Positions 1-32,000 of a stretch of 32,000 nt of DNA are shown piece after piece (position 1 is the first letter of the stretch; each line of letters starts with the position of its first letter). The DNA lies in the NCBI RefSeq assembly GCF_037902255.1, contig NZ_CP147990.1, positions 1,200,001 through 1,232,000 of the forward strand, read 5' to 3'. Origin of the DNA: Candidatus Electrothrix sp. GW3-4. Lineage in GTDB: Bacteria > Desulfobacterota > Desulfobulbia > Desulfobulbales > Desulfobulbaceae. The notes below the pieces were generated by a model. That model saw only the letters and a program-made list of their open reading frames with translations. It was not told the origin of the DNA and searched no databases. The translations under genes were made by a program, and so were the position numbers.

Positions 1-1803
1 ATTAAATTTCTTGAGGATCTTCGGAATAGCCGATTTTACTTCTATACCAACCAATGCTTGAATTCCTGCCTGCTGAACTGGTATATCGTCGTTTTGTTCG
101 AGCAGAGAGTCTATTATGTTGACAGCTTTTTTTGATCTCACCCAAGGCAGCTGCTTAAGCAAACGTATTATCTTCTTGCTTGGATCATGCTCCTCATGCT
201 CCAAAATTTTGTTTTTCAGCGTGTACCCTTCCTGGTATAGGCCATCCTGCATATAAAAAGCAAAACGATCCAGCATAGGCAGATGGTATATCAAGTCCTG
301 CCGAGTCTTCGTTGCATTATTAAGCATATGCTGATTGAATAATCTGTCCGCCTCAATCTCCTGACGGGAAAAAGATGTCTCGTACTGGAAGGTCCGTTGC
401 CCGAACAGATCCTTTTGGTCGATATCCCCTTGATACAGCTCAATTCTATCAGAAATGGATTTCTTCGGACTCAACTGGAGATAACGACCGAAATAGTTTG
501 TTTGAAACGTGTTACCTATGTATATGAGACTGACAATAGTCAGAACTGCAATACTTCCACAAGCCAGCCGCCTAAGCCGCTGCCTTGCCTTGAACCCCCG
601 ATTCCAGCTATCAATAGATTCCGAAAAAATATCATGATACAGCTCATACCAAAACTGCTCACCCCGCATCTGCCGCCGCAGAATCGCATAATCCTGCAAC
701 CTATCCAAAACCGGCTGCAACTCCTTCTCATCAACCCTGGCCAACTCAGCCAAGCGCTCCAAAGGATGGGCAATCTTGATCGCCCGCGTCCCCACCAGAT
801 GGTCAAAGGCTGCTGAGGCAAGGGCCTGCTCTTGTTTACTGAAGAGACCTATCTTGCCGAGAAAATACGAATTCAGTATCCCCGCTGTCCTTCCGGCTTT
901 TTCGTAGGCCGCATGAGTAATCTGCTTGAGCTGATCATCTCGATGCCCTTGCCATAATTCCCGACAGACAATCTGTAGATGCGGCGGTTCCACCAGCAGG
1001 GGTAACTCTTTTAACCTCATTAAATTCTGCACCCCGAACTGCCGTTCCTGTTCCCGCTTGGCCAGATCATCCAGCACCTGATCCAGTAGGGCCTCCTGAT
1101 CTTCTGTCTGCGGCGCAAAACAATAGCCCGTTGCTTTTAACGGCTCTTCAATGGCCAGGCGGGCCTGGTCTCGAGTCAGTTTTTCAAGGCGAAAGTAATT
1201 GTCAAATATACCAGGCAGGGTGTTTTTAAAGCTGTTCAGTTCCAGGGCAAAGTCTTCACGCATGGAAAAGACAAAGGAGGCCGCCAGATTGCGGTCAAGG
1301 ATTGCTGCACTCAGGTCTTCAAGAAAGGGCTGGAATTCAGGTCGAAAACGCTGGTAGTTGAAAAATTCTTCAAACTGGTCAAGGAGGAGCACCTGTTGGC
1401 CGGTGCTGAAGATGGTGCAGGCCCGCAGGCTCTCTTGAAGAGAGAGTTGAGCAAACTGTTTATCAAGCGCGGCTCCATTATATTTTTCCCGAAAATGGTT
1501 ACTGATGGTTTGGCGAAGGGCTGTTCCCGGATCCGTGGCCCAGTCGCGATGATAGATCAGCTCTGCATCCTCATCCCTATTCAGCACCGGCATAATCCCG
1601 GCCCGCAGCAGGGAACTCTTGCCCACACCGCTGCCAGCCAACAGCAGGGTCAGCCGGTTGGCGTGAATTTTGTCCAGGAGGATACTGATCTCCTGGTCAC
1701 GACCAAAGAAACGATCCTGTTCGTCTTCCCGGAAAGGGCGGAGGCCGATATAGGGCTCAAAGGCAGGGGAGGGCATCTCTGCTTTCTTTTTTGCTGAACT
1801 CAT
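1..1803 (-). CDS. STAND-type P-loop NTPase (nSTAND-like) with predicted TM helix and C-terminal HEAT-like repeats; C-terminus beyond window edge
   Basis: Not in the supplied ORF track because it is open at the window edge. My minus-strand translation from ATG at 1803 gives 601 uninterrupted codons down to nt 1: MSSAKKKAEMPSPAFEPYIGLRPFREDEQDRFFGRDQEISILLDKIHANRLTLLLAGSGVGKSSLLRAGIMP... Walker A GSGVGKSS lies at nt ~1612-1635; Walker B-like motif VLLLDQFEEFF. A hydrophobic helix LACGSIAVLTIVSLIYIG (nt ~514-567) follows RQRLRR. HEAT-like IPVQQAGIQALVGIEVKSAIPKIL lies near nt 1-80. The start overlaps the upstream stop (ATGA at 1800-1803). Confidence 0.8.
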   Translation of the reverse strand, partial: MSSAKKKAEMPSPAFEPYIGLRPFREDEQDRFFGRDQEISILLDKIHANRLTLLLAGSGVGKSSLLRAGIMPVLNRDEDAELIYHRDWATDPGTALRQTISNHFREKYNGAALDKQFAQLSLQESLRACTIFSTGQQVLLLDQFEEFFNYQRFRPEFQPFLEDLSAAILDRNLAASFVFSMREDFALELNSFKNTLPGIFDNYFRLEKLTRDQARLAIEEPLKATGYCFAPQTEDQEALLDQVLDDLAKREQERQFGVQNLMRLKELPLLVEPPHLQIVCRELWQGHRDDQLKQITHAAYEKAGRTAGILNSYFLGKIGLFSKQEQALASAAFDHLVGTRAIKIAHPLERLAELARVDEKELQPVLDRLQDYAILRRQMRGEQFWYELYHDIFSESIDSWNRGFKARQRLRRLACGSIAVLTIVSLIYIGNTFQTNYFGRYLQLSPKKSISDRIELYQGDIDQKDLFGQRTFQYETSFSRQEIEADRLFNQHMLNNATKTRQDLIYHLPMLDRFAFYMQDGLYQEGYTLKNKILEHEEHDPSKKIIRLLKQLPWVRSKKAVNIIDSLLEQNDDIPVQQAGIQALVGIEVKSAIPKILKKFN

Positions 1804-3332
1804 GATTCCATCTCCTGGGCAAGTTCCTGAACAAAGGTCCTGAGTGCAAGGTCAAAGGGCTGCACATGGTTGTCCTGCCAAAAGGCGTGGGCAAATGGGG
1901 AAATATCTTTCTGTACAGCAAGGGATACAGCGCGATGATCCCGCTGCATCTGGATGGATTTGACCAGCAAACGTTCTTCCCAGCTCTCTGGATAATGGCC
2001 CAGGAACCAGAGGGCACGGCTTTTCAGTTTGGTGCGAATATAGTCTGGAATCTGCTGCGTTGCCTGGTTGAAGTTAAGATAATCCCGTTCTGAGAGGAGC
2101 AGGGTTTCCCGATCCTGATCAATAAAGCCACCACGCAGCTTATAGATAACCGTATAGCCACGACTGAGGGGCTTTTGCCCGGAAAGCTCTTCCAGGGTAC
2201 AGGGCAGCGGCTCTTCATACTGATCAGAATAGCGAAGCAGGCATTTTTTCTCCCTGATGTTGGGATAGATCACCACAAAGGGTTTCCGATTTTTCAGACG
2301 CTGCTCCAGCAGGTCGTCATAGGCAGCAGAGATGATCAGGAGAGGGGGGGCAAGTCGGGCCAACAGCTCATAGAGGGCAAGAGGGGTTTGGGCATCCCCC
2401 CGAAGGAGAGCGCGAATCTTTTCCACCAGTTCATAGCGGCAGCAGCCTGGCAGGATTTCCTCCTGCTCGCAGAGCTCAGATAAGGGACCGTGAAATCCCT
2501 CCTCACGAACCAGGCGATGAATAAGTTCCTCTGTTGAGGGAACCGGAGCACCAAGGAGGTGGGAAAGTTCCTGGCCAAGGCAAAGGACAACCTGCCCTTT
2601 GTTGAGATTCTCTGCGAGTTTTGCATAGTCCGGTGTCGCCTCTGGACCTTCCTTACTACTGGCTAAGGTCTTAAAGAAAAGGACCAACTCTTCTTTTGTA
2701 AGGCGTTGTTCAATAAATCCCTCGATTTTGAGGAGGATTTCTTCATCAGCAGGGCCAATACCTTCTTTCTCCATCCGATCTAACTCAAGACCGATAGCCT
2801 GAATCACTTCAAGGAGTTCAAAAGCACGTTTGGAAAGCTCAGTTTTCGCGTGGTGAACACGGTTTGTACAGTTGACAACATCTCTCCCCTCGGCCTGTGC
2901 ATGAGCCTCCAATCGCAGCATCTCTTTTTCTAGCTTCCCCCGCTCATTTTTTTCCTGTCTGATTTCCTGTTCCAAGCGAAACATTTCTTCGTGACGGGTT
3001 TCCGCTATTTTCTGATTCTCTAAGAAAGAAAGCCTTTTACTATGCGACTCCCACTGCTTTTGCAGTTCTTTCATTTTGGCGGCAATAAATTGTTTCTGGA
3101 GCATAATCGAATATCGGAAAACGTGAATCTGTTGTTCTAACTCCTTAAAAAGCAGATCAAGATACTCTGTCTGGGGCCGCTGCCAGCATCTTTGCTGTTT
3201 CATGAACGGGGCTGCCGCACCGCGCATTTTCTTTATCAGCTGATAGAAAAACCGCAGTAATCCTGAGCTGTCTCGCCTGGGGGGCAGGCGCAAGCTATAT
3301 TTTTGACAGGAACGCATCCTTTTCGCAAGCAA
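1800..3332 (-). CDS. Coiled-coil protein with C-terminal degenerate SIR2-like (SIR2_2-type) domain
   Basis: 510-aa ORF in the track. The N-terminal ~100 aa are heptad/charged (KELQKQWESHSKRLSFLENQKIAETRHEEMFRLEQEIRQEKNERGKLEKEMLRLEAHAQ). The C-terminal half follows the order of SIR2_2 motifs: GQVVLCLGQELS, LLIISAAYDDLLEQ, YKLRGG..LLLSERDY, ALWFLGHYPESW. The expected GAG, TTN and H positions are substituted. Start uncertain (TTG 3332, ATG 3317 or an internal Met). Confidence 0.6.
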   Translation of the reverse strand: MLAKRMRSCQKYSLRLPPRRDSSGLLRFFYQLIKKMRGAAAPFMKQQRCWQRPQTEYLDLLFKELEQQIHVFRYSIMLQKQFIAAKMKELQKQWESHSKRLSFLENQKIAETRHEEMFRLEQEIRQEKNERGKLEKEMLRLEAHAQAEGRDVVNCTNRVHHAKTELSKRAFELLEVIQAIGLELDRMEKEGIGPADEEILLKIEGFIEQRLTKEELVLFFKTLASSKEGPEATPDYAKLAENLNKGQVVLCLGQELSHLLGAPVPSTEELIHRLVREEGFHGPLSELCEQEEILPGCCRYELVEKIRALLRGDAQTPLALYELLARLAPPLLIISAAYDDLLEQRLKNRKPFVVIYPNIREKKCLLRYSDQYEEPLPCTLEELSGQKPLSRGYTVIYKLRGGFIDQDRETLLLSERDYLNFNQATQQIPDYIRTKLKSRALWFLGHYPESWEERLLVKSIQMQRDHRAVSLAVQKDISPFAHAFWQDNHVQPFDLALRTFVQELAQEMES

Positions 3333-3430
3333 AAAAAGGAATTACTCTATCCGAAAGCTTCCAGGTCTCTCTGGTCACTTTTTCCTGCACATTTTGCCAA
3401 CGCACTCTCACCTCCCGCCCTTTATCGTCT

Positions 3431-3472
3431 GCATCAGAGCGCGCTCTGATTCTGTCCTGTGATACCGAGATG
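3431..3472. promoter_or_regulatory. Copy 1 of a 42-bp repeated element containing an 18-bp perfect palindrome ATCAGAGCGCGCTCTGAT
   Basis: gcatcagagcgcgctctgattctgtcctgtgataccgagatg; palindrome at 3433-3450. It lies in the divergent intergenic region between the SIR2-like operon (minus) and the hemerythrin-like gene (plus), about 100 nt upstream of 3573. Matches 38/42 to 4303-4344. Confidence 0.55.
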
Positions 3473-3572
3473 AATAGCAGTATTTCTTTTTTTGTTTACT
3501 TTCTTGAATAATTTTGGATAATAAATATGGGTGCTGAAGGAATAAAAGGAAGTATAGTGGAAGGATGAAAGA

Positions 3573-4034
3573 GTGGATAAGTTATCACGAGAAGTTTTTG
3601 AACATGGCAAGGTGTTGGAAGAATTGTATTTTTTTGACAATTATACCAAGGTGTTCTCGCGTGTATCTTGTGAGGATTATCTTGAGAAAATCAATACGTT
3701 TTTAGATGAATTTGTCATTGAACATTTTGAATTTGAAGAGAAGGAGATATTTCCTTTTATACTTGAGAAGTGCAACCGATACTATGAAGAGAAAATGATA
3801 CAAGAGTTGCGAGATGAACACCTTATAATATTGGAGCATGTTGCTGAGTTTAAAGCCCAAATAAAACCTCTTACATCACGGCTCAATAGTGAGATTTTTT
3901 GTAAAATTTTATTATTAAGTCAGCCGCTGAGGAGAGAGATAATGAGTCATGCCCGAAAAGAAGATGAGCAATTACTTCCTGCTATAAAAAAATACCTTGT
4001 ATCGTTCAATTGTAGTAATTCAGAGTTGATCTGA
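3573..4034 (+). CDS. Hemerythrin-like (HHE cation-binding) domain protein
   Basis: 153-aa ORF with GTG start preceded by GGAAGGA. Three H/E motifs typical of hemerythrin-like domains: FEHGKVLEEL, EHFEFEEKEIFPFI plus LRDEHLIILEHV, and MSHARKEDEQLLPAI. AT-rich relative to flanks. Confidence 0.55.
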   Translation: MDKLSREVFEHGKVLEELYFFDNYTKVFSRVSCEDYLEKINTFLDEFVIEHFEFEEKEIFPFILEKCNRYYEEKMIQELRDEHLIILEHVAEFKAQIKPLTSRLNSEIFCKILLLSQPLRREIMSHARKEDEQLLPAIKKYLVSFNCSNSELI

Positions 4035-4302
4035 TAGGATGTGTATGGGTGGCCTTTCATTAAGGGCCTCATCAAAAGGTCGTTCTGATTGCGGAAGGCC
4101 TTTTGGGGCACATCCTTGGGCGTGTATTCTGCACGTTACCCGGTTTTTCTTTGTCCAGCCTTTGATGGTTTCGTAAAAAGTCCAATTTTGCGAAAAATTG
4201 TATTGTAACTCGTTGAGTTGCCGTTAGCGAATTACTGTTTTCTGACTTTTTACCAGGCCATCAGCCTTTGGGATTCGAATCTGTAACCCCATCCTGTACC
4301 TC

Positions 4303-4344
4303 GCATCAGAGCGCGCTCTGATTTTGCCCTGTGATATCGATATG
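4303..4344. promoter_or_regulatory. Copy 2 of the 42-bp palindrome-containing element
   Basis: gcatcagagcgcgctctgattttgccctgtgatatcgatatg; palindrome at 4305-4322. Lies about 150 nt upstream of the kinase ATG at 4494. Confidence 0.55.
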
Positions 4345-4493
4345 GGCACATTTCATTCTCGCAAGAGTAGTTTCATGTTTACTTTTTAATTCAACATAAT
4401 TAAACTTTCCTGTTCTGACAGGACAATGACGCTGCTTTTCATGTCTGCCCGCCTCCTACTGATCTATATTTGTATATTTCGGAGAAAATTATC

Positions 4494-6569
4494 ATGAAGC
4501 CGACGTATTCAGAGCTTGAACTGAAAATGAAAGAACTTGAGCAGCAGGTTGCTGGCCTGAAAGGCATGGTTACGGCCCAGCGCAAGAGAGCGGAAAAATA
4601 TCGATCTTTTTCTGAAGCGGGCTTTGAAGCAATATTTATTAATGATAACGGTATGCTGAAAGACGCAAATAACCGGTATTTTGATATGTTTGGCTATGAA
4701 CCTGTCGAATTGCTCAACAAACAGGTAATTCCTCTGACCATTGCTCCTGAATTTTATGAACAGCTCCTGAAAAGGGTGCATTCGGGATACACTGAACCGT
4801 ATCAGGTTGTTGGCATACGAAAGGACGGTTCCCGCTTTCCTATAGAGATTCAGGCAAAGCAGGTAAGATATGAGGGGAGCAAGCTGCGGGTAGCTGCGAT
4901 TAGAGATATTTCAGAAAGAAAAAGAGCCGAAGATGTCCTTTGGGAGAGCGAGGAAAAATACAGAAAACTTTTCTCGACAATACATAGCGGGGTTATGATT
5001 ATTGATGAGCAGACTCGTGATATCATAGACGTCAATGTAGCGGCCCTGTATACCTATGGCTACAGCAGGGAAGAATTTCTGTCTTTAAAATATATTGATA
5101 TCACCGCTGAACAGGAGGACTCCGAAGAGGCCATACAACAACTCCTGGCCGGAGAACGGCAATATTTCCCCCTTCGCTACCATCGCAAAAAAGATGGGAC
5201 AAAATTCCCGGTGGAGATCTTTGCGACGTCTTTTTCTCTTCAGGGCCGAAGGGTGTTATGCGGAATTTTCCATGATATTAGCGTCCGAAAGAAGGCGGAA
5301 CAGGCGCTGATCTCTGCCAAAGAAGCAGCTGAAGCAGCCAACAGGGCAAAAAGTGAATTCCTGGCCAACATGAGTCATGAGCTTCGGACACCGATGAATG
5401 CTATTCTCGGCATGAATCGCCTTGCCTTGAAGACGGGGTTGACCAAAGAGCAGGGCAATTATCTTGCAACCGTTGAGGAGGCAGGCGAATCGCTTCTTAA
5501 AATCATTGATAATGTGCTTGATTTTTCCAAAATTGAGGCTGGTCAACTGGCCATGGAAGAGCGAGCATTTAACCTGCGGGAAATCAGCACGTTTCTTCAG
5601 GACCGTTTTGCCTTGAAGGTACGGGAAAAGGGACTGAGCCTGACGTGCAGGCTCCCTGCCGATGTTCCGGTTGCTCTCCTCGGGGATGAGACCCGACTGC
5701 GCCAGGTTCTTGTTCATCTTGTCGAAAACGCGATAAAATTCACTGAGACGGGCGGGGTCTCGATCCTGGTGGAACAAGTGCAGAACAATGAGGAGGCAAT
5801 ATGTCTGCGATTCGCGGTTAGCGACACGGGTCCTGGCATAGCAGAGGGAGATCAGGAGCAGATATTCAATAATTTTACCCAGGCCGACTCCAGTATGACA
5901 AGGATGTATGGAGGAACAGGGCTTGGCCTTGCTCTCTGCAAAAAACTGACCTTGTTGATGGGAGGAAAGATTTGGCTCGAAAGTCGGTATGGTCAGGGCG
6001 CTACCTTCTCTTTTACTGCGAATTTTAAAAAAGAACCTGAAGGTACAGGGAACAGGGGGCTTGTTGCTCAACGAAAGACACGAGTAAACGGGAAGCTGTC
6101 TGTCCTCCAGATATTACTGGTGGAAGATAACCCCTTTAACCGGGATCTTGCTCGGATAGTCCTTGAAAAGAAAGGAAATAGGGTGACCACGGCGACGACG
6201 GGCTTGGAGGCCCTGGAGTTGATGACCCGACAATCTTTTGGCGCGATACTGATGGATATCCAAATGCCAGAGATGGACGGGATTACGGCAACGAAACTCA
6301 TTAGATTATGCGAAAAGCAAAAGAACGTTGCCGTTAGAGAACACAACGAGCTGATCAGACGGATAAATAATAAAATATATGGAACGCATACACCGATAAT
6401 TGCCATGACGGCGCATGCAATGTCGGGAGATAAATATTTATGTGTTCAGGCCGGGATGGATGAATATCTCACCAAGCCTTTCCGGCCTGAGGAGGTCTTT
6501 ACTGCTCTGAGAGATGTGACCGCGCGCAGTACCGTGGATGTCAGGAGGAGCCCGCGTGGCTATAGTTGA
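4494..6569 (+). CDS. Hybrid sensor histidine kinase (coiled coil, 2 x PAS, HisKA, HATPase_c, C-terminal receiver)
   Basis: The track ORF begins at 4470 (TTG), but ATG 4494 has GGAG 8 nt upstream (MKPTYSELELKMKELEQQ). H-box SHELRTPMNAILG; ATPase motifs DTGPGI and GGTGLGLALC; receiver ILLVEDNPFNR...ILMDIQMPEMDG...LTKPF. Two PAS-like segments (RKDGSRFPIEI and KKDGTKFPVEI). Confidence 0.9.
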   Translation: MKPTYSELELKMKELEQQVAGLKGMVTAQRKRAEKYRSFSEAGFEAIFINDNGMLKDANNRYFDMFGYEPVELLNKQVIPLTIAPEFYEQLLKRVHSGYTEPYQVVGIRKDGSRFPIEIQAKQVRYEGSKLRVAAIRDISERKRAEDVLWESEEKYRKLFSTIHSGVMIIDEQTRDIIDVNVAALYTYGYSREEFLSLKYIDITAEQEDSEEAIQQLLAGERQYFPLRYHRKKDGTKFPVEIFATSFSLQGRRVLCGIFHDISVRKKAEQALISAKEAAEAANRAKSEFLANMSHELRTPMNAILGMNRLALKTGLTKEQGNYLATVEEAGESLLKIIDNVLDFSKIEAGQLAMEERAFNLREISTFLQDRFALKVREKGLSLTCRLPADVPVALLGDETRLRQVLVHLVENAIKFTETGGVSILVEQVQNNEEAICLRFAVSDTGPGIAEGDQEQIFNNFTQADSSMTRMYGGTGLGLALCKKLTLLMGGKIWLESRYGQGATFSFTANFKKEPEGTGNRGLVAQRKTRVNGKLSVLQILLVEDNPFNRDLARIVLEKKGNRVTTATTGLEALELMTRQSFGAILMDIQMPEMDGITATKLIRLCEKQKNVAVREHNELIRRINNKIYGTHTPIIAMTAHAMSGDKYLCVQAGMDEYLTKPFRPEEVFTALRDVTARSTVDVRRSPRGYS

Positions 6570-6644
6570 CGTCCAATATGAAGTATGAGGTATGGGGGAG
6601 ATGGGCCCCGCAAGGTGAAACGCCTTGTACAGGGCATGAACCTG

Positions 6645-6670
6645 CTAAGACACTAAGACACTAAGACACT
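6645..6670. repeat. Tandem 8-bp repeat (ctaagaca x3 plus partial)
   Basis: ctaagacactaagacactaagacact read directly, about 75 nt downstream of the kinase stop. Confidence 0.9.
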
Positions 6671-7192
6671 TGCCGAAGAATTGTAAATATCCGGGGCGGA
6701 AGCGTGAAAAGACGAGATACACACCTCATTACGGTATACTTCTGCGTAAGAAGTATCTAATTCTCAGGTGAAAAGAGGGTAAAAAATATCTATCTTCTTG
6801 GAAATAATAAGAATTCCCAATAGATTGAATGCGTTGTTTTTAATGACACAATAGTATCTTGCCAGGAGTAACTATATAATTGGTATGGATTTTGTATATG
6901 AAACGCTAGTAAACGATGATGTTGCACGTTACTGAGCATGTCCTGCTTTTCGGCTTCTGGTTGTTTTATATGAAAGTACCGGGTATCTCTTTGGATTCGG
7001 GAGATCGACTTTCATGCCTTGTTGTCCCTCCCCAGAGGGGAGGGATGAGGGCTTTATTAAAACCTCGCAGGATTAACCGTAAAAGTTGACAAAGCCACAG
7101 TCACCGTGAGGTGATGTCGGAAAACTGCGGGTCTCCATAGGGGAGATAGCCGAGTTACCTGCTTTTTAAAGTTATTGCTGGAGGAAGATGTT

Positions 7193-7312
7193 GTGACAAT
7201 GTGTATAAGAGTACTGAAAAAGGGATTGATTAACCTGACTATTCCCCTGAAAAAGGGCTTGATTGGATTGGCAATGCTTTTCCTTTCTGCTGCATTCGTC
7301 TTGCCGGAATAG
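7193..7312 (+). CDS. Candidate small membrane protein (about 37-39 aa) with internal LKKGLI duplication
   Basis: Below the track threshold. GGAGGAAG at 7180-7187, then GTG 7193 / ATG 7199: (V)TMCIRVLKKGLINLTIPLKKGLIGLAMLFLSAAFVLPE*, stop TAG 7310-7312. Hydrophobic C-terminal segment. Followed by an intrinsic terminator at 7368-7402. Contains the 18-bp direct repeat 7214-7231 / 7247-7264 (17/18). Confidence 0.35.
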   Translation: MTMCIRVLKKGLINLTIPLKKGLIGLAMLFLSAAFVLPE

Positions 7313-7367
7313 TGATCTGAGTGATTTGTGTAATCTGAGCTCTGTTGCTCAACCTGAGAGATGTTTT

Positions 7368-7402
7368 GCCGGGCGCGTTCTTTTACGTTGCCCGGTTTTT
7401 TT
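7368..7402 (+). terminator. Rho-independent terminator
   Basis: ccgggc (7369-7374) pairs with gcccgg (7390-7395), and inner cgt/acg also pair. Followed by T7 (7396-7402). Confidence 0.6.
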
Positions 7403-7454
7403 GCTTTACCAGGGCTTAGCCCTGCCCCAAGAGAAATATTCGGCGTAAAAAAAT

Positions 7455-8021
7455 ATGAAAAAAATCTTTCTGCTTCTCTTAACGGCGTATTTATTGACAG
7501 GCTGTGCCGTGGTCACTTCAGAAAATATCATCGGCAGCGCAGCGGTTCAGCTTTCCCCGGAAGCCTGGAACGGGATTTGGCGAAATGAAGATACGGTACT
7601 GCAGCTCAAGGTTGTTGATGCGGACAAGGGCCTTGTTAACATCGCCTGGTTTGAAGACAAAGACAACGAGTTGCAACCCGATTCAATAGCAGTACAGATC
7701 AGCAAGGGAGAGAAATGGGAGTACCTTACCCTTGTTACCGGTTCGCTCTATAATGATCTTGAATTGGAAAAGTATTGCTGGGGAAGAATCGAAAAGGAGG
7801 GAGAGCGTATCCTGTTTTGGCTGCCCAATCCAGAACGATTCGAGCGTGCTGTTCAATCCAAGACGCTGAAAGGAAACGTCATTAAGATAAAGAAAGAAAA
7901 GTATCCGAGCACGCATGTCAAACTGACCGGATCAGCACAGGAAATTATAAAGCAGGTAGAGTCTGGCGGAGCTGATTATTTCCTCTGGGATACTCCGCTG
8001 ACGTTTATCAGGATTGACTGA
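7455..8021 (+). CDS. Lipoprotein, function unknown
   Basis: 188-aa ORF. Signal peptide with lipobox MKKIFLLLLTAYLLTGC. Confidence 0.75.
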   Translation: MKKIFLLLLTAYLLTGCAVVTSENIIGSAAVQLSPEAWNGIWRNEDTVLQLKVVDADKGLVNIAWFEDKDNELQPDSIAVQISKGEKWEYLTLVTGSLYNDLELEKYCWGRIEKEGERILFWLPNPERFERAVQSKTLKGNVIKIKKEKYPSTHVKLTGSAQEIIKQVESGGADYFLWDTPLTFIRID

Positions 8022-8067
8022 ATAACTGAACAACTGGCGCTCAATGTACAGGGCCTGAATCCCCAGA

Positions 8068-8799
8068 TTATTCACTGAAATCGCAGACCAAGGGGGTGTG
8101 GTCTGAGAGGATAACATCGGGTATGAAAAAGTCTTTTACTGTGAGTTCAGGGCTGTAGAGAATAAAATCCAGCTGACGTTTCGGTGAGCGGCTGGGATGA
8201 GAGGGGGAACCTTGGTCATTGGCACTCCGCAGATGCGTTGCTGCAAGGAAAAGGGCAAGCTCCTGGTCACCCCAGAAGACGTTAAAATCTCCAGCCACAA
8301 TGACAGGTCCCTGCGTTGTTGTGACTATCTCATATAGCTGCTGAAGTTGACTTTGTCGGTTGTAATAGGTGAGGGAGAGGTGGACAAGAAAGACCGTGAG
8401 ATTTGCTGTCGTTGCTTCAATGACAAGCTGTTTGATGCCTGTTCGAAAGAAATGAAACTGATGATCAATGATTTTTTCCTTACTCAGGAGGGCATTTCCC
8501 TGCTGAGCAAGTACAGGGACGCGCCGGGGCAGGGAGCCGGAGCGGTATTTTGATTCAACGATATGATGATATCCTAAGCTGCGGGCCAGGGACTCGGCCT
8601 GGCAGCAGTTTCCTGTCCGAAAAGAGCCGGAATCCACTTCCACCAAAGCGACAATATCAGGGGCGAGTCTGGTAATAAACTCTGTGATCTGCCGGTAATT
8701 TTCTATTGAGCGTTTCAGGTACCCGGCATAGGGAACCGGAAAATGGAATTGGCTGCCGATGCCAGCTCCGTAGCGGATATTATAGAGTAAAAAACGCAA
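8068..8799 (-). CDS. Endonuclease/exonuclease/phosphatase (EEP) family protein
   Basis: 243-aa ORF. EEP-type motif order: LLYNIRYG, IVALVEVD, VFLVHLS, VIVAGDFN, LSDHTPL. Starts 2 nt after the pcnB stop, so probably the same operon. Confidence 0.8.
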   Translation of the reverse strand: MRFLLYNIRYGAGIGSQFHFPVPYAGYLKRSIENYRQITEFITRLAPDIVALVEVDSGSFRTGNCCQAESLARSLGYHHIVESKYRSGSLPRRVPVLAQQGNALLSKEKIIDHQFHFFRTGIKQLVIEATTANLTVFLVHLSLTYYNRQSQLQQLYEIVTTTQGPVIVAGDFNVFWGDQELALFLAATHLRSANDQGSPSHPSRSPKRQLDFILYSPELTVKDFFIPDVILSDHTPLVCDFSE

Positions 8800-8801
8800 A
8801 T

Positions 8802-10208
8802 TTACCCCTTGCGTAAGCCAAACACTCCGTGCTTTTCACTGCTAAAGGCCGGGTTATTGCCTCTTCTCCCTCCGCGTCGTGGTTTGTCTGCGGTTGTATT
8901 ATTCGCTGCTGCTGCGGGGAGGGGCTGTGCCCCTGAAGCAGCTCTTGGCGTCTCTTCAATAAATTGATTGAGATCAGTTAATACCTCTCCCTCAATGGCC
9001 TCTTTATACAAGGCGTAAAAACGGGAGCAGTCAGGGAAATAGCTTTTTTTCCGCAACCAGGCTGGCCAATTGTCATTTTTGCGGTTCTTTTCCAAGGAGG
9101 ACATGTTCACGAACAGGGTCGTCATTTTGTCCTTGATAGCCCGTTTCAGATTAAGGCGGCGGGCAAAAAACTGGTCCAGCTCGCCTCTGATTGCTTTGGA
9201 GAGGCGGTGATATCCAGGCCCCTTGAGTTCCTGGTTGAGCAGGTCAAAACGGCGCAGCGCCCAGGGAAAGAGCAGGAAAGCAAAGAGCATGGCATCTTCG
9301 AGAAGCACACGGCCTTTTTCTTTACCCTGGCAATAGACCGTATCAAGGGCGCCGAGTATAGCCAGTAATTCCCCTTGAACGGCCTTTCCCTGTGTTTCGT
9401 CGTTGCACAGCTCGTTGTAAAAGGGAAACAGGGCGGAAAAGACACCGGTCTGAAGAGCCAGTTTTGCCCAGGCCTTACTGGCACCGCCACGCAGGTCCTT
9501 GAGTAACTCATCTCTTACCCTGGAGGTGGGACAGAGGTCAAGCTTGTCCACATGTTTTCTGATGGCTTCCAGGGTCTTTTCCTCAATGGCAAAGCCATTA
9601 CGGGCAGCGTGGCGGATGGCCCGGAGTATGCGGACCGGGTCCCGAATGATTCGTTGCTCAGGCTCACCAACAATGCGGATAATCCCGTCGGTCAGGTCCT
9701 GGACACCACCGACATAGTCAATAACCGTTTTGTTCTCAATTTCATAAAAGAGCGAGTTGATGGTCAGGTCGCGGCGGAAGGCATCCTCTTCCAAGGTGCC
9801 AAAGGTGTTGTTTGTTGGCAGCACCTTATCCGGTTCATCACTATCGAACTCACTTTGCGAGCGCAGGGTGGAGACTTCGATAATTTTATTGCCCCGGAAA
9901 AAGACCTGTACTAAACGAAAACGCCTGCCTATGGTTCTGGAGTTGCGGAATAGTTTGCGGAGCTGACCTGGTCGGGCATTGGTCGATATATCAAAATCTT
10001 TTGGCTTGTTGCCAAGGTAGAGGTCGCGTACGCCCCCGCCAACCAGGTATCCTGAATAGCCCGCATCCCGTAACCGATAGAGAACCTTGAGGGCCTCGGA
10101 TTCAATATCCTTTTCAAGGATGGGATGGTCTTCCGGGGACAAAACAACGCCTTGGTTCCCTTTGCTTGCCTTCGTCAGTTGCGAATCATTTTCAGTGGTG
10201 CTGTTCAT
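8802..10208 (-). CDS. pcnB: Poly(A) polymerase I (tRNA nucleotidyltransferase superfamily)
   Basis: 468-aa ORF. GGGVRDLYLGNKPKDFDISTNARPGQLRKLFRNSRTIGRRFRLVQV closely follows the PcnB head-domain signature. Basic C-terminal tail. Confidence 0.8.
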   Translation of the reverse strand: MNSTTENDSQLTKASKGNQGVVLSPEDHPILEKDIESEALKVLYRLRDAGYSGYLVGGGVRDLYLGNKPKDFDISTNARPGQLRKLFRNSRTIGRRFRLVQVFFRGNKIIEVSTLRSQSEFDSDEPDKVLPTNNTFGTLEEDAFRRDLTINSLFYEIENKTVIDYVGGVQDLTDGIIRIVGEPEQRIIRDPVRILRAIRHAARNGFAIEEKTLEAIRKHVDKLDLCPTSRVRDELLKDLRGGASKAWAKLALQTGVFSALFPFYNELCNDETQGKAVQGELLAILGALDTVYCQGKEKGRVLLEDAMLFAFLLFPWALRRFDLLNQELKGPGYHRLSKAIRGELDQFFARRLNLKRAIKDKMTTLFVNMSSLEKNRKNDNWPAWLRKKSYFPDCSRFYALYKEAIEGEVLTDLNQFIEETPRAASGAQPLPAAAANNTTADKPRRGGRRGNNPAFSSEKHGVFGLRKG

Positions 10209-10404
10209 GGTTGCATACTGGTCTCAAATATCTTTATCACAGAGGTAGACTCTGATCTCTCGGAGGTAACTGGCCTTCTGTACCTTGCGCTGGCCGTCCT
10301 GTTTGCTGGCAGACTTACCTGCTGCATAATGGCAAGGCAAGGAGAGGAAGGGGGGATGCATTCTCACCTGGTCAGGCGGTCTCTGCGCTTCCTTTTTTCT
10401 ACGG

Positions 10405-11373
10405 TCATTCGTTTTCTTGGTAGACAGACTCTGCATCACGGACAAATCTTCTGAAGATCTCTTTGACCGGCAGGATTTCCGTCATCTTATAGGTGTTGGC
10501 ACCACAGAAAACCAGGCCGTTATCAACATCACCTTCACAAGAGGCAACAAGACGATCATTAATGCAATACTTATAGCTGCATTTTTTCAGGCACTTGAAC
10601 TTGCATTTTTCTGGAGAAACATCTTCTCCTGCTTGCATGCGCCTGATGAAATCCGTTTTGATGGCTCGTCCTGTCATGCCTACCGGTGATTGCACATTGA
10701 TAATGTCTTCTTTCTGTGCCTTGAGGTAGGTCTCTTTAAACTCCTGAGAAACAGAGCATTCTTCACTCAGGACAAAACGGGAGGCGATCTGTACTCCGTC
10801 AGCACCGTATTTGTCCATCATCTCGGCCATGTCAAAACCGTTGGTGACACCGCCTGCCGCGATCAGGGGCACCTTGGAAACAACCTTGCGGATCATGGGG
10901 AAGATTTCCCGCAGGGGCTTGTCCGTGCCCAGATGTCCGCCAGCTTCTGCGGCCTCAACAACAATAGCAGCCGCTCCGAGCTTTTCAGCAAGTCGGGCAA
11001 AGGATGGTGAGGAGACGATGGAGACGATAGGTGTGTTATATTGTTTGCCGATTTTAAAGATATCTCGGGAAAATCCAGCCCCGGTGATAATCATATCCAC
11101 TCCGGCCTCGATGGATGCCATGACCAACTCGTGAAAATTTTTCATAGCATACATGATATTGACCGCAATAATGCCGTCTGTCGCCGATTTGGCCTTGCGG
11201 ATATCCTCTTGCAGTTCCGGGACTGGAATGCCGGATCCGCCGATGGTTCCGATACCACCGCAAGCAGCCACAGGGATTGCGAGTGCCGAGGTTGATACCC
11301 GGACAGACATTCCTCCTTGAATAAGAGGAATCCGTGCGGTGAAAGAACCGATTTTAAGTTCAGGTAATTTCAT
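10405..11373 (-). CDS. Nitronate monooxygenase / FabK-like FMN oxidoreductase family protein
   Basis: 322-aa ORF. IPLIQGGMS..., TIM-barrel FMN motifs (AGGHLG, IAAGGV), Cys-rich C-terminal extension. Confidence 0.75.
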   Translation of the reverse strand: MKLPELKIGSFTARIPLIQGGMSVRVSTSALAIPVAACGGIGTIGGSGIPVPELQEDIRKAKSATDGIIAVNIMYAMKNFHELVMASIEAGVDMIITGAGFSRDIFKIGKQYNTPIVSIVSSPSFARLAEKLGAAAIVVEAAEAGGHLGTDKPLREIFPMIRKVVSKVPLIAAGGVTNGFDMAEMMDKYGADGVQIASRFVLSEECSVSQEFKETYLKAQKEDIINVQSPVGMTGRAIKTDFIRRMQAGEDVSPEKCKFKCLKKCSYKYCINDRLVASCEGDVDNGLVFCGANTYKMTEILPVKEIFRRFVRDAESVYQENE

Positions 11374-11642
11374 TATATTCTCTTTGTTTCATTGTATTCT
11401 CTCCGCATACGTCATGATAGAGGCGCCAGAAGAGTTCGCATTCCCTGCATAATGCTACGCCATGATCGCTTTGTCAAGTATCCCCCATCAAGCCGTATTC
11501 AAAATATTTCTTCAGGGTACCATATTCCTACGAGATCGGCTTGACTTTTCCGGGGTAAATGAATTAAGTTTGAAATTTTTCTTTCCTTCTTTCGTGAGGA
11601 GGAAGGGTTGCCCCCTAAGACGGACATATTGAGGAGTATACG

Positions 11643-12899
11643 TTGAAAATTAAGGCCATTAACGGAGTAAAAGATATTCTGTCGGATGAGATTGTTTTCT
11701 GGCAAAAAATCGAAAAGAGAGCTCGTGATATTTTTCGCCGTTTCGGCGTTCATGAAATTCGTCTGCCTCTTTTGGAAAAGACTGAGCTCTTTACCCGTTC
11801 CATCGGTGAGGCCACGGATATTGTTGAAAAGGAGATGTATACCTTTATTGACCAGGGTATTACCATGCGGCCGGAGATCACCGCCTCCTTATTGCGTGCC
11901 TATGTTGAGCACGGCCTCCATGTGCGGCAGCCAGTGCAGCGCCTGTTCAGTATTGGGCCTGTGTTTCGTCACGAACGGCCCCAGATGGGGCGACAGCGTC
12001 AGTTTCACCAGGTGGATGTGGAGATTATCGGGGCCCAGGAGCCTGAGGTTGATGCCGAGTTGATGGCAATGGGACAGATGTTCCTTAATGAGCTGAACCT
12101 GGAGGTGAGCCTTGAGATAAACTCCCTCGGTTGTCCAGAGTGCCGTCCTGCGTTCCGAAAAAAATTGATTGCCTATCTCCAGGAGCGGAGTGAAACCCTC
12201 TGCGATGATTGTAAACGACGGACCGAGAAAAATCCGCTCAGGGCATTGGATTGTAAGCAGCAGGGATGCAAAGCAGCTGTAGAGAATGCGCCCTCTATTC
12301 TGGATAATCTCTGTTCTGGTTGTGAAGAACATTTTATCGGAGTGCAGGCGCAATTAGACCGGCTTGGGGTGGCCTATACCTTGAACCGTTTCATGGTGCG
12401 TGGGCTGGATTATTATAATCGTACCGCCTTTGAATTTTTGACCACAGATCTCGGTGCGCAGGCTGCTGTGGCCGCAGGTGGACGCTATGATGGCTTGGTA
12501 GAGGAACTGGGTGGCCCGAAAAAGACCCCAGGCATTGGCTTTGCAATGGGCATGGAGCGGTTATGTCTCCTGATGCAGCAGCAGGAAGGAGAACAGGAAG
12601 AACTGGGTGGCGCAGATATTTTTGTTGCCGCCCTTGGCGAGCAGGCAATCCAGTTTGCCTCGCCCCTGGTTCACCAACTCCGTCAACGCGGTTTGCAGGC
12701 AGCAATGGATTACAGTAATCGCAGCCTCAAGGCGCAGATGAAACAGGCCGGGCGTCTCAATGCAGGCTTTACCCTGATTATTGGTGAGCAGGAGCTGGAA
12801 CAGGGCAAGGGCATCTTGCGGAATATGAATACCCAGGAGCAGAGTGAGTTTTCTCTGCAGGCTGGAGCTGATGAGCTGGCAAAGTTGGTTGCGGGCTGA
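11643..12899 (+). CDS. hisS: Histidine--tRNA ligase
   Basis: 418-aa ORF. TTG start 6 nt after GAGGAG. Class II aaRS motifs (FRHERPQMGRQRQFHQ, GGGRYDGL) and an anticodon-binding C-terminal domain. Confidence 0.93.
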   Translation: MKIKAINGVKDILSDEIVFWQKIEKRARDIFRRFGVHEIRLPLLEKTELFTRSIGEATDIVEKEMYTFIDQGITMRPEITASLLRAYVEHGLHVRQPVQRLFSIGPVFRHERPQMGRQRQFHQVDVEIIGAQEPEVDAELMAMGQMFLNELNLEVSLEINSLGCPECRPAFRKKLIAYLQERSETLCDDCKRRTEKNPLRALDCKQQGCKAAVENAPSILDNLCSGCEEHFIGVQAQLDRLGVAYTLNRFMVRGLDYYNRTAFEFLTTDLGAQAAVAAGGRYDGLVEELGGPKKTPGIGFAMGMERLCLLMQQQEGEQEELGGADIFVAALGEQAIQFASPLVHQLRQRGLQAAMDYSNRSLKAQMKQAGRLNAGFTLIIGEQELEQGKGILRNMNTQEQSEFSLQAGADELAKLVAG

Positions 12900-13034
12900 T
12901 TTGGAATTTTGAGAAATTTTTGACGGTAGGGGCAGGCCTCTGTGTCTGTCCTGGATTAATATATAATTGGCCCGGAAAGTTCCGGGCAATCACAGGGGAT
13001 TGCCCCTACAATTTTCTGCATCAAGAGAAACATA

Positions 13035-14828
13035 ATGGAATCAATGGGAGCGCTGCGGCGCACACATGACTGTAATACCCTCGGCCTGGACAACCTGGAT
13101 CAGGAAGTCGTCCTCATGGGCTGGGTTCTTCGTCGCCGTGACCACGGCGGGGTTATTTTTATCGACCTGCGCGACCGCTACGGCATCACCCAGGTTGTTT
13201 TTAATCCTGAGATCAACCCGGACGTGCATGCCAAGGCGCATCAACTGCGCTCTGAGTGGGTACTGGCTGTTAAGGGAAAGGTGGAAAGGCGCCCTGGTGA
13301 TATGGCGAACCCTAAGCTGCAGACCGGTGAAATTGAGATCCTGGTCAGTGAGTTGCGTATCCTGAATACCAGCAAGACCCCGCCTTTTCCCCTGGATGAG
13401 GACAGTGAGGTCTCGGATAATATCCGCCTTCAGTACCGCTACATGGATCTCCGTCGTCCTGAAATCGCGAACAATCTGATTATGCGCCATAAGGCGGCCC
13501 AGACGGTGCGTAATTATCTCACGGATAATGATTTCCTGGAGATTGAGACCCCCATGCTCACCCGCTCCACCCCGGAAGGGGCGCGAGATTATCTGGTGCC
13601 CAGCCGGGTGAATGCGGGCAAATTTTATGCGCTGCCGCAGTCTCCGCAGCTTTTTAAGCAGATGCTGATGATTGCTGGTATGGAGCGCTATTTTCAGATC
13701 GTCAAATGTTTCCGTGATGAAGACCTGCGGGCCGACCGTCAGCCGGAATTCACCCAAATCGATATGGAGCTCAGCTTTGTTGGTGAGGATGATATCATTG
13801 CAATCAGCGAGGGCATGGTCAAGGCCGTATTTAAGGCGACTCGGGATATAGATCTGGAACCGCCTTTTCGGCGGATGAAATATGACGAGGCTGTGGCCCG
13901 CTTTGGCACAGATCGTCCGGATACCCGCTTTGGTCTGGAGCTGACCGACCTGACTGAGACCCTGCGTGGTTGCGGCTTCAAGGTCTTTAACTCCATTATT
14001 GACAAGGGCGGGGCGGTCAAGGCGATCAATGCCAAGGGTTGCGGAACGTTCTCTCGTAAGGATCTGGACGATCTGACCAATTTTGCAGGTACCTTCGGGG
14101 CCAAGGGCATGGCCTGGATCAAGATCAAAGAAGATGAGTGGCAGTCGCCCATTACCAAGTTTTTTAACGAGGACGAACTGGCCGCTATGGGCAAGGCCCT
14201 GGAGGCTGAGCCGGGCGACCTGATCCTCTTTGGTGCGGACGACGCAGCCACGGTCAATCAGGTTCTGGCCGAACTGCGCCTGGAGCTGGCCCGTCGGCTT
14301 GATCTCCTGGATGAGAACACCTTTGATTTCCTTTGGATCACCGATTTCCCCTTAGTGGAGTATGATGCCGACCGGAAACGCTATTCCTCAGTGCATCATC
14401 CTTTTACTGCTCCTTTTGAAGAGCATCTTGATATGCTGGAAAGCGATCCGGGTAAGGTCAAGAGTCGGGCCTACGACCTGGTCCTGAACGGGAATGAGAT
14501 TGGTGGTGGTTCTATCCGTATCCATGATCCGCAGGTGCAGGAACGGGTGCTCAAGGTGCTGGGGATTGATGCGAAAGAGGCTGAGGATAAATTTGGTTTC
14601 CTGCTCAATGCTCTGGAGTACGGCGCACCGCCCCACGGCGGTATTGCCTTTGGTGTGGATCGCCTGCTGATGATTCTGACCGGTTCCAGCTCCATCCGGG
14701 ACGTGATCGCCTTTCCTAAGACCCAGAAGGCTACCTGTCCGCTCACCGAAGCACCTTCTTCGGTGGCCCGGAAGCAGCTTACCGAGTTGCATTTGCGGCC
14801 TGATTGGAAAGAGGAGAAGAAAGAGTAG
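13035..14828 (+). CDS. aspS: Aspartate--tRNA ligase
   Basis: 597-aa ORF. OB-fold N-terminus, [33 protein letters not shown] (motif 3). Confidence 0.95.
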   Translation: MESMGALRRTHDCNTLGLDNLDQEVVLMGWVLRRRDHGGVIFIDLRDRYGITQVVFNPEINPDVHAKAHQLRSEWVLAVKGKVERRPGDMANPKLQTGEIEILVSELRILNTSKTPPFPLDEDSEVSDNIRLQYRYMDLRRPEIANNLIMRHKAAQTVRNYLTDNDFLEIETPMLTRSTPEGARDYLVPSRVNAGKFYALPQSPQLFKQMLMIAGMERYFQIVKCFRDEDLRADRQPEFTQIDMELSFVGEDDIIAISEGMVKAVFKATRDIDLEPPFRRMKYDEAVARFGTDRPDTRFGLELTDLTETLRGCGFKVFNSIIDKGGAVKAINAKGCGTFSRKDLDDLTNFAGTFGAKGMAWIKIKEDEWQSPITKFFNEDELAAMGKALEAEPGDLILFGADDAATVNQVLAELRLELARRLDLLDENTFDFLWITDFPLVEYDADRKRYSSVHHPFTAPFEEHLDMLESDPGKVKSRAYDLVLNGNEIGGGSIRIHDPQVQERVLKVLGIDAKEAEDKFGFLLNALEYGAPPHGGIAFGVDRLLMILTGSSSIRDVIAFPKTQKATCPLTEAPSSVARKQLTELHLRPDWKEEKKE

Positions 14829-14854
14829 CCTGACTTTACCGATCCCGCCTGCTG

Positions 14855-14892
14855 ATCCCGGTTTCCAACACTGCTTGGGCCGGGATTTTTTT
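14855..14892 (+). terminator. aspS rho-independent terminator
   Basis: atcccgg (14855-14861) pairs with ccgggat (14880-14886), followed by a T-run. Confidence 0.7.
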
Positions 14893-14960
14893 GCTTTTTT
14901 TGTTACTCTTTTCTCTTTACAGAGTAAGTACTTAGTACAAGATCCTCCAACGCCCGTATA

Positions 14961-16565
14961 TTGACACCCTTTTTTTCGACAACGAGGAGCATTCCCCTGA
15001 AACTAATAATTAATAATTTGCGCATTCCTCTTGAAAAAGATGGGATGGATGAATATGTACATGCTGCTTCCAAAAAGATGGGAATAGGCGAAGGACTATC
15101 CATTTTAAAATTTTTGAGTAAATCTCTGGATTTAAGAAATCAAAATCAATTCTATTACATAGTCTCATTTGTTGTCAGCGTCAGTGACAGCTATGAAAAC
15201 AAGCAAAATTTCCCCAAATATAGAGAACAAATACAAGAAACCAGGAAGGCAGCAAGCAGTAAGGCTAACCCTATCATTGTTGGTTTTGGACCTGCTGGAA
15301 TATTTGCGGCGCTTGAACTTATAGCTTGTGGGCATAAACCTTTAATCTTCGAACGAGGTGAAAAGTTAGAGAAGCGCTCGATTGATGTTCAAAAATTTAT
15401 ACAAGAAAGGGTGTTACATCCTGAATCAAATATTCAATTTGGCGAAGGCGGTGCCGGTTCATACTCAGACGGCAAATTGTTCTCCCGGAGAAATAATAAT
15501 AAAAGCTCTACAAATAGGGTATTGAAAACCTTTGTTCAATTTGGTGCGCCCGATAAAATCGAGTACATCAGCAAGCCACATTTGGGAACGGATGTGTTGT
15601 GCAAAATAGTTCGTAATATGAGACGCTATATTCTTGATAGAGGAGGTGAAATACATTACGGCTCAAAAATGACGGACATCTTGATATCAGAGGGTAAGGC
15701 CTCAGGTGTTATAATAAATGGCGAGAAGGAATATCATTCCTCTCGCATCTATATTGCTTTGGGACATTCTGCACGCGATACAGTTGAGATGATGCATGAA
15801 AAAGGTGTTGCTCTTGAGCAGAGGCCACTTTCTGTTGGTGTGAGAATTGAGCATCCTGTCGAGACTGTAAACCTTATGCGATATGGTGCAAAATATCATA
15901 ACTTTAAAGGATTAGGCGCTGCCACCTATTCTTTGAATTATACGAACCGAAAAATTAAAAGAGGGGTTTATACATTCTGCATGTGCCCTGGAGGTGAGGT
16001 CGTTAATGCTTCATCCGAGCAAGGCATGTTGGTTTTAAACGGCATGAGCTACTCACGACGATCATCACCATTTTCAAATGCAGCGCTGGTTGTAAGATGT
16101 CATACCGACGATTATACATCAACCAGTCCATTGGCTGGCATAAAGTTCCAAAAAGACATTGAGCGAAAGGCCTTTAACGAAGGAGGGAAAAACTGGAAAG
16201 TCCCTGCCCAAAATTTGGTGAATTTTTTAGGAGAGAAGAGCTCTGCTGACTTACATGAAAACTCGTATAAGATGGGAGCCGTTCCTGCTGATATGAAGGA
16301 CATCTTTCCTGGATTTGTGATTGATCAACTGTTGGCGGCATTTAATAAATGGAAAGAAGAAGTACCCTTATTTATTTCAAATCAGGCGATATTATTAGGT
16401 GCGGAAACAAGAACGTCATCTCCTGTACGGATGAAACGCAATGACAACTTTGAATCAGTAAATATAAAAAATTTGTATCCAATAGGCGAAGGTTCAGGTT
16501 ATACAAGCGGAATAACGAGTTCTGCCGCTGATGCTATAAGGGCTGTCGAACTCCACGAATTGTAA
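14961..16565 (+). CDS. FAD-dependent oxidoreductase (COG2509-like NAD(FAD)-utilizing dehydrogenase)
   Basis: 534-aa ORF. Dinucleotide-binding IIVGFGPAGIFAALEL; GEGGAGSYSDGKL; C-terminal GEGSGYTSGITSSAADA. The true start may be CTG 14997, 7 nt after GAGGAG (MKLIINNLRIPLEKD). Visibly AT-rich versus aspS. Confidence 0.8.
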   Translation: MTPFFSTTRSIPLKLIINNLRIPLEKDGMDEYVHAASKKMGIGEGLSILKFLSKSLDLRNQNQFYYIVSFVVSVSDSYENKQNFPKYREQIQETRKAASSKANPIIVGFGPAGIFAALELIACGHKPLIFERGEKLEKRSIDVQKFIQERVLHPESNIQFGEGGAGSYSDGKLFSRRNNNKSSTNRVLKTFVQFGAPDKIEYISKPHLGTDVLCKIVRNMRRYILDRGGEIHYGSKMTDILISEGKASGVIINGEKEYHSSRIYIALGHSARDTVEMMHEKGVALEQRPLSVGVRIEHPVETVNLMRYGAKYHNFKGLGAATYSLNYTNRKIKRGVYTFCMCPGGEVVNASSEQGMLVLNGMSYSRRSSPFSNAALVVRCHTDDYTSTSPLAGIKFQKDIERKAFNEGGKNWKVPAQNLVNFLGEKSSADLHENSYKMGAVPADMKDIFPGFVIDQLLAAFNKWKEEVPLFISNQAILLGAETRTSSPVRMKRNDNFESVNIKNLYPIGEGSGYTSGITSSAADAIRAVELHEL

Positions 16566-16583
16566 GAAATTGAAGAGAGAAAA

Positions 16584-17060
16584 ATGAAAATACGTAAGCT
16601 TACTCCAGAAAATTTTGGCAAAGCCTATGCATTATTGCGTCAGGCGTTTCCTCGTAGCACATATGAAAGACAGTTAGCTGAAAAATTCCACAAGAATGGA
16701 AGGGGCGTTCATGAATGGGTGTGTATTCACTGCAATACAGTAATTGCCTATATTGCTTTTTCTCATGCCTATAACGGCTCTGACATCTGCGGCTTGCATT
16801 TGGGGCCGATGGCTGTAAAATCGGATTTTCAAAAGCAAGGGGTAGGCTCAGAGTTGCTTTGTTTTGCCTTGAGGCAGCCTGAAATAAAGGATAAAACCAT
16901 TTTTGTCTTGGGTGAGCCGAATTTTTATAAGAAATTTGGGTTTGAACTTTGTGCAGCACCAATTTGCCCATTTGACAAAAACAATACCCATTTTCTGGGT
17001 ATACGCAACAACTCAAATAACCAGTTCACTGTTGGATATGAATCTGAGTTTTATAAATGA
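16584..17060 (+). CDS. GNAT-family N-acetyltransferase
   Basis: 158-aa ORF. Acetyl-CoA pocket motif [11 protein letters not shown] followed by FYKKFGF. Confidence 0.7.
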
Positions 17061-17070
17061 TTTATTCGCA

Positions 17071-17280
17071 GCATTATATTCCGGGGCACCGCCCCACGGC
17101 GGTATTGCCTTTGGTGTGGATCGGCTGATGATGATACTGACCGGCTCTGATTCCATCCGGGATGTGATTGCCTTCCCTAAGACTCAGAAGGCTACCTGTC
17201 CGCTTACTGAGGCCCCGGCTTCGGTTGCCAGGAAGCAACTCACAGAGCTGCATCTTCGACCGGATTGGAAAGAAGATTAA
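17071..17280 (+). pseudogene. Displaced copy 2 of the aspS 3' end (last ~68 codons)
   Basis: Encodes ..[69 protein letters not shown]. Compare aspS ..[72 protein letters not shown]. No upstream aspS body. Starts immediately after the GNAT stop. Confidence 0.9.
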
Positions 17281-17454
17281 GCTGCACAACCTGTCTTTGT
17301 GCCTCCCGATTCCGGTGTCCTTGCCGGGGTCGGGAGAGATTACTTGTTGAATTCCGTAGTGGTAAATATTCAACCATTTTTTGCTGGGTTACGCAAGTTG
17401 TTGATTTACCTGCTCGTAATTTGTATTATTGCTTGACAACTACAGGAGAAGATA

Positions 17455-17937
17455 ATGAAGATTTTTTGGATGGTAACCTTTACCTGTTTTCTATTTGTTA
17501 CCTCTTTAACCACAAAAGGATATGCTCAGGATACAGATAAATCGTTATGGAAAGCTCAAGTTAAACAATTTATAGAAGACAGGACGGATATTGCAAACAA
17601 ACTTGAATCATGTGAAGTTTACGACAAGAAAATTAGAGACCCTTTTATTAATATTTTTATTGATAGAGACGCTGATAGTTTTATTTACATACGTATAAAA
17701 GGTATTATTGACGACAGATGTGTGTATGCTGAAGAATTTATAGGTAATATGCAATTTGAGTGTAAATATTCTGAGGAACAACGAAAAGCAGTAGCTTCTT
17801 ATTATAGAAAGTTGATGAAACAATATTCAAAACAGCTTGCGAAAGATGGCTCTGTGACTTTAGAGTACGATGCTAATAATCCGATGAATATTTATATGAA
17901 TGATGGAACTTGTTCAATTTCGCTCGTTAACAAATAA
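17455..17937 (+). CDS. Secreted Cys-containing protein, function unknown
   Basis: 160-aa ORF. GGAG 7 nt upstream of the ATG. Signal peptide MKIFWMVTFTCFLFVTSLTTKGYAQ. AT-rich. Confidence 0.6.
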   Translation: MKIFWMVTFTCFLFVTSLTTKGYAQDTDKSLWKAQVKQFIEDRTDIANKLESCEVYDKKIRDPFINIFIDRDADSFIYIRIKGIIDDRCVYAEEFIGNMQFECKYSEEQRKAVASYYRKLMKQYSKQLAKDGSVTLEYDANNPMNIYMNDGTCSISLVNK

Positions 17938-18004
17938 GCACTTGTTTACAGGTGGTATTGAATAGATAAGATTATTTTCCTGATATTGCTTGTTGTGATA
18001 CTGT

Positions 18005-18135
18005 GATCCATCCAGGGCGTGATTGCCTTCCCTAAGACCCAGAAGGCCACTTGCCCGCTCACCGAGGCTCCGGCTTCGGTGGCCAGAAAGCAGCTTACTG
18101 AGCTGCATCTCCGACCGGACTGGAAAGAGGATTAA
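18005..18135 (+). pseudogene. Displaced copy 3 of the aspS 3' end (last 38 codons intact, 5' part decayed)
   Basis: From 18019 it encodes [38 protein letters not shown], stop at 18133-18135. Upstream homology (gatccatccaggg; tgatactg at 17994-18001) carries indels relative to copies 1 and 2. Confidence 0.9.
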
Positions 18136-18156
18136 GCCTCACTCTCGCCTTTATGC

Positions 18157-18200
18157 CTCCCGGTTCCGGTGTTCATGCCGAGACCGGGAGAGTTTCTTTC
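18157..18200 (+). terminator. Terminator-like hairpin homologous to the one after aspS copy 2
   Basis: ctcccgg (18157-18163) pairs with ccgggag (18184-18190), then the T-rich stretch agtttctttcttt. The homologous hairpin at 17303-17336 uses ctcccga/tcgggag. Confidence 0.5.
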
Positions 18201-18345
18201 TTTGCCGCCGCTCTTGAACTCTTCCTTCCAGAAAGGAAAATATTAGATTTTACAGACGGAACAGGATAGACTGAATATATCGGTCAGATAGCATTTTTTT
18301 AGCGGAAGAATTTTTGTATTCCACACTGTAGTGAGGAGGAAAAGC

Positions 18346-18591
18346 ATGATTGCTGTTATGGAGAAACTCGTTGAAATGGCATCCAGATTCCCTGAAGAAG
18401 AGCAGGAAGTCATGGCACGGTACTGGCTGCAGGAGCTGACTACGCCGAACTTTATAGAAAAAATTAAGGATGAACTCAAGTGGGAGAAATCTTTTGCCGA
18501 ATCCCATGATCTTCTTGAGGCGATGGCGGACAAGGCTTTGCAAGAAGCCGGGCAAGGCCGGGCGGAAAAAATGGGTTGGGACGAATTGTGA
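18346..18591 (+). CDS. Antitoxin-like protein (partner of RelE/ParE-type toxin)
   Basis: ATG 18346 follows GAGGAGG (the track starts at 18331). Acidic 81-aa protein MIAVMEKLVEMASRFPEEEQ...WEKSFAESHDLLEAMADKALQEAGQGRAEKMGWDEL. Its stop overlaps the toxin GTG (GTGA). Confidence 0.55.
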   Translation: MIAVMEKLVEMASRFPEEEQEVMARYWLQELTTPNFIEKIKDELKWEKSFAESHDLLEAMADKALQEAGQGRAEKMGWDEL

Positions 18592-18866
18592 TTTCTCGTA
18601 TTCTGCCGAGTTTCAGGAAAGATTTTCGGCGGCTGCCCAAGGAAGTTCAGCGTCAGGCCAAAAAAGTCTATCGGATATGGAAACAGAATCCTTTTGACAG
18701 GCAGCTCCGCTTCAAACAGATTCATCCGACTAAACCGGTGTATTCCGTTCGGATCACACTGAATTGGCGTGCGCTCGGTATCCGGGAAAGCAAAGATACG
18801 ATTATTTGGTTCTGGATCGGCTCGCATGAAGAGTATAACAAGCTGATCGGGCAGATGAAAAAATAA
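18588..18866 (+). CDS. RelE/ParE-superfamily toxin
   Basis: GTG 18588 overlaps the antitoxin stop. FRKDFRRLPKEVQRQAKKVYRIWKQNPFD...YSVRITLNWRALGIRESKDTIIWFWIGSHEEYNKLI matches the RelE/ParE small-toxin pattern. Confidence 0.65.
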   Translation: MISRILPSFRKDFRRLPKEVQRQAKKVYRIWKQNPFDRQLRFKQIHPTKPVYSVRITLNWRALGIRESKDTIIWFWIGSHEEYNKLIGQMKK

Positions 18867-18877
18867 AGCGGAAGATC

Positions 18878-20407
18878 ATGCAAAAGCTACCCATAGGTAT
18901 TCAAACCTTCACCAAAATCCGTGAAGAAGAATACCACTACGTCGATAAAACAAAAATTGCCTTTGAGCTGATCAACAACGGTAACTACTATTTTCTCTCC
19001 AGACCACGCCGCTTCGGCAAGAGCCTTTTTCTCTCCACCTTACAGGCTGTGTTCGAGGGCCGGAAAGAGCTGTTTCACGGCCTGTATATCTCTGACATCT
19101 GGGATTGGCAGACAACCTATCCGGTCGTCAAAATCAGTTTTGCCGGAGTGGCCCGCAATGTTGCTGCCATGCAGCAGGATATCAGGAATATCCTCAAGGA
19201 TAACCAAGAGCGCCTGAACATTGACTGCCTGCACGAAGAAGATACAGGCGGGTGCTTGCGGGAGTTGATCAGGAAGTCATTTGAGAAATATCAGCAGAAA
19301 GTTGTTATCCTTGTGGATGAGTACGACAAGCTGATCCTTGATAATTTGGATCAGCTGGAGGTCGCGCAGGAGGCAAGGGAAATCCTCAAAGACCTGTACG
19401 CAACCATCAAGGACTGCGACGAGTATATCAAATTCGCCTTTTTTACCGGCGTCAGTAAATTTGCCAAGGTCTCTGTGTTCAGCGGCCTGAACAACCTTTC
19501 GGATATCTCCCTTGACAGCCGTTACGCCACGATCTGCGGCTATACCCAGGATGATCTGGTAACCGTTTTTGCCGACCTCCTGCGAGACGCTGATATGGAA
19601 CGGGTGCGGGACTGGTACAACGGCTATAATTTTCTCGGAGAAAAAGTTTATAATCCCTTTGATATCCTGCTCTTCATCGATAAGGGACTCATTTTTAATA
19701 ATTATTGGTTCGAGACCGGCACGCCGACCTTTTTACTGAAGCTTATCCGGCAGAACAATTATTTCCTCCCCCGTCTTTCCGACCTGCGGGTTGACAGCTC
19801 TCTGCTCGACGGTTTTGATATCGACCATATCAGGCTGGAACCTGTCCTGTTTCAGGCCGGTTATCTGACGATCAAAGAAGTTCATGAATTGGAGTTCGGA
19901 GGGTTTGAATATACCCTGCACTATCCGAACCGGGAGGTCGCTCTTTCTTTTAATGACGCGCTTATCCGCTTTCTGACGGACGCGACAACATACACGCCCA
20001 CCAAGACCGGCCTGTTTTCCGCTTTAAAATCCGGGGATGTCGAAGCATTGAAAGATGTGCTTGTTTCCCTGTTCGCCTCGATTCCCTATAATAATTATGT
20101 CAAAAACACCCTTGCCGAGTATGAGGGCTACTATGCCAGTGTGATTTATGCCTATCTCGCAAGCCTAGGTATCCGCATCATTGCAGAGGATGTGACCAAT
20201 ATCGGGCGTATTGACTTAACGCTTTTTCTGGGTGATAACATATATATTGTCGAATTTAAAGTTGATGGCAATGCTGATCCCCTTGAGCAGATTAAAGAAC
20301 GAAAGTATGCGCAGAAGTACGCAGGTCAGGGGACTGTGTATTTGGTTGGTATTCTCTTCAGTAGTACAAAGAAGAATATTGAGACGTTTTCTTGGGAAAG
20401 GGTATGA
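18878..20407 (+). CDS. AAA-ATPase_like N-terminal domain / PD-(D/E)XK (PDDEXK_9-type) C-terminal domain protein
   Basis: 509-aa ORF. Characteristic N-terminus MQKLPIGIQTFTKIREEEYHYVDKTKIAFELINNGNYYFLSRPRRFGKSLFLSTL. Walker B-like VILVDEYDK. C-terminal nuclease-like GRIDLTLFLGDNIYIVEFK. Confidence 0.8.
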   Translation: MQKLPIGIQTFTKIREEEYHYVDKTKIAFELINNGNYYFLSRPRRFGKSLFLSTLQAVFEGRKELFHGLYISDIWDWQTTYPVVKISFAGVARNVAAMQQDIRNILKDNQERLNIDCLHEEDTGGCLRELIRKSFEKYQQKVVILVDEYDKLILDNLDQLEVAQEAREILKDLYATIKDCDEYIKFAFFTGVSKFAKVSVFSGLNNLSDISLDSRYATICGYTQDDLVTVFADLLRDADMERVRDWYNGYNFLGEKVYNPFDILLFIDKGLIFNNYWFETGTPTFLLKLIRQNNYFLPRLSDLRVDSSLLDGFDIDHIRLEPVLFQAGYLTIKEVHELEFGGFEYTLHYPNREVALSFNDALIRFLTDATTYTPTKTGLFSALKSGDVEALKDVLVSLFASIPYNNYVKNTLAEYEGYYASVIYAYLASLGIRIIAEDVTNIGRIDLTLFLGDNIYIVEFKVDGNADPLEQIKERKYAQKYAGQGTVYLVGILFSSTKKNIETFSWERV

Positions 20408-20458
20408 TGGGCAGTGTTTCTTCGCCGTTGGGATGTGATTGTCTTCTTTCTGGTTTTC

Positions 20459-20590
20459 GATAACAAATGATTTGATTTTGTTATCAAACAGTTCTATTTG
20501 CTTATCTAAATATTTGATGAGCAGATCAAATTGCTGGATGAGCAGATCAAATTTTTTGATCTTTTTATCTAAATTTTAGATAAGCTCATC
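20459..20590. repeat. Nested palindromes plus 17-bp direct repeats (iteron/operator-like block)
   Basis: Hairpin gataacaaa/tttgttatc (20459-20485). Perfect direct repeat gatgagcagatcaaatt at 20516-20532 and 20537-20553 (21-bp period). Composite palindrome 20537-20590: gatgagc [agatcaaa..tttgatct] [ttatctaaa..tttagataa] gctcatc. A third ttatctaaa lies at 20502-20510. Confidence 0.8.
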
Positions 20591-20794
20591 TAATTTTTGG
20601 ATGGGGTTGTTGAGGCTGACCGTCTGAATTCTATTGACACTCCTTCCTTCTGAGGTTTAATTTAAAGGTTGTTATTCTGACATATCATATGTTGCCTTTT
20701 CTGAAGAGAAAAGCAGCTACCTTGCATATGCTGTATCAAACAATATAAAGGAAAGTTTCCAAAAAAAATAATCTGCTCTTACAGAGAAAAAAAT

Positions 20795-21178
20795 ATGAAC
20801 AATGAACTAATAGAGATTTTTATTGATTTAGCAACAAGTACACCAGAAGATGCGATAAATCAAAACGAGCTTTTTTATATATATGAAGAATTAGAATCAA
20901 AAGGGGCATGTTTGATACCTCTTGAGTCAGCTATTTTGCCAAATTATAATCAAAAATCTGGTTCAGGGGATATAGATATATTAATAGGTGCAATACATAT
21001 TGCTCTACCTGCAAGTGCTGTTGTTGCAGTATTAGTTTCTTTTGTGAAAAAATATTTTGATACATGCAAATCAAAACGGTTAAGGATAAAACGAAAAGAT
21101 GGAAGCATAGTCGAGATTTCAGGTTATAATGGAAAGGAAACAGAGAAAATATTGCATAAACTAATAAACTATAAATAG
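20795..21178 (+). CDS. Small single-pass membrane protein, possible effector-associated constant component (EACC1-like)
   Basis: 127-aa ORF. Acidic N-terminal region, hydrophobic helix ILIGAIHIALPASAVVAVLVSFV, basic juxtamembrane KSKRLRIKRK, short C-terminal DGSIVEISGYNGKETEKILHKL. Ends 14 nt before the caspase-like gene. Very AT-rich. The family assignment is recollection only. Confidence 0.5.
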   Translation: MNNELIEIFIDLATSTPEDAINQNELFYIYEELESKGACLIPLESAILPNYNQKSGSGDIDILIGAIHIALPASAVVAVLVSFVKKYFDTCKSKRLRIKRKDGSIVEISGYNGKETEKILHKLINYK

Positions 21179-21194
21179 TTCTTTTGTAAACAAA

Positions 21195-22460
21195 ATGGCA
21201 CTCAATAGTAAAAACTGGGTAATTTCTATAGGAGTTAATGATTCAAGAGATCATGAAAGCCTAAAGTGTCCGCATTTTGATGCTGGAGATGTGTTTAGTA
21301 TCATATCTAAAAATTGGAAATGTGATTCACAAAATAAAATATTATTAACAGGGAATCAAGCTACAACAAAAAATATTAATATCATTCTTAATGAGGTATT
21401 AATGAGAATGGCAGATGAAAATGATCGTATATTTATTTATCTGTCTGGACATGTTAATACGAATGTACGCTCAGTTACCGGTTCTTTTGTGAGCTATGAT
21501 TATTGTAAAGAAAAACGGAATTTTGGGCTGAATTTACGGTCATTAAGGTACATTGTCGAAGACTCAAGAGCCAAATATATTATAGTAGTAATAGACGGAT
21601 GTTCTTCAGGTGTAATCGCACAAGGAAATAAAAATAATACACCGCATTGGTTTTATTTCACTACAGGTGAAATGGATTCAGAGGCAAGTACAAAGCTTTT
21701 TATTACAGCAGTTTCCTCTGGAAAACATGCTTATGAACACGAAGATAAAAGAAACTCTGAGTTCACAAGAATACTGGTAGATACGATATCTCCTTTTATA
21801 AAAAGAAAAGAGAGTCTCAGTACGACCCTATTTTATGAATTTTTAGTTAAAAAATCGAAGAAATATAATATGTATCCTGTAAAATCTGGAGTGGAAATTG
21901 GATACACTAATTTTATTGAAAGCAATCATCAGGATAATGTTATATTGTCAGATGATAATAAACCTTATATCCCGAAATGGATAGAAGGTCTTTTTGATAA
22001 TTGTAAAAACAATAGTACTGTTAATAACAAAGATAAGTCTGTTTTCGTAAGAGATAATAACTTTGCAGATGGTTCAAGGTTAACAATCGGACAGATAATA
22101 AAAAAATCTTGGCGCATTCGTAATGCAGGTAATGTTAGTTGGAAAAGTCGTTTTTTGAAAATGATTGGGCAATCCAGAGGAACTGGACGTATTCATTGCA
22201 ATAATATAATTCCAATACCTGATGCTGAACCGAACCAAGAGATTGATATTGAGATTGAATTAAGAATGCCACCTTATCCATGTTCAGTATATGCAGAATT
22301 CAAAATGACAGATTCATCTGGAAATATTTTATTTCCAAACCAAAGAGGACTTTATGTAACTTTTGACGTTATTGATCCAGCTAGCCAGAATGAGTACGTT
22401 TTATCTTCTTCAGATAGAGAACTCGTGAGTCGCGAGTTTTCACTTCGCTTTAAAATATAA
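21195..22460 (+). CDS. Caspase-like (peptidase C14 fold) protease with C-terminal NBR1-type Ig (FW) domain
   Basis: 421-aa ORF. WVISIGVNDS, catalytic-His context FIYLSGHV (His86, nt 21450-21452), catalytic-Cys context IIVVIDGCSSG (Cys136). The C-terminal ~120 aa match the N_BRCA1_IG/NBR1 FW pattern: FVRDNNFADGSRLTIGQIIKKSWRIRNAGNVSW...PNQEIDIEIELRMPPYPCSVYAEFKMTDSSGNILFPNQRGLYVTFDVI. Confidence 0.75.
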   Translation: MALNSKNWVISIGVNDSRDHESLKCPHFDAGDVFSIISKNWKCDSQNKILLTGNQATTKNINIILNEVLMRMADENDRIFIYLSGHVNTNVRSVTGSFVSYDYCKEKRNFGLNLRSLRYIVEDSRAKYIIVVIDGCSSGVIAQGNKNNTPHWFYFTTGEMDSEASTKLFITAVSSGKHAYEHEDKRNSEFTRILVDTISPFIKRKESLSTTLFYEFLVKKSKKYNMYPVKSGVEIGYTNFIESNHQDNVILSDDNKPYIPKWIEGLFDNCKNNSTVNNKDKSVFVRDNNFADGSRLTIGQIIKKSWRIRNAGNVSWKSRFLKMIGQSRGTGRIHCNNIIPIPDAEPNQEIDIEIELRMPPYPCSVYAEFKMTDSSGNILFPNQRGLYVTFDVIDPASQNEYVLSSSDRELVSREFSLRFKI

Positions 22461-22554
22461 AAAGTACAAAAATAGGAAGACTTCTCTAAAGAGAAAATAT
22501 AAAAGAGCATACAAACTGTAAATGTCTACCAAACATTTAATCTTCACGATGAAG

Positions 22555-23980
22555 GAGTTTGTATGCTCACATATCTATATGACTCACTATACGGTTTTCG
22601 TAAAGTATTTTCCCGTCACCGCACCTGGTTAATCTTTGTGATGATAGTTTTGGGGTTCATCGGTAGCAGCGAAATGACAGGAGTTTCTTCCTTCTGCCGT
22701 TTTTGGCTGATAGACAATCAAGGGTACTCTAAGTTACTGGGACTTTTTCGTTCTTCAGCCTGGGAATTAAGTGGCTTGCTGGAATACTGGTCTGTTTTTG
22801 CTGTCTACCAACAACAGTCTGTTTTTTCGCAAGGTCGACTGGTTACACTGGGAGACCATACATATGTCCCCAAGGAAGGTCGCCGAATGCCCGGTGTTGT
22901 AACTTTACGCCAAGACTCTGAAACACAAAGCAAACCCTCGTATTTCAGAGGTCAGTGCTGGGGAGGCCTGGCTTTGGCCGTTGGCAGTTTGACAAATCCT
23001 TTGGCCATTGATTTTGCTCTTCAAACGAACCAGGGTGTTCTCTTGGTTCTGGATGCTTTTTTTTCTGTAGGTCCGGTGTTTCTGCTGGCCCAGGCAACCT
23101 GGCTGACGTCAATTGAAGCTCCTGCTGTTCATATTATTACAAAGGCAAAGAAGAATTATGTCGCATACTTACAGGCAGATCCATCTCGTTACATTGGGAT
23201 CGGTCGTCCCTGTAAGTATGGAGAGCATATTCATCTGATGGAAGTTTTTGACCATCTCCACCTGTTTCAAAAAGTATCGGTCCGTATCTACGGACATATG
23301 GAGAAAATTTATATTTTCCACCTGGATTTATTATGGAAATCTACTCAAGGGCCGCTTCGTTTTGTTTTTGCCAAAACGTCACGTGGCCCCATTGTTCTTA
23401 TGTGCAGTAACCTCGACCAGGACCCGATTGCTGCAATCGAACTCTATTGTCTCAGAACCCGCATAGAAACCATGTTCGATATGCTGAAAAATGTTCTCCA
23501 TATCTTCCAATGTCACTTCTGGTCGAAAAAAATGCCGAAACATTCGAGGAAACCCAAAAGCAATAAAAATCAAAAGGCTCCACAGGCAGAAAACCAAAAA
23601 ACGGTTCAAGCTTGCTGGGATGCTACTGAACGTTTTGTTAACCTTGGAGCAATTTCCCTTGGTTTGCTTCAGTTAATCGCCCTCAAATTTCCAGAAGAAA
23701 TATGGAGCAGATTTGAAGGATTCTTGCGGACCCGTTCTCGGGATATTCCTTCTGAAAGAACTGTTAAAATGGTGATTGCAAATTTGTTGGTACAGAATTT
23801 TCTCAAAGTCGAGCCAACAGCGACAATGCGAGAAATTCGTGCCAAAATTCTCAAGGGCGAATTCAAGAAAAAATTTCCTCAAACTGAACACCCCGTTAAT
23901 CAACGGGCAGCTTGAAAATTCATAGTCTTAAGCAAAATTGATTGATACGGCTGTTTCATCATGTGGAGCAGTACAAACTC
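22555..23980 (+). mobile_element. IS4-superfamily insertion sequence (about 1.43 kb)
   Basis: Imperfect terminal inverted repeats: gagtttgtatgctcacat (22555-22572) versus the reverse complement of 23961-23980, gagtttgtactgctccacat (18 matches, two 1-nt indels). Single transposase ORF inside. Composition differs from the AT-rich DNA on both sides. No target-site duplication identified. Confidence 0.6.
22563..23915 (+). CDS. DDE transposase, IS4-like (YREK signature)
   Basis: 450-aa ORF. LGDHTYVPKEG (D1), LVLDAFF (D2), YCLRTRIETMFDMLK, which fits Y-x2-R-x3-E-x6-K exactly. Confidence 0.85.
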   Translation: MLTYLYDSLYGFRKVFSRHRTWLIFVMIVLGFIGSSEMTGVSSFCRFWLIDNQGYSKLLGLFRSSAWELSGLLEYWSVFAVYQQQSVFSQGRLVTLGDHTYVPKEGRRMPGVVTLRQDSETQSKPSYFRGQCWGGLALAVGSLTNPLAIDFALQTNQGVLLVLDAFFSVGPVFLLAQATWLTSIEAPAVHIITKAKKNYVAYLQADPSRYIGIGRPCKYGEHIHLMEVFDHLHLFQKVSVRIYGHMEKIYIFHLDLLWKSTQGPLRFVFAKTSRGPIVLMCSNLDQDPIAAIELYCLRTRIETMFDMLKNVLHIFQCHFWSKKMPKHSRKPKSNKNQKAPQAENQKTVQACWDATERFVNLGAISLGLLQLIALKFPEEIWSRFEGFLRTRSRDIPSERTVKMVIANLLVQNFLKVEPTATMREIRAKILKGEFKKKFPQTEHPVNQRAA

Positions 23981-24279
23981 ACGACTGTCGAGATAGAGAA
24001 GAAAGATGCTTTATAACTAAAGATATATATGGCGATATGTATTCTTCAGAAGTTAAAATTCTGAGTAGCTTTAAAGATAATGTCTTGATAAAAAATAGAA
24101 TATGTAAAGAAGTAGTATCTATTTATTATTCAGATTTTGGCAAGAAAGTAGCAGCTTACATAAAAATATATTTTCCATTCATGATTCCTCTTGTAAGAAA
24201 GTTTTTAAATGGAGTAATTTATTTGATACTTGTTTTTTGGACAAGCAAATCAGGAAGAACAAAATGTATAGATAAATAA
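23938..24279 (+). CDS. Orphan small protein with CFI..YG..V..L..F.D..L......YY motif and hydrophobic C-terminus; possibly truncated
   Basis: 113-aa ORF with a TTG start lying inside or adjacent to the right IS end. CFITKDIYGDMYSSEVKILSSFKDNVLIKNRICKEVVSIYYSDFGKKVAAYI resembles the CFIATAAYGS...LR.FRD..L...YY..SP tail I recall from other bacterial proteins. Followed by the hydrophobic FPFMIPLVRKFLNGVIYLILVFW. Same extreme AT-richness as the caspase module. Confidence 0.4.
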   Translation: MIDTAVSSCGAVQTHDCRDREERCFITKDIYGDMYSSEVKILSSFKDNVLIKNRICKEVVSIYYSDFGKKVAAYIKIYFPFMIPLVRKFLNGVIYLILVFWTSKSGRTKCIDK

Positions 24280-24340
24280 TTATTTGTAAACTTTTTTACA
24301 AATGATTACTGCCCTGAAAATTTCAGCAGGGAGAACCGTC

Positions 24341-24784
24341 ATGCCACAAAACAACCTCACCGAACAAATCGCCCAGCTGCTGGGTGTGGAATTCCCGCCG
24401 TCCCTTGATCCCTCTGCAATAAAATCCCTGCAAAAGGCCCTGCCCGGCTATAAGGCCGTTGCCGACGATGCGGCCCGCTTCTGCCAAAACCACACCGATG
24501 CCCCTAGACTGGATGAAGTCCGCACCTCACTTGAACAGGGTCTTGCCGATGTCGCCCGCCTTGAGCCGGTGGAACACCTGCTGCAACAACTCTACCTTTC
24601 CATCTATCATCAACACCTTCGGGCCACTGCCAAATGTATGGAAGGCCTCTACGACACCACCCGCCGCATCCGTGACTTTGCCGAAGCCTTCCCGGAAATC
24701 AAAGAAGAAGGCCAGCCCCTCCTTGATTTCATGAAGGCCTTCCGCCCTGGTCGGAAAAAGGGAGAATATGATGGCGTCGAATAA
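24341..24784 (+). CDS. Hypothetical protein
   Basis: The track ORF starts at 24302, but ATG 24341 has GGGAGA 6 nt upstream (MPQNNLTEQIAQLLG...). Backbone-like GC content. No motif recognised. Confidence 0.6.
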   Translation: MPQNNLTEQIAQLLGVEFPPSLDPSAIKSLQKALPGYKAVADDAARFCQNHTDAPRLDEVRTSLEQGLADVARLEPVEHLLQQLYLSIYHQHLRATAKCMEGLYDTTRRIRDFAEAFPEIKEEGQPLLDFMKAFRPGRKKGEYDGVE

Positions 24785-24871
24785 AAATTACAGAAAATAA
24801 CTTATTATGGTATCTTTTAGATTGTCAGGTAATCTTGTCTGATAAAAATTGTCACTACAAAGGAGTTGACA

Positions 24872-24988
24872 ATGGGCGATAAGGGCAGCAGAAAAGATAA
24901 GGAAAAAAATAAAAAGCAAGCGACTGATAAGCATAATCAGAAAATCAAAAAAACGAAGGATAATGCACCGCAAAAAGTAGAAAAGTAA
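24872..24988 (+). CDS. Candidate lysine-rich microprotein (38 aa)
   Basis: Below the track threshold. AAGGAG 8 nt upstream of the ATG: MGDKGSRKDKEKNKKQATDKHNQKIKKTKDNAPQKVEK*. Confidence 0.45.
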   Translation: MGDKGSRKDKEKNKKQATDKHNQKIKKTKDNAPQKVEK

Positions 24989-25157
24989 AAAAGAGATTGG
25001 AGCCGGATTTCTGGTTGAAAACCCGGTTGCTGGACACTGGAACTGATTGTTTCAAAATGCATAAAAAACACTCGCAGTCCTGTTGCTTTGATACTGACAG
25101 AGTGATGTATGCCGGAAAAGTGCAAGCCAGAACCATCCTGTAACAATGAAAAAAAGT

Positions 25158-25189
25158 CGCTTTCATTATCCGTGAAAGCGGCTTTTTTT
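25158..25189 (+). terminator. Rho-independent terminator (A-run upstream suggests bidirectional)
   Basis: cgctttca (25158-25165) pairs with tgaaagcg (25173-25180), then gc + T7. Preceded by gaaaaaaa. Confidence 0.7.
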
Positions 25190-25359
25190 ATTGTATTCCC
25201 CTTCATGTACTTGAAACAACTTACTCACTTTTCAGAGTGAAAATGTATGAGGGTATGCACCGTTGAGGTGCTATTTACTTTTTGATATCAAAGTGGTAAA
25301 GTTCGCTTCAATTCTGGCGATATTCCTCAGATAAAAAAGAGTAATTTGGAGTTCAGCAG

Positions 25360-28300
25360 GTGAAAAATATAAAGATTTTTGTGGGAGCAACTCTGCTCTT
25401 TATTATTGTGCTGTTTGGTATCACGGTTGCGATAATTCCCCTTCTTCTTTCCTCAGACTGGGCAAAGAACAGTGTTGTCAGCAAGGTAAACAGCAGCTCT
25501 TCTGGTAAGCTTGCCCTTGGCGATTGTGCGATCGGCTGGAGTGAGGGGCTCAAGTGTACAGAGGTTTCCTACCATGATCAGGGCTATCAGGTTGATGCCG
25601 CCCACCTAACCGGGACCCAGGGCCTGTTTTCCCTGCTCATGGCGCCCAAGAATCTTGGGACCATTACGGTAGATGACCCTGTGGTGGTTATCGCCCAGCC
25701 CCAAGCGAAGCCTGGCAGCGAAGACGAGACGCTTGCTGCGCAAACCGATTCCAGAACTCCTGCAAAAACAGAGGACCACGCTAAGGAAACATCAAACTCC
25801 GAAAAAGAAACAGGAAAACCCGGAACTTGGTTCTGGCATAAGATGAGGGGTAAAATACTCCTGAATCGAGCTATTGTTAAATTGCAACAGGGAGCGCAGG
25901 AGCCGCAAATGCTGGTGCAGGAAGGGGCTTTGGATCTGACCCTTGCCTCTGACACCCTTAAGCTGAACCTTGTCTTGGCAACCGGGGCAGAACAGACTGG
26001 AGGAGAGGTCAAGGCCGTGGGAACTGCTCATTTACCTTCGGTGAAAGGTGATCTGCTGGATCTCATGACCGCTGACATGCAGGTGACCTTTACCGATGTT
26101 CAACTCGCTCCCTTCCTGGCCCTGGCCCCTGCTGAGGGCAGTGTCCCGCAAGGGCAGGCAATTCTGGCCTCTGAATTGACCGTCAAGAATACCGAGGGCG
26201 GTAACCTGGTGTTGCGTGGTCCGATCACCCTGGAGAAGGTTGATCTGACCGGTGGTTTTCTGGCAGAGGATCATCCCCGGCTTGACCAACTGGCCTTTGA
26301 ACTGCATATCCAACGGGATGAACAAAAGGAGTGGCGGCTGCCTGAGCTGAAAATGCTTTCCGATTTTGGCAGCGTGGGGCTTCAGTCCAGCTACGGTAAA
26401 CAGGGATTGCAGGCCACAGGCGAGGGCAAGTTTGATTTGCCGGTCCTCCTTACCCAGTTGCCCGGCCTGTTCAAGGTCCAGGAGAACCTGCGGCTGGAGA
26501 ACGGGAGAGCCTCGTTAGCCTTTGAGGTGGCAGAGAAAGACAAGGTGATGCAGCTTAGTGCCGAGGCCACGGTTGAGGACCTGGAAGGTCGACAAAATCG
26601 ACAGCCCTTTGTCTGGAAGAGTCCGCTGCGCCTGAGTCTGAAGGGCAGTATGGCAGGCAAAGAACCTGAGGTGGACAGGCTTGCCCTTCAGGCCGACTTT
26701 CTGGATATAGAAGGGCAGGGGAATCTGCACCATTTTACCCTTAAGGGCACGGCAGACCTGGACCAGGCCATGCAGGAGATCTCTCGCATCATCCAGTTTG
26801 ACTGGGATGTTGGAGGACGCCTGAAGTTGGATCTGGAGACAACAAAGGATAGCGAGGAGCGTTATACCGTTGATGCCAAGGTTGATATTGCCGATTACCG
26901 GCTCTCTATGAAAAATAAGGAGGTGCTGCCGGTTCATCAGTTTCGTTTTAACGGCAAGCTGGTCGCACCTGGCTATTTTCCCAAGGCAAAGGCAGAGGCT
27001 GCCGATCTGACCTTTGATCTGTCTTCCTGGGCTGGCGATCTTACAGGCGCCCTGAGCGGCGTGTATCGGGACCAGGGGCAGGTCATGGCCCATTATCAGC
27101 TGGATGCAGACATCCTGTTAGCCCGGGTGACGGAATTGCTCCACCGTTTTGACGCCTTGGAGCAAGAAACCAGCATGGCCGGAGATATGAAGTTGCAGAC
27201 CACCGGTTATACAGAAAAAGACCGGCTGGTGGTCAGTACCTTGGATTCACGGATCAAGGGATTTATCCTCTATCGCCAGGGAAAGATCTTGCAGGATCCA
27301 GAGCTCTCGTTGTTTACCACCAAACCTGAGCCAACACCCAATGTGGAAGAAGCGGTACGAGCATTGGAAAAGGCGGAGAGTAAGGATGCCTTTTTTGCCC
27401 AGGGGGGCTATAACCTGATTGATACCAAGAATCATCGCCTGGTGCTGCGTAATTTATCCCTGAACTCCGGCTTTGCGGATATCAGGGTCGAAAAGATCTT
27501 TCTTGATGACTGGCAGCAGAAACCAGCGCCCGCCATCAAGGCCCTACAGGTCAATGGCAGATCTGATCTTGCCAAGCTGACCACCCTGTTGCAGCAACTG
27601 GGCGCAATGCAGCCGGAACAGAAGTTCGCTGGTGATGCGATCTTCTCCCTTGATTTGGCAGAGAGAAAGGAAGATATCAAGATCGCAGGATCAACAAGCA
27701 GGGGTAACTCTGGTACTGTCAAGCTCGATATTGATCACTTCTCCTACAGTAAAATCGGGAAAAAGGTTCGAGGGAAAAAGGGCCAGGAAGAGCTCCTTAT
27801 TGAGCGGCAGAAATTGGTTTTCAGGAGTCGCCTCCATGGTGACCTTACGGCCGGTGATGTGCAGTTTACCACCTTTGATATTGAATCTGCCCCGCTGAGC
27901 CTCCAGGCCGATGGCGAATTTCAATTGAGCGGGAAAAAACCGCATTTTTCTCTGGATGGGCAGGCAACGCCTGATTTGGCCTCCTTAGTGGCTATCCTGA
28001 ACGGGATGTATCCTCTTGGCATCGAGGCAACCGGGAAAAAGAAGGAGAAATTTACCCTATATTATCCTCTCGCCCCAGAGGAGAAAGAAAACGCCAAGAT
28101 CAATCTACGCTTTGCAACAAAGGTCTATGCAGATTCCTTTTCCAGATCCGGCATTGATGTGAGCAGGCTCACCTTGGACACGGATATGAAGCAAGGGGTG
28201 ATGGACAGTGTGCTGAAAGGGACCCTGAATGACGGTTGGTTGCAGCTTTCCCCTCGCATTGATTATACGCAAACCCCACCCCTCCTCACGATGGCAGAGG

Positions 28301-28938
28301 GCGAACAGGTGTTAACAGATGTGCATCTTGAAGAGGCCCTGACTGAGGGTATTCTTAAAGGGATTCACCCCGTCTTTGGCTCATTGGCTACCCCCGCAGG
28401 AATTATCAATGTCCGGTTGGACCGCTTCTCTCTCCCCCTTGAAGAAAAAGGGATGGAAAAAATCGATTTTAAGGTCTTCCTTGATTTGACCGGCGTGGCC
28501 TTGGAGCCTAAGGGCGTCCTGAGTAGTATCCTGGAGGTGGCAGGCTACGTGGACAGCACGCTGACCATGAAGAATAAAAGCATGACCTGTGAAGGCGTGC
28601 AGGGGCAGGTCAGCTGTACACCGATCAAGATGATCATTGCTGATTCGGAAATGATCATCAGCGGCTCTGCTGGAATGGACGGCAGCCTGGAGTATATTGT
28701 CGAGGTCCCGGTGACCAAAAGGTTACTGGGAAAAAAAGGCTATGAGTTACTTAAAGGCACCACCCTGAAGGTCCCGATTAAAGGCACTAAGGATAAGCCC
28801 GTATATAGCCGTGATGCCCTGATGCGGGCATCGTCGGACCTGCTCAAGCAGGCAGCGGGCCAGGCGACCAAAAATGTTTTGAGAGAGCAGGTTGATAAGG
28901 TTGTTCCTGATCTCCTGGATAACCTTTTTGGAAAATAA
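25360..28938 (+). CDS. AsmA-family / TamB-like large envelope protein
   Basis: 1192-aa ORF. GTG start 8 nt after GGAG. N-terminal anchor KIFVGATLLFIIVLFGITVAIIPLLL. Long, repetitive, beta-rich body. C-terminal LKVPIKGTKDKPVYSRDAL typical of AsmA-like C-termini. Confidence 0.65.
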   Translation: MKNIKIFVGATLLFIIVLFGITVAIIPLLLSSDWAKNSVVSKVNSSSSGKLALGDCAIGWSEGLKCTEVSYHDQGYQVDAAHLTGTQGLFSLLMAPKNLGTITVDDPVVVIAQPQAKPGSEDETLAAQTDSRTPAKTEDHAKETSNSEKETGKPGTWFWHKMRGKILLNRAIVKLQQGAQEPQMLVQEGALDLTLASDTLKLNLVLATGAEQTGGEVKAVGTAHLPSVKGDLLDLMTADMQVTFTDVQLAPFLALAPAEGSVPQGQAILASELTVKNTEGGNLVLRGPITLEKVDLTGGFLAEDHPRLDQLAFELHIQRDEQKEWRLPELKMLSDFGSVGLQSSYGKQGLQATGEGKFDLPVLLTQLPGLFKVQENLRLENGRASLAFEVAEKDKVMQLSAEATVEDLEGRQNRQPFVWKSPLRLSLKGSMAGKEPEVDRLALQADFLDIEGQGNLHHFTLKGTADLDQAMQEISRIIQFDWDVGGRLKLDLETTKDSEERYTVDAKVDIADYRLSMKNKEVLPVHQFRFNGKLVAPGYFPKAKAEAADLTFDLSSWAGDLTGALSGVYRDQGQVMAHYQLDADILLARVTELLHRFDALEQETSMAGDMKLQTTGYTEKDRLVVSTLDSRIKGFILYRQGKILQDPELSLFTTKPEPTPNVEEAVRALEKAESKDAFFAQGGYNLIDTKNHRLVLRNLSLNSGFADIRVEKIFLDDWQQKPAPAIKALQVNGRSDLAKLTTLLQQLGAMQPEQKFAGDAIFSLDLAERKEDIKIAGSTSRGNSGTVKLDIDHFSYSKIGKKVRGKKGQEELLIERQKLVFRSRLHGDLTAGDVQFTTFDIESAPLSLQADGEFQLSGKKPHFSLDGQATPDLASLVAILNGMYPLGIEATGKKKEKFTLYYPLAPEEKENAKINLRFATKVYADSFSRSGIDVSRLTLDTDMKQGVMDSVLKGTLNDGWLQLSPRIDYTQTPPLLTMAEGEQVLTDVHLEEALTEGILKGIHPVFGSLATPAGIINVRLDRFSLPLEEKGMEKIDFKVFLDLTGVALEPKGVLSSILEVAGYVDSTLTMKNKSMTCEGVQGQVSCTPIKMIIADSEMIISGSAGMDGSLEYIVEVPVTKRLLGKKGYELLKGTTLKVPIKGTKDKPVYSRDALMRASSDLLKQAAGQATKNVLREQVDKVVPDLLDNLFGK

Positions 28939-28967
28939 GCGCTCCCAAGTTTATTTTTGCTCCTCAG

Positions 28968-29354
28968 ATGGATACCCTACTCAGGCTTTCCCTCATCGGT
29001 GCTGGTGGTTTCACCGGAGCTGTCCTCCGTTTTCTGGTCAGCTCCTGGGCACAAGGACGTTCCGGTTCGATAATTTTTCCCTTCGGCACCCTGACCGTGA
29101 ATATGGTCGGGTGTCTGCTGATAGGATTTCTCAGTGCGTTGGTCGAAATCAGGGCCATGTTTTCTCCTGAGACCCGGAGCTTTGTCCTTATTGGCCTGCT
29201 GGGTGCTTTCACCACCTTTTCCACCTTTGGCAACGAGACCCTGAACCTGATCCGGGAAAGCCGAATTGAGCTGGCCCTCCTTAATGCAGGAGGACAGGTG
29301 CTTCTCGGGGTGTTGCTGGTGTGGTTAGGACGGGTTCTTGCGGGCTTGCTTTGA
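28968..29354 (+). CDS. crcB: Fluoride ion channel CrcB/FluC
   Basis: 128-aa ORF with four hydrophobic helices. GAGGFTGAVLRF, FPFGTLTVNMVGCLLIG, GAFTTFSTF. Confidence 0.9.
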   Translation: MDTLLRLSLIGAGGFTGAVLRFLVSSWAQGRSGSIIFPFGTLTVNMVGCLLIGFLSALVEIRAMFSPETRSFVLIGLLGAFTTFSTFGNETLNLIRESRIELALLNAGGQVLLGVLLVWLGRVLAGLL

Positions 29355-29404
29355 AGCAGATTGAAAAAAAACAAAAAAGAGTAATTGGGAAGAGGCAAGA
29401 CATT

Positions 29405-30964
29405 TTGTATCAACAATCACTCATTAATCCTGTAAGCGATATTGTCAGTATCCAAGGGGCTTTTTTGGATTCTAAGGCATTAGAAGAACGAAGAAGTCTG
29501 GGGCAGTTTTTTACAGGTTTGATAGTCTCTGATTACATGGCCTCACTTATAGAGCCTTCTGAAGGGAAAGCTGTCCAGATTTTAGATGCAGGTGCTGGGA
29601 CGGGCATTTTGGCGGCTTCGGCAGCCTTGCATTGCCTCAACCTGGGGTGTGAGTCCGTTCATGCTGTGTTGTATGAGATTGATGCCCAAGCTCTTCATTT
29701 TCTTGACCAGACTTTGCGTATCGTGAGAAAGATATATCAAAGTCAACAGGCATCCTTTACCTGTGAGATCTATTGTGAAGATTTTGTTCTTGCAAGACCT
29801 GACAAAGATGCAAAAGTTCAATCTTTTGATATTGCAGTGATAAATCCGCCGTATTTTAAATATAGCGTAAAATCATCACCATATGCTAAGGCAACAGCTG
29901 ATCTGTATCATGGCGACCCGAATATTTATGCGTCATTTATGGCTGTTGTCATGGCTTGCTTGAAACGTGGAGGGCAAATGATTACAATTACTCCTCGTAG
30001 CTTTACCAATGGCCTCTATTTTAAGGGGTTTAGGTCTTATTTGCTTAATGAATCCTCACTGGAATCCGTCCATATCTTTAAACATCGAGATAAGGTCTTC
30101 AAAGATTCTTCTTCGGCCGTGCTACAGGAAAATGTTATTTGCCGCTTTAAGAGAGGTTGTCGGGCGCAACACGTCGCTGTGACTTCAAGTAATTGTGATG
30201 CAGATATTCAGCATGGGGCCAAAGAGGTGTATCCCACTGCATTGATCATTGATTCTTCTAATGACCAGAATATGATCAGAATTCCAGAGTCAGTCTATGA
30301 GGCAGAGATACTTCAACAGGCTGAAATGTTTGAAACCACCTTTCAGGATTGTGGTTATTTTATTTCAACAGGCCGCATTGTTGAGCATCGTACACGAGAG
30401 TATATTACTGACAATACCAGAGCGGAGAACATTGTACCCCTCTATAGGCCTCATAATGTAACTCCGTTACAGGCAACCTGGACTGGGGATCATAAAAAAG
30501 ATGTATCTTTCCTACTTATTGAAGGACATAAAAAACATACTCTGAAGAATGGGACCTATGTACTTTTAAAGCGTTTTTCATCAAAAGACGAGAAACGCCG
30601 ACTCGTTGCCGCTGTGCATCTTGCTGAAATGCATAACTGTCAATTGATTGGCTTTGGTAATAAGGTAAATTATATCGGACTGATGAATGGAGAGCTCTCC
30701 GCCGCAGAAGCCTACGGGCTTGCAGCTGTTTTTAATTCTTCCTTTATGGATAGATACTTCAGGTCTATTTCGGGGAATACCCAGGTAAATGCCACAGAAA
30801 TTCGATTAATGAAGTTTCCATCGCGAAATCAGGTGAGAAAGATAGGTGAACAAGCACAAAGAATGTCCTTGAATAACTTAAGTGAGTTTGATGATCTTGT
30901 TCATCCTATTCTTGGGATAGCGCTGGAGCATCTCGATAACTCTGGCTCCTCGTCACTAAATTGA
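29405..30964 (+). CDS. N6-adenine DNA methyltransferase, Eco57I/PstI-BsuBI-type (gamma class)
   Basis: The track ORF 29321-30964 overlaps crcB. Likely starts are TTG 29405 (after GAAGAGG) or TTG 29351. GQFFT, motif [12 protein letters not shown], motif [13 protein letters not shown]-richer than crcB. Confidence 0.8.
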
Positions 30965-31965
30965 AATTTACAAAGAAACAAGAACAGAAGCTTCAAGAGG
31001 CCAAATCATTATTGACAGCTTTAGGCCTGCCAAAAGCTCAATGCAATGATCGTTCGGCCTGGGTTTTGTTAGCCTTAGCTCATGTGAAGCCTTCCGATAC
31101 CTGGAGTTCTGTAACCGCACCTCTGCTGCCCACGGTGAGCATCATGGAGTTCATCCGTAATGAATACGGTATGAATTATAAGCCGAATAGCAGGGAAACC
31201 ATTCGAAGACAAACACTTCATCAGTTTGAGCAGGCCAGAATCGTCGACCGCAATAGGGATGATCCTGCTCGACCCACCAACAGTAAAGATAATAATTACT
31301 CGTTAAATCAACCGATATTGGATATTATGGTGGAATATCCAGATGGAAATTGGCAGGAGAAAATTCAGGATTTTAAGCAAGCTGTACCTGAGCTAAGGAG
31401 TCAGTATCAACGAGTTATTGATATGCATAAGATTCCGATCCGTTTACCAAACGGCGAGACGATAAGATTGTCACCGGGGAAACATAATCAACTGCACGCT
31501 GATATTATCCATGAGTTCTGTTCTCGCTTTATCGGGCTAAGTGGCCGGGTGCTTTACGTTGGCGATACAGCCAGTAGCAGAGAGGAAGGTGGCAAGCTCA
31601 TGCTTCTGGAGAAAGAATATTTGGAAGAGCTAGGAGTTCCCCCTCTGTCCCACGAGAAATTGCCTGACGTTTTGGTGTATGACAAAAAACAGCACTGGCT
31701 TTTTTTGATTGAAGCCGTGACCAGTCATGGTCCTGTTTCACCAAAACGATGGTTTGAACTCGAAGAGGCCTTTAAAGGATGCAAGGTAGGGATGGTGTAC
31801 GTGACTGCATTTCCAGATCGCGCAGCATTCCGAAAAAATGCTACCGAAATTGCATGGGAAACAGAGGTATGGATTGCCGACCAGCCGGATCACCTTATCC
31901 ATTTTAACGGGGATCGATTTTTGGGGCCGCACAGAAGAGATGACGAGAGTAATAACTACCCTTAA
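30961..31965 (+). CDS. Type II restriction endonuclease, BsuBI/PstI family
   Basis: 334-aa ORF. TTG start overlaps the methyltransferase stop (TTGA). C-terminal [19 protein letters not shown]...[45 protein letters not shown] matches my recollection of the BsuBI_PstI_RE family. Confidence 0.75.
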
Positions 31966-32000
31966 GCTGTAACTCTTTTATCTGGGAGAATTATGCAAAC

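Follow-up and report, generated by a model that had tools for sequence, protein, structure and literature searches.

A SIR2-fold protein without catalytic residues as the probable output adaptor of an nSTAND1 NTPase in Candidatus Electrothrix

Two overlapping genes at one edge of a 32,000-nucleotide stretch of the Candidatus Electrothrix sp. GW3-4 genome (the window) encode a SIR2-fold protein that has lost its catalytic residues (dead SIR2) and an nSTAND1 NTPase. We consider it probable, with considerable room for doubt, that these genes form the heart of a conflict system, NLR-like and NTP-driven, of a type characteristic of multicellular filamentous bacteria, in which the SIR2-fold protein acts as a pseudoenzyme adaptor on the output side. 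We infer that the conflict role is probably anti-phage or abortive-infection. The first-pass annotation had offered an adaptor, a sensor or a divergent active site as possible roles. The adaptor is now favoured over the other two because the dead SIR2 recurs as a constant module, usually with a protease or TIR domain in front of it; with such a fixed module bearing swappable killer domains beside a membrane-spanning ATPase, an adaptor rather than an enzyme is most likely.

Table 1. Features of the two-gene locus in the window
Feature	Coordinates	Strand	Basis
Gene of the dead-SIR2 protein (hairpin, helical bundle and dead SIR2), from its probable start	1800..3104	(-)	sequence; start via homologues
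Helical hairpin of ~70 aa with invariant E35-T-R37..E40..R43 at the turn (ETR hairpin)	2895..3104	(-)	homologue alignment, AF2 model
Family-specific helical bundle of ~90 aa before the SIR2 fold	2601..2870	(-)	alignment, AF2 model
SIR2_2 (SIRim-type) Rossmann domain that has lost the second Gly of the NAD loop and the catalytic Asn/His pair	1803..2597	(-)	Pfam, Foldseek PDB, KomC alignment
ATGA stop/start overlap of the dead-SIR2 and nSTAND1 genes	1800..1803	(-)	junction reads ggaatcATGAgtt
nSTAND1 NTPase gene, first 601 codons (cut by the window edge)	1..1803	(-)	translation, Pfam, homologue alignment
Predicted single transmembrane helix of the NTPase, residues ~412-431, RLACGSIAVLTIVSLIYIGN	511..570	(-)	hydrophobic segment

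The minus-strand open reading frame at 1800..3332, 510 codons counted from a TTG, had initially been taken as the first gene. The frame is present, but its start probably lies further downstream. Its product is 100% identical to a database entry named 'SIR2 family protein' (P0001) from Candidatus Electrothrix sp. GW3-4, which is annotated to start at ATG 3203 (467 aa), with the frame open up to TTG 3332. Comparison with homologues suggests that the true start is probably neither of these codons, and instead ATG 3104-3102, which would give a protein of 434 aa. We chose this start because the first start codon after an in-frame stop in the E. aestuarii orthologue yields MLRKQF..., which aligns with MLQKQF... 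of the window protein, and because the ETR motif falls at residue 35 in 14 of 20 homologues. The first ~40 residues of a 467-aa AF2 model had pLDDT values of 42-63. A promoter and terminator scan of positions 1-3700 gave background levels and did not resolve the start codon, and no convincing ribosome-binding site was found at any candidate start, the sequence AAGGAG at 3146-3141 being 37 nt from ATG 3104. At the other end of the gene, the stop codon TGA (1802-1800) overlaps the NTPase start codon ATG (1803-1801), confirming the ATGA overlap that had been reported.

The C-terminal 265 aa of the window protein matched SIR2_2 in Pfam (E 3.7e-12; 47 bits versus a cutoff of 24.5). When the AF2 model (pLDDT 87) was compared with the PDB by Foldseek, KomC (TM 0.71 on the target), ThsA, DSR2 and Avs5 were the top matches, with a probability of 1.00, the Avs5 match being to filament chains of 9nc9. 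A PDB search with the single window sequence returned a coiled-coil artefact only, and a family profile was required for a residue-by-residue alignment to KomC. Profile and structure searches thus agree in placing the domain in the SIR2 fold, as the first-pass annotation had proposed from motif order, and its likeness to SIR2_2 is, on these sequence and model comparisons, not a matter of chance. The three altered motifs that had been pointed out are present in the sequence and fall on catalytic or NAD-loop positions of KomC. In the Gly-rich loop GQVVLCLGQELS, which contains G-Q-E at 2576-2568 (-), Q-E aligned on A-G (GQELS versus GAGVS), so that Glu occupies the position of the second Gly. In ISAAYDD, A-A-Y-D aligned on T-N-Y-D, with Ala (2324-2322, (-)) on the Asn of TNYD. 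In KLRGG, K-L-R-G aligned on K-F-H146-G, with Arg (2135-2133, (-)) on the catalytic H146. The reference residues for these positions were ThsA H152, KomC H146 and DSR2 H171 for the His and ThsA N112 for the Asn of TTNYD.

Absence of the Asn-His dyad extends to the whole family and is not confined to GW3-4. None of 104 family representatives contained both residues. The His position was occupied by Arg (70), Cys (16), Leu (6), Asn (3), Lys (2) or Trp (2), and by His in a single representative; the Asn position was occupied by Ala (33), Ser (20), Gly (17), Cys (12) or Thr (9), and by Asn in four. Asp or Glu replaced the second Gly of the NAD loop in 71/104, with Gly kept in 15/104. Both Asn and His are reported to be conserved throughout sirtuins and sirims (preprint 10.1101/2024.09.18.613514). 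This residue pattern suggests that the window protein has no NADase activity, although several ancestral pocket residues are retained (Y295, D296, E372 and the two Gly in the region of the beta1 loop) and the pocket may still bind a ligand. Strong conservation of the module is nevertheless seen at G203, G210, D296, G358, E372, P386, Y388, W408, R411 and W442.

A rival reading is a divergent active enzyme that cleaves NAD+ or modifies a substrate through other residues, such as E372, R411 or the Arg that replaces the His. Among the 31 closest sequences, neither this Arg nor the Gly after it varies, and several polar residues are nearly invariant. In the wider family, however, Cys, Leu, Asn, Lys or Trp can stand in place of the Arg, and such variation in the identity of the residue disfavours a catalytic replacement at this position. 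E372 and R411 are ancestral SIR2_2 residues that also occur in KomC (LDETSY, IRLL) rather than new inventions, and the inactive forms of solved structures were mutated at the His position (KomC H146N and DSR2 H171A, according to the entry titles). Most members of the family, moreover, already have an enzymatic effector of their own, as described below. We regard a divergent enzyme as very improbable. A ligand-sensing pseudoenzyme, whose pocket would still bind but not turn over NAD+, ADP-ribose or a TIR-made cADPR-type signal and would thereby gate the NTPase or effector allosterically, also seems unlikely to us. The conserved Rossmann core, G203/G210, Y295-D296 and E372 would fit such a role, and the TIR domains or TIR partners of some members could produce the ligands. 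On the other hand, an acidic residue in place of the diphosphate-binding Gly should repel pyrophosphate, and the positions of the His (R/C/L) and Asn (A/S/G/C/T) vary freely, unlike those of a preserved ligand site. The module is also used with proteases, which make no nucleotide signal, and the NTPase already has a dedicated sensor (HEAT or FGE, sometimes beside a DGR).

The region preceding the SIR2 fold is helical, as the first-pass annotation had noted, but what had been described as a coiled coil of ~100 aa resolves into the ETR hairpin of ~70 aa and a bundle of ~90 aa that belongs to the constant module. In the AF2 model, two long helices form a hairpin that breaks exactly at ETR, and the bundle corresponds to helices 112-201 of the 467-aa model (pLDDT 84-93). 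The family alignment is conserved from about column 380 onward, covering the bundle and SIR2, in all architectures and whatever the N-terminal domain. A census of N-terminal domains (n=88) identified CHAT (16), Trypsin_2 (10), TIR_2 (7) and caspase (6), as well as EAD7 (5), EAD2 (3) and EAD8 (1). Judged by these alignments, the bundle and dead SIR2 are a constant module with swappable N-termini, usually a protease or TIR effector. The published 'EACC1' was considered as a match for the constant module and rejected, EACC1 being a single transmembrane-helix domain that is paired with caspases.

Local HMM searches of the retrieved loci detected further copies of the ETR hairpin in relatives, and in two operons it occurs twice. 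In L006/L007 it is found on the dead-SIR2 protein and on a 238-aa TIR-like protein (E 4e-17), and in L016 on the dead-SIR2 protein and on a separate 231-aa TIR protein (hairpin E 4e-12; TIR_2 E 3e-13). No effector with an ETR hairpin was found in the window's 30 kb, the operon continuing past the window edge, or around the E. aestuarii orthologue, and the window and L017 each contained a single copy of the hairpin. The hairpin did not match the Pfam EAD models. Its profile also gave no significant match among 5.8 billion proteins, as a 70-aa domain is too short for a search of that size. We propose the ETR hairpin as a newly defined small domain and a candidate homotypic (EAD-like) adaptor.

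The partner NTPase is an nSTAND1 protein (PF20703, E 1.9e-45, residues 17-393) in which Walker A (GSGVGKSS) and Walker B (LLLDQFEE) are both intact. The NTPase domain is at the very start of the protein, which has no adaptor domain of its own. In each of the 11 NTPase homologues compared, a hydrophobic stretch aligns with the predicted transmembrane helix. Because a K/R cluster precedes this helix, the NTPase is predicted to be cytoplasmic with its C-terminal repeats outside. The 'nSTAND1+TM' architecture has 412 entries in the supplement of PMC8195603. As the window copy is cut at residue 601, L017, the nearest orthologous locus that is complete, stood in for the rest of the operon beyond the window edge. 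HEAT repeats are present on the orthologues in L001, L014 and L017, and in the relatives L016 and L019 an nSTAND1-FGE gene precedes genes for bAvd and a reverse transcriptase.

A further possibility is that the dead SIR2 is an integrated decoy that baits phage anti-SIR2 inhibitors, with inhibitor binding triggering the NTPase. In plant NLR systems, catalytically dead copies of targeted enzymes act as decoys. There are also phage proteins that bind defence SIR2 proteins, as in the case of DSAD1 and DSR2 (entry titles). We nevertheless give this possibility little credence. It is the dead-SIR2 protein, not the NTPase, that bears the effector, and this puts the module on the output side. Sensing already has a variable domain of its own in the system, one predicted to lie outside the membrane. 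Finally, a mimic should preserve the enzyme's surface and pocket, whereas the pocket here is degraded.

The pairing is conserved across the loci of relatives and is not unique to this genome. Among 14 distinct loci found via the SIR2-like protein, 13 contained an nSTAND1 homologue 3′ of the module gene, in most cases overlapping it by 4 nt, and a SIR2-like neighbour was present in 3 of 4 loci found via the NTPase. The 4-nt overlap also occurs in L001, L006/7, L009, L013, L014, L015, L016 and L019, and in L017 the two genes share a 1-nt TAATG overlap. In L018, an nSTAND1 relative lacks a SIR2-like neighbour, implying that the NTPase is able to occur without one. SIR2 was fused to none of the 120 closest nSTAND1 homologues, in agreement with the initial view of a separate partner unlike the fused SIR2-STAND proteins. 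The source organisms, Electrothrix, Electronema, Thiothrix, Beggiatoa, Thioploca, Thiolinea and Moduliflexus, are filamentous bacteria. Loss of the catalytic residues, together with a frameshift in one relative (L020), could indicate that the first gene is merely a decaying, non-functional remnant of an ancestral SIR2 effector gene beside the NTPase. Conservation effectively refutes this reading: the reading frame is intact, the protein is 55-82% conserved among Electrothrix species, 15 alignment columns are nearly invariant in a family that comprises 162 clusters at E<=1e-30, and the overlap with the NTPase gene is conserved.

In the adaptor model that we favour, the second gene would encode both receptor and switch, in a protein whose cytoplasmic nSTAND1 NTPase is joined through a single transmembrane helix to a repeat sensor outside the cytoplasm. 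This sensor would be HEAT in Electrothrix and FGE/C-type-lectin beside a diversity-generating retroelement in the Thiothrix and Thiolinea relatives. The first gene would encode the output adaptor, consisting of the helical bundle and a SIR2 fold that no longer hydrolyses NAD, and the dead-SIR2 module would serve as a constant docking and oligomerisation platform. Oligomerisation of the NTPase would gather the dead-SIR2 modules together, so that the N-terminal attachment, which in most relatives is a trypsin, CHAT or caspase protease or TIR, would be activated by proximity. STAND-driven assembly reportedly activates the trypsin-like domain of Avs2. In the case of the window protein, the ETR hairpin would recruit a separately encoded effector with the same hairpin by homotypic pairing; the candidate partner of this kind in the two related operons is a TIR protein.

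A more specific version of the adaptor model, which we put forward tentatively as one possibility, is that the dead SIR2 keeps head-to-tail filament formation and was exapted as a polymerising signal-amplification platform, a bacterial counterpart of ASC/CARD or of TIR 'signalling by cooperative assembly'. Extracytoplasmic recognition by HEAT or lectin domains (sometimes hypermutated) would then be relayed through the membrane to form a cytoplasmic filament, leading to activation of the attached or recruited protease or TIR. Retained self-assembly, in either version of the model, is plausible because the solved structural relatives matched by the model were deposited as helical or filament assemblies (PDB entry titles) and because activation via filament formation has been reported for ThsA and FAM118. 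Under this version, an ancestral Avs5-like SIR2-STAND protein may have been split in two and inactivated to give rise to the system.

If the adaptor model is correct, the pair would provide a clear bacterial case of an immune effector enzyme turned pseudoenzyme adaptor. This principle is well known from pseudokinases and death-fold adaptors in eukaryotic immunity, and to our knowledge it is hardly documented in prokaryotic defence. Published neighbourhood tables leave genes upstream of nSTAND1+TM genes unlabelled ('?'); the model would offer a role for these, and it would place protease, TIR and EAD outputs under a single receptor type. Annotations as 'SIR2 family protein' and SIR2-based defence predictions could then not be equated with NAD depletion. 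In cable bacteria the periplasm is common to the cells of a filament, and combined with the predicted extracytoplasmic sensing this would make the system a candidate filament-level alarm.

No system model in PADLOC-DB v2 matched either protein (best E 0.33 for the SIR2-like protein and 0.0047 for the NTPase, the latter a partial match to mad8), and NCBIfam gave no informative match for either one. Our literature search found no relevant description of a dead or inactive SIR2 with STAND, CHAT, trypsin or cable bacteria. The best reading is that the system, for which we found no earlier description, is a new variant among the STAND conflict systems of multicellular bacteria. In Avs5 (AVAST type 5), a SIR2-fold domain likewise works with a STAND NTPase bearing C-terminal sensor repeats, and its domain order is mirrored by the gene order SIR2-like then NTPase in the window. 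However, the SIR2 of Avs5 is active, fused to the N terminus of the NTPase and itself the effector, whereas the window SIR2 is a separate protein without Asn, His and GAG whose family carries other effectors or adaptors, and the window NTPase belongs to the nSTAND1 clade and has a transmembrane helix. The lack of SIR2 fusions among the closest nSTAND1 homologues further distinguishes this separate-gene arrangement from Avs5. The SIR2_2/SIRim NADases KomC, ThsA and DSR2, which act through higher-order assembly, share the fold and detectable sequence homology with the window family, but they keep the NAD pocket and catalytic Asn/His that are lost throughout the latter.

Thoeris (ThsA SIR2-SLOG plus ThsB TIR) resembles those relatives in which SIR2-fold and TIR proteins are encoded together. 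Pfam, NCBIfam and PADLOC scans found no SLOG or Macro domain in the window protein, and the window system differs from Thoeris in lacking such a sensor, in having a SIR2 that is predicted to be inactive and in containing a STAND NTPase. The logic of Thoeris is a signal followed by an NADase, whereas we propose adaptor coupling. The DGR-diversified nSTAND1/NACHT-CLec 'antigen sensors' of Dore et al. 2024 (PMC10907252), in which SIR2 is not mentioned, have their counterpart in nSTAND1-FGE with bAvd and reverse transcriptase of L016 and L019; the orthologues of the window system instead have a HEAT-type sensor, and there is no DGR within the window. The EAD-coupled conflict systems (PMC7159879, PMC8195603) share a constant core with highly variable trypsin, caspase/CHAT and TIR effectors. 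As in those systems, Trypco1 adjoins trypsin in some related loci, and EAD2, EAD7 and EAD8 occur on some members of the window family. In the related operons L006/L007 and L016 one adaptor domain, the ETR hairpin, is found on two proteins, against a single copy in the window and in L017. Restriction to filamentous bacteria is also shared, and nSTAND1, defined by Kaur et al. 2021 (PMC8195603), is catalogued there with TM. SIR2 is not mentioned in the main text of Kaur, Burroughs, Iyer, Aravind 2020 (PMC7159879), and Trypsin+SIR2, CASPASE+SIR2 and TIR+SIR2 architectures are absent from the 2021 supplement (PMC8195603). What sets the window family apart from the EAD-coupled systems is that its constant, effector-bearing module is a dead SIR2.

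The SIR2-like domain of gene 1, a minus-strand gene that lies directly upstream of the nSTAND1 NTPase gene (gene 2), was recovered by both profile and structure searches. SIR2_2 covers residues 332-492 of the long gene 1 ORF (Pfam, E 3.7e-12), and Foldseek best matched an AlphaFold2 model of the protein (mean pLDDT 87, 31 homologues as input) to solved defence NADases, namely KomC, ThsA, DSR2 and Avs5 (lowest E 9e-9; TM 0.71 on the target). The first-pass annotation had reported that the Gly loop, the Asn and the His of the active site are all replaced in this protein. Because the family profile aligns motif by motif to KomC, with GQELS on GAGVS, AAYD on TNYD and KLRG on KFH146G, we conclude that the three substitutions are real and correctly placed; KomC H146 is the residue altered in inactive KomC structures.

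These substitutions extend across the family. Among 104 representatives the His position is occupied by Arg in 70, Cys in 16, Leu in 6 and other residues elsewhere, with His itself in one, and the Asn position by Ala, Ser, Gly, Cys or Thr, with Asn in four; none of the 104 carries both. In 71 of them, Asp or Glu takes the place of the second glycine of the NAD loop. Since the residue at the His position varies in identity, a substitute catalytic residue appears unlikely, and the possibility that the domain is a divergent enzyme is less well supported than an adaptor role. A search of a 50%-identity library gave 2,367 hits, and the family comprises 162 clusters there at E<=1e-30; 15 columns of its alignment are nearly invariant. 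Judged from this alignment, the dead-SIR2 domain is under clear constraint outside the active site, and the idea that it is a decaying remnant is likewise less well supported. Although homologous to the SIR2_2/SIRim NADases, the gene 1 protein does not show three active-site features that define them; it should not be annotated as an NADase and presumably lacks that activity.

The long ORF and its ATGA coupling to gene 2 are both present as first annotated, but translation likely begins further downstream. The protein is 100% identical to an entry named 'SIR2 family protein' from the cable bacterium Candidatus Electrothrix sp. GW3-4, in which the annotated start is ATG 3203, and homologues point to a later start at ATG 3104 (434 aa). 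The earliest possible start of the Ca. Electrothrix aestuarii orthologue (MLRKQF...) aligns with MLQKQF... of the window protein, and an ETR motif is found at residue 35 in 14 of 20 relatives, the position that it would also take in the window protein if ATG 3104 were used. The residues ahead of ATG 3104 form the sole poorly predicted stretch of the structure model.

Features of the window, in window coordinates
Feature	Position	Strand	Basis or remark
Gene 1 ORF	TTG 3332 to TGA 1802-1800	-	sequence
Gene 1/gene 2 junction, ATGA	TGA 1802-1800 overlaps ATG 1803-1801	-	sequence
Gene 2 ORF, open for 601 codons and cut by the window end	from ATG 1803-1801	-	translation
AAA-ATPase_like + PDDEXK_9 protein, predicted ATPase-nuclease fusion	18878-20407	+	
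421-aa protein, weak caspase-like N-terminus and Ig-like N_BRCA1_IG domain	21195-22460	+	PADLOC, NCBIfam
450-aa ORF, partial IS701-family transposase match (E 2.4e-29, below cutoff)	22563-23915	+	adjoins caspase-like gene
1192-aa ORF just upstream of the restriction-modification pair	25360-28938	+	sequence
Type II restriction-modification pair	29321-31965	+	PADLOC

The gene 2 product is an nSTAND1 NTPase (E 1.9e-45) with intact Walker motifs, and the proposed two-gene pairing is conserved. When loci were recovered through the SIR2-like protein, a same-strand nSTAND1 homologue was found downstream in 13 of 14 distinct loci; in the fourteenth the contig stops 36 nt past the SIR2-like gene. Sampling through the NTPase placed the module upstream of nSTAND1 in three of four loci, one of the three being frameshifted, and the module is absent at the fourth (L018). 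The 4-nt overlap recurs at nine distinct loci, and the E. aestuarii genes overlap by 1 nt. As the first-pass annotation had suggested, the SIR2 protein is a separate partner, and no SIR2 fusion was found among the 120 closest nSTAND1 homologues. At the Candidatus Moduliflexus flocculans locus, a 1060-codon ORF with the module (2674-5856), uncalled as a gene, lies upstream of nSTAND1; it appears frameshifted, with its C-terminal part in ORF 5558-5797. Two small genes, one for an Unstab_antitox-type antitoxin, separate a trypsin-dead-SIR2 gene from its nSTAND1 gene at L002 (9776-10277), and PIN/VapB-type pairs flank several loci (L001, L002, L019).

All NTPases compared contain a hydrophobic helix at residues ~400-435 with a Lys/Arg cluster ahead of it, and the gene 2 product probably spans the membrane there. 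Beyond the helix lie HEAT repeats or, in the Thiothrix and Thiolinea proteins, an FGE/C-type-lectin domain, and the genes for the latter NTPases adjoin bAvd and a reverse transcriptase. This diversity-generating retroelement lies directly 3' of nSTAND1-FGE at L016 (11111-12543) and L019 (8187-9645); Trypco1 and trypsin are also present at L019 as separate genes. The E. aestuarii receptor is encoded in two pieces (locus positions 10001-14250), nSTAND1-TM of 497 aa and a distinct HEAT protein of 899 aa, whereas window gene 2 continues past residue 601 without a stop. The genes around the module are also not the same in these two Electrothrix species, placing it in different genomic contexts.

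Alignment of homologues revealed a conserved C-terminal block of ~355 aa, consisting of a ~90-aa helical bundle and the SIR2 fold, preceded by unrelated N-termini. Among these, a Pfam census of 88 representatives found CHAT (16), Trypsin_2 (10), TIR_2 (7), caspase (6), EAD7 (5), EAD2 (3) and EAD8 (1), along with SEFIR, DUF4062 and other domains once each. As read from sequence, this head-swapping pattern is that of an effector carrier or adaptor rather than an effector; proposals that the dead SIR2 is a ligand-binding pseudoenzyme or a decoy are less well supported. The system most likely consists of an NLR-like receptor that spans the membrane, encoded by gene 2, and a pseudoenzyme adaptor, the gene 1 product, which would serve the receptor's cytoplasmic NTPase and presumably binds it, in a probable defence role. 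NTPase oligomerisation would cluster the dead-SIR2 modules, and the proximity so created would activate a protease or TIR that is either attached or recruited to them. This mechanism is plausible because helical or filamentous assemblies are described for the solved SIR2 relatives in structure entry titles and abstracts, and because the trypsin-like domain of Avs2 is reportedly activated through STAND-driven assembly.

The N-terminal stretch of the window protein that was first noted as a coiled coil is a small conserved domain: the model and alignment define a two-helix hairpin of ~70 aa with an invariant E-T-R..E..R at the turn. No Pfam model matches this ETR hairpin, which at least 20 family members carry at their very N-terminus. 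It recurs on other proteins of the same operons, at the N-terminus of a 238-aa protein at L006/L007 (E 4e-17 with the hairpin profile) whose C-terminus is weakly TIR-like (TIR_2 E 1.4e-3, under the Pfam cutoff), and at the C-terminus of a 231-aa TIR protein at L016 (hairpin E 4e-12, TIR_2 E 3e-13). One small domain present twice per operon is the signature of effector-associated-domain coupling (Kaur et al. 2020, PMC7159879). Since the hairpin profile found no second copy within the window or around the E. aestuarii orthologue, a recruited hairpin partner at the window locus is a prediction, not an observation.

Elsewhere in the window, the caspase-like protein was matched by PADLOC ('caspase', E 2.7e-12) and NCBIfam ('caspase, EACC1-associated type', E 2e-12, below cutoff) and may belong to a further conflict system. 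Its gene sits where GC is low (0.31-0.42 over 20-25 kb), and the neighbouring transposase match suggests that this segment is mobile or island-like. The restriction-modification pair consists of an Eco57I-type adenine methyltransferase gene (MTase_II, E 8e-114) and, after a 4-nt overlap, a REase_II gene (E 1e-104). The 1192-aa ORF had no Pfam, NCBIfam or PADLOC match.

PADLOC has no model for the gene 1/gene 2 system, and we found no earlier description of a dead-SIR2/nSTAND1 system in the literature. SIR2 is not mentioned in the main text of Kaur et al. 2020, and Trypsin+SIR2, CASPASE+SIR2 and TIR+SIR2 architectures are absent from the supplement of Kaur et al. 2021 (PMC8195603), in which 'nSTAND1+TM' is already catalogued. 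DGR-targeted nSTAND1-lectin sensors were described by Dore et al. 2024 (PMC10907252). Like Avs5, the system pairs a SIR2 fold with a STAND NTPase; it departs from Avs5 in gene fission, in SIR2 inactivation, in what the SIR2 domain does and in the clade of the NTPase. Thematically, it belongs to the NTP-dependent conflict systems of multicellular bacteria (Kaur et al. 2020, 2021), with which it has in common Trypco1, EADs and trypsin, caspase and TIR effectors, as well as a taxonomic range of Electrothrix, Electronema, Thiothrix, Beggiatoa, Thioploca, Thiolinea and Moduliflexus.

Follow-up and report, generated by a model that had tools for sequence, protein, structure and literature searches.

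In the cable bacterium Candidatus Electrothrix antwerpensis GW3-4, the 3' end of aspS, the essential aspartyl-tRNA synthetase gene, is present three times, and we read these ends as the layered record of homology-anchored recombination rather than as the att sites of a dedicated element, a reading to which we give a probability of about 0.5. The arrangement looks like a recombination scar between related species and not like the work of a dedicated mobile element. It lies within a stretch of 32,000 nucleotides (the window), at the boundary of a conserved core block (pcnB-NMO-hisS-aspS, the gene order being kept in synteny upstream) and a hypervariable, defence-rich region. An earlier note on this DNA had described the three ends, all of which were found in register (14621, 17082 and 17937 are equivalent positions), and had interpreted the two islets between them as integrative elements, decayed or mobilised in trans, an interpretation that the evidence given here does not support.

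The intact aspS is 95% identical to its counterpart in P0121, 94% to that in E. aarhusensis and 91% to that in AU1_5. All three copies lie on the + strand and the gene itself is whole, which is the direct-repeat arrangement of integrative elements at gene 3' ends. The tails are as the earlier note had claimed, KEEKKE* in copy 1 and KED* in copies 2 and 3. Copy 2 is a chimera, whose first ~37 nt go together with islet 1 and recur in the fragments of E. aarhusensis (locus L089) and of L084; near 17120 it changes type and is 'type B' (tail KED*) from there on. The left edge of copy 3 is degraded, with four altered but recognisable codons from ~18005 (S-I-Q-G versus S-I-R-D) and a possible 9-nt gap after GATACTG, which may hint at an illegitimate joint with microhomology. 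The fossil of islet 1 begins at the equivalent of 14621 and that of islet 2 at the equivalent of 14691; the two islets do not share a breakpoint.

Table 1 Features of the aspS region, with positions counted from the first nucleotide of the window.
Feature	Position	Strand	Description
Intact aspS (ORF)	13035..14828	+	597 aa; 3' end 'type A', tail KEEKKE*
Copy 1, working terminus	14621..14828	+	Nearest to orthologous ends of closest Electrothrix (92-93% nt identity)
Type-A intrinsic terminator	14854..14900	+	Hairpin 14854-14887, then U-run; fold -19.6 kcal/mol, z = -2.6
Islet 1 gene 1, FAD-dependent dehydrogenase	14997..16565	+	PF21688, Pfam E-value 1e-65; GC ~0.40
Islet 1 gene 2, GNAT acetyltransferase	16584..17060	+	Pfam
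Copy 2, fossil aspS 3' end	17083..17280	+	65 codons + TAA, GAPPHGG...DWKED*; chimera
Type-B post-aspS hairpin of copy 2	17295..17348	+	Main stem 17303-17336; fold -33.1 kcal/mol, z = -4.6
Islet 2 cargo (ORF)	17455..17937	+	160-aa protein with predicted signal peptide; GC ~0.31
Copy 3, oldest fossil aspS 3' end	18005..18135	+	38 intact codons 18019-18132; TAA 18133-18135
Native type-B downstream flank	18136..18470	+	Terminator hairpin 18155-18193, U-rich tail, then YB6-collinear sequence

The GW3-4 genome is closed, from Nanopore and Illumina reads, but it comes from an enrichment culture and had to be polished in a special way (PMC11247825), which, together with the breaking of short-read contigs inside a 38-nt run exactly common to copies 1 and 2, would be compatible with an artefact of mis-joined contigs or with a chimera of co-occurring strains. 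Such an artefact is nevertheless hardly credible. Independent Illumina-only contigs match the window at 14633-17115 (100%), 17094-27932 (99.95%) and 17086-18625 (99.9%), thereby giving both the succession copy 1-FAD-GNAT-junction and the succession copy 2-islet 2-copy 3-flank, and they break only within that 38-nt run. Moreover, copy 1-FAD-GNAT-fragment also occurs in a contig of E. aarhusensis that was assembled independently, as well as in a further run, and the copies are 15-18% diverged from one another, so they cannot be collapsed or expanded repeats.

Substitutions among the copies carry the signature of selection on a working gene end. Over 38 codons, copies 2 and 3 differ at 15 nucleotides, all third-position synonymous, as the earlier note had counted and as our recount confirmed; in the dN/dS-type comparison that it had proposed, dN was 0 and dS ~0.96, and the binomial probability of 15/15 synonymous differences was ~6e-10. 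Its figures for copies 1 and 2 (20 differing codons, 18 synonymous and 2 with replacements, S/A and E/D) were exact over the same 38 codons but not for the whole repeat, since all 65 shared codons give 28 differing codons, of which 24 are synonymous and 4 are replacements (L/M, S/D, S/A, E/D). Between copies dS was 0.8-1.5, the reading frames are intact, and every residue of copy 2 is found in natural AspRS variants. Because of this synonymous-only divergence, the intact frames, the natural residues and compensatory changes in the stems of the hairpins of copies 2 and 3, the sequences support the claim that each copy was formerly a working aspS terminus, under purifying selection in different lineages.

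The duplication extends beyond the coding sequence. The type-A terminator behind the working gene is common to Electrothrix relatives with or without islet 1 (alignment with L089, L084 and L090), and the 146 nt directly 3' of the aspS stop, on to ~14974, also occur in relatives without islet 1, which corrects the left limit previously drawn for that islet. Copies 2 and 3 each carry ~65 nt of homologous sequence past the stop, including the terminator hairpin, and these hairpin regions (17295-17348 and 18149-18202) are 80% identical. Hairpins homologous to that of copy 2 follow the native aspS of Ca. Electronema and strain YB6, for which the terminators of copies 2 and 3 are both typical, and the second aspS copy of E. 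aarhusensis reaches 84 nt beyond the stop codon. At the other end of the array, window positions 18007-18470 align with positions 11657-12121 of Electrothrix sp. YB6 (L093), with 82% identity over 466 nt. The flanking homology is therefore lineage-typical chromosome sequence that reaches the native flank, as is proper to homology-anchored recombination. Since each copy has its own terminator, the duplicated unit is no short att core but a stretch of chromosome with gene end and terminator, and segments that run 65-84 nt past the stop through a lineage-typical terminator look like pieces of chromosome rather than att sites.

Comparison of related aspS loci, as the earlier note had advised, revealed a polymorphic locus with empty sites and alternative downstream content, not the ancient fixed structure that would have told against that note. 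Islet 1 and its junction are common to E. aarhusensis and one other Electrothrix (L084), aspS has just one 3' end in five further lineages of cable bacteria, and YB6 is an 'empty site', collinear with copy 3 and its downstream flank. At the sequence level, aspS is demonstrably mosaic between genera, since residues 1-120 of E. aestuarii AspRS are 98-100% identical to the window and residues 240-480 are 90-100% identical to Electronema. Likewise, the window and E. aarhusensis share 95-99% identity in FAD-GNAT, against 80-90% in the flanks. The E. aestuarii chimera, this jump in identity and the chimeric copy 2 make homologous exchange in and around the anchor gene directly visible. Judging from the synonymous-only copies, the homologous hairpins and the polymorphism among relatives, recombination has a hotspot in the aspS 3' end, where a variable region rich in defence genes begins and where formerly working termini have been left behind.

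The demonstrated allelic and mosaic replacement of aspS would also suit an origin in situ, in which the aspS 3' end was doubled, for instance through tandem duplication or template switching during a rearrangement of downstream genes, the working copy later gave way to alleles of other lineages and the fossils are earlier resident alleles. E. aarhusensis, in which working end and fossil are both type A, terminator included, looks as this account would have it, and for copies 1 and 2 the earlier note's verdict against in-situ duplication is not strictly forced, as allelic replacement of the working gene gives the same pattern. For copies 2 and 3 that verdict holds, because both are fossils and yet differ only by synonymous sites and compensatory hairpin changes, so that, once the first duplication had occurred, a different functional allele must have supplied or supplanted at least one of them. 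Moreover, the genes enclosed by one pair of copies are unrelated to those enclosed by the other, and more steps would be needed than in the scenario that we favour; we consider an origin in situ quite improbable.

The islets are small (2.2 kb for islet 1 and 0.66 kb for islet 2), AT-rich relative to aspS, and without any trace of genes of an element. A conserved CTG (14997) is the probable start of the FAD gene, which has a conserved 5' leader; its protein matches one from Ca. Electrothrix sp. GW3-4 at 100% and has homologues of 73-80% identity throughout Desulfobulbales, whose pattern runs parallel to the species tree. On these comparisons the gene behaves like one passed down vertically within Desulfobulbales rather than like accessory cargo. 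Together with GNAT it is also found downstream of aspS in L089 and L084. The protein of islet 2 had no Pfam match, its sole close match being itself, with otherwise weak domain-level relatives.

Displaced gene ends are usually taken as the footprint of an integrase. Applied to aspS, this would make the islets decayed site-specific elements (CIMEs), which brought replacement aspS ends in their attP, accumulated by serial accretion and lost their integrase and transfer genes while keeping attL and attR; they could still move in trans by a related integrase elsewhere in the genome. The CIME definition and accretion scheme are published (PMC5704250), and tandem accretion at a gene 3' end would give just this architecture, with displaced ends nested behind an intact gene and all in direct orientation; the polymorphism of the locus among relatives fits as well. 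Two further observations counted against our own reading, namely the AT-richness of the islets, as in foreign islands, and the exact shared runs, of 38 nt at the left edge of the repeat (copies 1 and 2) and of 20 nt near the left edge (copies 2 and 3), which resemble a site-specific core. However, class-II motif 3 is encoded in this stretch, where conservation reaches 93% even from one species to another, and the runs do not clearly exceed that level.

Consistently with the earlier note, neither islet contains a recombinase (Pfam), and among window ORFs of 110 aa or more Pfam detected no tyrosine, serine or DDE integrase inside an element, the sole transposase-like ORF (22563-23915, a weak DDE_Tnp_1 match) lying 4.4 kb past copy 3. 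No recombinase of these three kinds adjoins aspS in nine cable-bacterium loci (the window, L002, L021, L084 and L089-L093), and no integrase-bearing element was present at aspS among the matches listed for 80 species-representative genome loci and 80 metagenome loci. The earlier note had suggested looking for a recombinase-bearing element with an aspS 3' fragment; none was found in the cable-bacterium loci or in viral contigs, where no aspS-bearing attP was found either, and the literature yielded no published aspS-targeting element. By definition a CIME still has attL and attR that belong to a known integrase family, and related ICEs or IMEs are found alongside it (PMC5704250), whereas the nine loci, the matches listed and the viral contigs gave no such attL/attR with an intact ICE or IME at aspS. 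The lack of an integrase does not by itself exclude decayed elements, since about half of the ssrA islands of Dehalococcoides are without an integration module (present in 16/31; PMC3146451). Weighed together with the different junctions, the homology through a host-type terminator, the size of the islets, the vertical FAD gene, the mosaic aspS and similar gene-end duplicates at other genes, these results make an origin from site-specific elements unlikely.

Known systems resemble the aspS array in part. The prophages e14 and phage 21 at the icd 3' end of Escherichia coli, of 15-40 kb, with a tyrosine integrase adjoining att and a defined core, also supply a replacement 3' end that keeps the gene functional and leave a displaced pseudo-end with mostly synonymous differences, whereas the aspS islets, of 0.66-2.2 kb, show two breakpoints, no recombinase and homology through the terminator. 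ICESt1/ICESt3-CIME at Streptococcus thermophilus fda likewise form tandem arrays at a 3' end, with integrase-less units bounded by target-gene ends, but for cable-bacterium aspS neither an integrase of this sort nor an intact related element was found. The Dehalococcoides ssrA islands share with aspS a conserved single-copy gene as hotspot, tandem islands and repeated 3' fragments; they have a syntenic integration module and one site, in contrast to the aspS loci examined, which have no module and differing junctions. In the orphan toxin-tip arrays downstream of rhs/cdiA, thought to grow as the conserved portion of the gene recombines, a full-length gene is again followed by displaced 3' fragments that each precede a gene of their own; there the variable tips (toxin and immunity) are the selected payload, whereas the aspS tips are near-identical and the payload consists of unrelated neighbouring genes.

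In the homology-anchored reading, DNA of another cable-bacterium lineage would enter the cell, where the strong conservation of aspS would let it pair with the recipient's chromosome. One crossover would be homologous, within aspS, and the other donor end would join within the resident aspS 3' region, by homology-facilitated illegitimate recombination or by a single Campbell-type crossover of a circularised fragment. As a result, aspS would remain intact with a donor 3' end, terminator and downstream gene(s), while the resident end and its terminator would be displaced as a fossil, and at least two such events, with different breakpoints, would have taken place. The fossil could then act as a right-hand homology arm, through which double-crossover recombination would pass the islet between species and make chimeric fossils. 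Which kind of joining founded the array, and in what order the events fell, we infer from two junctions, whereas the structure, the past function of each copy, the presence or absence of islets among relatives, the mosaic make-up of aspS and copy 2 and the lack of recombinases in the loci covered are shown directly. Homology-facilitated illegitimate recombination occurs in natural transformation of Acinetobacter, Streptococcus pneumoniae and Pseudomonas stutzeri, where a homologous anchor and an illegitimate joint similarly add foreign DNA, with variable junctions and no element recombinase; it is a laboratory phenomenon and usually deletes recipient DNA. We know of no description, as a recurrent natural pattern, of a joint within the anchor gene's own 3' end that leaves a fossil, and cable bacteria are not known to take up DNA or to be naturally competent.

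Two other kinds of mobile DNA were considered and rejected. Integron cassettes have attC sites (imperfect palindromes, RYYYAAC ... GTTRRRY) at their ends and go with intI; here there is no intI, the GTTGAAT at 17346-17352 has no paired inverse core, and the hairpins are plain GC-rich terminators. Tn7-like elements carry tnsABC(D) and terminal inverted repeats and make a 5-bp target duplication, without duplicating a gene end; no Tns genes are present here, and the repeats are gene ends of 130-200 nt.

The aspS case warns against taking displaced gene ends as an integrase footprint by default, for the repeats are statistically firm, yet the tests for a recombinase and a shared position fail, whereas those for chromosomal homology and exchange pass. 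Annotation pipelines that take such duplicates for a 'genomic island with att repeats' would give this region a wrong label. Should the recombination reading be true, ends of essential genes that border variable regions would be integrase-free points of gene entry in cable bacteria, which would help to explain the diversification of defence and accessory genes in these uncultured, clonally filamentous organisms. The fossils would be a rare internal record of the aspS alleles, and hence of the donor lineages, that passed through the locus.

A broader version of the homology-anchored reading, which we put forward tentatively and regard as unlikely, is that cable bacteria generally build and exchange small islets without an element-encoded recombinase, the fossil gene end with its terminator serving as a portable homology arm. 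Single-gene islets would then hop between species by RecA alone and stack into arrays, excision could proceed through recombination of the working end with the fossil, and a layered record of the alleles once present at the locus would be left. The same process might act at the 5' end of an AAA-ATPase gene and at that of the gene at 24302-24784. Partial duplicates at these two genes, and the frequency of dispersed direct repeats, also speak for the homology-anchored reading itself. AU1_5 has an 87-92-nt 5' piece of the former, a partial gene-end duplicate flanking an insert, and in Electronema a HEPN/MNT pair is flanked by two 5' pieces of the latter. Dispersed direct repeats were enriched in cable-bacterium loci (15 in 206 kb, about one-third of them within-gene repeats or other repeated elements, versus 2 in 348 kb).

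In the cable bacterium Candidatus Electrothrix antwerpensis GW3-4, from which this DNA derives, the last 208 nt of aspS (copy 1) occur twice more downstream (copies 2 and 3), with orientation and register kept (14621, 17082 and 17937 corresponding). Homology of copy 2 does not extend upstream of 17083 (8/18 matching nt, not significant), and four codons at the left edge of copy 3 are altered yet recognisable. The GW3-4 genome is closed and was assembled from Nanopore and Illumina reads (PMC11247825). Independent Illumina-only contigs matched the window at 14633-17115 (100%), 17094-27932 (99.95%) and 17086-18625 (99.9%), and broke only within a 38-nt run identical in copies 1 and 2. Because these contigs reproduce the structure, the three-copy array described in the earlier note was confirmed, and an assembly artefact is hardly conceivable.

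Features of the aspS array and of its neighbourhood, in window coordinates
Feature	Position	Strand	Description
42-nt direct repeats	3431-3472 and 4303-4344		90% identical
Hemerythrin-domain ORF	3573-4034		AT-rich
c-di-GMP-I riboswitch	7084-7162		Rfam RF01051, 54 bits
Predicted lipoprotein gene	7455-8021		downstream of the riboswitch
aspS	13035-14828	+	downstream of the conserved block pcnB-NMO-hisS
Islet 1 genes	14997-17060	+	FAD-dependent dehydrogenase, GNAT acetyltransferase
Copy 2	17083-17280	+	65 codons and stop
Islet 2 gene	17455-17937	+	160-aa predicted secreted protein
Copy 3	18019-18132 (intact codons)	+	38 codons and stop
21-nt tandem array	20462-20603		about six units

Between copies 2 and 3, 15 of 114 positions differ, all of them third-position and synonymous, in agreement with the earlier count; with 24% of sites synonymous, the probability of an all-synonymous outcome is 6e-10. 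For copies 1 and 2 the counts of that note were exact over 38 codons (20 differ, 18 synonymously) but not over all 65 shared codons, where 28 differ, with 24 synonymous changes and four replacements rather than two. The dN/dS calculation that it had proposed gave between-copy dS values of 0.8-1.5 and dN values of 0-0.04, and every residue of copy 2 is found among natural AspRS variants. Homologous sequence of ~65 nt follows copies 2 and 3 and folds as a strong GC-rich hairpin, the stems of which differ between the two by compensatory changes; Ca. Electronema genomes and Electrothrix sp. YB6 have this hairpin after aspS as well. Copy 1, the allele typical of the present GW3-4 clade, has a distinct tail (KEEKKE before the stop) and a distinct terminator, both common to the closest Electrothrix relatives. 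The donors of copies 2 and 3 are unsampled, since their best nucleotide matches reach just 82-89%. An origin of the array by duplication in situ, in which later allelic replacement would have to account for these divergences, is improbable in our view.

The loci of the closest relatives were found through protein searches and exact look-ups, and no exact record of the window's own AspRS was found. In E. aarhusensis (L089) and on another Electrothrix contig (L084), aspS and the FAD and GNAT genes precede an aspS fragment whose starting junction is that of the window. These fragments belong to the type of copy 1 in both tail (EEKKE) and terminator, reach 84 nt past the stop and have a common internal deletion of ~100 nt. 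Two Electronema genomes, a marine Electrothrix clade (L176), Electrothrix sp. AU1_5, E. aestuarii and YB6 have only one aspS end each and lack the islets. YB6 aligns collinearly with window 18007-18470 (82%, 466 nt), which spans copy 3, its hairpin and 330 nt beyond, and therefore serves as an empty site. The AspRS peptide patterns used in the genome and metagenome scans are conserved far outside cable bacteria, and among the matches listed a second same-strand aspS end was found in 0 of 160 loci outside this group, one of which (L035) had a weak reverse-strand match 6 kb upstream. Since relatives differ and these 160 listed loci have no second same-strand end, the array is polymorphic and lineage-restricted. 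The comparison of relatives suggested in the earlier note was informative, revealing polymorphism and empty sites such as YB6.

That note had read the islets as integrative elements targeting the gene end. In architecture, the array matches e14/phage 21 at icd, the accretion of ICEs and CIMEs at fda (PMC5704250) and the ssrA islands of Dehalococcoides, only 16 of 31 of which have an integration module (PMC3146451); in contrast to these families, no integrase, no core used in common and no intact relative was found at aspS. No recombinase domain was detected in islets 1 and 2, as had been noticed before, and no tyrosine, serine or DDE recombinase was found near aspS elsewhere in the 32-kb window or adjoining aspS in eight other cable-bacterium loci. 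Viral contigs scanned with the AspRS C-terminus and both exact shared runs gave no match and no aspS-bearing attP, phage and plasmid collections yielded only full-length aspS in mislabelled or jumbo-phage records, and no aspS-targeting integrative element was found in the literature. The aspS breakpoint of islet 1 differs from that of islet 2, and the repeated unit is not a gene end joined to a short core: it comprises the gene end with its native terminator (slightly more in E. aarhusensis) and resembles a chromosomal segment of a related lineage. Of the exact runs, which lie at the left edges of the repeats, the 38-nt one of copies 1 and 2 codes for class-II motif 3 and shows 93% conservation even across species, and the 20-nt one of copies 2 and 3 is the chance expectation at 87% identity; as recombinase cores both are weak candidates, not clearly beyond what conservation explains. 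With no recombinase found near aspS in these loci, two breakpoints, chromosome-like repeats and a FAD gene that is atypical as cargo, the integrative reading was not upheld, and descent of the array from a decayed element (CIME) is unlikely despite the matching architecture. Integron attC and Tn7-like readings were rejected.

Several findings point instead to exchange between cable bacteria. The AspRS proteins of E. aestuarii and E. scaldis (P0151, P0152) are chimeric: they match the product of window 13035-14825 at 98-100% identity over residues 1-120 and Ca. Electronema at 90-100% over residues 240-480, and their last six residues (EEKKE tail) are again identical to the window type. An essential gene has thus recombined internally across genera. 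Identity between the window and E. aarhusensis is 78-88% in the upstream genes, ~90% in aspS and 95-99% in the FAD-GNAT segment. Across the whole genome, GW3-4 is 77-82% identical to known Ca. Electrothrix species (PMC11247825), and islet 1 was therefore exchanged between species recently. The first ~37 nt of copy 2, including an unusual GGG glycine codon, are common to the L089 and L084 fragments; near 17120 copy 2 switches to the KED type, while these fragments stay of the EEKKE type. Copy 2 is a chimera, as expected from a crossover inside a displaced gene end (fossil), and shows the fossil at work as a homology arm.

We infer, with a probability of roughly 0.5, that the array arose by homology-anchored recombination between cable-bacterium lineages. 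DNA of another lineage would enter, anchored by homology in aspS; one crossover would be homologous, and the far end of the incoming DNA would be joined within the 3' region of the resident aspS, by an illegitimate event or, if the fragment had circularised, by a single crossover. In this way the chromosome would acquire the donor gene end, its terminator and the downstream gene or genes, and the resident end and terminator would become a displaced fossil. The present array would result from two such events, each at its own position, and from later homologous exchanges with the fossils as arms. Its oldest resident end is probably copy 3, whose flank is YB6-like and Electronema-like. The founding junctions on which this mechanism rests number only two. 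Functionally, the array resembles homology-facilitated illegitimate recombination (HFIR) and the build-up of orphan tips behind rhs and cdiA genes; a literature search on duplication-forming HFIR returned nothing useful. The pattern is clean and the fossil record of alleles attractive, but nothing in it demands a new mechanism.

Evidence for recombination also comes from other genes in neighbouring loci, where inserts are bordered by partial gene-end duplicates. Cable-bacterium loci show an enrichment of such dispersed direct repeats, some of them being repeats of other kinds. The duplicates recall the aspS fossils in style but are 5' ends. In AU1_5, an 87-92-nt 5' piece of an AAA-ATPase gene precedes a 521-aa ORF (L090 12933-13024 versus 14672-14763), and in Electronema (L002 12525-12657 versus 13386-13518) two 5' pieces of a gene homologous to window ORF 24302-24784 flank a HEPN/MNT (nucleotidyltransferase) pair; both sets begin exactly at the ribosome-binding site. 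Of the antitoxin-like ORF at 18331-18591, which precedes the ParE-like toxin, only the first 50 codons are common to YB6 (L093 11982-12131; 86% aa identity), where an EndoU-type toxin gene follows them, another within-gene breakpoint.

The islet 1 protein matches a GW3-4 protein at 100% identity. Homologues of the FAD gene are 73-80% identical throughout Desulfobulbales and 83-94% in other Electrothrix, where they lie in different genomic contexts; this gradient is like that of AspRS itself. For the islet 2 protein, no homologue above 50% identity was found. Positions 14968-14974 and 16571, considered as borders of gene-sized modules in three comparisons, proved to coincide with the normal limits of genes (a conserved 5' leader, a stop codon) and have no common recombination motif. 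The FAD gene seems to begin at a CTG that has AGGAG ahead of it (window 14997-15044), a leader conserved in L083, L084, L085 and L089 and covered by homologues of 522-525 aa; the public annotation begins at an ATG 16 codons further on (506 aa). On Logan contig L084, from a close relative, a 560-nt insert with a 97-aa ORF (2892-3451) fits precisely into the space from the FAD stop to the GNAT ribosome-binding site (joint overlap at most 3 nt), and islet 1 is therefore itself modular. On another Electrothrix contig (L083), direct repeats of 102 nt (1692-1793, 3474-3575; 92% identical) flank the FAD gene, and the right-hand one abuts a group II intron D1-D4 fragment (3556-3701, minus strand; Rfam RF02005, E-value 5e-26). 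Given this adjoining fragment, the repeats probably derive from the intron, and their first reading as another independent islet with a long target duplication was rejected.

The region downstream of aspS (18331-32000) is a defence or conflict island. It encodes a ParE-like toxin-antitoxin pair, an AAA-ATPase/PD-(D/E)XK protein, EACC1 and a caspase-like protein with an N_BRCA1_IG domain, a DDE transposase-like ORF, a 1192-aa protein without Pfam match and a PstI-type restriction-modification pair; upstream lies a SIR2-domain protein (1800-3332). In E. aestuarii, a homologue of the 1192-aa protein is found inverted on the opposite side of the aspS block (L092 1291-4881). The 21-nt tandem array (units ATCAAA..TTGATGAGCAG-like), which also forms a 48-nt imperfect inverted repeat, is separated from copy 3 by the ParE-like pair and the AAA-ATPase/PD-(D/E)XK gene; in Ca. 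Electronema KV a homologous array directly follows the aspS terminator (L002 11847-11971). It could be iteron-like or encode a 7-aa coiled-coil repeat on the minus strand. The 42-nt direct repeats, which contain a perfect 18-nt palindrome (ATCAGAGCGCGCTCTGAT), flank the hemerythrin-domain ORF and may be a duplicated operator or bound another small insert; in a close relative (L091) the whole 3335-8069 stretch is absent. The c-di-GMP-I riboswitch of the window lies upstream of the predicted lipoprotein gene.

Follow-up and report, generated by a model that had tools for sequence, protein, structure and literature searches.

Here we report a two-gene module from Candidatus Electrothrix sp. GW3-4 that encodes a small EACC1 protein and a caspase-like protease and belongs to a bacterial suicide-defence type already known, of which it forms a rare branch. 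The module lies in a 32,000-nt stretch of DNA (the window), and all coordinates are counted from its first letter. We consider it likely that the pair as a whole is a protease-gated, abortive-infection-type suicide module of the EACC1-caspase class. An earlier, sequence-only reading of the same DNA had proposed a two-gene conflict module of EACC1 and caspase, and this matches a kind already catalogued, as 'System 4', by Kaur, Burroughs, Iyer & Aravind (2020, eLife; PMC7159879). Its further statement that the module matches no experimentally characterised system is outdated by the EACC1-KrAvs12 system of Ktedonobacter racemifer (Evans et al. 2025, preprint; bioRxiv 10.1101/2025.11.14.688446). 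The kind of system is thus known; the form found here has an FW (NBR1-type) domain as probable sensor and lacks an NTPase. The literature searched contained no report of such a variant, nor any paper mentioning both NBR1/FW and either bacterial caspases or EACC1.

The features of the module, and of the insertion sequence (IS) found within it, are listed below together with the evidence for each.

20795..21178, + strand: EACC1-subfamily gene (127 aa; predicted latent pore-forming toxin); Pfam EACC1, E = 2e-4
20954..20956, + strand: codon of Lys54, predicted P1 residue (cut between K54 and S55), from conservation and loop position
21195-22460, + strand: protease ORF as read (421 aa), with the last 12 residues encoded by the IS
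21195..22421, + strand: caspase-FW protease gene, 5' part, codons 1-409 up to the IS; homologues, AF2 pTM 0.82
21210..21917, + strand: caspase/metacaspase-like (clan CD) domain, residues about 6-241; PADLOC, NCBIfam, Foldseek
21450-21452, + strand: codon of catalytic His86; alignment to metacaspases
21600-21602, + strand: codon of catalytic Cys136; alignment to metacaspases
22044..22373, + strand: FW domain, residues about 284-393, probable sensor; Pfam PF16158, Foldseek, 7VQO alignment
22412..22421, no strand: left target-site duplication AGATAGAGAA; exact 10-nt direct repeat
22422..23990, + strand: IS element, 1569 bp, GC 0.42; target-site duplication, end alignment, NCBIfam IS701 match below cut-off
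22563-23915, + strand: transposase gene within the IS; NCBIfam IS701 family match below cut-off
23991..24000, no strand: right target-site duplication AGATAGAGAA; exact 10-nt direct repeat
24001..24279, + strand: 3' end of the protease gene, cut off by the IS, 92 aa, CFI-box and hydrophobic tail; NF041770, colinearity with homologues P0002-P0004

The gene pair and its small EACC1 protein

Both ORFs (127 and 421 aa) were reproduced on the plus strand, with a gap of 16 nt between them rather than the 14 nt given in the sequence-only reading. The AT-richness was also confirmed, with a GC content of 0.306 in the module versus 0.473 in the remaining window. It had been taken as a sign of recent horizontal acquisition; however, the GC content of the cassette was below that of its flanks at all nine loci examined, so that low GC is a trait of the cassette and no evidence of recent acquisition at this locus.

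The neighbourhood survey suggested earlier bore out the pairing. The EACC1 gene was located directly 5' of the caspase gene, in the same order and on the same strand, at 10 of 10 independent loci (the window, L001, L002/3, L004-L009 and L056), with intergenic gaps of -11 to +56 nt. The evolutionary distances of the two proteins co-vary (Mantel r = 0.79, p ~ 4e-4), and the two proteins co-evolve. None of 77 distant caspase loci contained EACC1 or FW. Searches of the genome contigs with the full protease profile recovered only relatives of the FW domain, mostly in Chloroflexota, and no full-length relative; a scan of viral contigs gave no match.

In agreement with the sequence-only reading, no NTPase, CRISPR or gasdermin partner gene was found beside the pair, and no neighbour of the module had a Pfam or PADLOC match to gasdermin. 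Two genes were weighed as possible further members of the module and discarded. The upstream AAA-ATPase_like/PDDEXK_9 gene is absent from all homologous loci. A radical-SAM gene (65% identical) lies downstream of the pair in L002/L003 and L007, and L006 has a different one, but such a gene is missing from the other loci and has left no remnant in the window. The upstream intergenic repeats were checked for tandem repeats and minus-strand ORFs, and nothing was found.

The 127-aa protein narrowly missed the cut-off of Pfam EACC1 (PF19953; 21.7 bits versus 23.6; E = 2e-4), with a match over residues 56-120 (HMM positions 35-100). Of 13 members of the subfamily, 11 matched the same profile, as did 10 of 16 more distant relatives (best E-value 2e-8); among the latter are P0056 and P0057, the genes of which are located 5' of Peptidase_C14 genes. 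Profile-profile alignment of the subfamily with the distant EACC1 relatives (hhalign) gave a probability of 99.4% and an E-value of 4.6e-21 over 119 columns. The HMM check proposed for the small protein therefore bore out homology at the family level in spite of the protein's own score below cut-off, and, judged by sequence, the protein is a member of a divergent EACC1 subfamily.

The AF2 model of the protein (pLDDT 84.5) comprises an alpha/beta N-terminal part that is putatively autoinhibitory (residues 1-45), a disordered loop, the sole low-confidence loop of the model (residues 47-59), a hydrophobic segment ILIGAIHIALPASAVVAVLVSFV (residues 61-83; Kyte-Doolittle maximum of 2.37 in a 19-residue window, residues 62-80), and then a basic patch and a C-terminal beta hairpin with a helix. 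A single conserved hydrophobic segment, a small-residue patch and short alpha+beta flanks are what Kaur et al. (2020) use to define EACC1, and all were found here. AF2 places the hydrophobic segment inside a soluble globule and not in an isolated TM helix, and the N-terminal strands pack with the C-terminal strands, as described for EACC1 by Evans et al. (2025). Comparison of the model with the PDB gave no significant match (best E-value 0.03, generic alpha+beta folds only).

The protease and its disruption by an IS701-like element

The protease has 18 homologues at E <= 1e-109. It was matched by the PADLOC caspase model (2.7e-12), and its best NCBIfam match was 'caspase, EACC1-associated type' (NF047832; 2.1e-12, 47 bits, below the cut-off of 140). 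The Pfam search of the window protease gave no match to PF00656 (Peptidase_C14), the cut-off of which (21.4 bits) is exceeded by the homologues P0003, P0005 and P0014 (23.1-26.9 bits). Since their scores fall under the curated cut-offs (EACC1, EACC1-type caspase, Peptidase_C14), both window proteins are divergent as judged by these profiles. The caspase fold itself was borne out by Foldseek, with matches to MALT1 (3v4o, TM 0.71), Yca1, GSU0716 and caspases.

The proposed His/Cys dyad also held: H86 and C136 are invariant in the 18 homologues and aligned to the catalytic residues of metacaspases (structures 6W8S and 4F6O). Within a single aligned stretch, the motifs SGH and DGC.SG fall on YSGH and DSCHSG in metacaspase-4 from Arabidopsis, and SGH also falls on the SGH of yeast Yca1. 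Most of what had been described as a linker of roughly 140 aa belongs to the second half of the caspase fold, the strands and helices of which extend to about residue 241; the true linker comprises about 40 aa and is helical in the AF2 model (pTM 0.82; low confidence at residues 400-421). The linker helix is conserved, with P260 and W262 invariant. HMM searches found no NTPase domain in the 421-aa protein or in the 501-aa protein described below.

The IS had been read as adjoining the module, but it lies inside the protease gene and cuts off the last 92 codons. It is flanked by a perfect 10-bp target-site duplication and has imperfect, offset terminal inverted repeats; the transposase matched the IS701 family (NF049999; 2.4e-29, 102.5 bits versus a cut-off of 170). 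The 421-aa ORF takes its final 12 codons and its stop codon from the first 39 nt of the element, and excision in silico yields an in-frame 501-aa protein colinear with P0002-P0004. The 421-aa ORF is thus present as read, but its product is not the native protein: by this reconstruction, the intact gene encoded 501 aa. The isolated 92-aa tail matched CFI_box_CTERM (NF041770) marginally (1.7e-10, 40.6 bits versus a cut-off of 40), and the reconstructed protein scored 36.6 bits (residues 412-464). The severed tail is 54% identical to that of P0002 (loci L008/L055). With its hydrophobic end, this CFI-box tail, an extra of the ancestral protease of the sub-clade that was removed here by the IS, is a probable membrane tether. 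No mention of 'CFI-box' was found in the literature searched.

The local copy may therefore be inactive in strain GW3-4. It is possible, although on balance somewhat doubtful, that this copy, and only this one, is a dead relic in which loss of the tail, which the sub-clade would need, mislocalises or destabilises the protease, so that the toxin is never activated. The position of the IS within the coding sequence, the perfect target-site duplication and the low AF2 confidence for residues 400-421 would fit such a relic, as would the CFI_box_CTERM match of the tail and its retention in all three of the closest homologues (65-68% identity). However, in 14 of 17 homologues the native protein stops shortly after the FW domain, so that the core of the family is kept; neither ORF has another lesion, and the reading frame of the severed tail (279 nt) has stayed open; and a second assembly has this truncated allele too, differing by one substitution (N90D), which indicates that the allele persists. 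The 421-aa product keeps the caspase and FW core typical of most family members, and local activity is uncertain.

The FW domain, the predicted cleavage site and the proposed mechanism

The C-terminal NBR1/FW Ig domain proposed earlier was recovered with PF16158 (45.4 bits versus a cut-off of 28; 1.3e-11) and by Foldseek as a beta-sandwich fold (4OLE, TM 0.76; 6VHI, TM 0.86; also 7VQO). Residues F284, D287, D292 and W306 align with F651, D654, D658 and W672 of CtNbr1 (7VQO) and are invariant or nearly so across the homologues; L386 and Y387 were placed against CtNbr1 L762 and W763 by motif only. In CtNbr1, the residues of this pocket bind a free N-terminal Gly-Gly (PMC9233695). From the conservation of the directly aligned pocket residues we infer that this domain recognises proteins by a free N-terminus. 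Its suggested role in ligand recognition is thus plausible, and the domain is the probable sensor of the protease. The stronger proposal, that FW works without an NTPase as an immune sensor in its own right, reads the free N-terminus of a protein that is foreign or has been processed, and directly licenses the protease to release a pore-former, is tentative, and we regard it as unlikely in this complete form.

We regard it as equally unlikely that FW acts mainly as an intramolecular allosteric or dimerisation regulator, like Ig3 of MALT1, and that the trigger arises elsewhere. The best full-length structural matches are indeed to MALT1 caspase-Ig3 (E 3.6e-9), and the pTM of 0.82 suggests a defined packing of the domains, with a conserved linker helix (P260, W262) between them. 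Yet the superposition on MALT1 has an rmsd of about 18 A and a TM of about 0.42, showing a different domain arrangement, and FW and Ig3 belong to separate Ig-like families. The invariant residues of the ligand pocket would also argue for retained ligand binding.

The predicted activating cut of EACC1 follows Lys54. This residue is Lys in 18 of 18 subfamily members (pattern K-[SA]-[GSTAD]) and is located in the disordered loop (residues 47-59) of the AF2 model; at the matching position, the distant EACC1 proteins have Arg-Gly. In the protease, Asp29 (helix 1) and Asp134 (two residues before the catalytic Cys) are invariant. The corresponding positions are Asp in MALT1 and TbMCA2, which are specific for Arg/Lys, and Arg and Gln in caspases (PMC4357240). 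An invariant Lys in the only disordered loop, together with a predicted acidic S1 pocket (D29, D134), suggests that the protease cuts EACC1 after Lys54. The putative cleavage site of the Ktedonobacter EACC1, taken from an AlphaFold3 model, is not basic (Asp49; Evans et al. 2025) and would count against a basic P1 residue by analogy. The predicted cut precedes the hydrophobic segment and yields fragments of 54 and 73 aa. The new N-terminus would be Ser or Ala, the second residue being Gly in 10 of the 18 members and Asp, Thr or Ala in the rest. As this end resembles the small-residue N-termini accepted by FW pockets, the FW domain could, more speculatively, capture the cleaved EACC1 and thereby seed or amplify pore assembly.

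Evans et al. (2025) reported that the Ktedonobacter EACC1 is cleaved by its own caspase, that only its C-terminal fragment is toxic, and that liposomes leak only after cleavage. Since EACC1 is activated there by the cut of the neighbouring protease, the roles assigned in the sequence-only reading, with the small protein as membrane sensor or activator and the protease as effector, have to be reversed; its likening of the small protein to EACC1 partners stands at the level of family homology. By the precedent of the homologous system, cleavage-activated pore formation would hold here too. The 127-aa protein would be a latent pore-former, with its own N-terminal domain holding the hydrophobic segment in a compact, soluble fold. 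The downstream protein, a metacaspase-like Cys protease (His86/Cys136) with a C-terminal FW sensor, would be the activator. The probable ligand of the FW domain is a foreign protein, perhaps an oligomeric one, bound by its free N-terminus; ligand binding would gather protease molecules and so switch the protease on by proximity. The active protease would then cut the exposed EACC1 loop after Lys54, and the freed residues 55-127 would form oligomers in the membrane, with cell death as the result. This reading as a whole would be limited by its precedent, which comes from a preprint and concerns a distant homologue.

A different purpose of the pair would be developmental or stress-related cell death in filaments (ghost cells, fragmentation), with FW sensing an endogenous damaged or processed N-terminus, and not defence against phages. 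EACC1 systems are strongly enriched in multicellular prokaryotes (650 of 671; Kaur et al. 2020), cable bacteria form dead ghost cells and have caspase-domain genes of unknown function (PMC12163305), and EACC1-DnaK fusions suggest stress sensing (Evans et al. 2025). We nevertheless hold this purpose to be quite unlikely: some homologous loci lie amid defence genes (TIR, GmrSD and HEPN in L007, HD-CE in L008), an R-M system is located 5 kb downstream of the module in the window, low GC and a context that differs at every locus examined are typical of mobile defence genes, and the family is rare, patchy and no conserved trait of cable bacteria. Least likely is the model of Kaur et al. (2020), in which EACC1 is a membrane sensor that activates the caspase, and the caspase frees its own C-terminal domain or cuts other substrates: it reads the conserved hydrophobic segment with its small-residue patch as a sensing TM helix and fits the variable C-terminal domain of the protease, but experiments on the homologous pair make EACC1 the substrate and toxic component (Evans et al. 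2025), no toxic activity is known for FW domains, AF2 folds the segment into a soluble globule, and the loop with the invariant Lys is exposed.

EACC1-protease modules, which come with many sensor domains, have newly been shown to be protease-gated pore-formers. Under the preferred reading as an abortive-infection-type suicide module, FW and an EACC1-caspase pair without NTPase would be among the smallest sensor-protease-toxin circuits, and the well-defined peptide pocket of FW, conserved in its directly aligned residues, means that the trigger can be sought directly. Bacterial FW domains would gain their first functional context, which would tie a eukaryotic fold for autophagy cargo recognition to prokaryotic immunity. 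A predicted acidic S1 pocket, paired with a conserved basic loop residue in EACC1, provides a concrete, testable cleavage rule for the family. The pair is also a candidate cell-death module, IS-damaged in its local copy, in cable bacteria, among which dead 'ghost' cells occur.

Comparison with known systems

EACC1-KrAvs12 has the same arrangement of a small 5' EACC1 gene followed by a gene for an N-terminal caspase-like protease with a variable C-terminal domain. The EACC1 proteins share the succession of N-terminal alpha/beta part, loop, hydrophobic segment and C-terminal strands, the predicted cut falls just before the hydrophobic segment in both and gives fragments of similar size (54 and 73 aa predicted here, 5.7 and 7.1 kDa there), and both hosts are multicellular. 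The systems differ in the sensor, which is FW/NBR1 without any NTPase here and the STAND NTPase of Avs12 there, and in the P1 residue (predicted Lys versus putative Asp49). In addition, both Electrothrix proteins are divergent and score under the curated HMM cut-offs, and the Electrothrix sub-clade has the extra CFI-box tail, which is IS-disrupted in the local copy.

Bacterial gasdermin-protease systems follow the logic proposed here, in that a protease strips the autoinhibitory part from a latent pore-former and the cell dies. The predicted effector here is instead a 127-aa EACC1 protein without detectable similarity to gasdermins, its putative autoinhibitory part is N-terminal, and no gasdermin gene is located nearby.

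The paracaspase MALT1 is the best overall structural match to the protease. It likewise combines a caspase fold with a subsequent Ig-like domain and has acidic S1 positions that would imply basic P1 specificity, and a loop after the catalytic Cys that is disordered in the apo state. The Electrothrix protease lacks the death domain and Ig1/Ig2, has an FW family domain instead of Ig3, and differs in domain arrangement (rmsd about 18 A) and in sequence (10-13% identity). With the FW domains of NBR1, CtNbr1 and ILRUN it shares the fold (TM 0.76-0.86), the Pfam family (PF16158) and the four directly aligned residues of the N-terminal-peptide pocket. However, it has kept only two of the four signature tryptophans (W306, W316), the others being replaced by Phe369 and, as placed by motif, Tyr387; compared with CtNbr1, the pocket has one extra residue in its beta1-beta2 loop; and the domain is fused to a protease and not to PB1, ZZ, LIR or UBA.

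The gene pair and its distribution

The two proteins of the module, from the multicellular cable bacterium Candidatus Electrothrix sp. GW3-4, are present in the databases as P0001 and P0019. The module and the annotated genes on either side of it are as follows.

18878-20407, + strand: 509-aa gene matching AAA-ATPase_like (3.6e-65) and PDDEXK_9 nuclease, directly upstream of the module
20795-21178, + strand: EACC1-subfamily ORF, 127 aa
21195-22460, + strand: caspase-FW protease ORF, 421 aa
29321-31965, + strand: type II restriction-modification pair, genes overlapping by 4 nt

The two ORFs of the module are separated by 16 nt, and their G + C content is 0.306, against a value of 0.473 elsewhere in the window; at all nine loci examined, the flanks are richer in G + C than the cassette. 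A homologous small gene lies directly 5' of the protease gene, on the same strand, in every fetched contig (L001, L002/L003, L004-L009 and L056), and the pair is found at 10 of 10 independent loci, the window included, with intergenic gaps of -11 to +56 nt. The distance matrices of the two proteins are correlated (Mantel r=0.79, p~4e-4). In 77 control loci whose caspase domains are more distant, HMMs built here detected neither an upstream EACC1-like gene nor an FW domain; these HMMs may overlook very divergent EACC1 proteins.

The neighbours of homologous modules differ at each locus, and the AAA-ATPase_like/PDDEXK_9 gene is not conserved beside the module elsewhere. In contig L007 (299-4492) the neighbours are conflict or defence genes (TIR, GmrSD_N of GmrSD, and HEPN_RiboL-PSP of HEPN type), and in L008 (185-3280) the neighbour is an HD-CE/iHD-CE protein of 1031 aa that also matches HATPase weakly, slightly below the Pfam cut-off. 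A radical-SAM-type gene is located 20-165 nt 3' of the protease gene in four contigs (L002:4593-5669, L003:4529-5605, L007:6238-7317 and L006:3288-4235) and has no copy in the window; the copies in L002 and L007 share 65% identity, and L006 encodes a distinct radical-SAM protein. This gene may have an accessory role in one sub-clade.

Domain assignment of the two proteins

The 127-aa protein matches Pfam EACC1 with E=2e-4 and 21.7 bits, slightly under the cut-off of 23.6. EACC1 is matched by 11 of the 13 subfamily members and by 10 of 16 more distant relatives (best 2e-8), two of which (P0056 and P0057) have a Peptidase_C14 gene immediately downstream, fused to SIR2 in one case. Subfamily and distant relatives were aligned by hhalign over 119 columns with 99.4% probability, and at the level of sequence families the link of the small protein to EACC1 is firm. 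When 1.84 billion representatives were searched exhaustively with HMMER, just 26 relatives emerged. The AlphaFold2 model (pLDDT 84.5) has a compact alpha+beta fold, in which a hydrophobic segment (residues 61-83) is packed onto the N-terminal elements and only residues 47-59 are disordered; a PDB search with this model gave no significant match. Three large proteins, P0053 (1556 aa), P0058 (1115 aa) and P0060 (2955 aa), each contain 6-8 short matches to the subfamily profile (positions 3-42, 8-37 or 98-125), which could represent a recurring EACC1-like sub-element or a compositional artefact.

The protease, which NCBI names just 'NBR1-Ig-like domain-containing protein', matches PADLOC 'caspase' (2.7e-12) and NCBIfam 'caspase, EACC1-associated type' (2.1e-12), the latter yet with only 47 bits, far under the cut-off of 140. 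The Pfam search did not report Peptidase_C14 for the window protease; the homologues P0003, P0005 and P0014 pass its threshold. An AlphaFold2 model based on 18 homologues (pTM 0.82, mean pLDDT 79.7) matched the MALT1 paracaspase (caspase-Ig3) in Foldseek with E 3.6e-9 (TM 0.71 for the caspase domain by itself); further matches were caspases, metacaspases of yeast and plants, and the bacterial protein GSU0716. In the protease-domain profile, SGH and DGC.SG align in one stretch with YSGH and DSCHSG of Arabidopsis metacaspase-4, and SGH also aligns with that of Yca1. H86 and C136 are invariant throughout the family; the His/Cys dyad of the sequence-only reading was therefore correct. Most of the 140-aa linker proposed there belongs to the second half of the caspase fold, whose elements extend to about residue 241, and a conserved helical linker accounts for only about 40 aa. 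Also invariant are Asp29 (helix 1) and Asp134 (Cys-2), at positions occupied by Asp in the Arg/Lys-specific MALT1 and TbMCA2 and by Arg and Gln in caspases (PMC4357240); this signature is common to canonical EACC1-associated caspases. The conserved loop after the catalytic Cys (138-164), modelled with low confidence, resembles the L4 loop of MALT1, which is disordered in apo MALT1.

The FW domain scored 45.4 bits with Pfam N_BRCA1_IG (cut-off 28) and matched human NBR1 (4OLE, TM 0.76), ILRUN (6VHI, TM 0.86) and CtNbr1 (7VQO) in Foldseek. The FW domain of CtNbr1 recognises its cargo by the free Gly-Gly at the cargo N-terminus, which is bound in a pocket formed by F651, D654, D658, W672, L762 and W763; FW domains in general were proposed to bind by recognising N-terminal peptides (Zhang et al. 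2022, PMC9233695). Alignment of the family profile with the 7VQO chain placed F284, D287, D292 and W306, each invariant or close to it, at the first four pocket positions; L386 and Y387 were matched to the last two by motif alone. Compared with CtNbr1, the beta1-beta2 loop is one residue longer, and two of the four signature tryptophans of FW domains are kept. FW/NBR1-Ig domains occur commonly among MAGs of Chloroflexota (Anaerolineae, Caldilineae, Ardenticatenaceae), often as long multi-segment matches (L010-L052), where the query match is limited to the FW region (residues ~250-420) and the caspase region has no match.

Roles and predicted mechanism

The two-gene EACC1-caspase system was defined, with up to 50 alternative C-terminal domains and with EACC1 proposed as membrane sensor, by Kaur et al. 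(2020, PMC7159879). The sequence-only reading, whose observation was largely right and whose family was right, followed this model in assigning a membrane activator or sensor and a protease effector, roles that are reversed according to tests on a Ktedonobacter pair. In that pair, the caspase domain of an Avs12-sensor fusion cuts EACC1 into fragments of ~5.7 and ~7.1 kDa, toxicity is limited to the C-terminal fragment, and EACC1 permeabilises liposomes only once cleaved (Evans et al. 2025, bioRxiv 10.1101/2025.11.14.688446). EACC1 is therefore the effector, the protease the activator and the C-terminal domain the sensor; by homology, the window pair would follow the same logic.

A Lys with Ser or Ala next to it on the C-terminal side is present in each of the 18 subfamily members, inside the disordered loop and 6-9 residues ahead of the hydrophobic segment; distant EACC1 proteins have Arg-Gly at this position. 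From this Lys and the S1-type signature of Asp29 and Asp134, the protease is predicted to cleave EACC1 at K54|S55. The published Asp49 site is 'putative' and derived from an AF3 model, and toxicity was retained with shifted sites (bioRxiv 10.1101/2025.11.14.688446). The conserved pocket suggests that the FW domain recognises the free N-terminus of a protein; ligand-induced proximity, as in other caspase-family enzymes, would then presumably activate the protease.

Systems of this kind are already known, and their mechanism has now been described. Novel features are an FW sensor in an NTPase-free architecture and a CFI-box tail, neither of which turned up in the texts searched; the proposed basic-P1 cleavage rule, the IS disruption and how rare this branch is are new as well.

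Disruption of the protease gene and surrounding sequence

The three closest homologues of the protease (P0002-P0004; 65-68% identity) are 496-500 aa long and carry a C-terminal extension missing in the 421-aa ORF. The corresponding sequence is encoded at 24001-24279, 3' of a transposase gene whose best NCBIfam match is the IS701 family (2.4e-29, under the cut-off). A perfect 10-nt direct repeat, AGATAGAGAA, at 22412-22421 and 23991-24000 brackets an element of 1569 bp (GC 0.42) that contains this gene, and deletion of the element with one repeat copy restores an in-frame protein of 501 aa, colinear with the homologues; it follows that the IS encodes the final 12 residues of the 421-aa ORF. This disruption was overlooked in the sequence-only reading. 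The truncated allele recurs in a second assembly, one substitution apart, so the insertion is real and persisting. The C-terminal tail of 92 aa that the insertion cut off matches CFI_box_CTERM in NCBIfam (40.6 bits, cut-off 40) and has a hydrophobic stretch at its end. Since 14 of 17 protease homologues naturally end just past the FW domain, the truncated product retains the family core; its activity is uncertain and may persist.

The AT-rich intergenic region 5' of the EACC1 gene contains a 17-nt direct repeat, GATGAGCAGATCAAATT, at 20516-20532 and 20537-20553 (two copies 21 nt apart), with further TTATCTAAA/AGATAAGC motifs. Neither a tandem array nor an ORF was found in this region; the repeat may represent an operator or what is left of a gene. 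A 1192-aa ORF (25360-28938, + strand) without match in Pfam or PADLOC, located between the disrupted module and the restriction-modification system, may be an uncharacterised defence-island gene. The restriction-modification pair consists of an Eco57I-like N6 methyltransferase (PADLOC MTase_II, 7.8e-114) and a BsuBI/PstI-type endonuclease (REase_II, 9.6e-105). The window contains no tRNA genes. A second low-GC stretch (15001-18000; 0.39-0.41), encoding an FAD-dependent protein, a GNAT acetyltransferase and unannotated ORFs, lies just past the housekeeping genes hisS and aspS (GC ~0.52-0.54), which suggests that the variable region begins near 15 kb.
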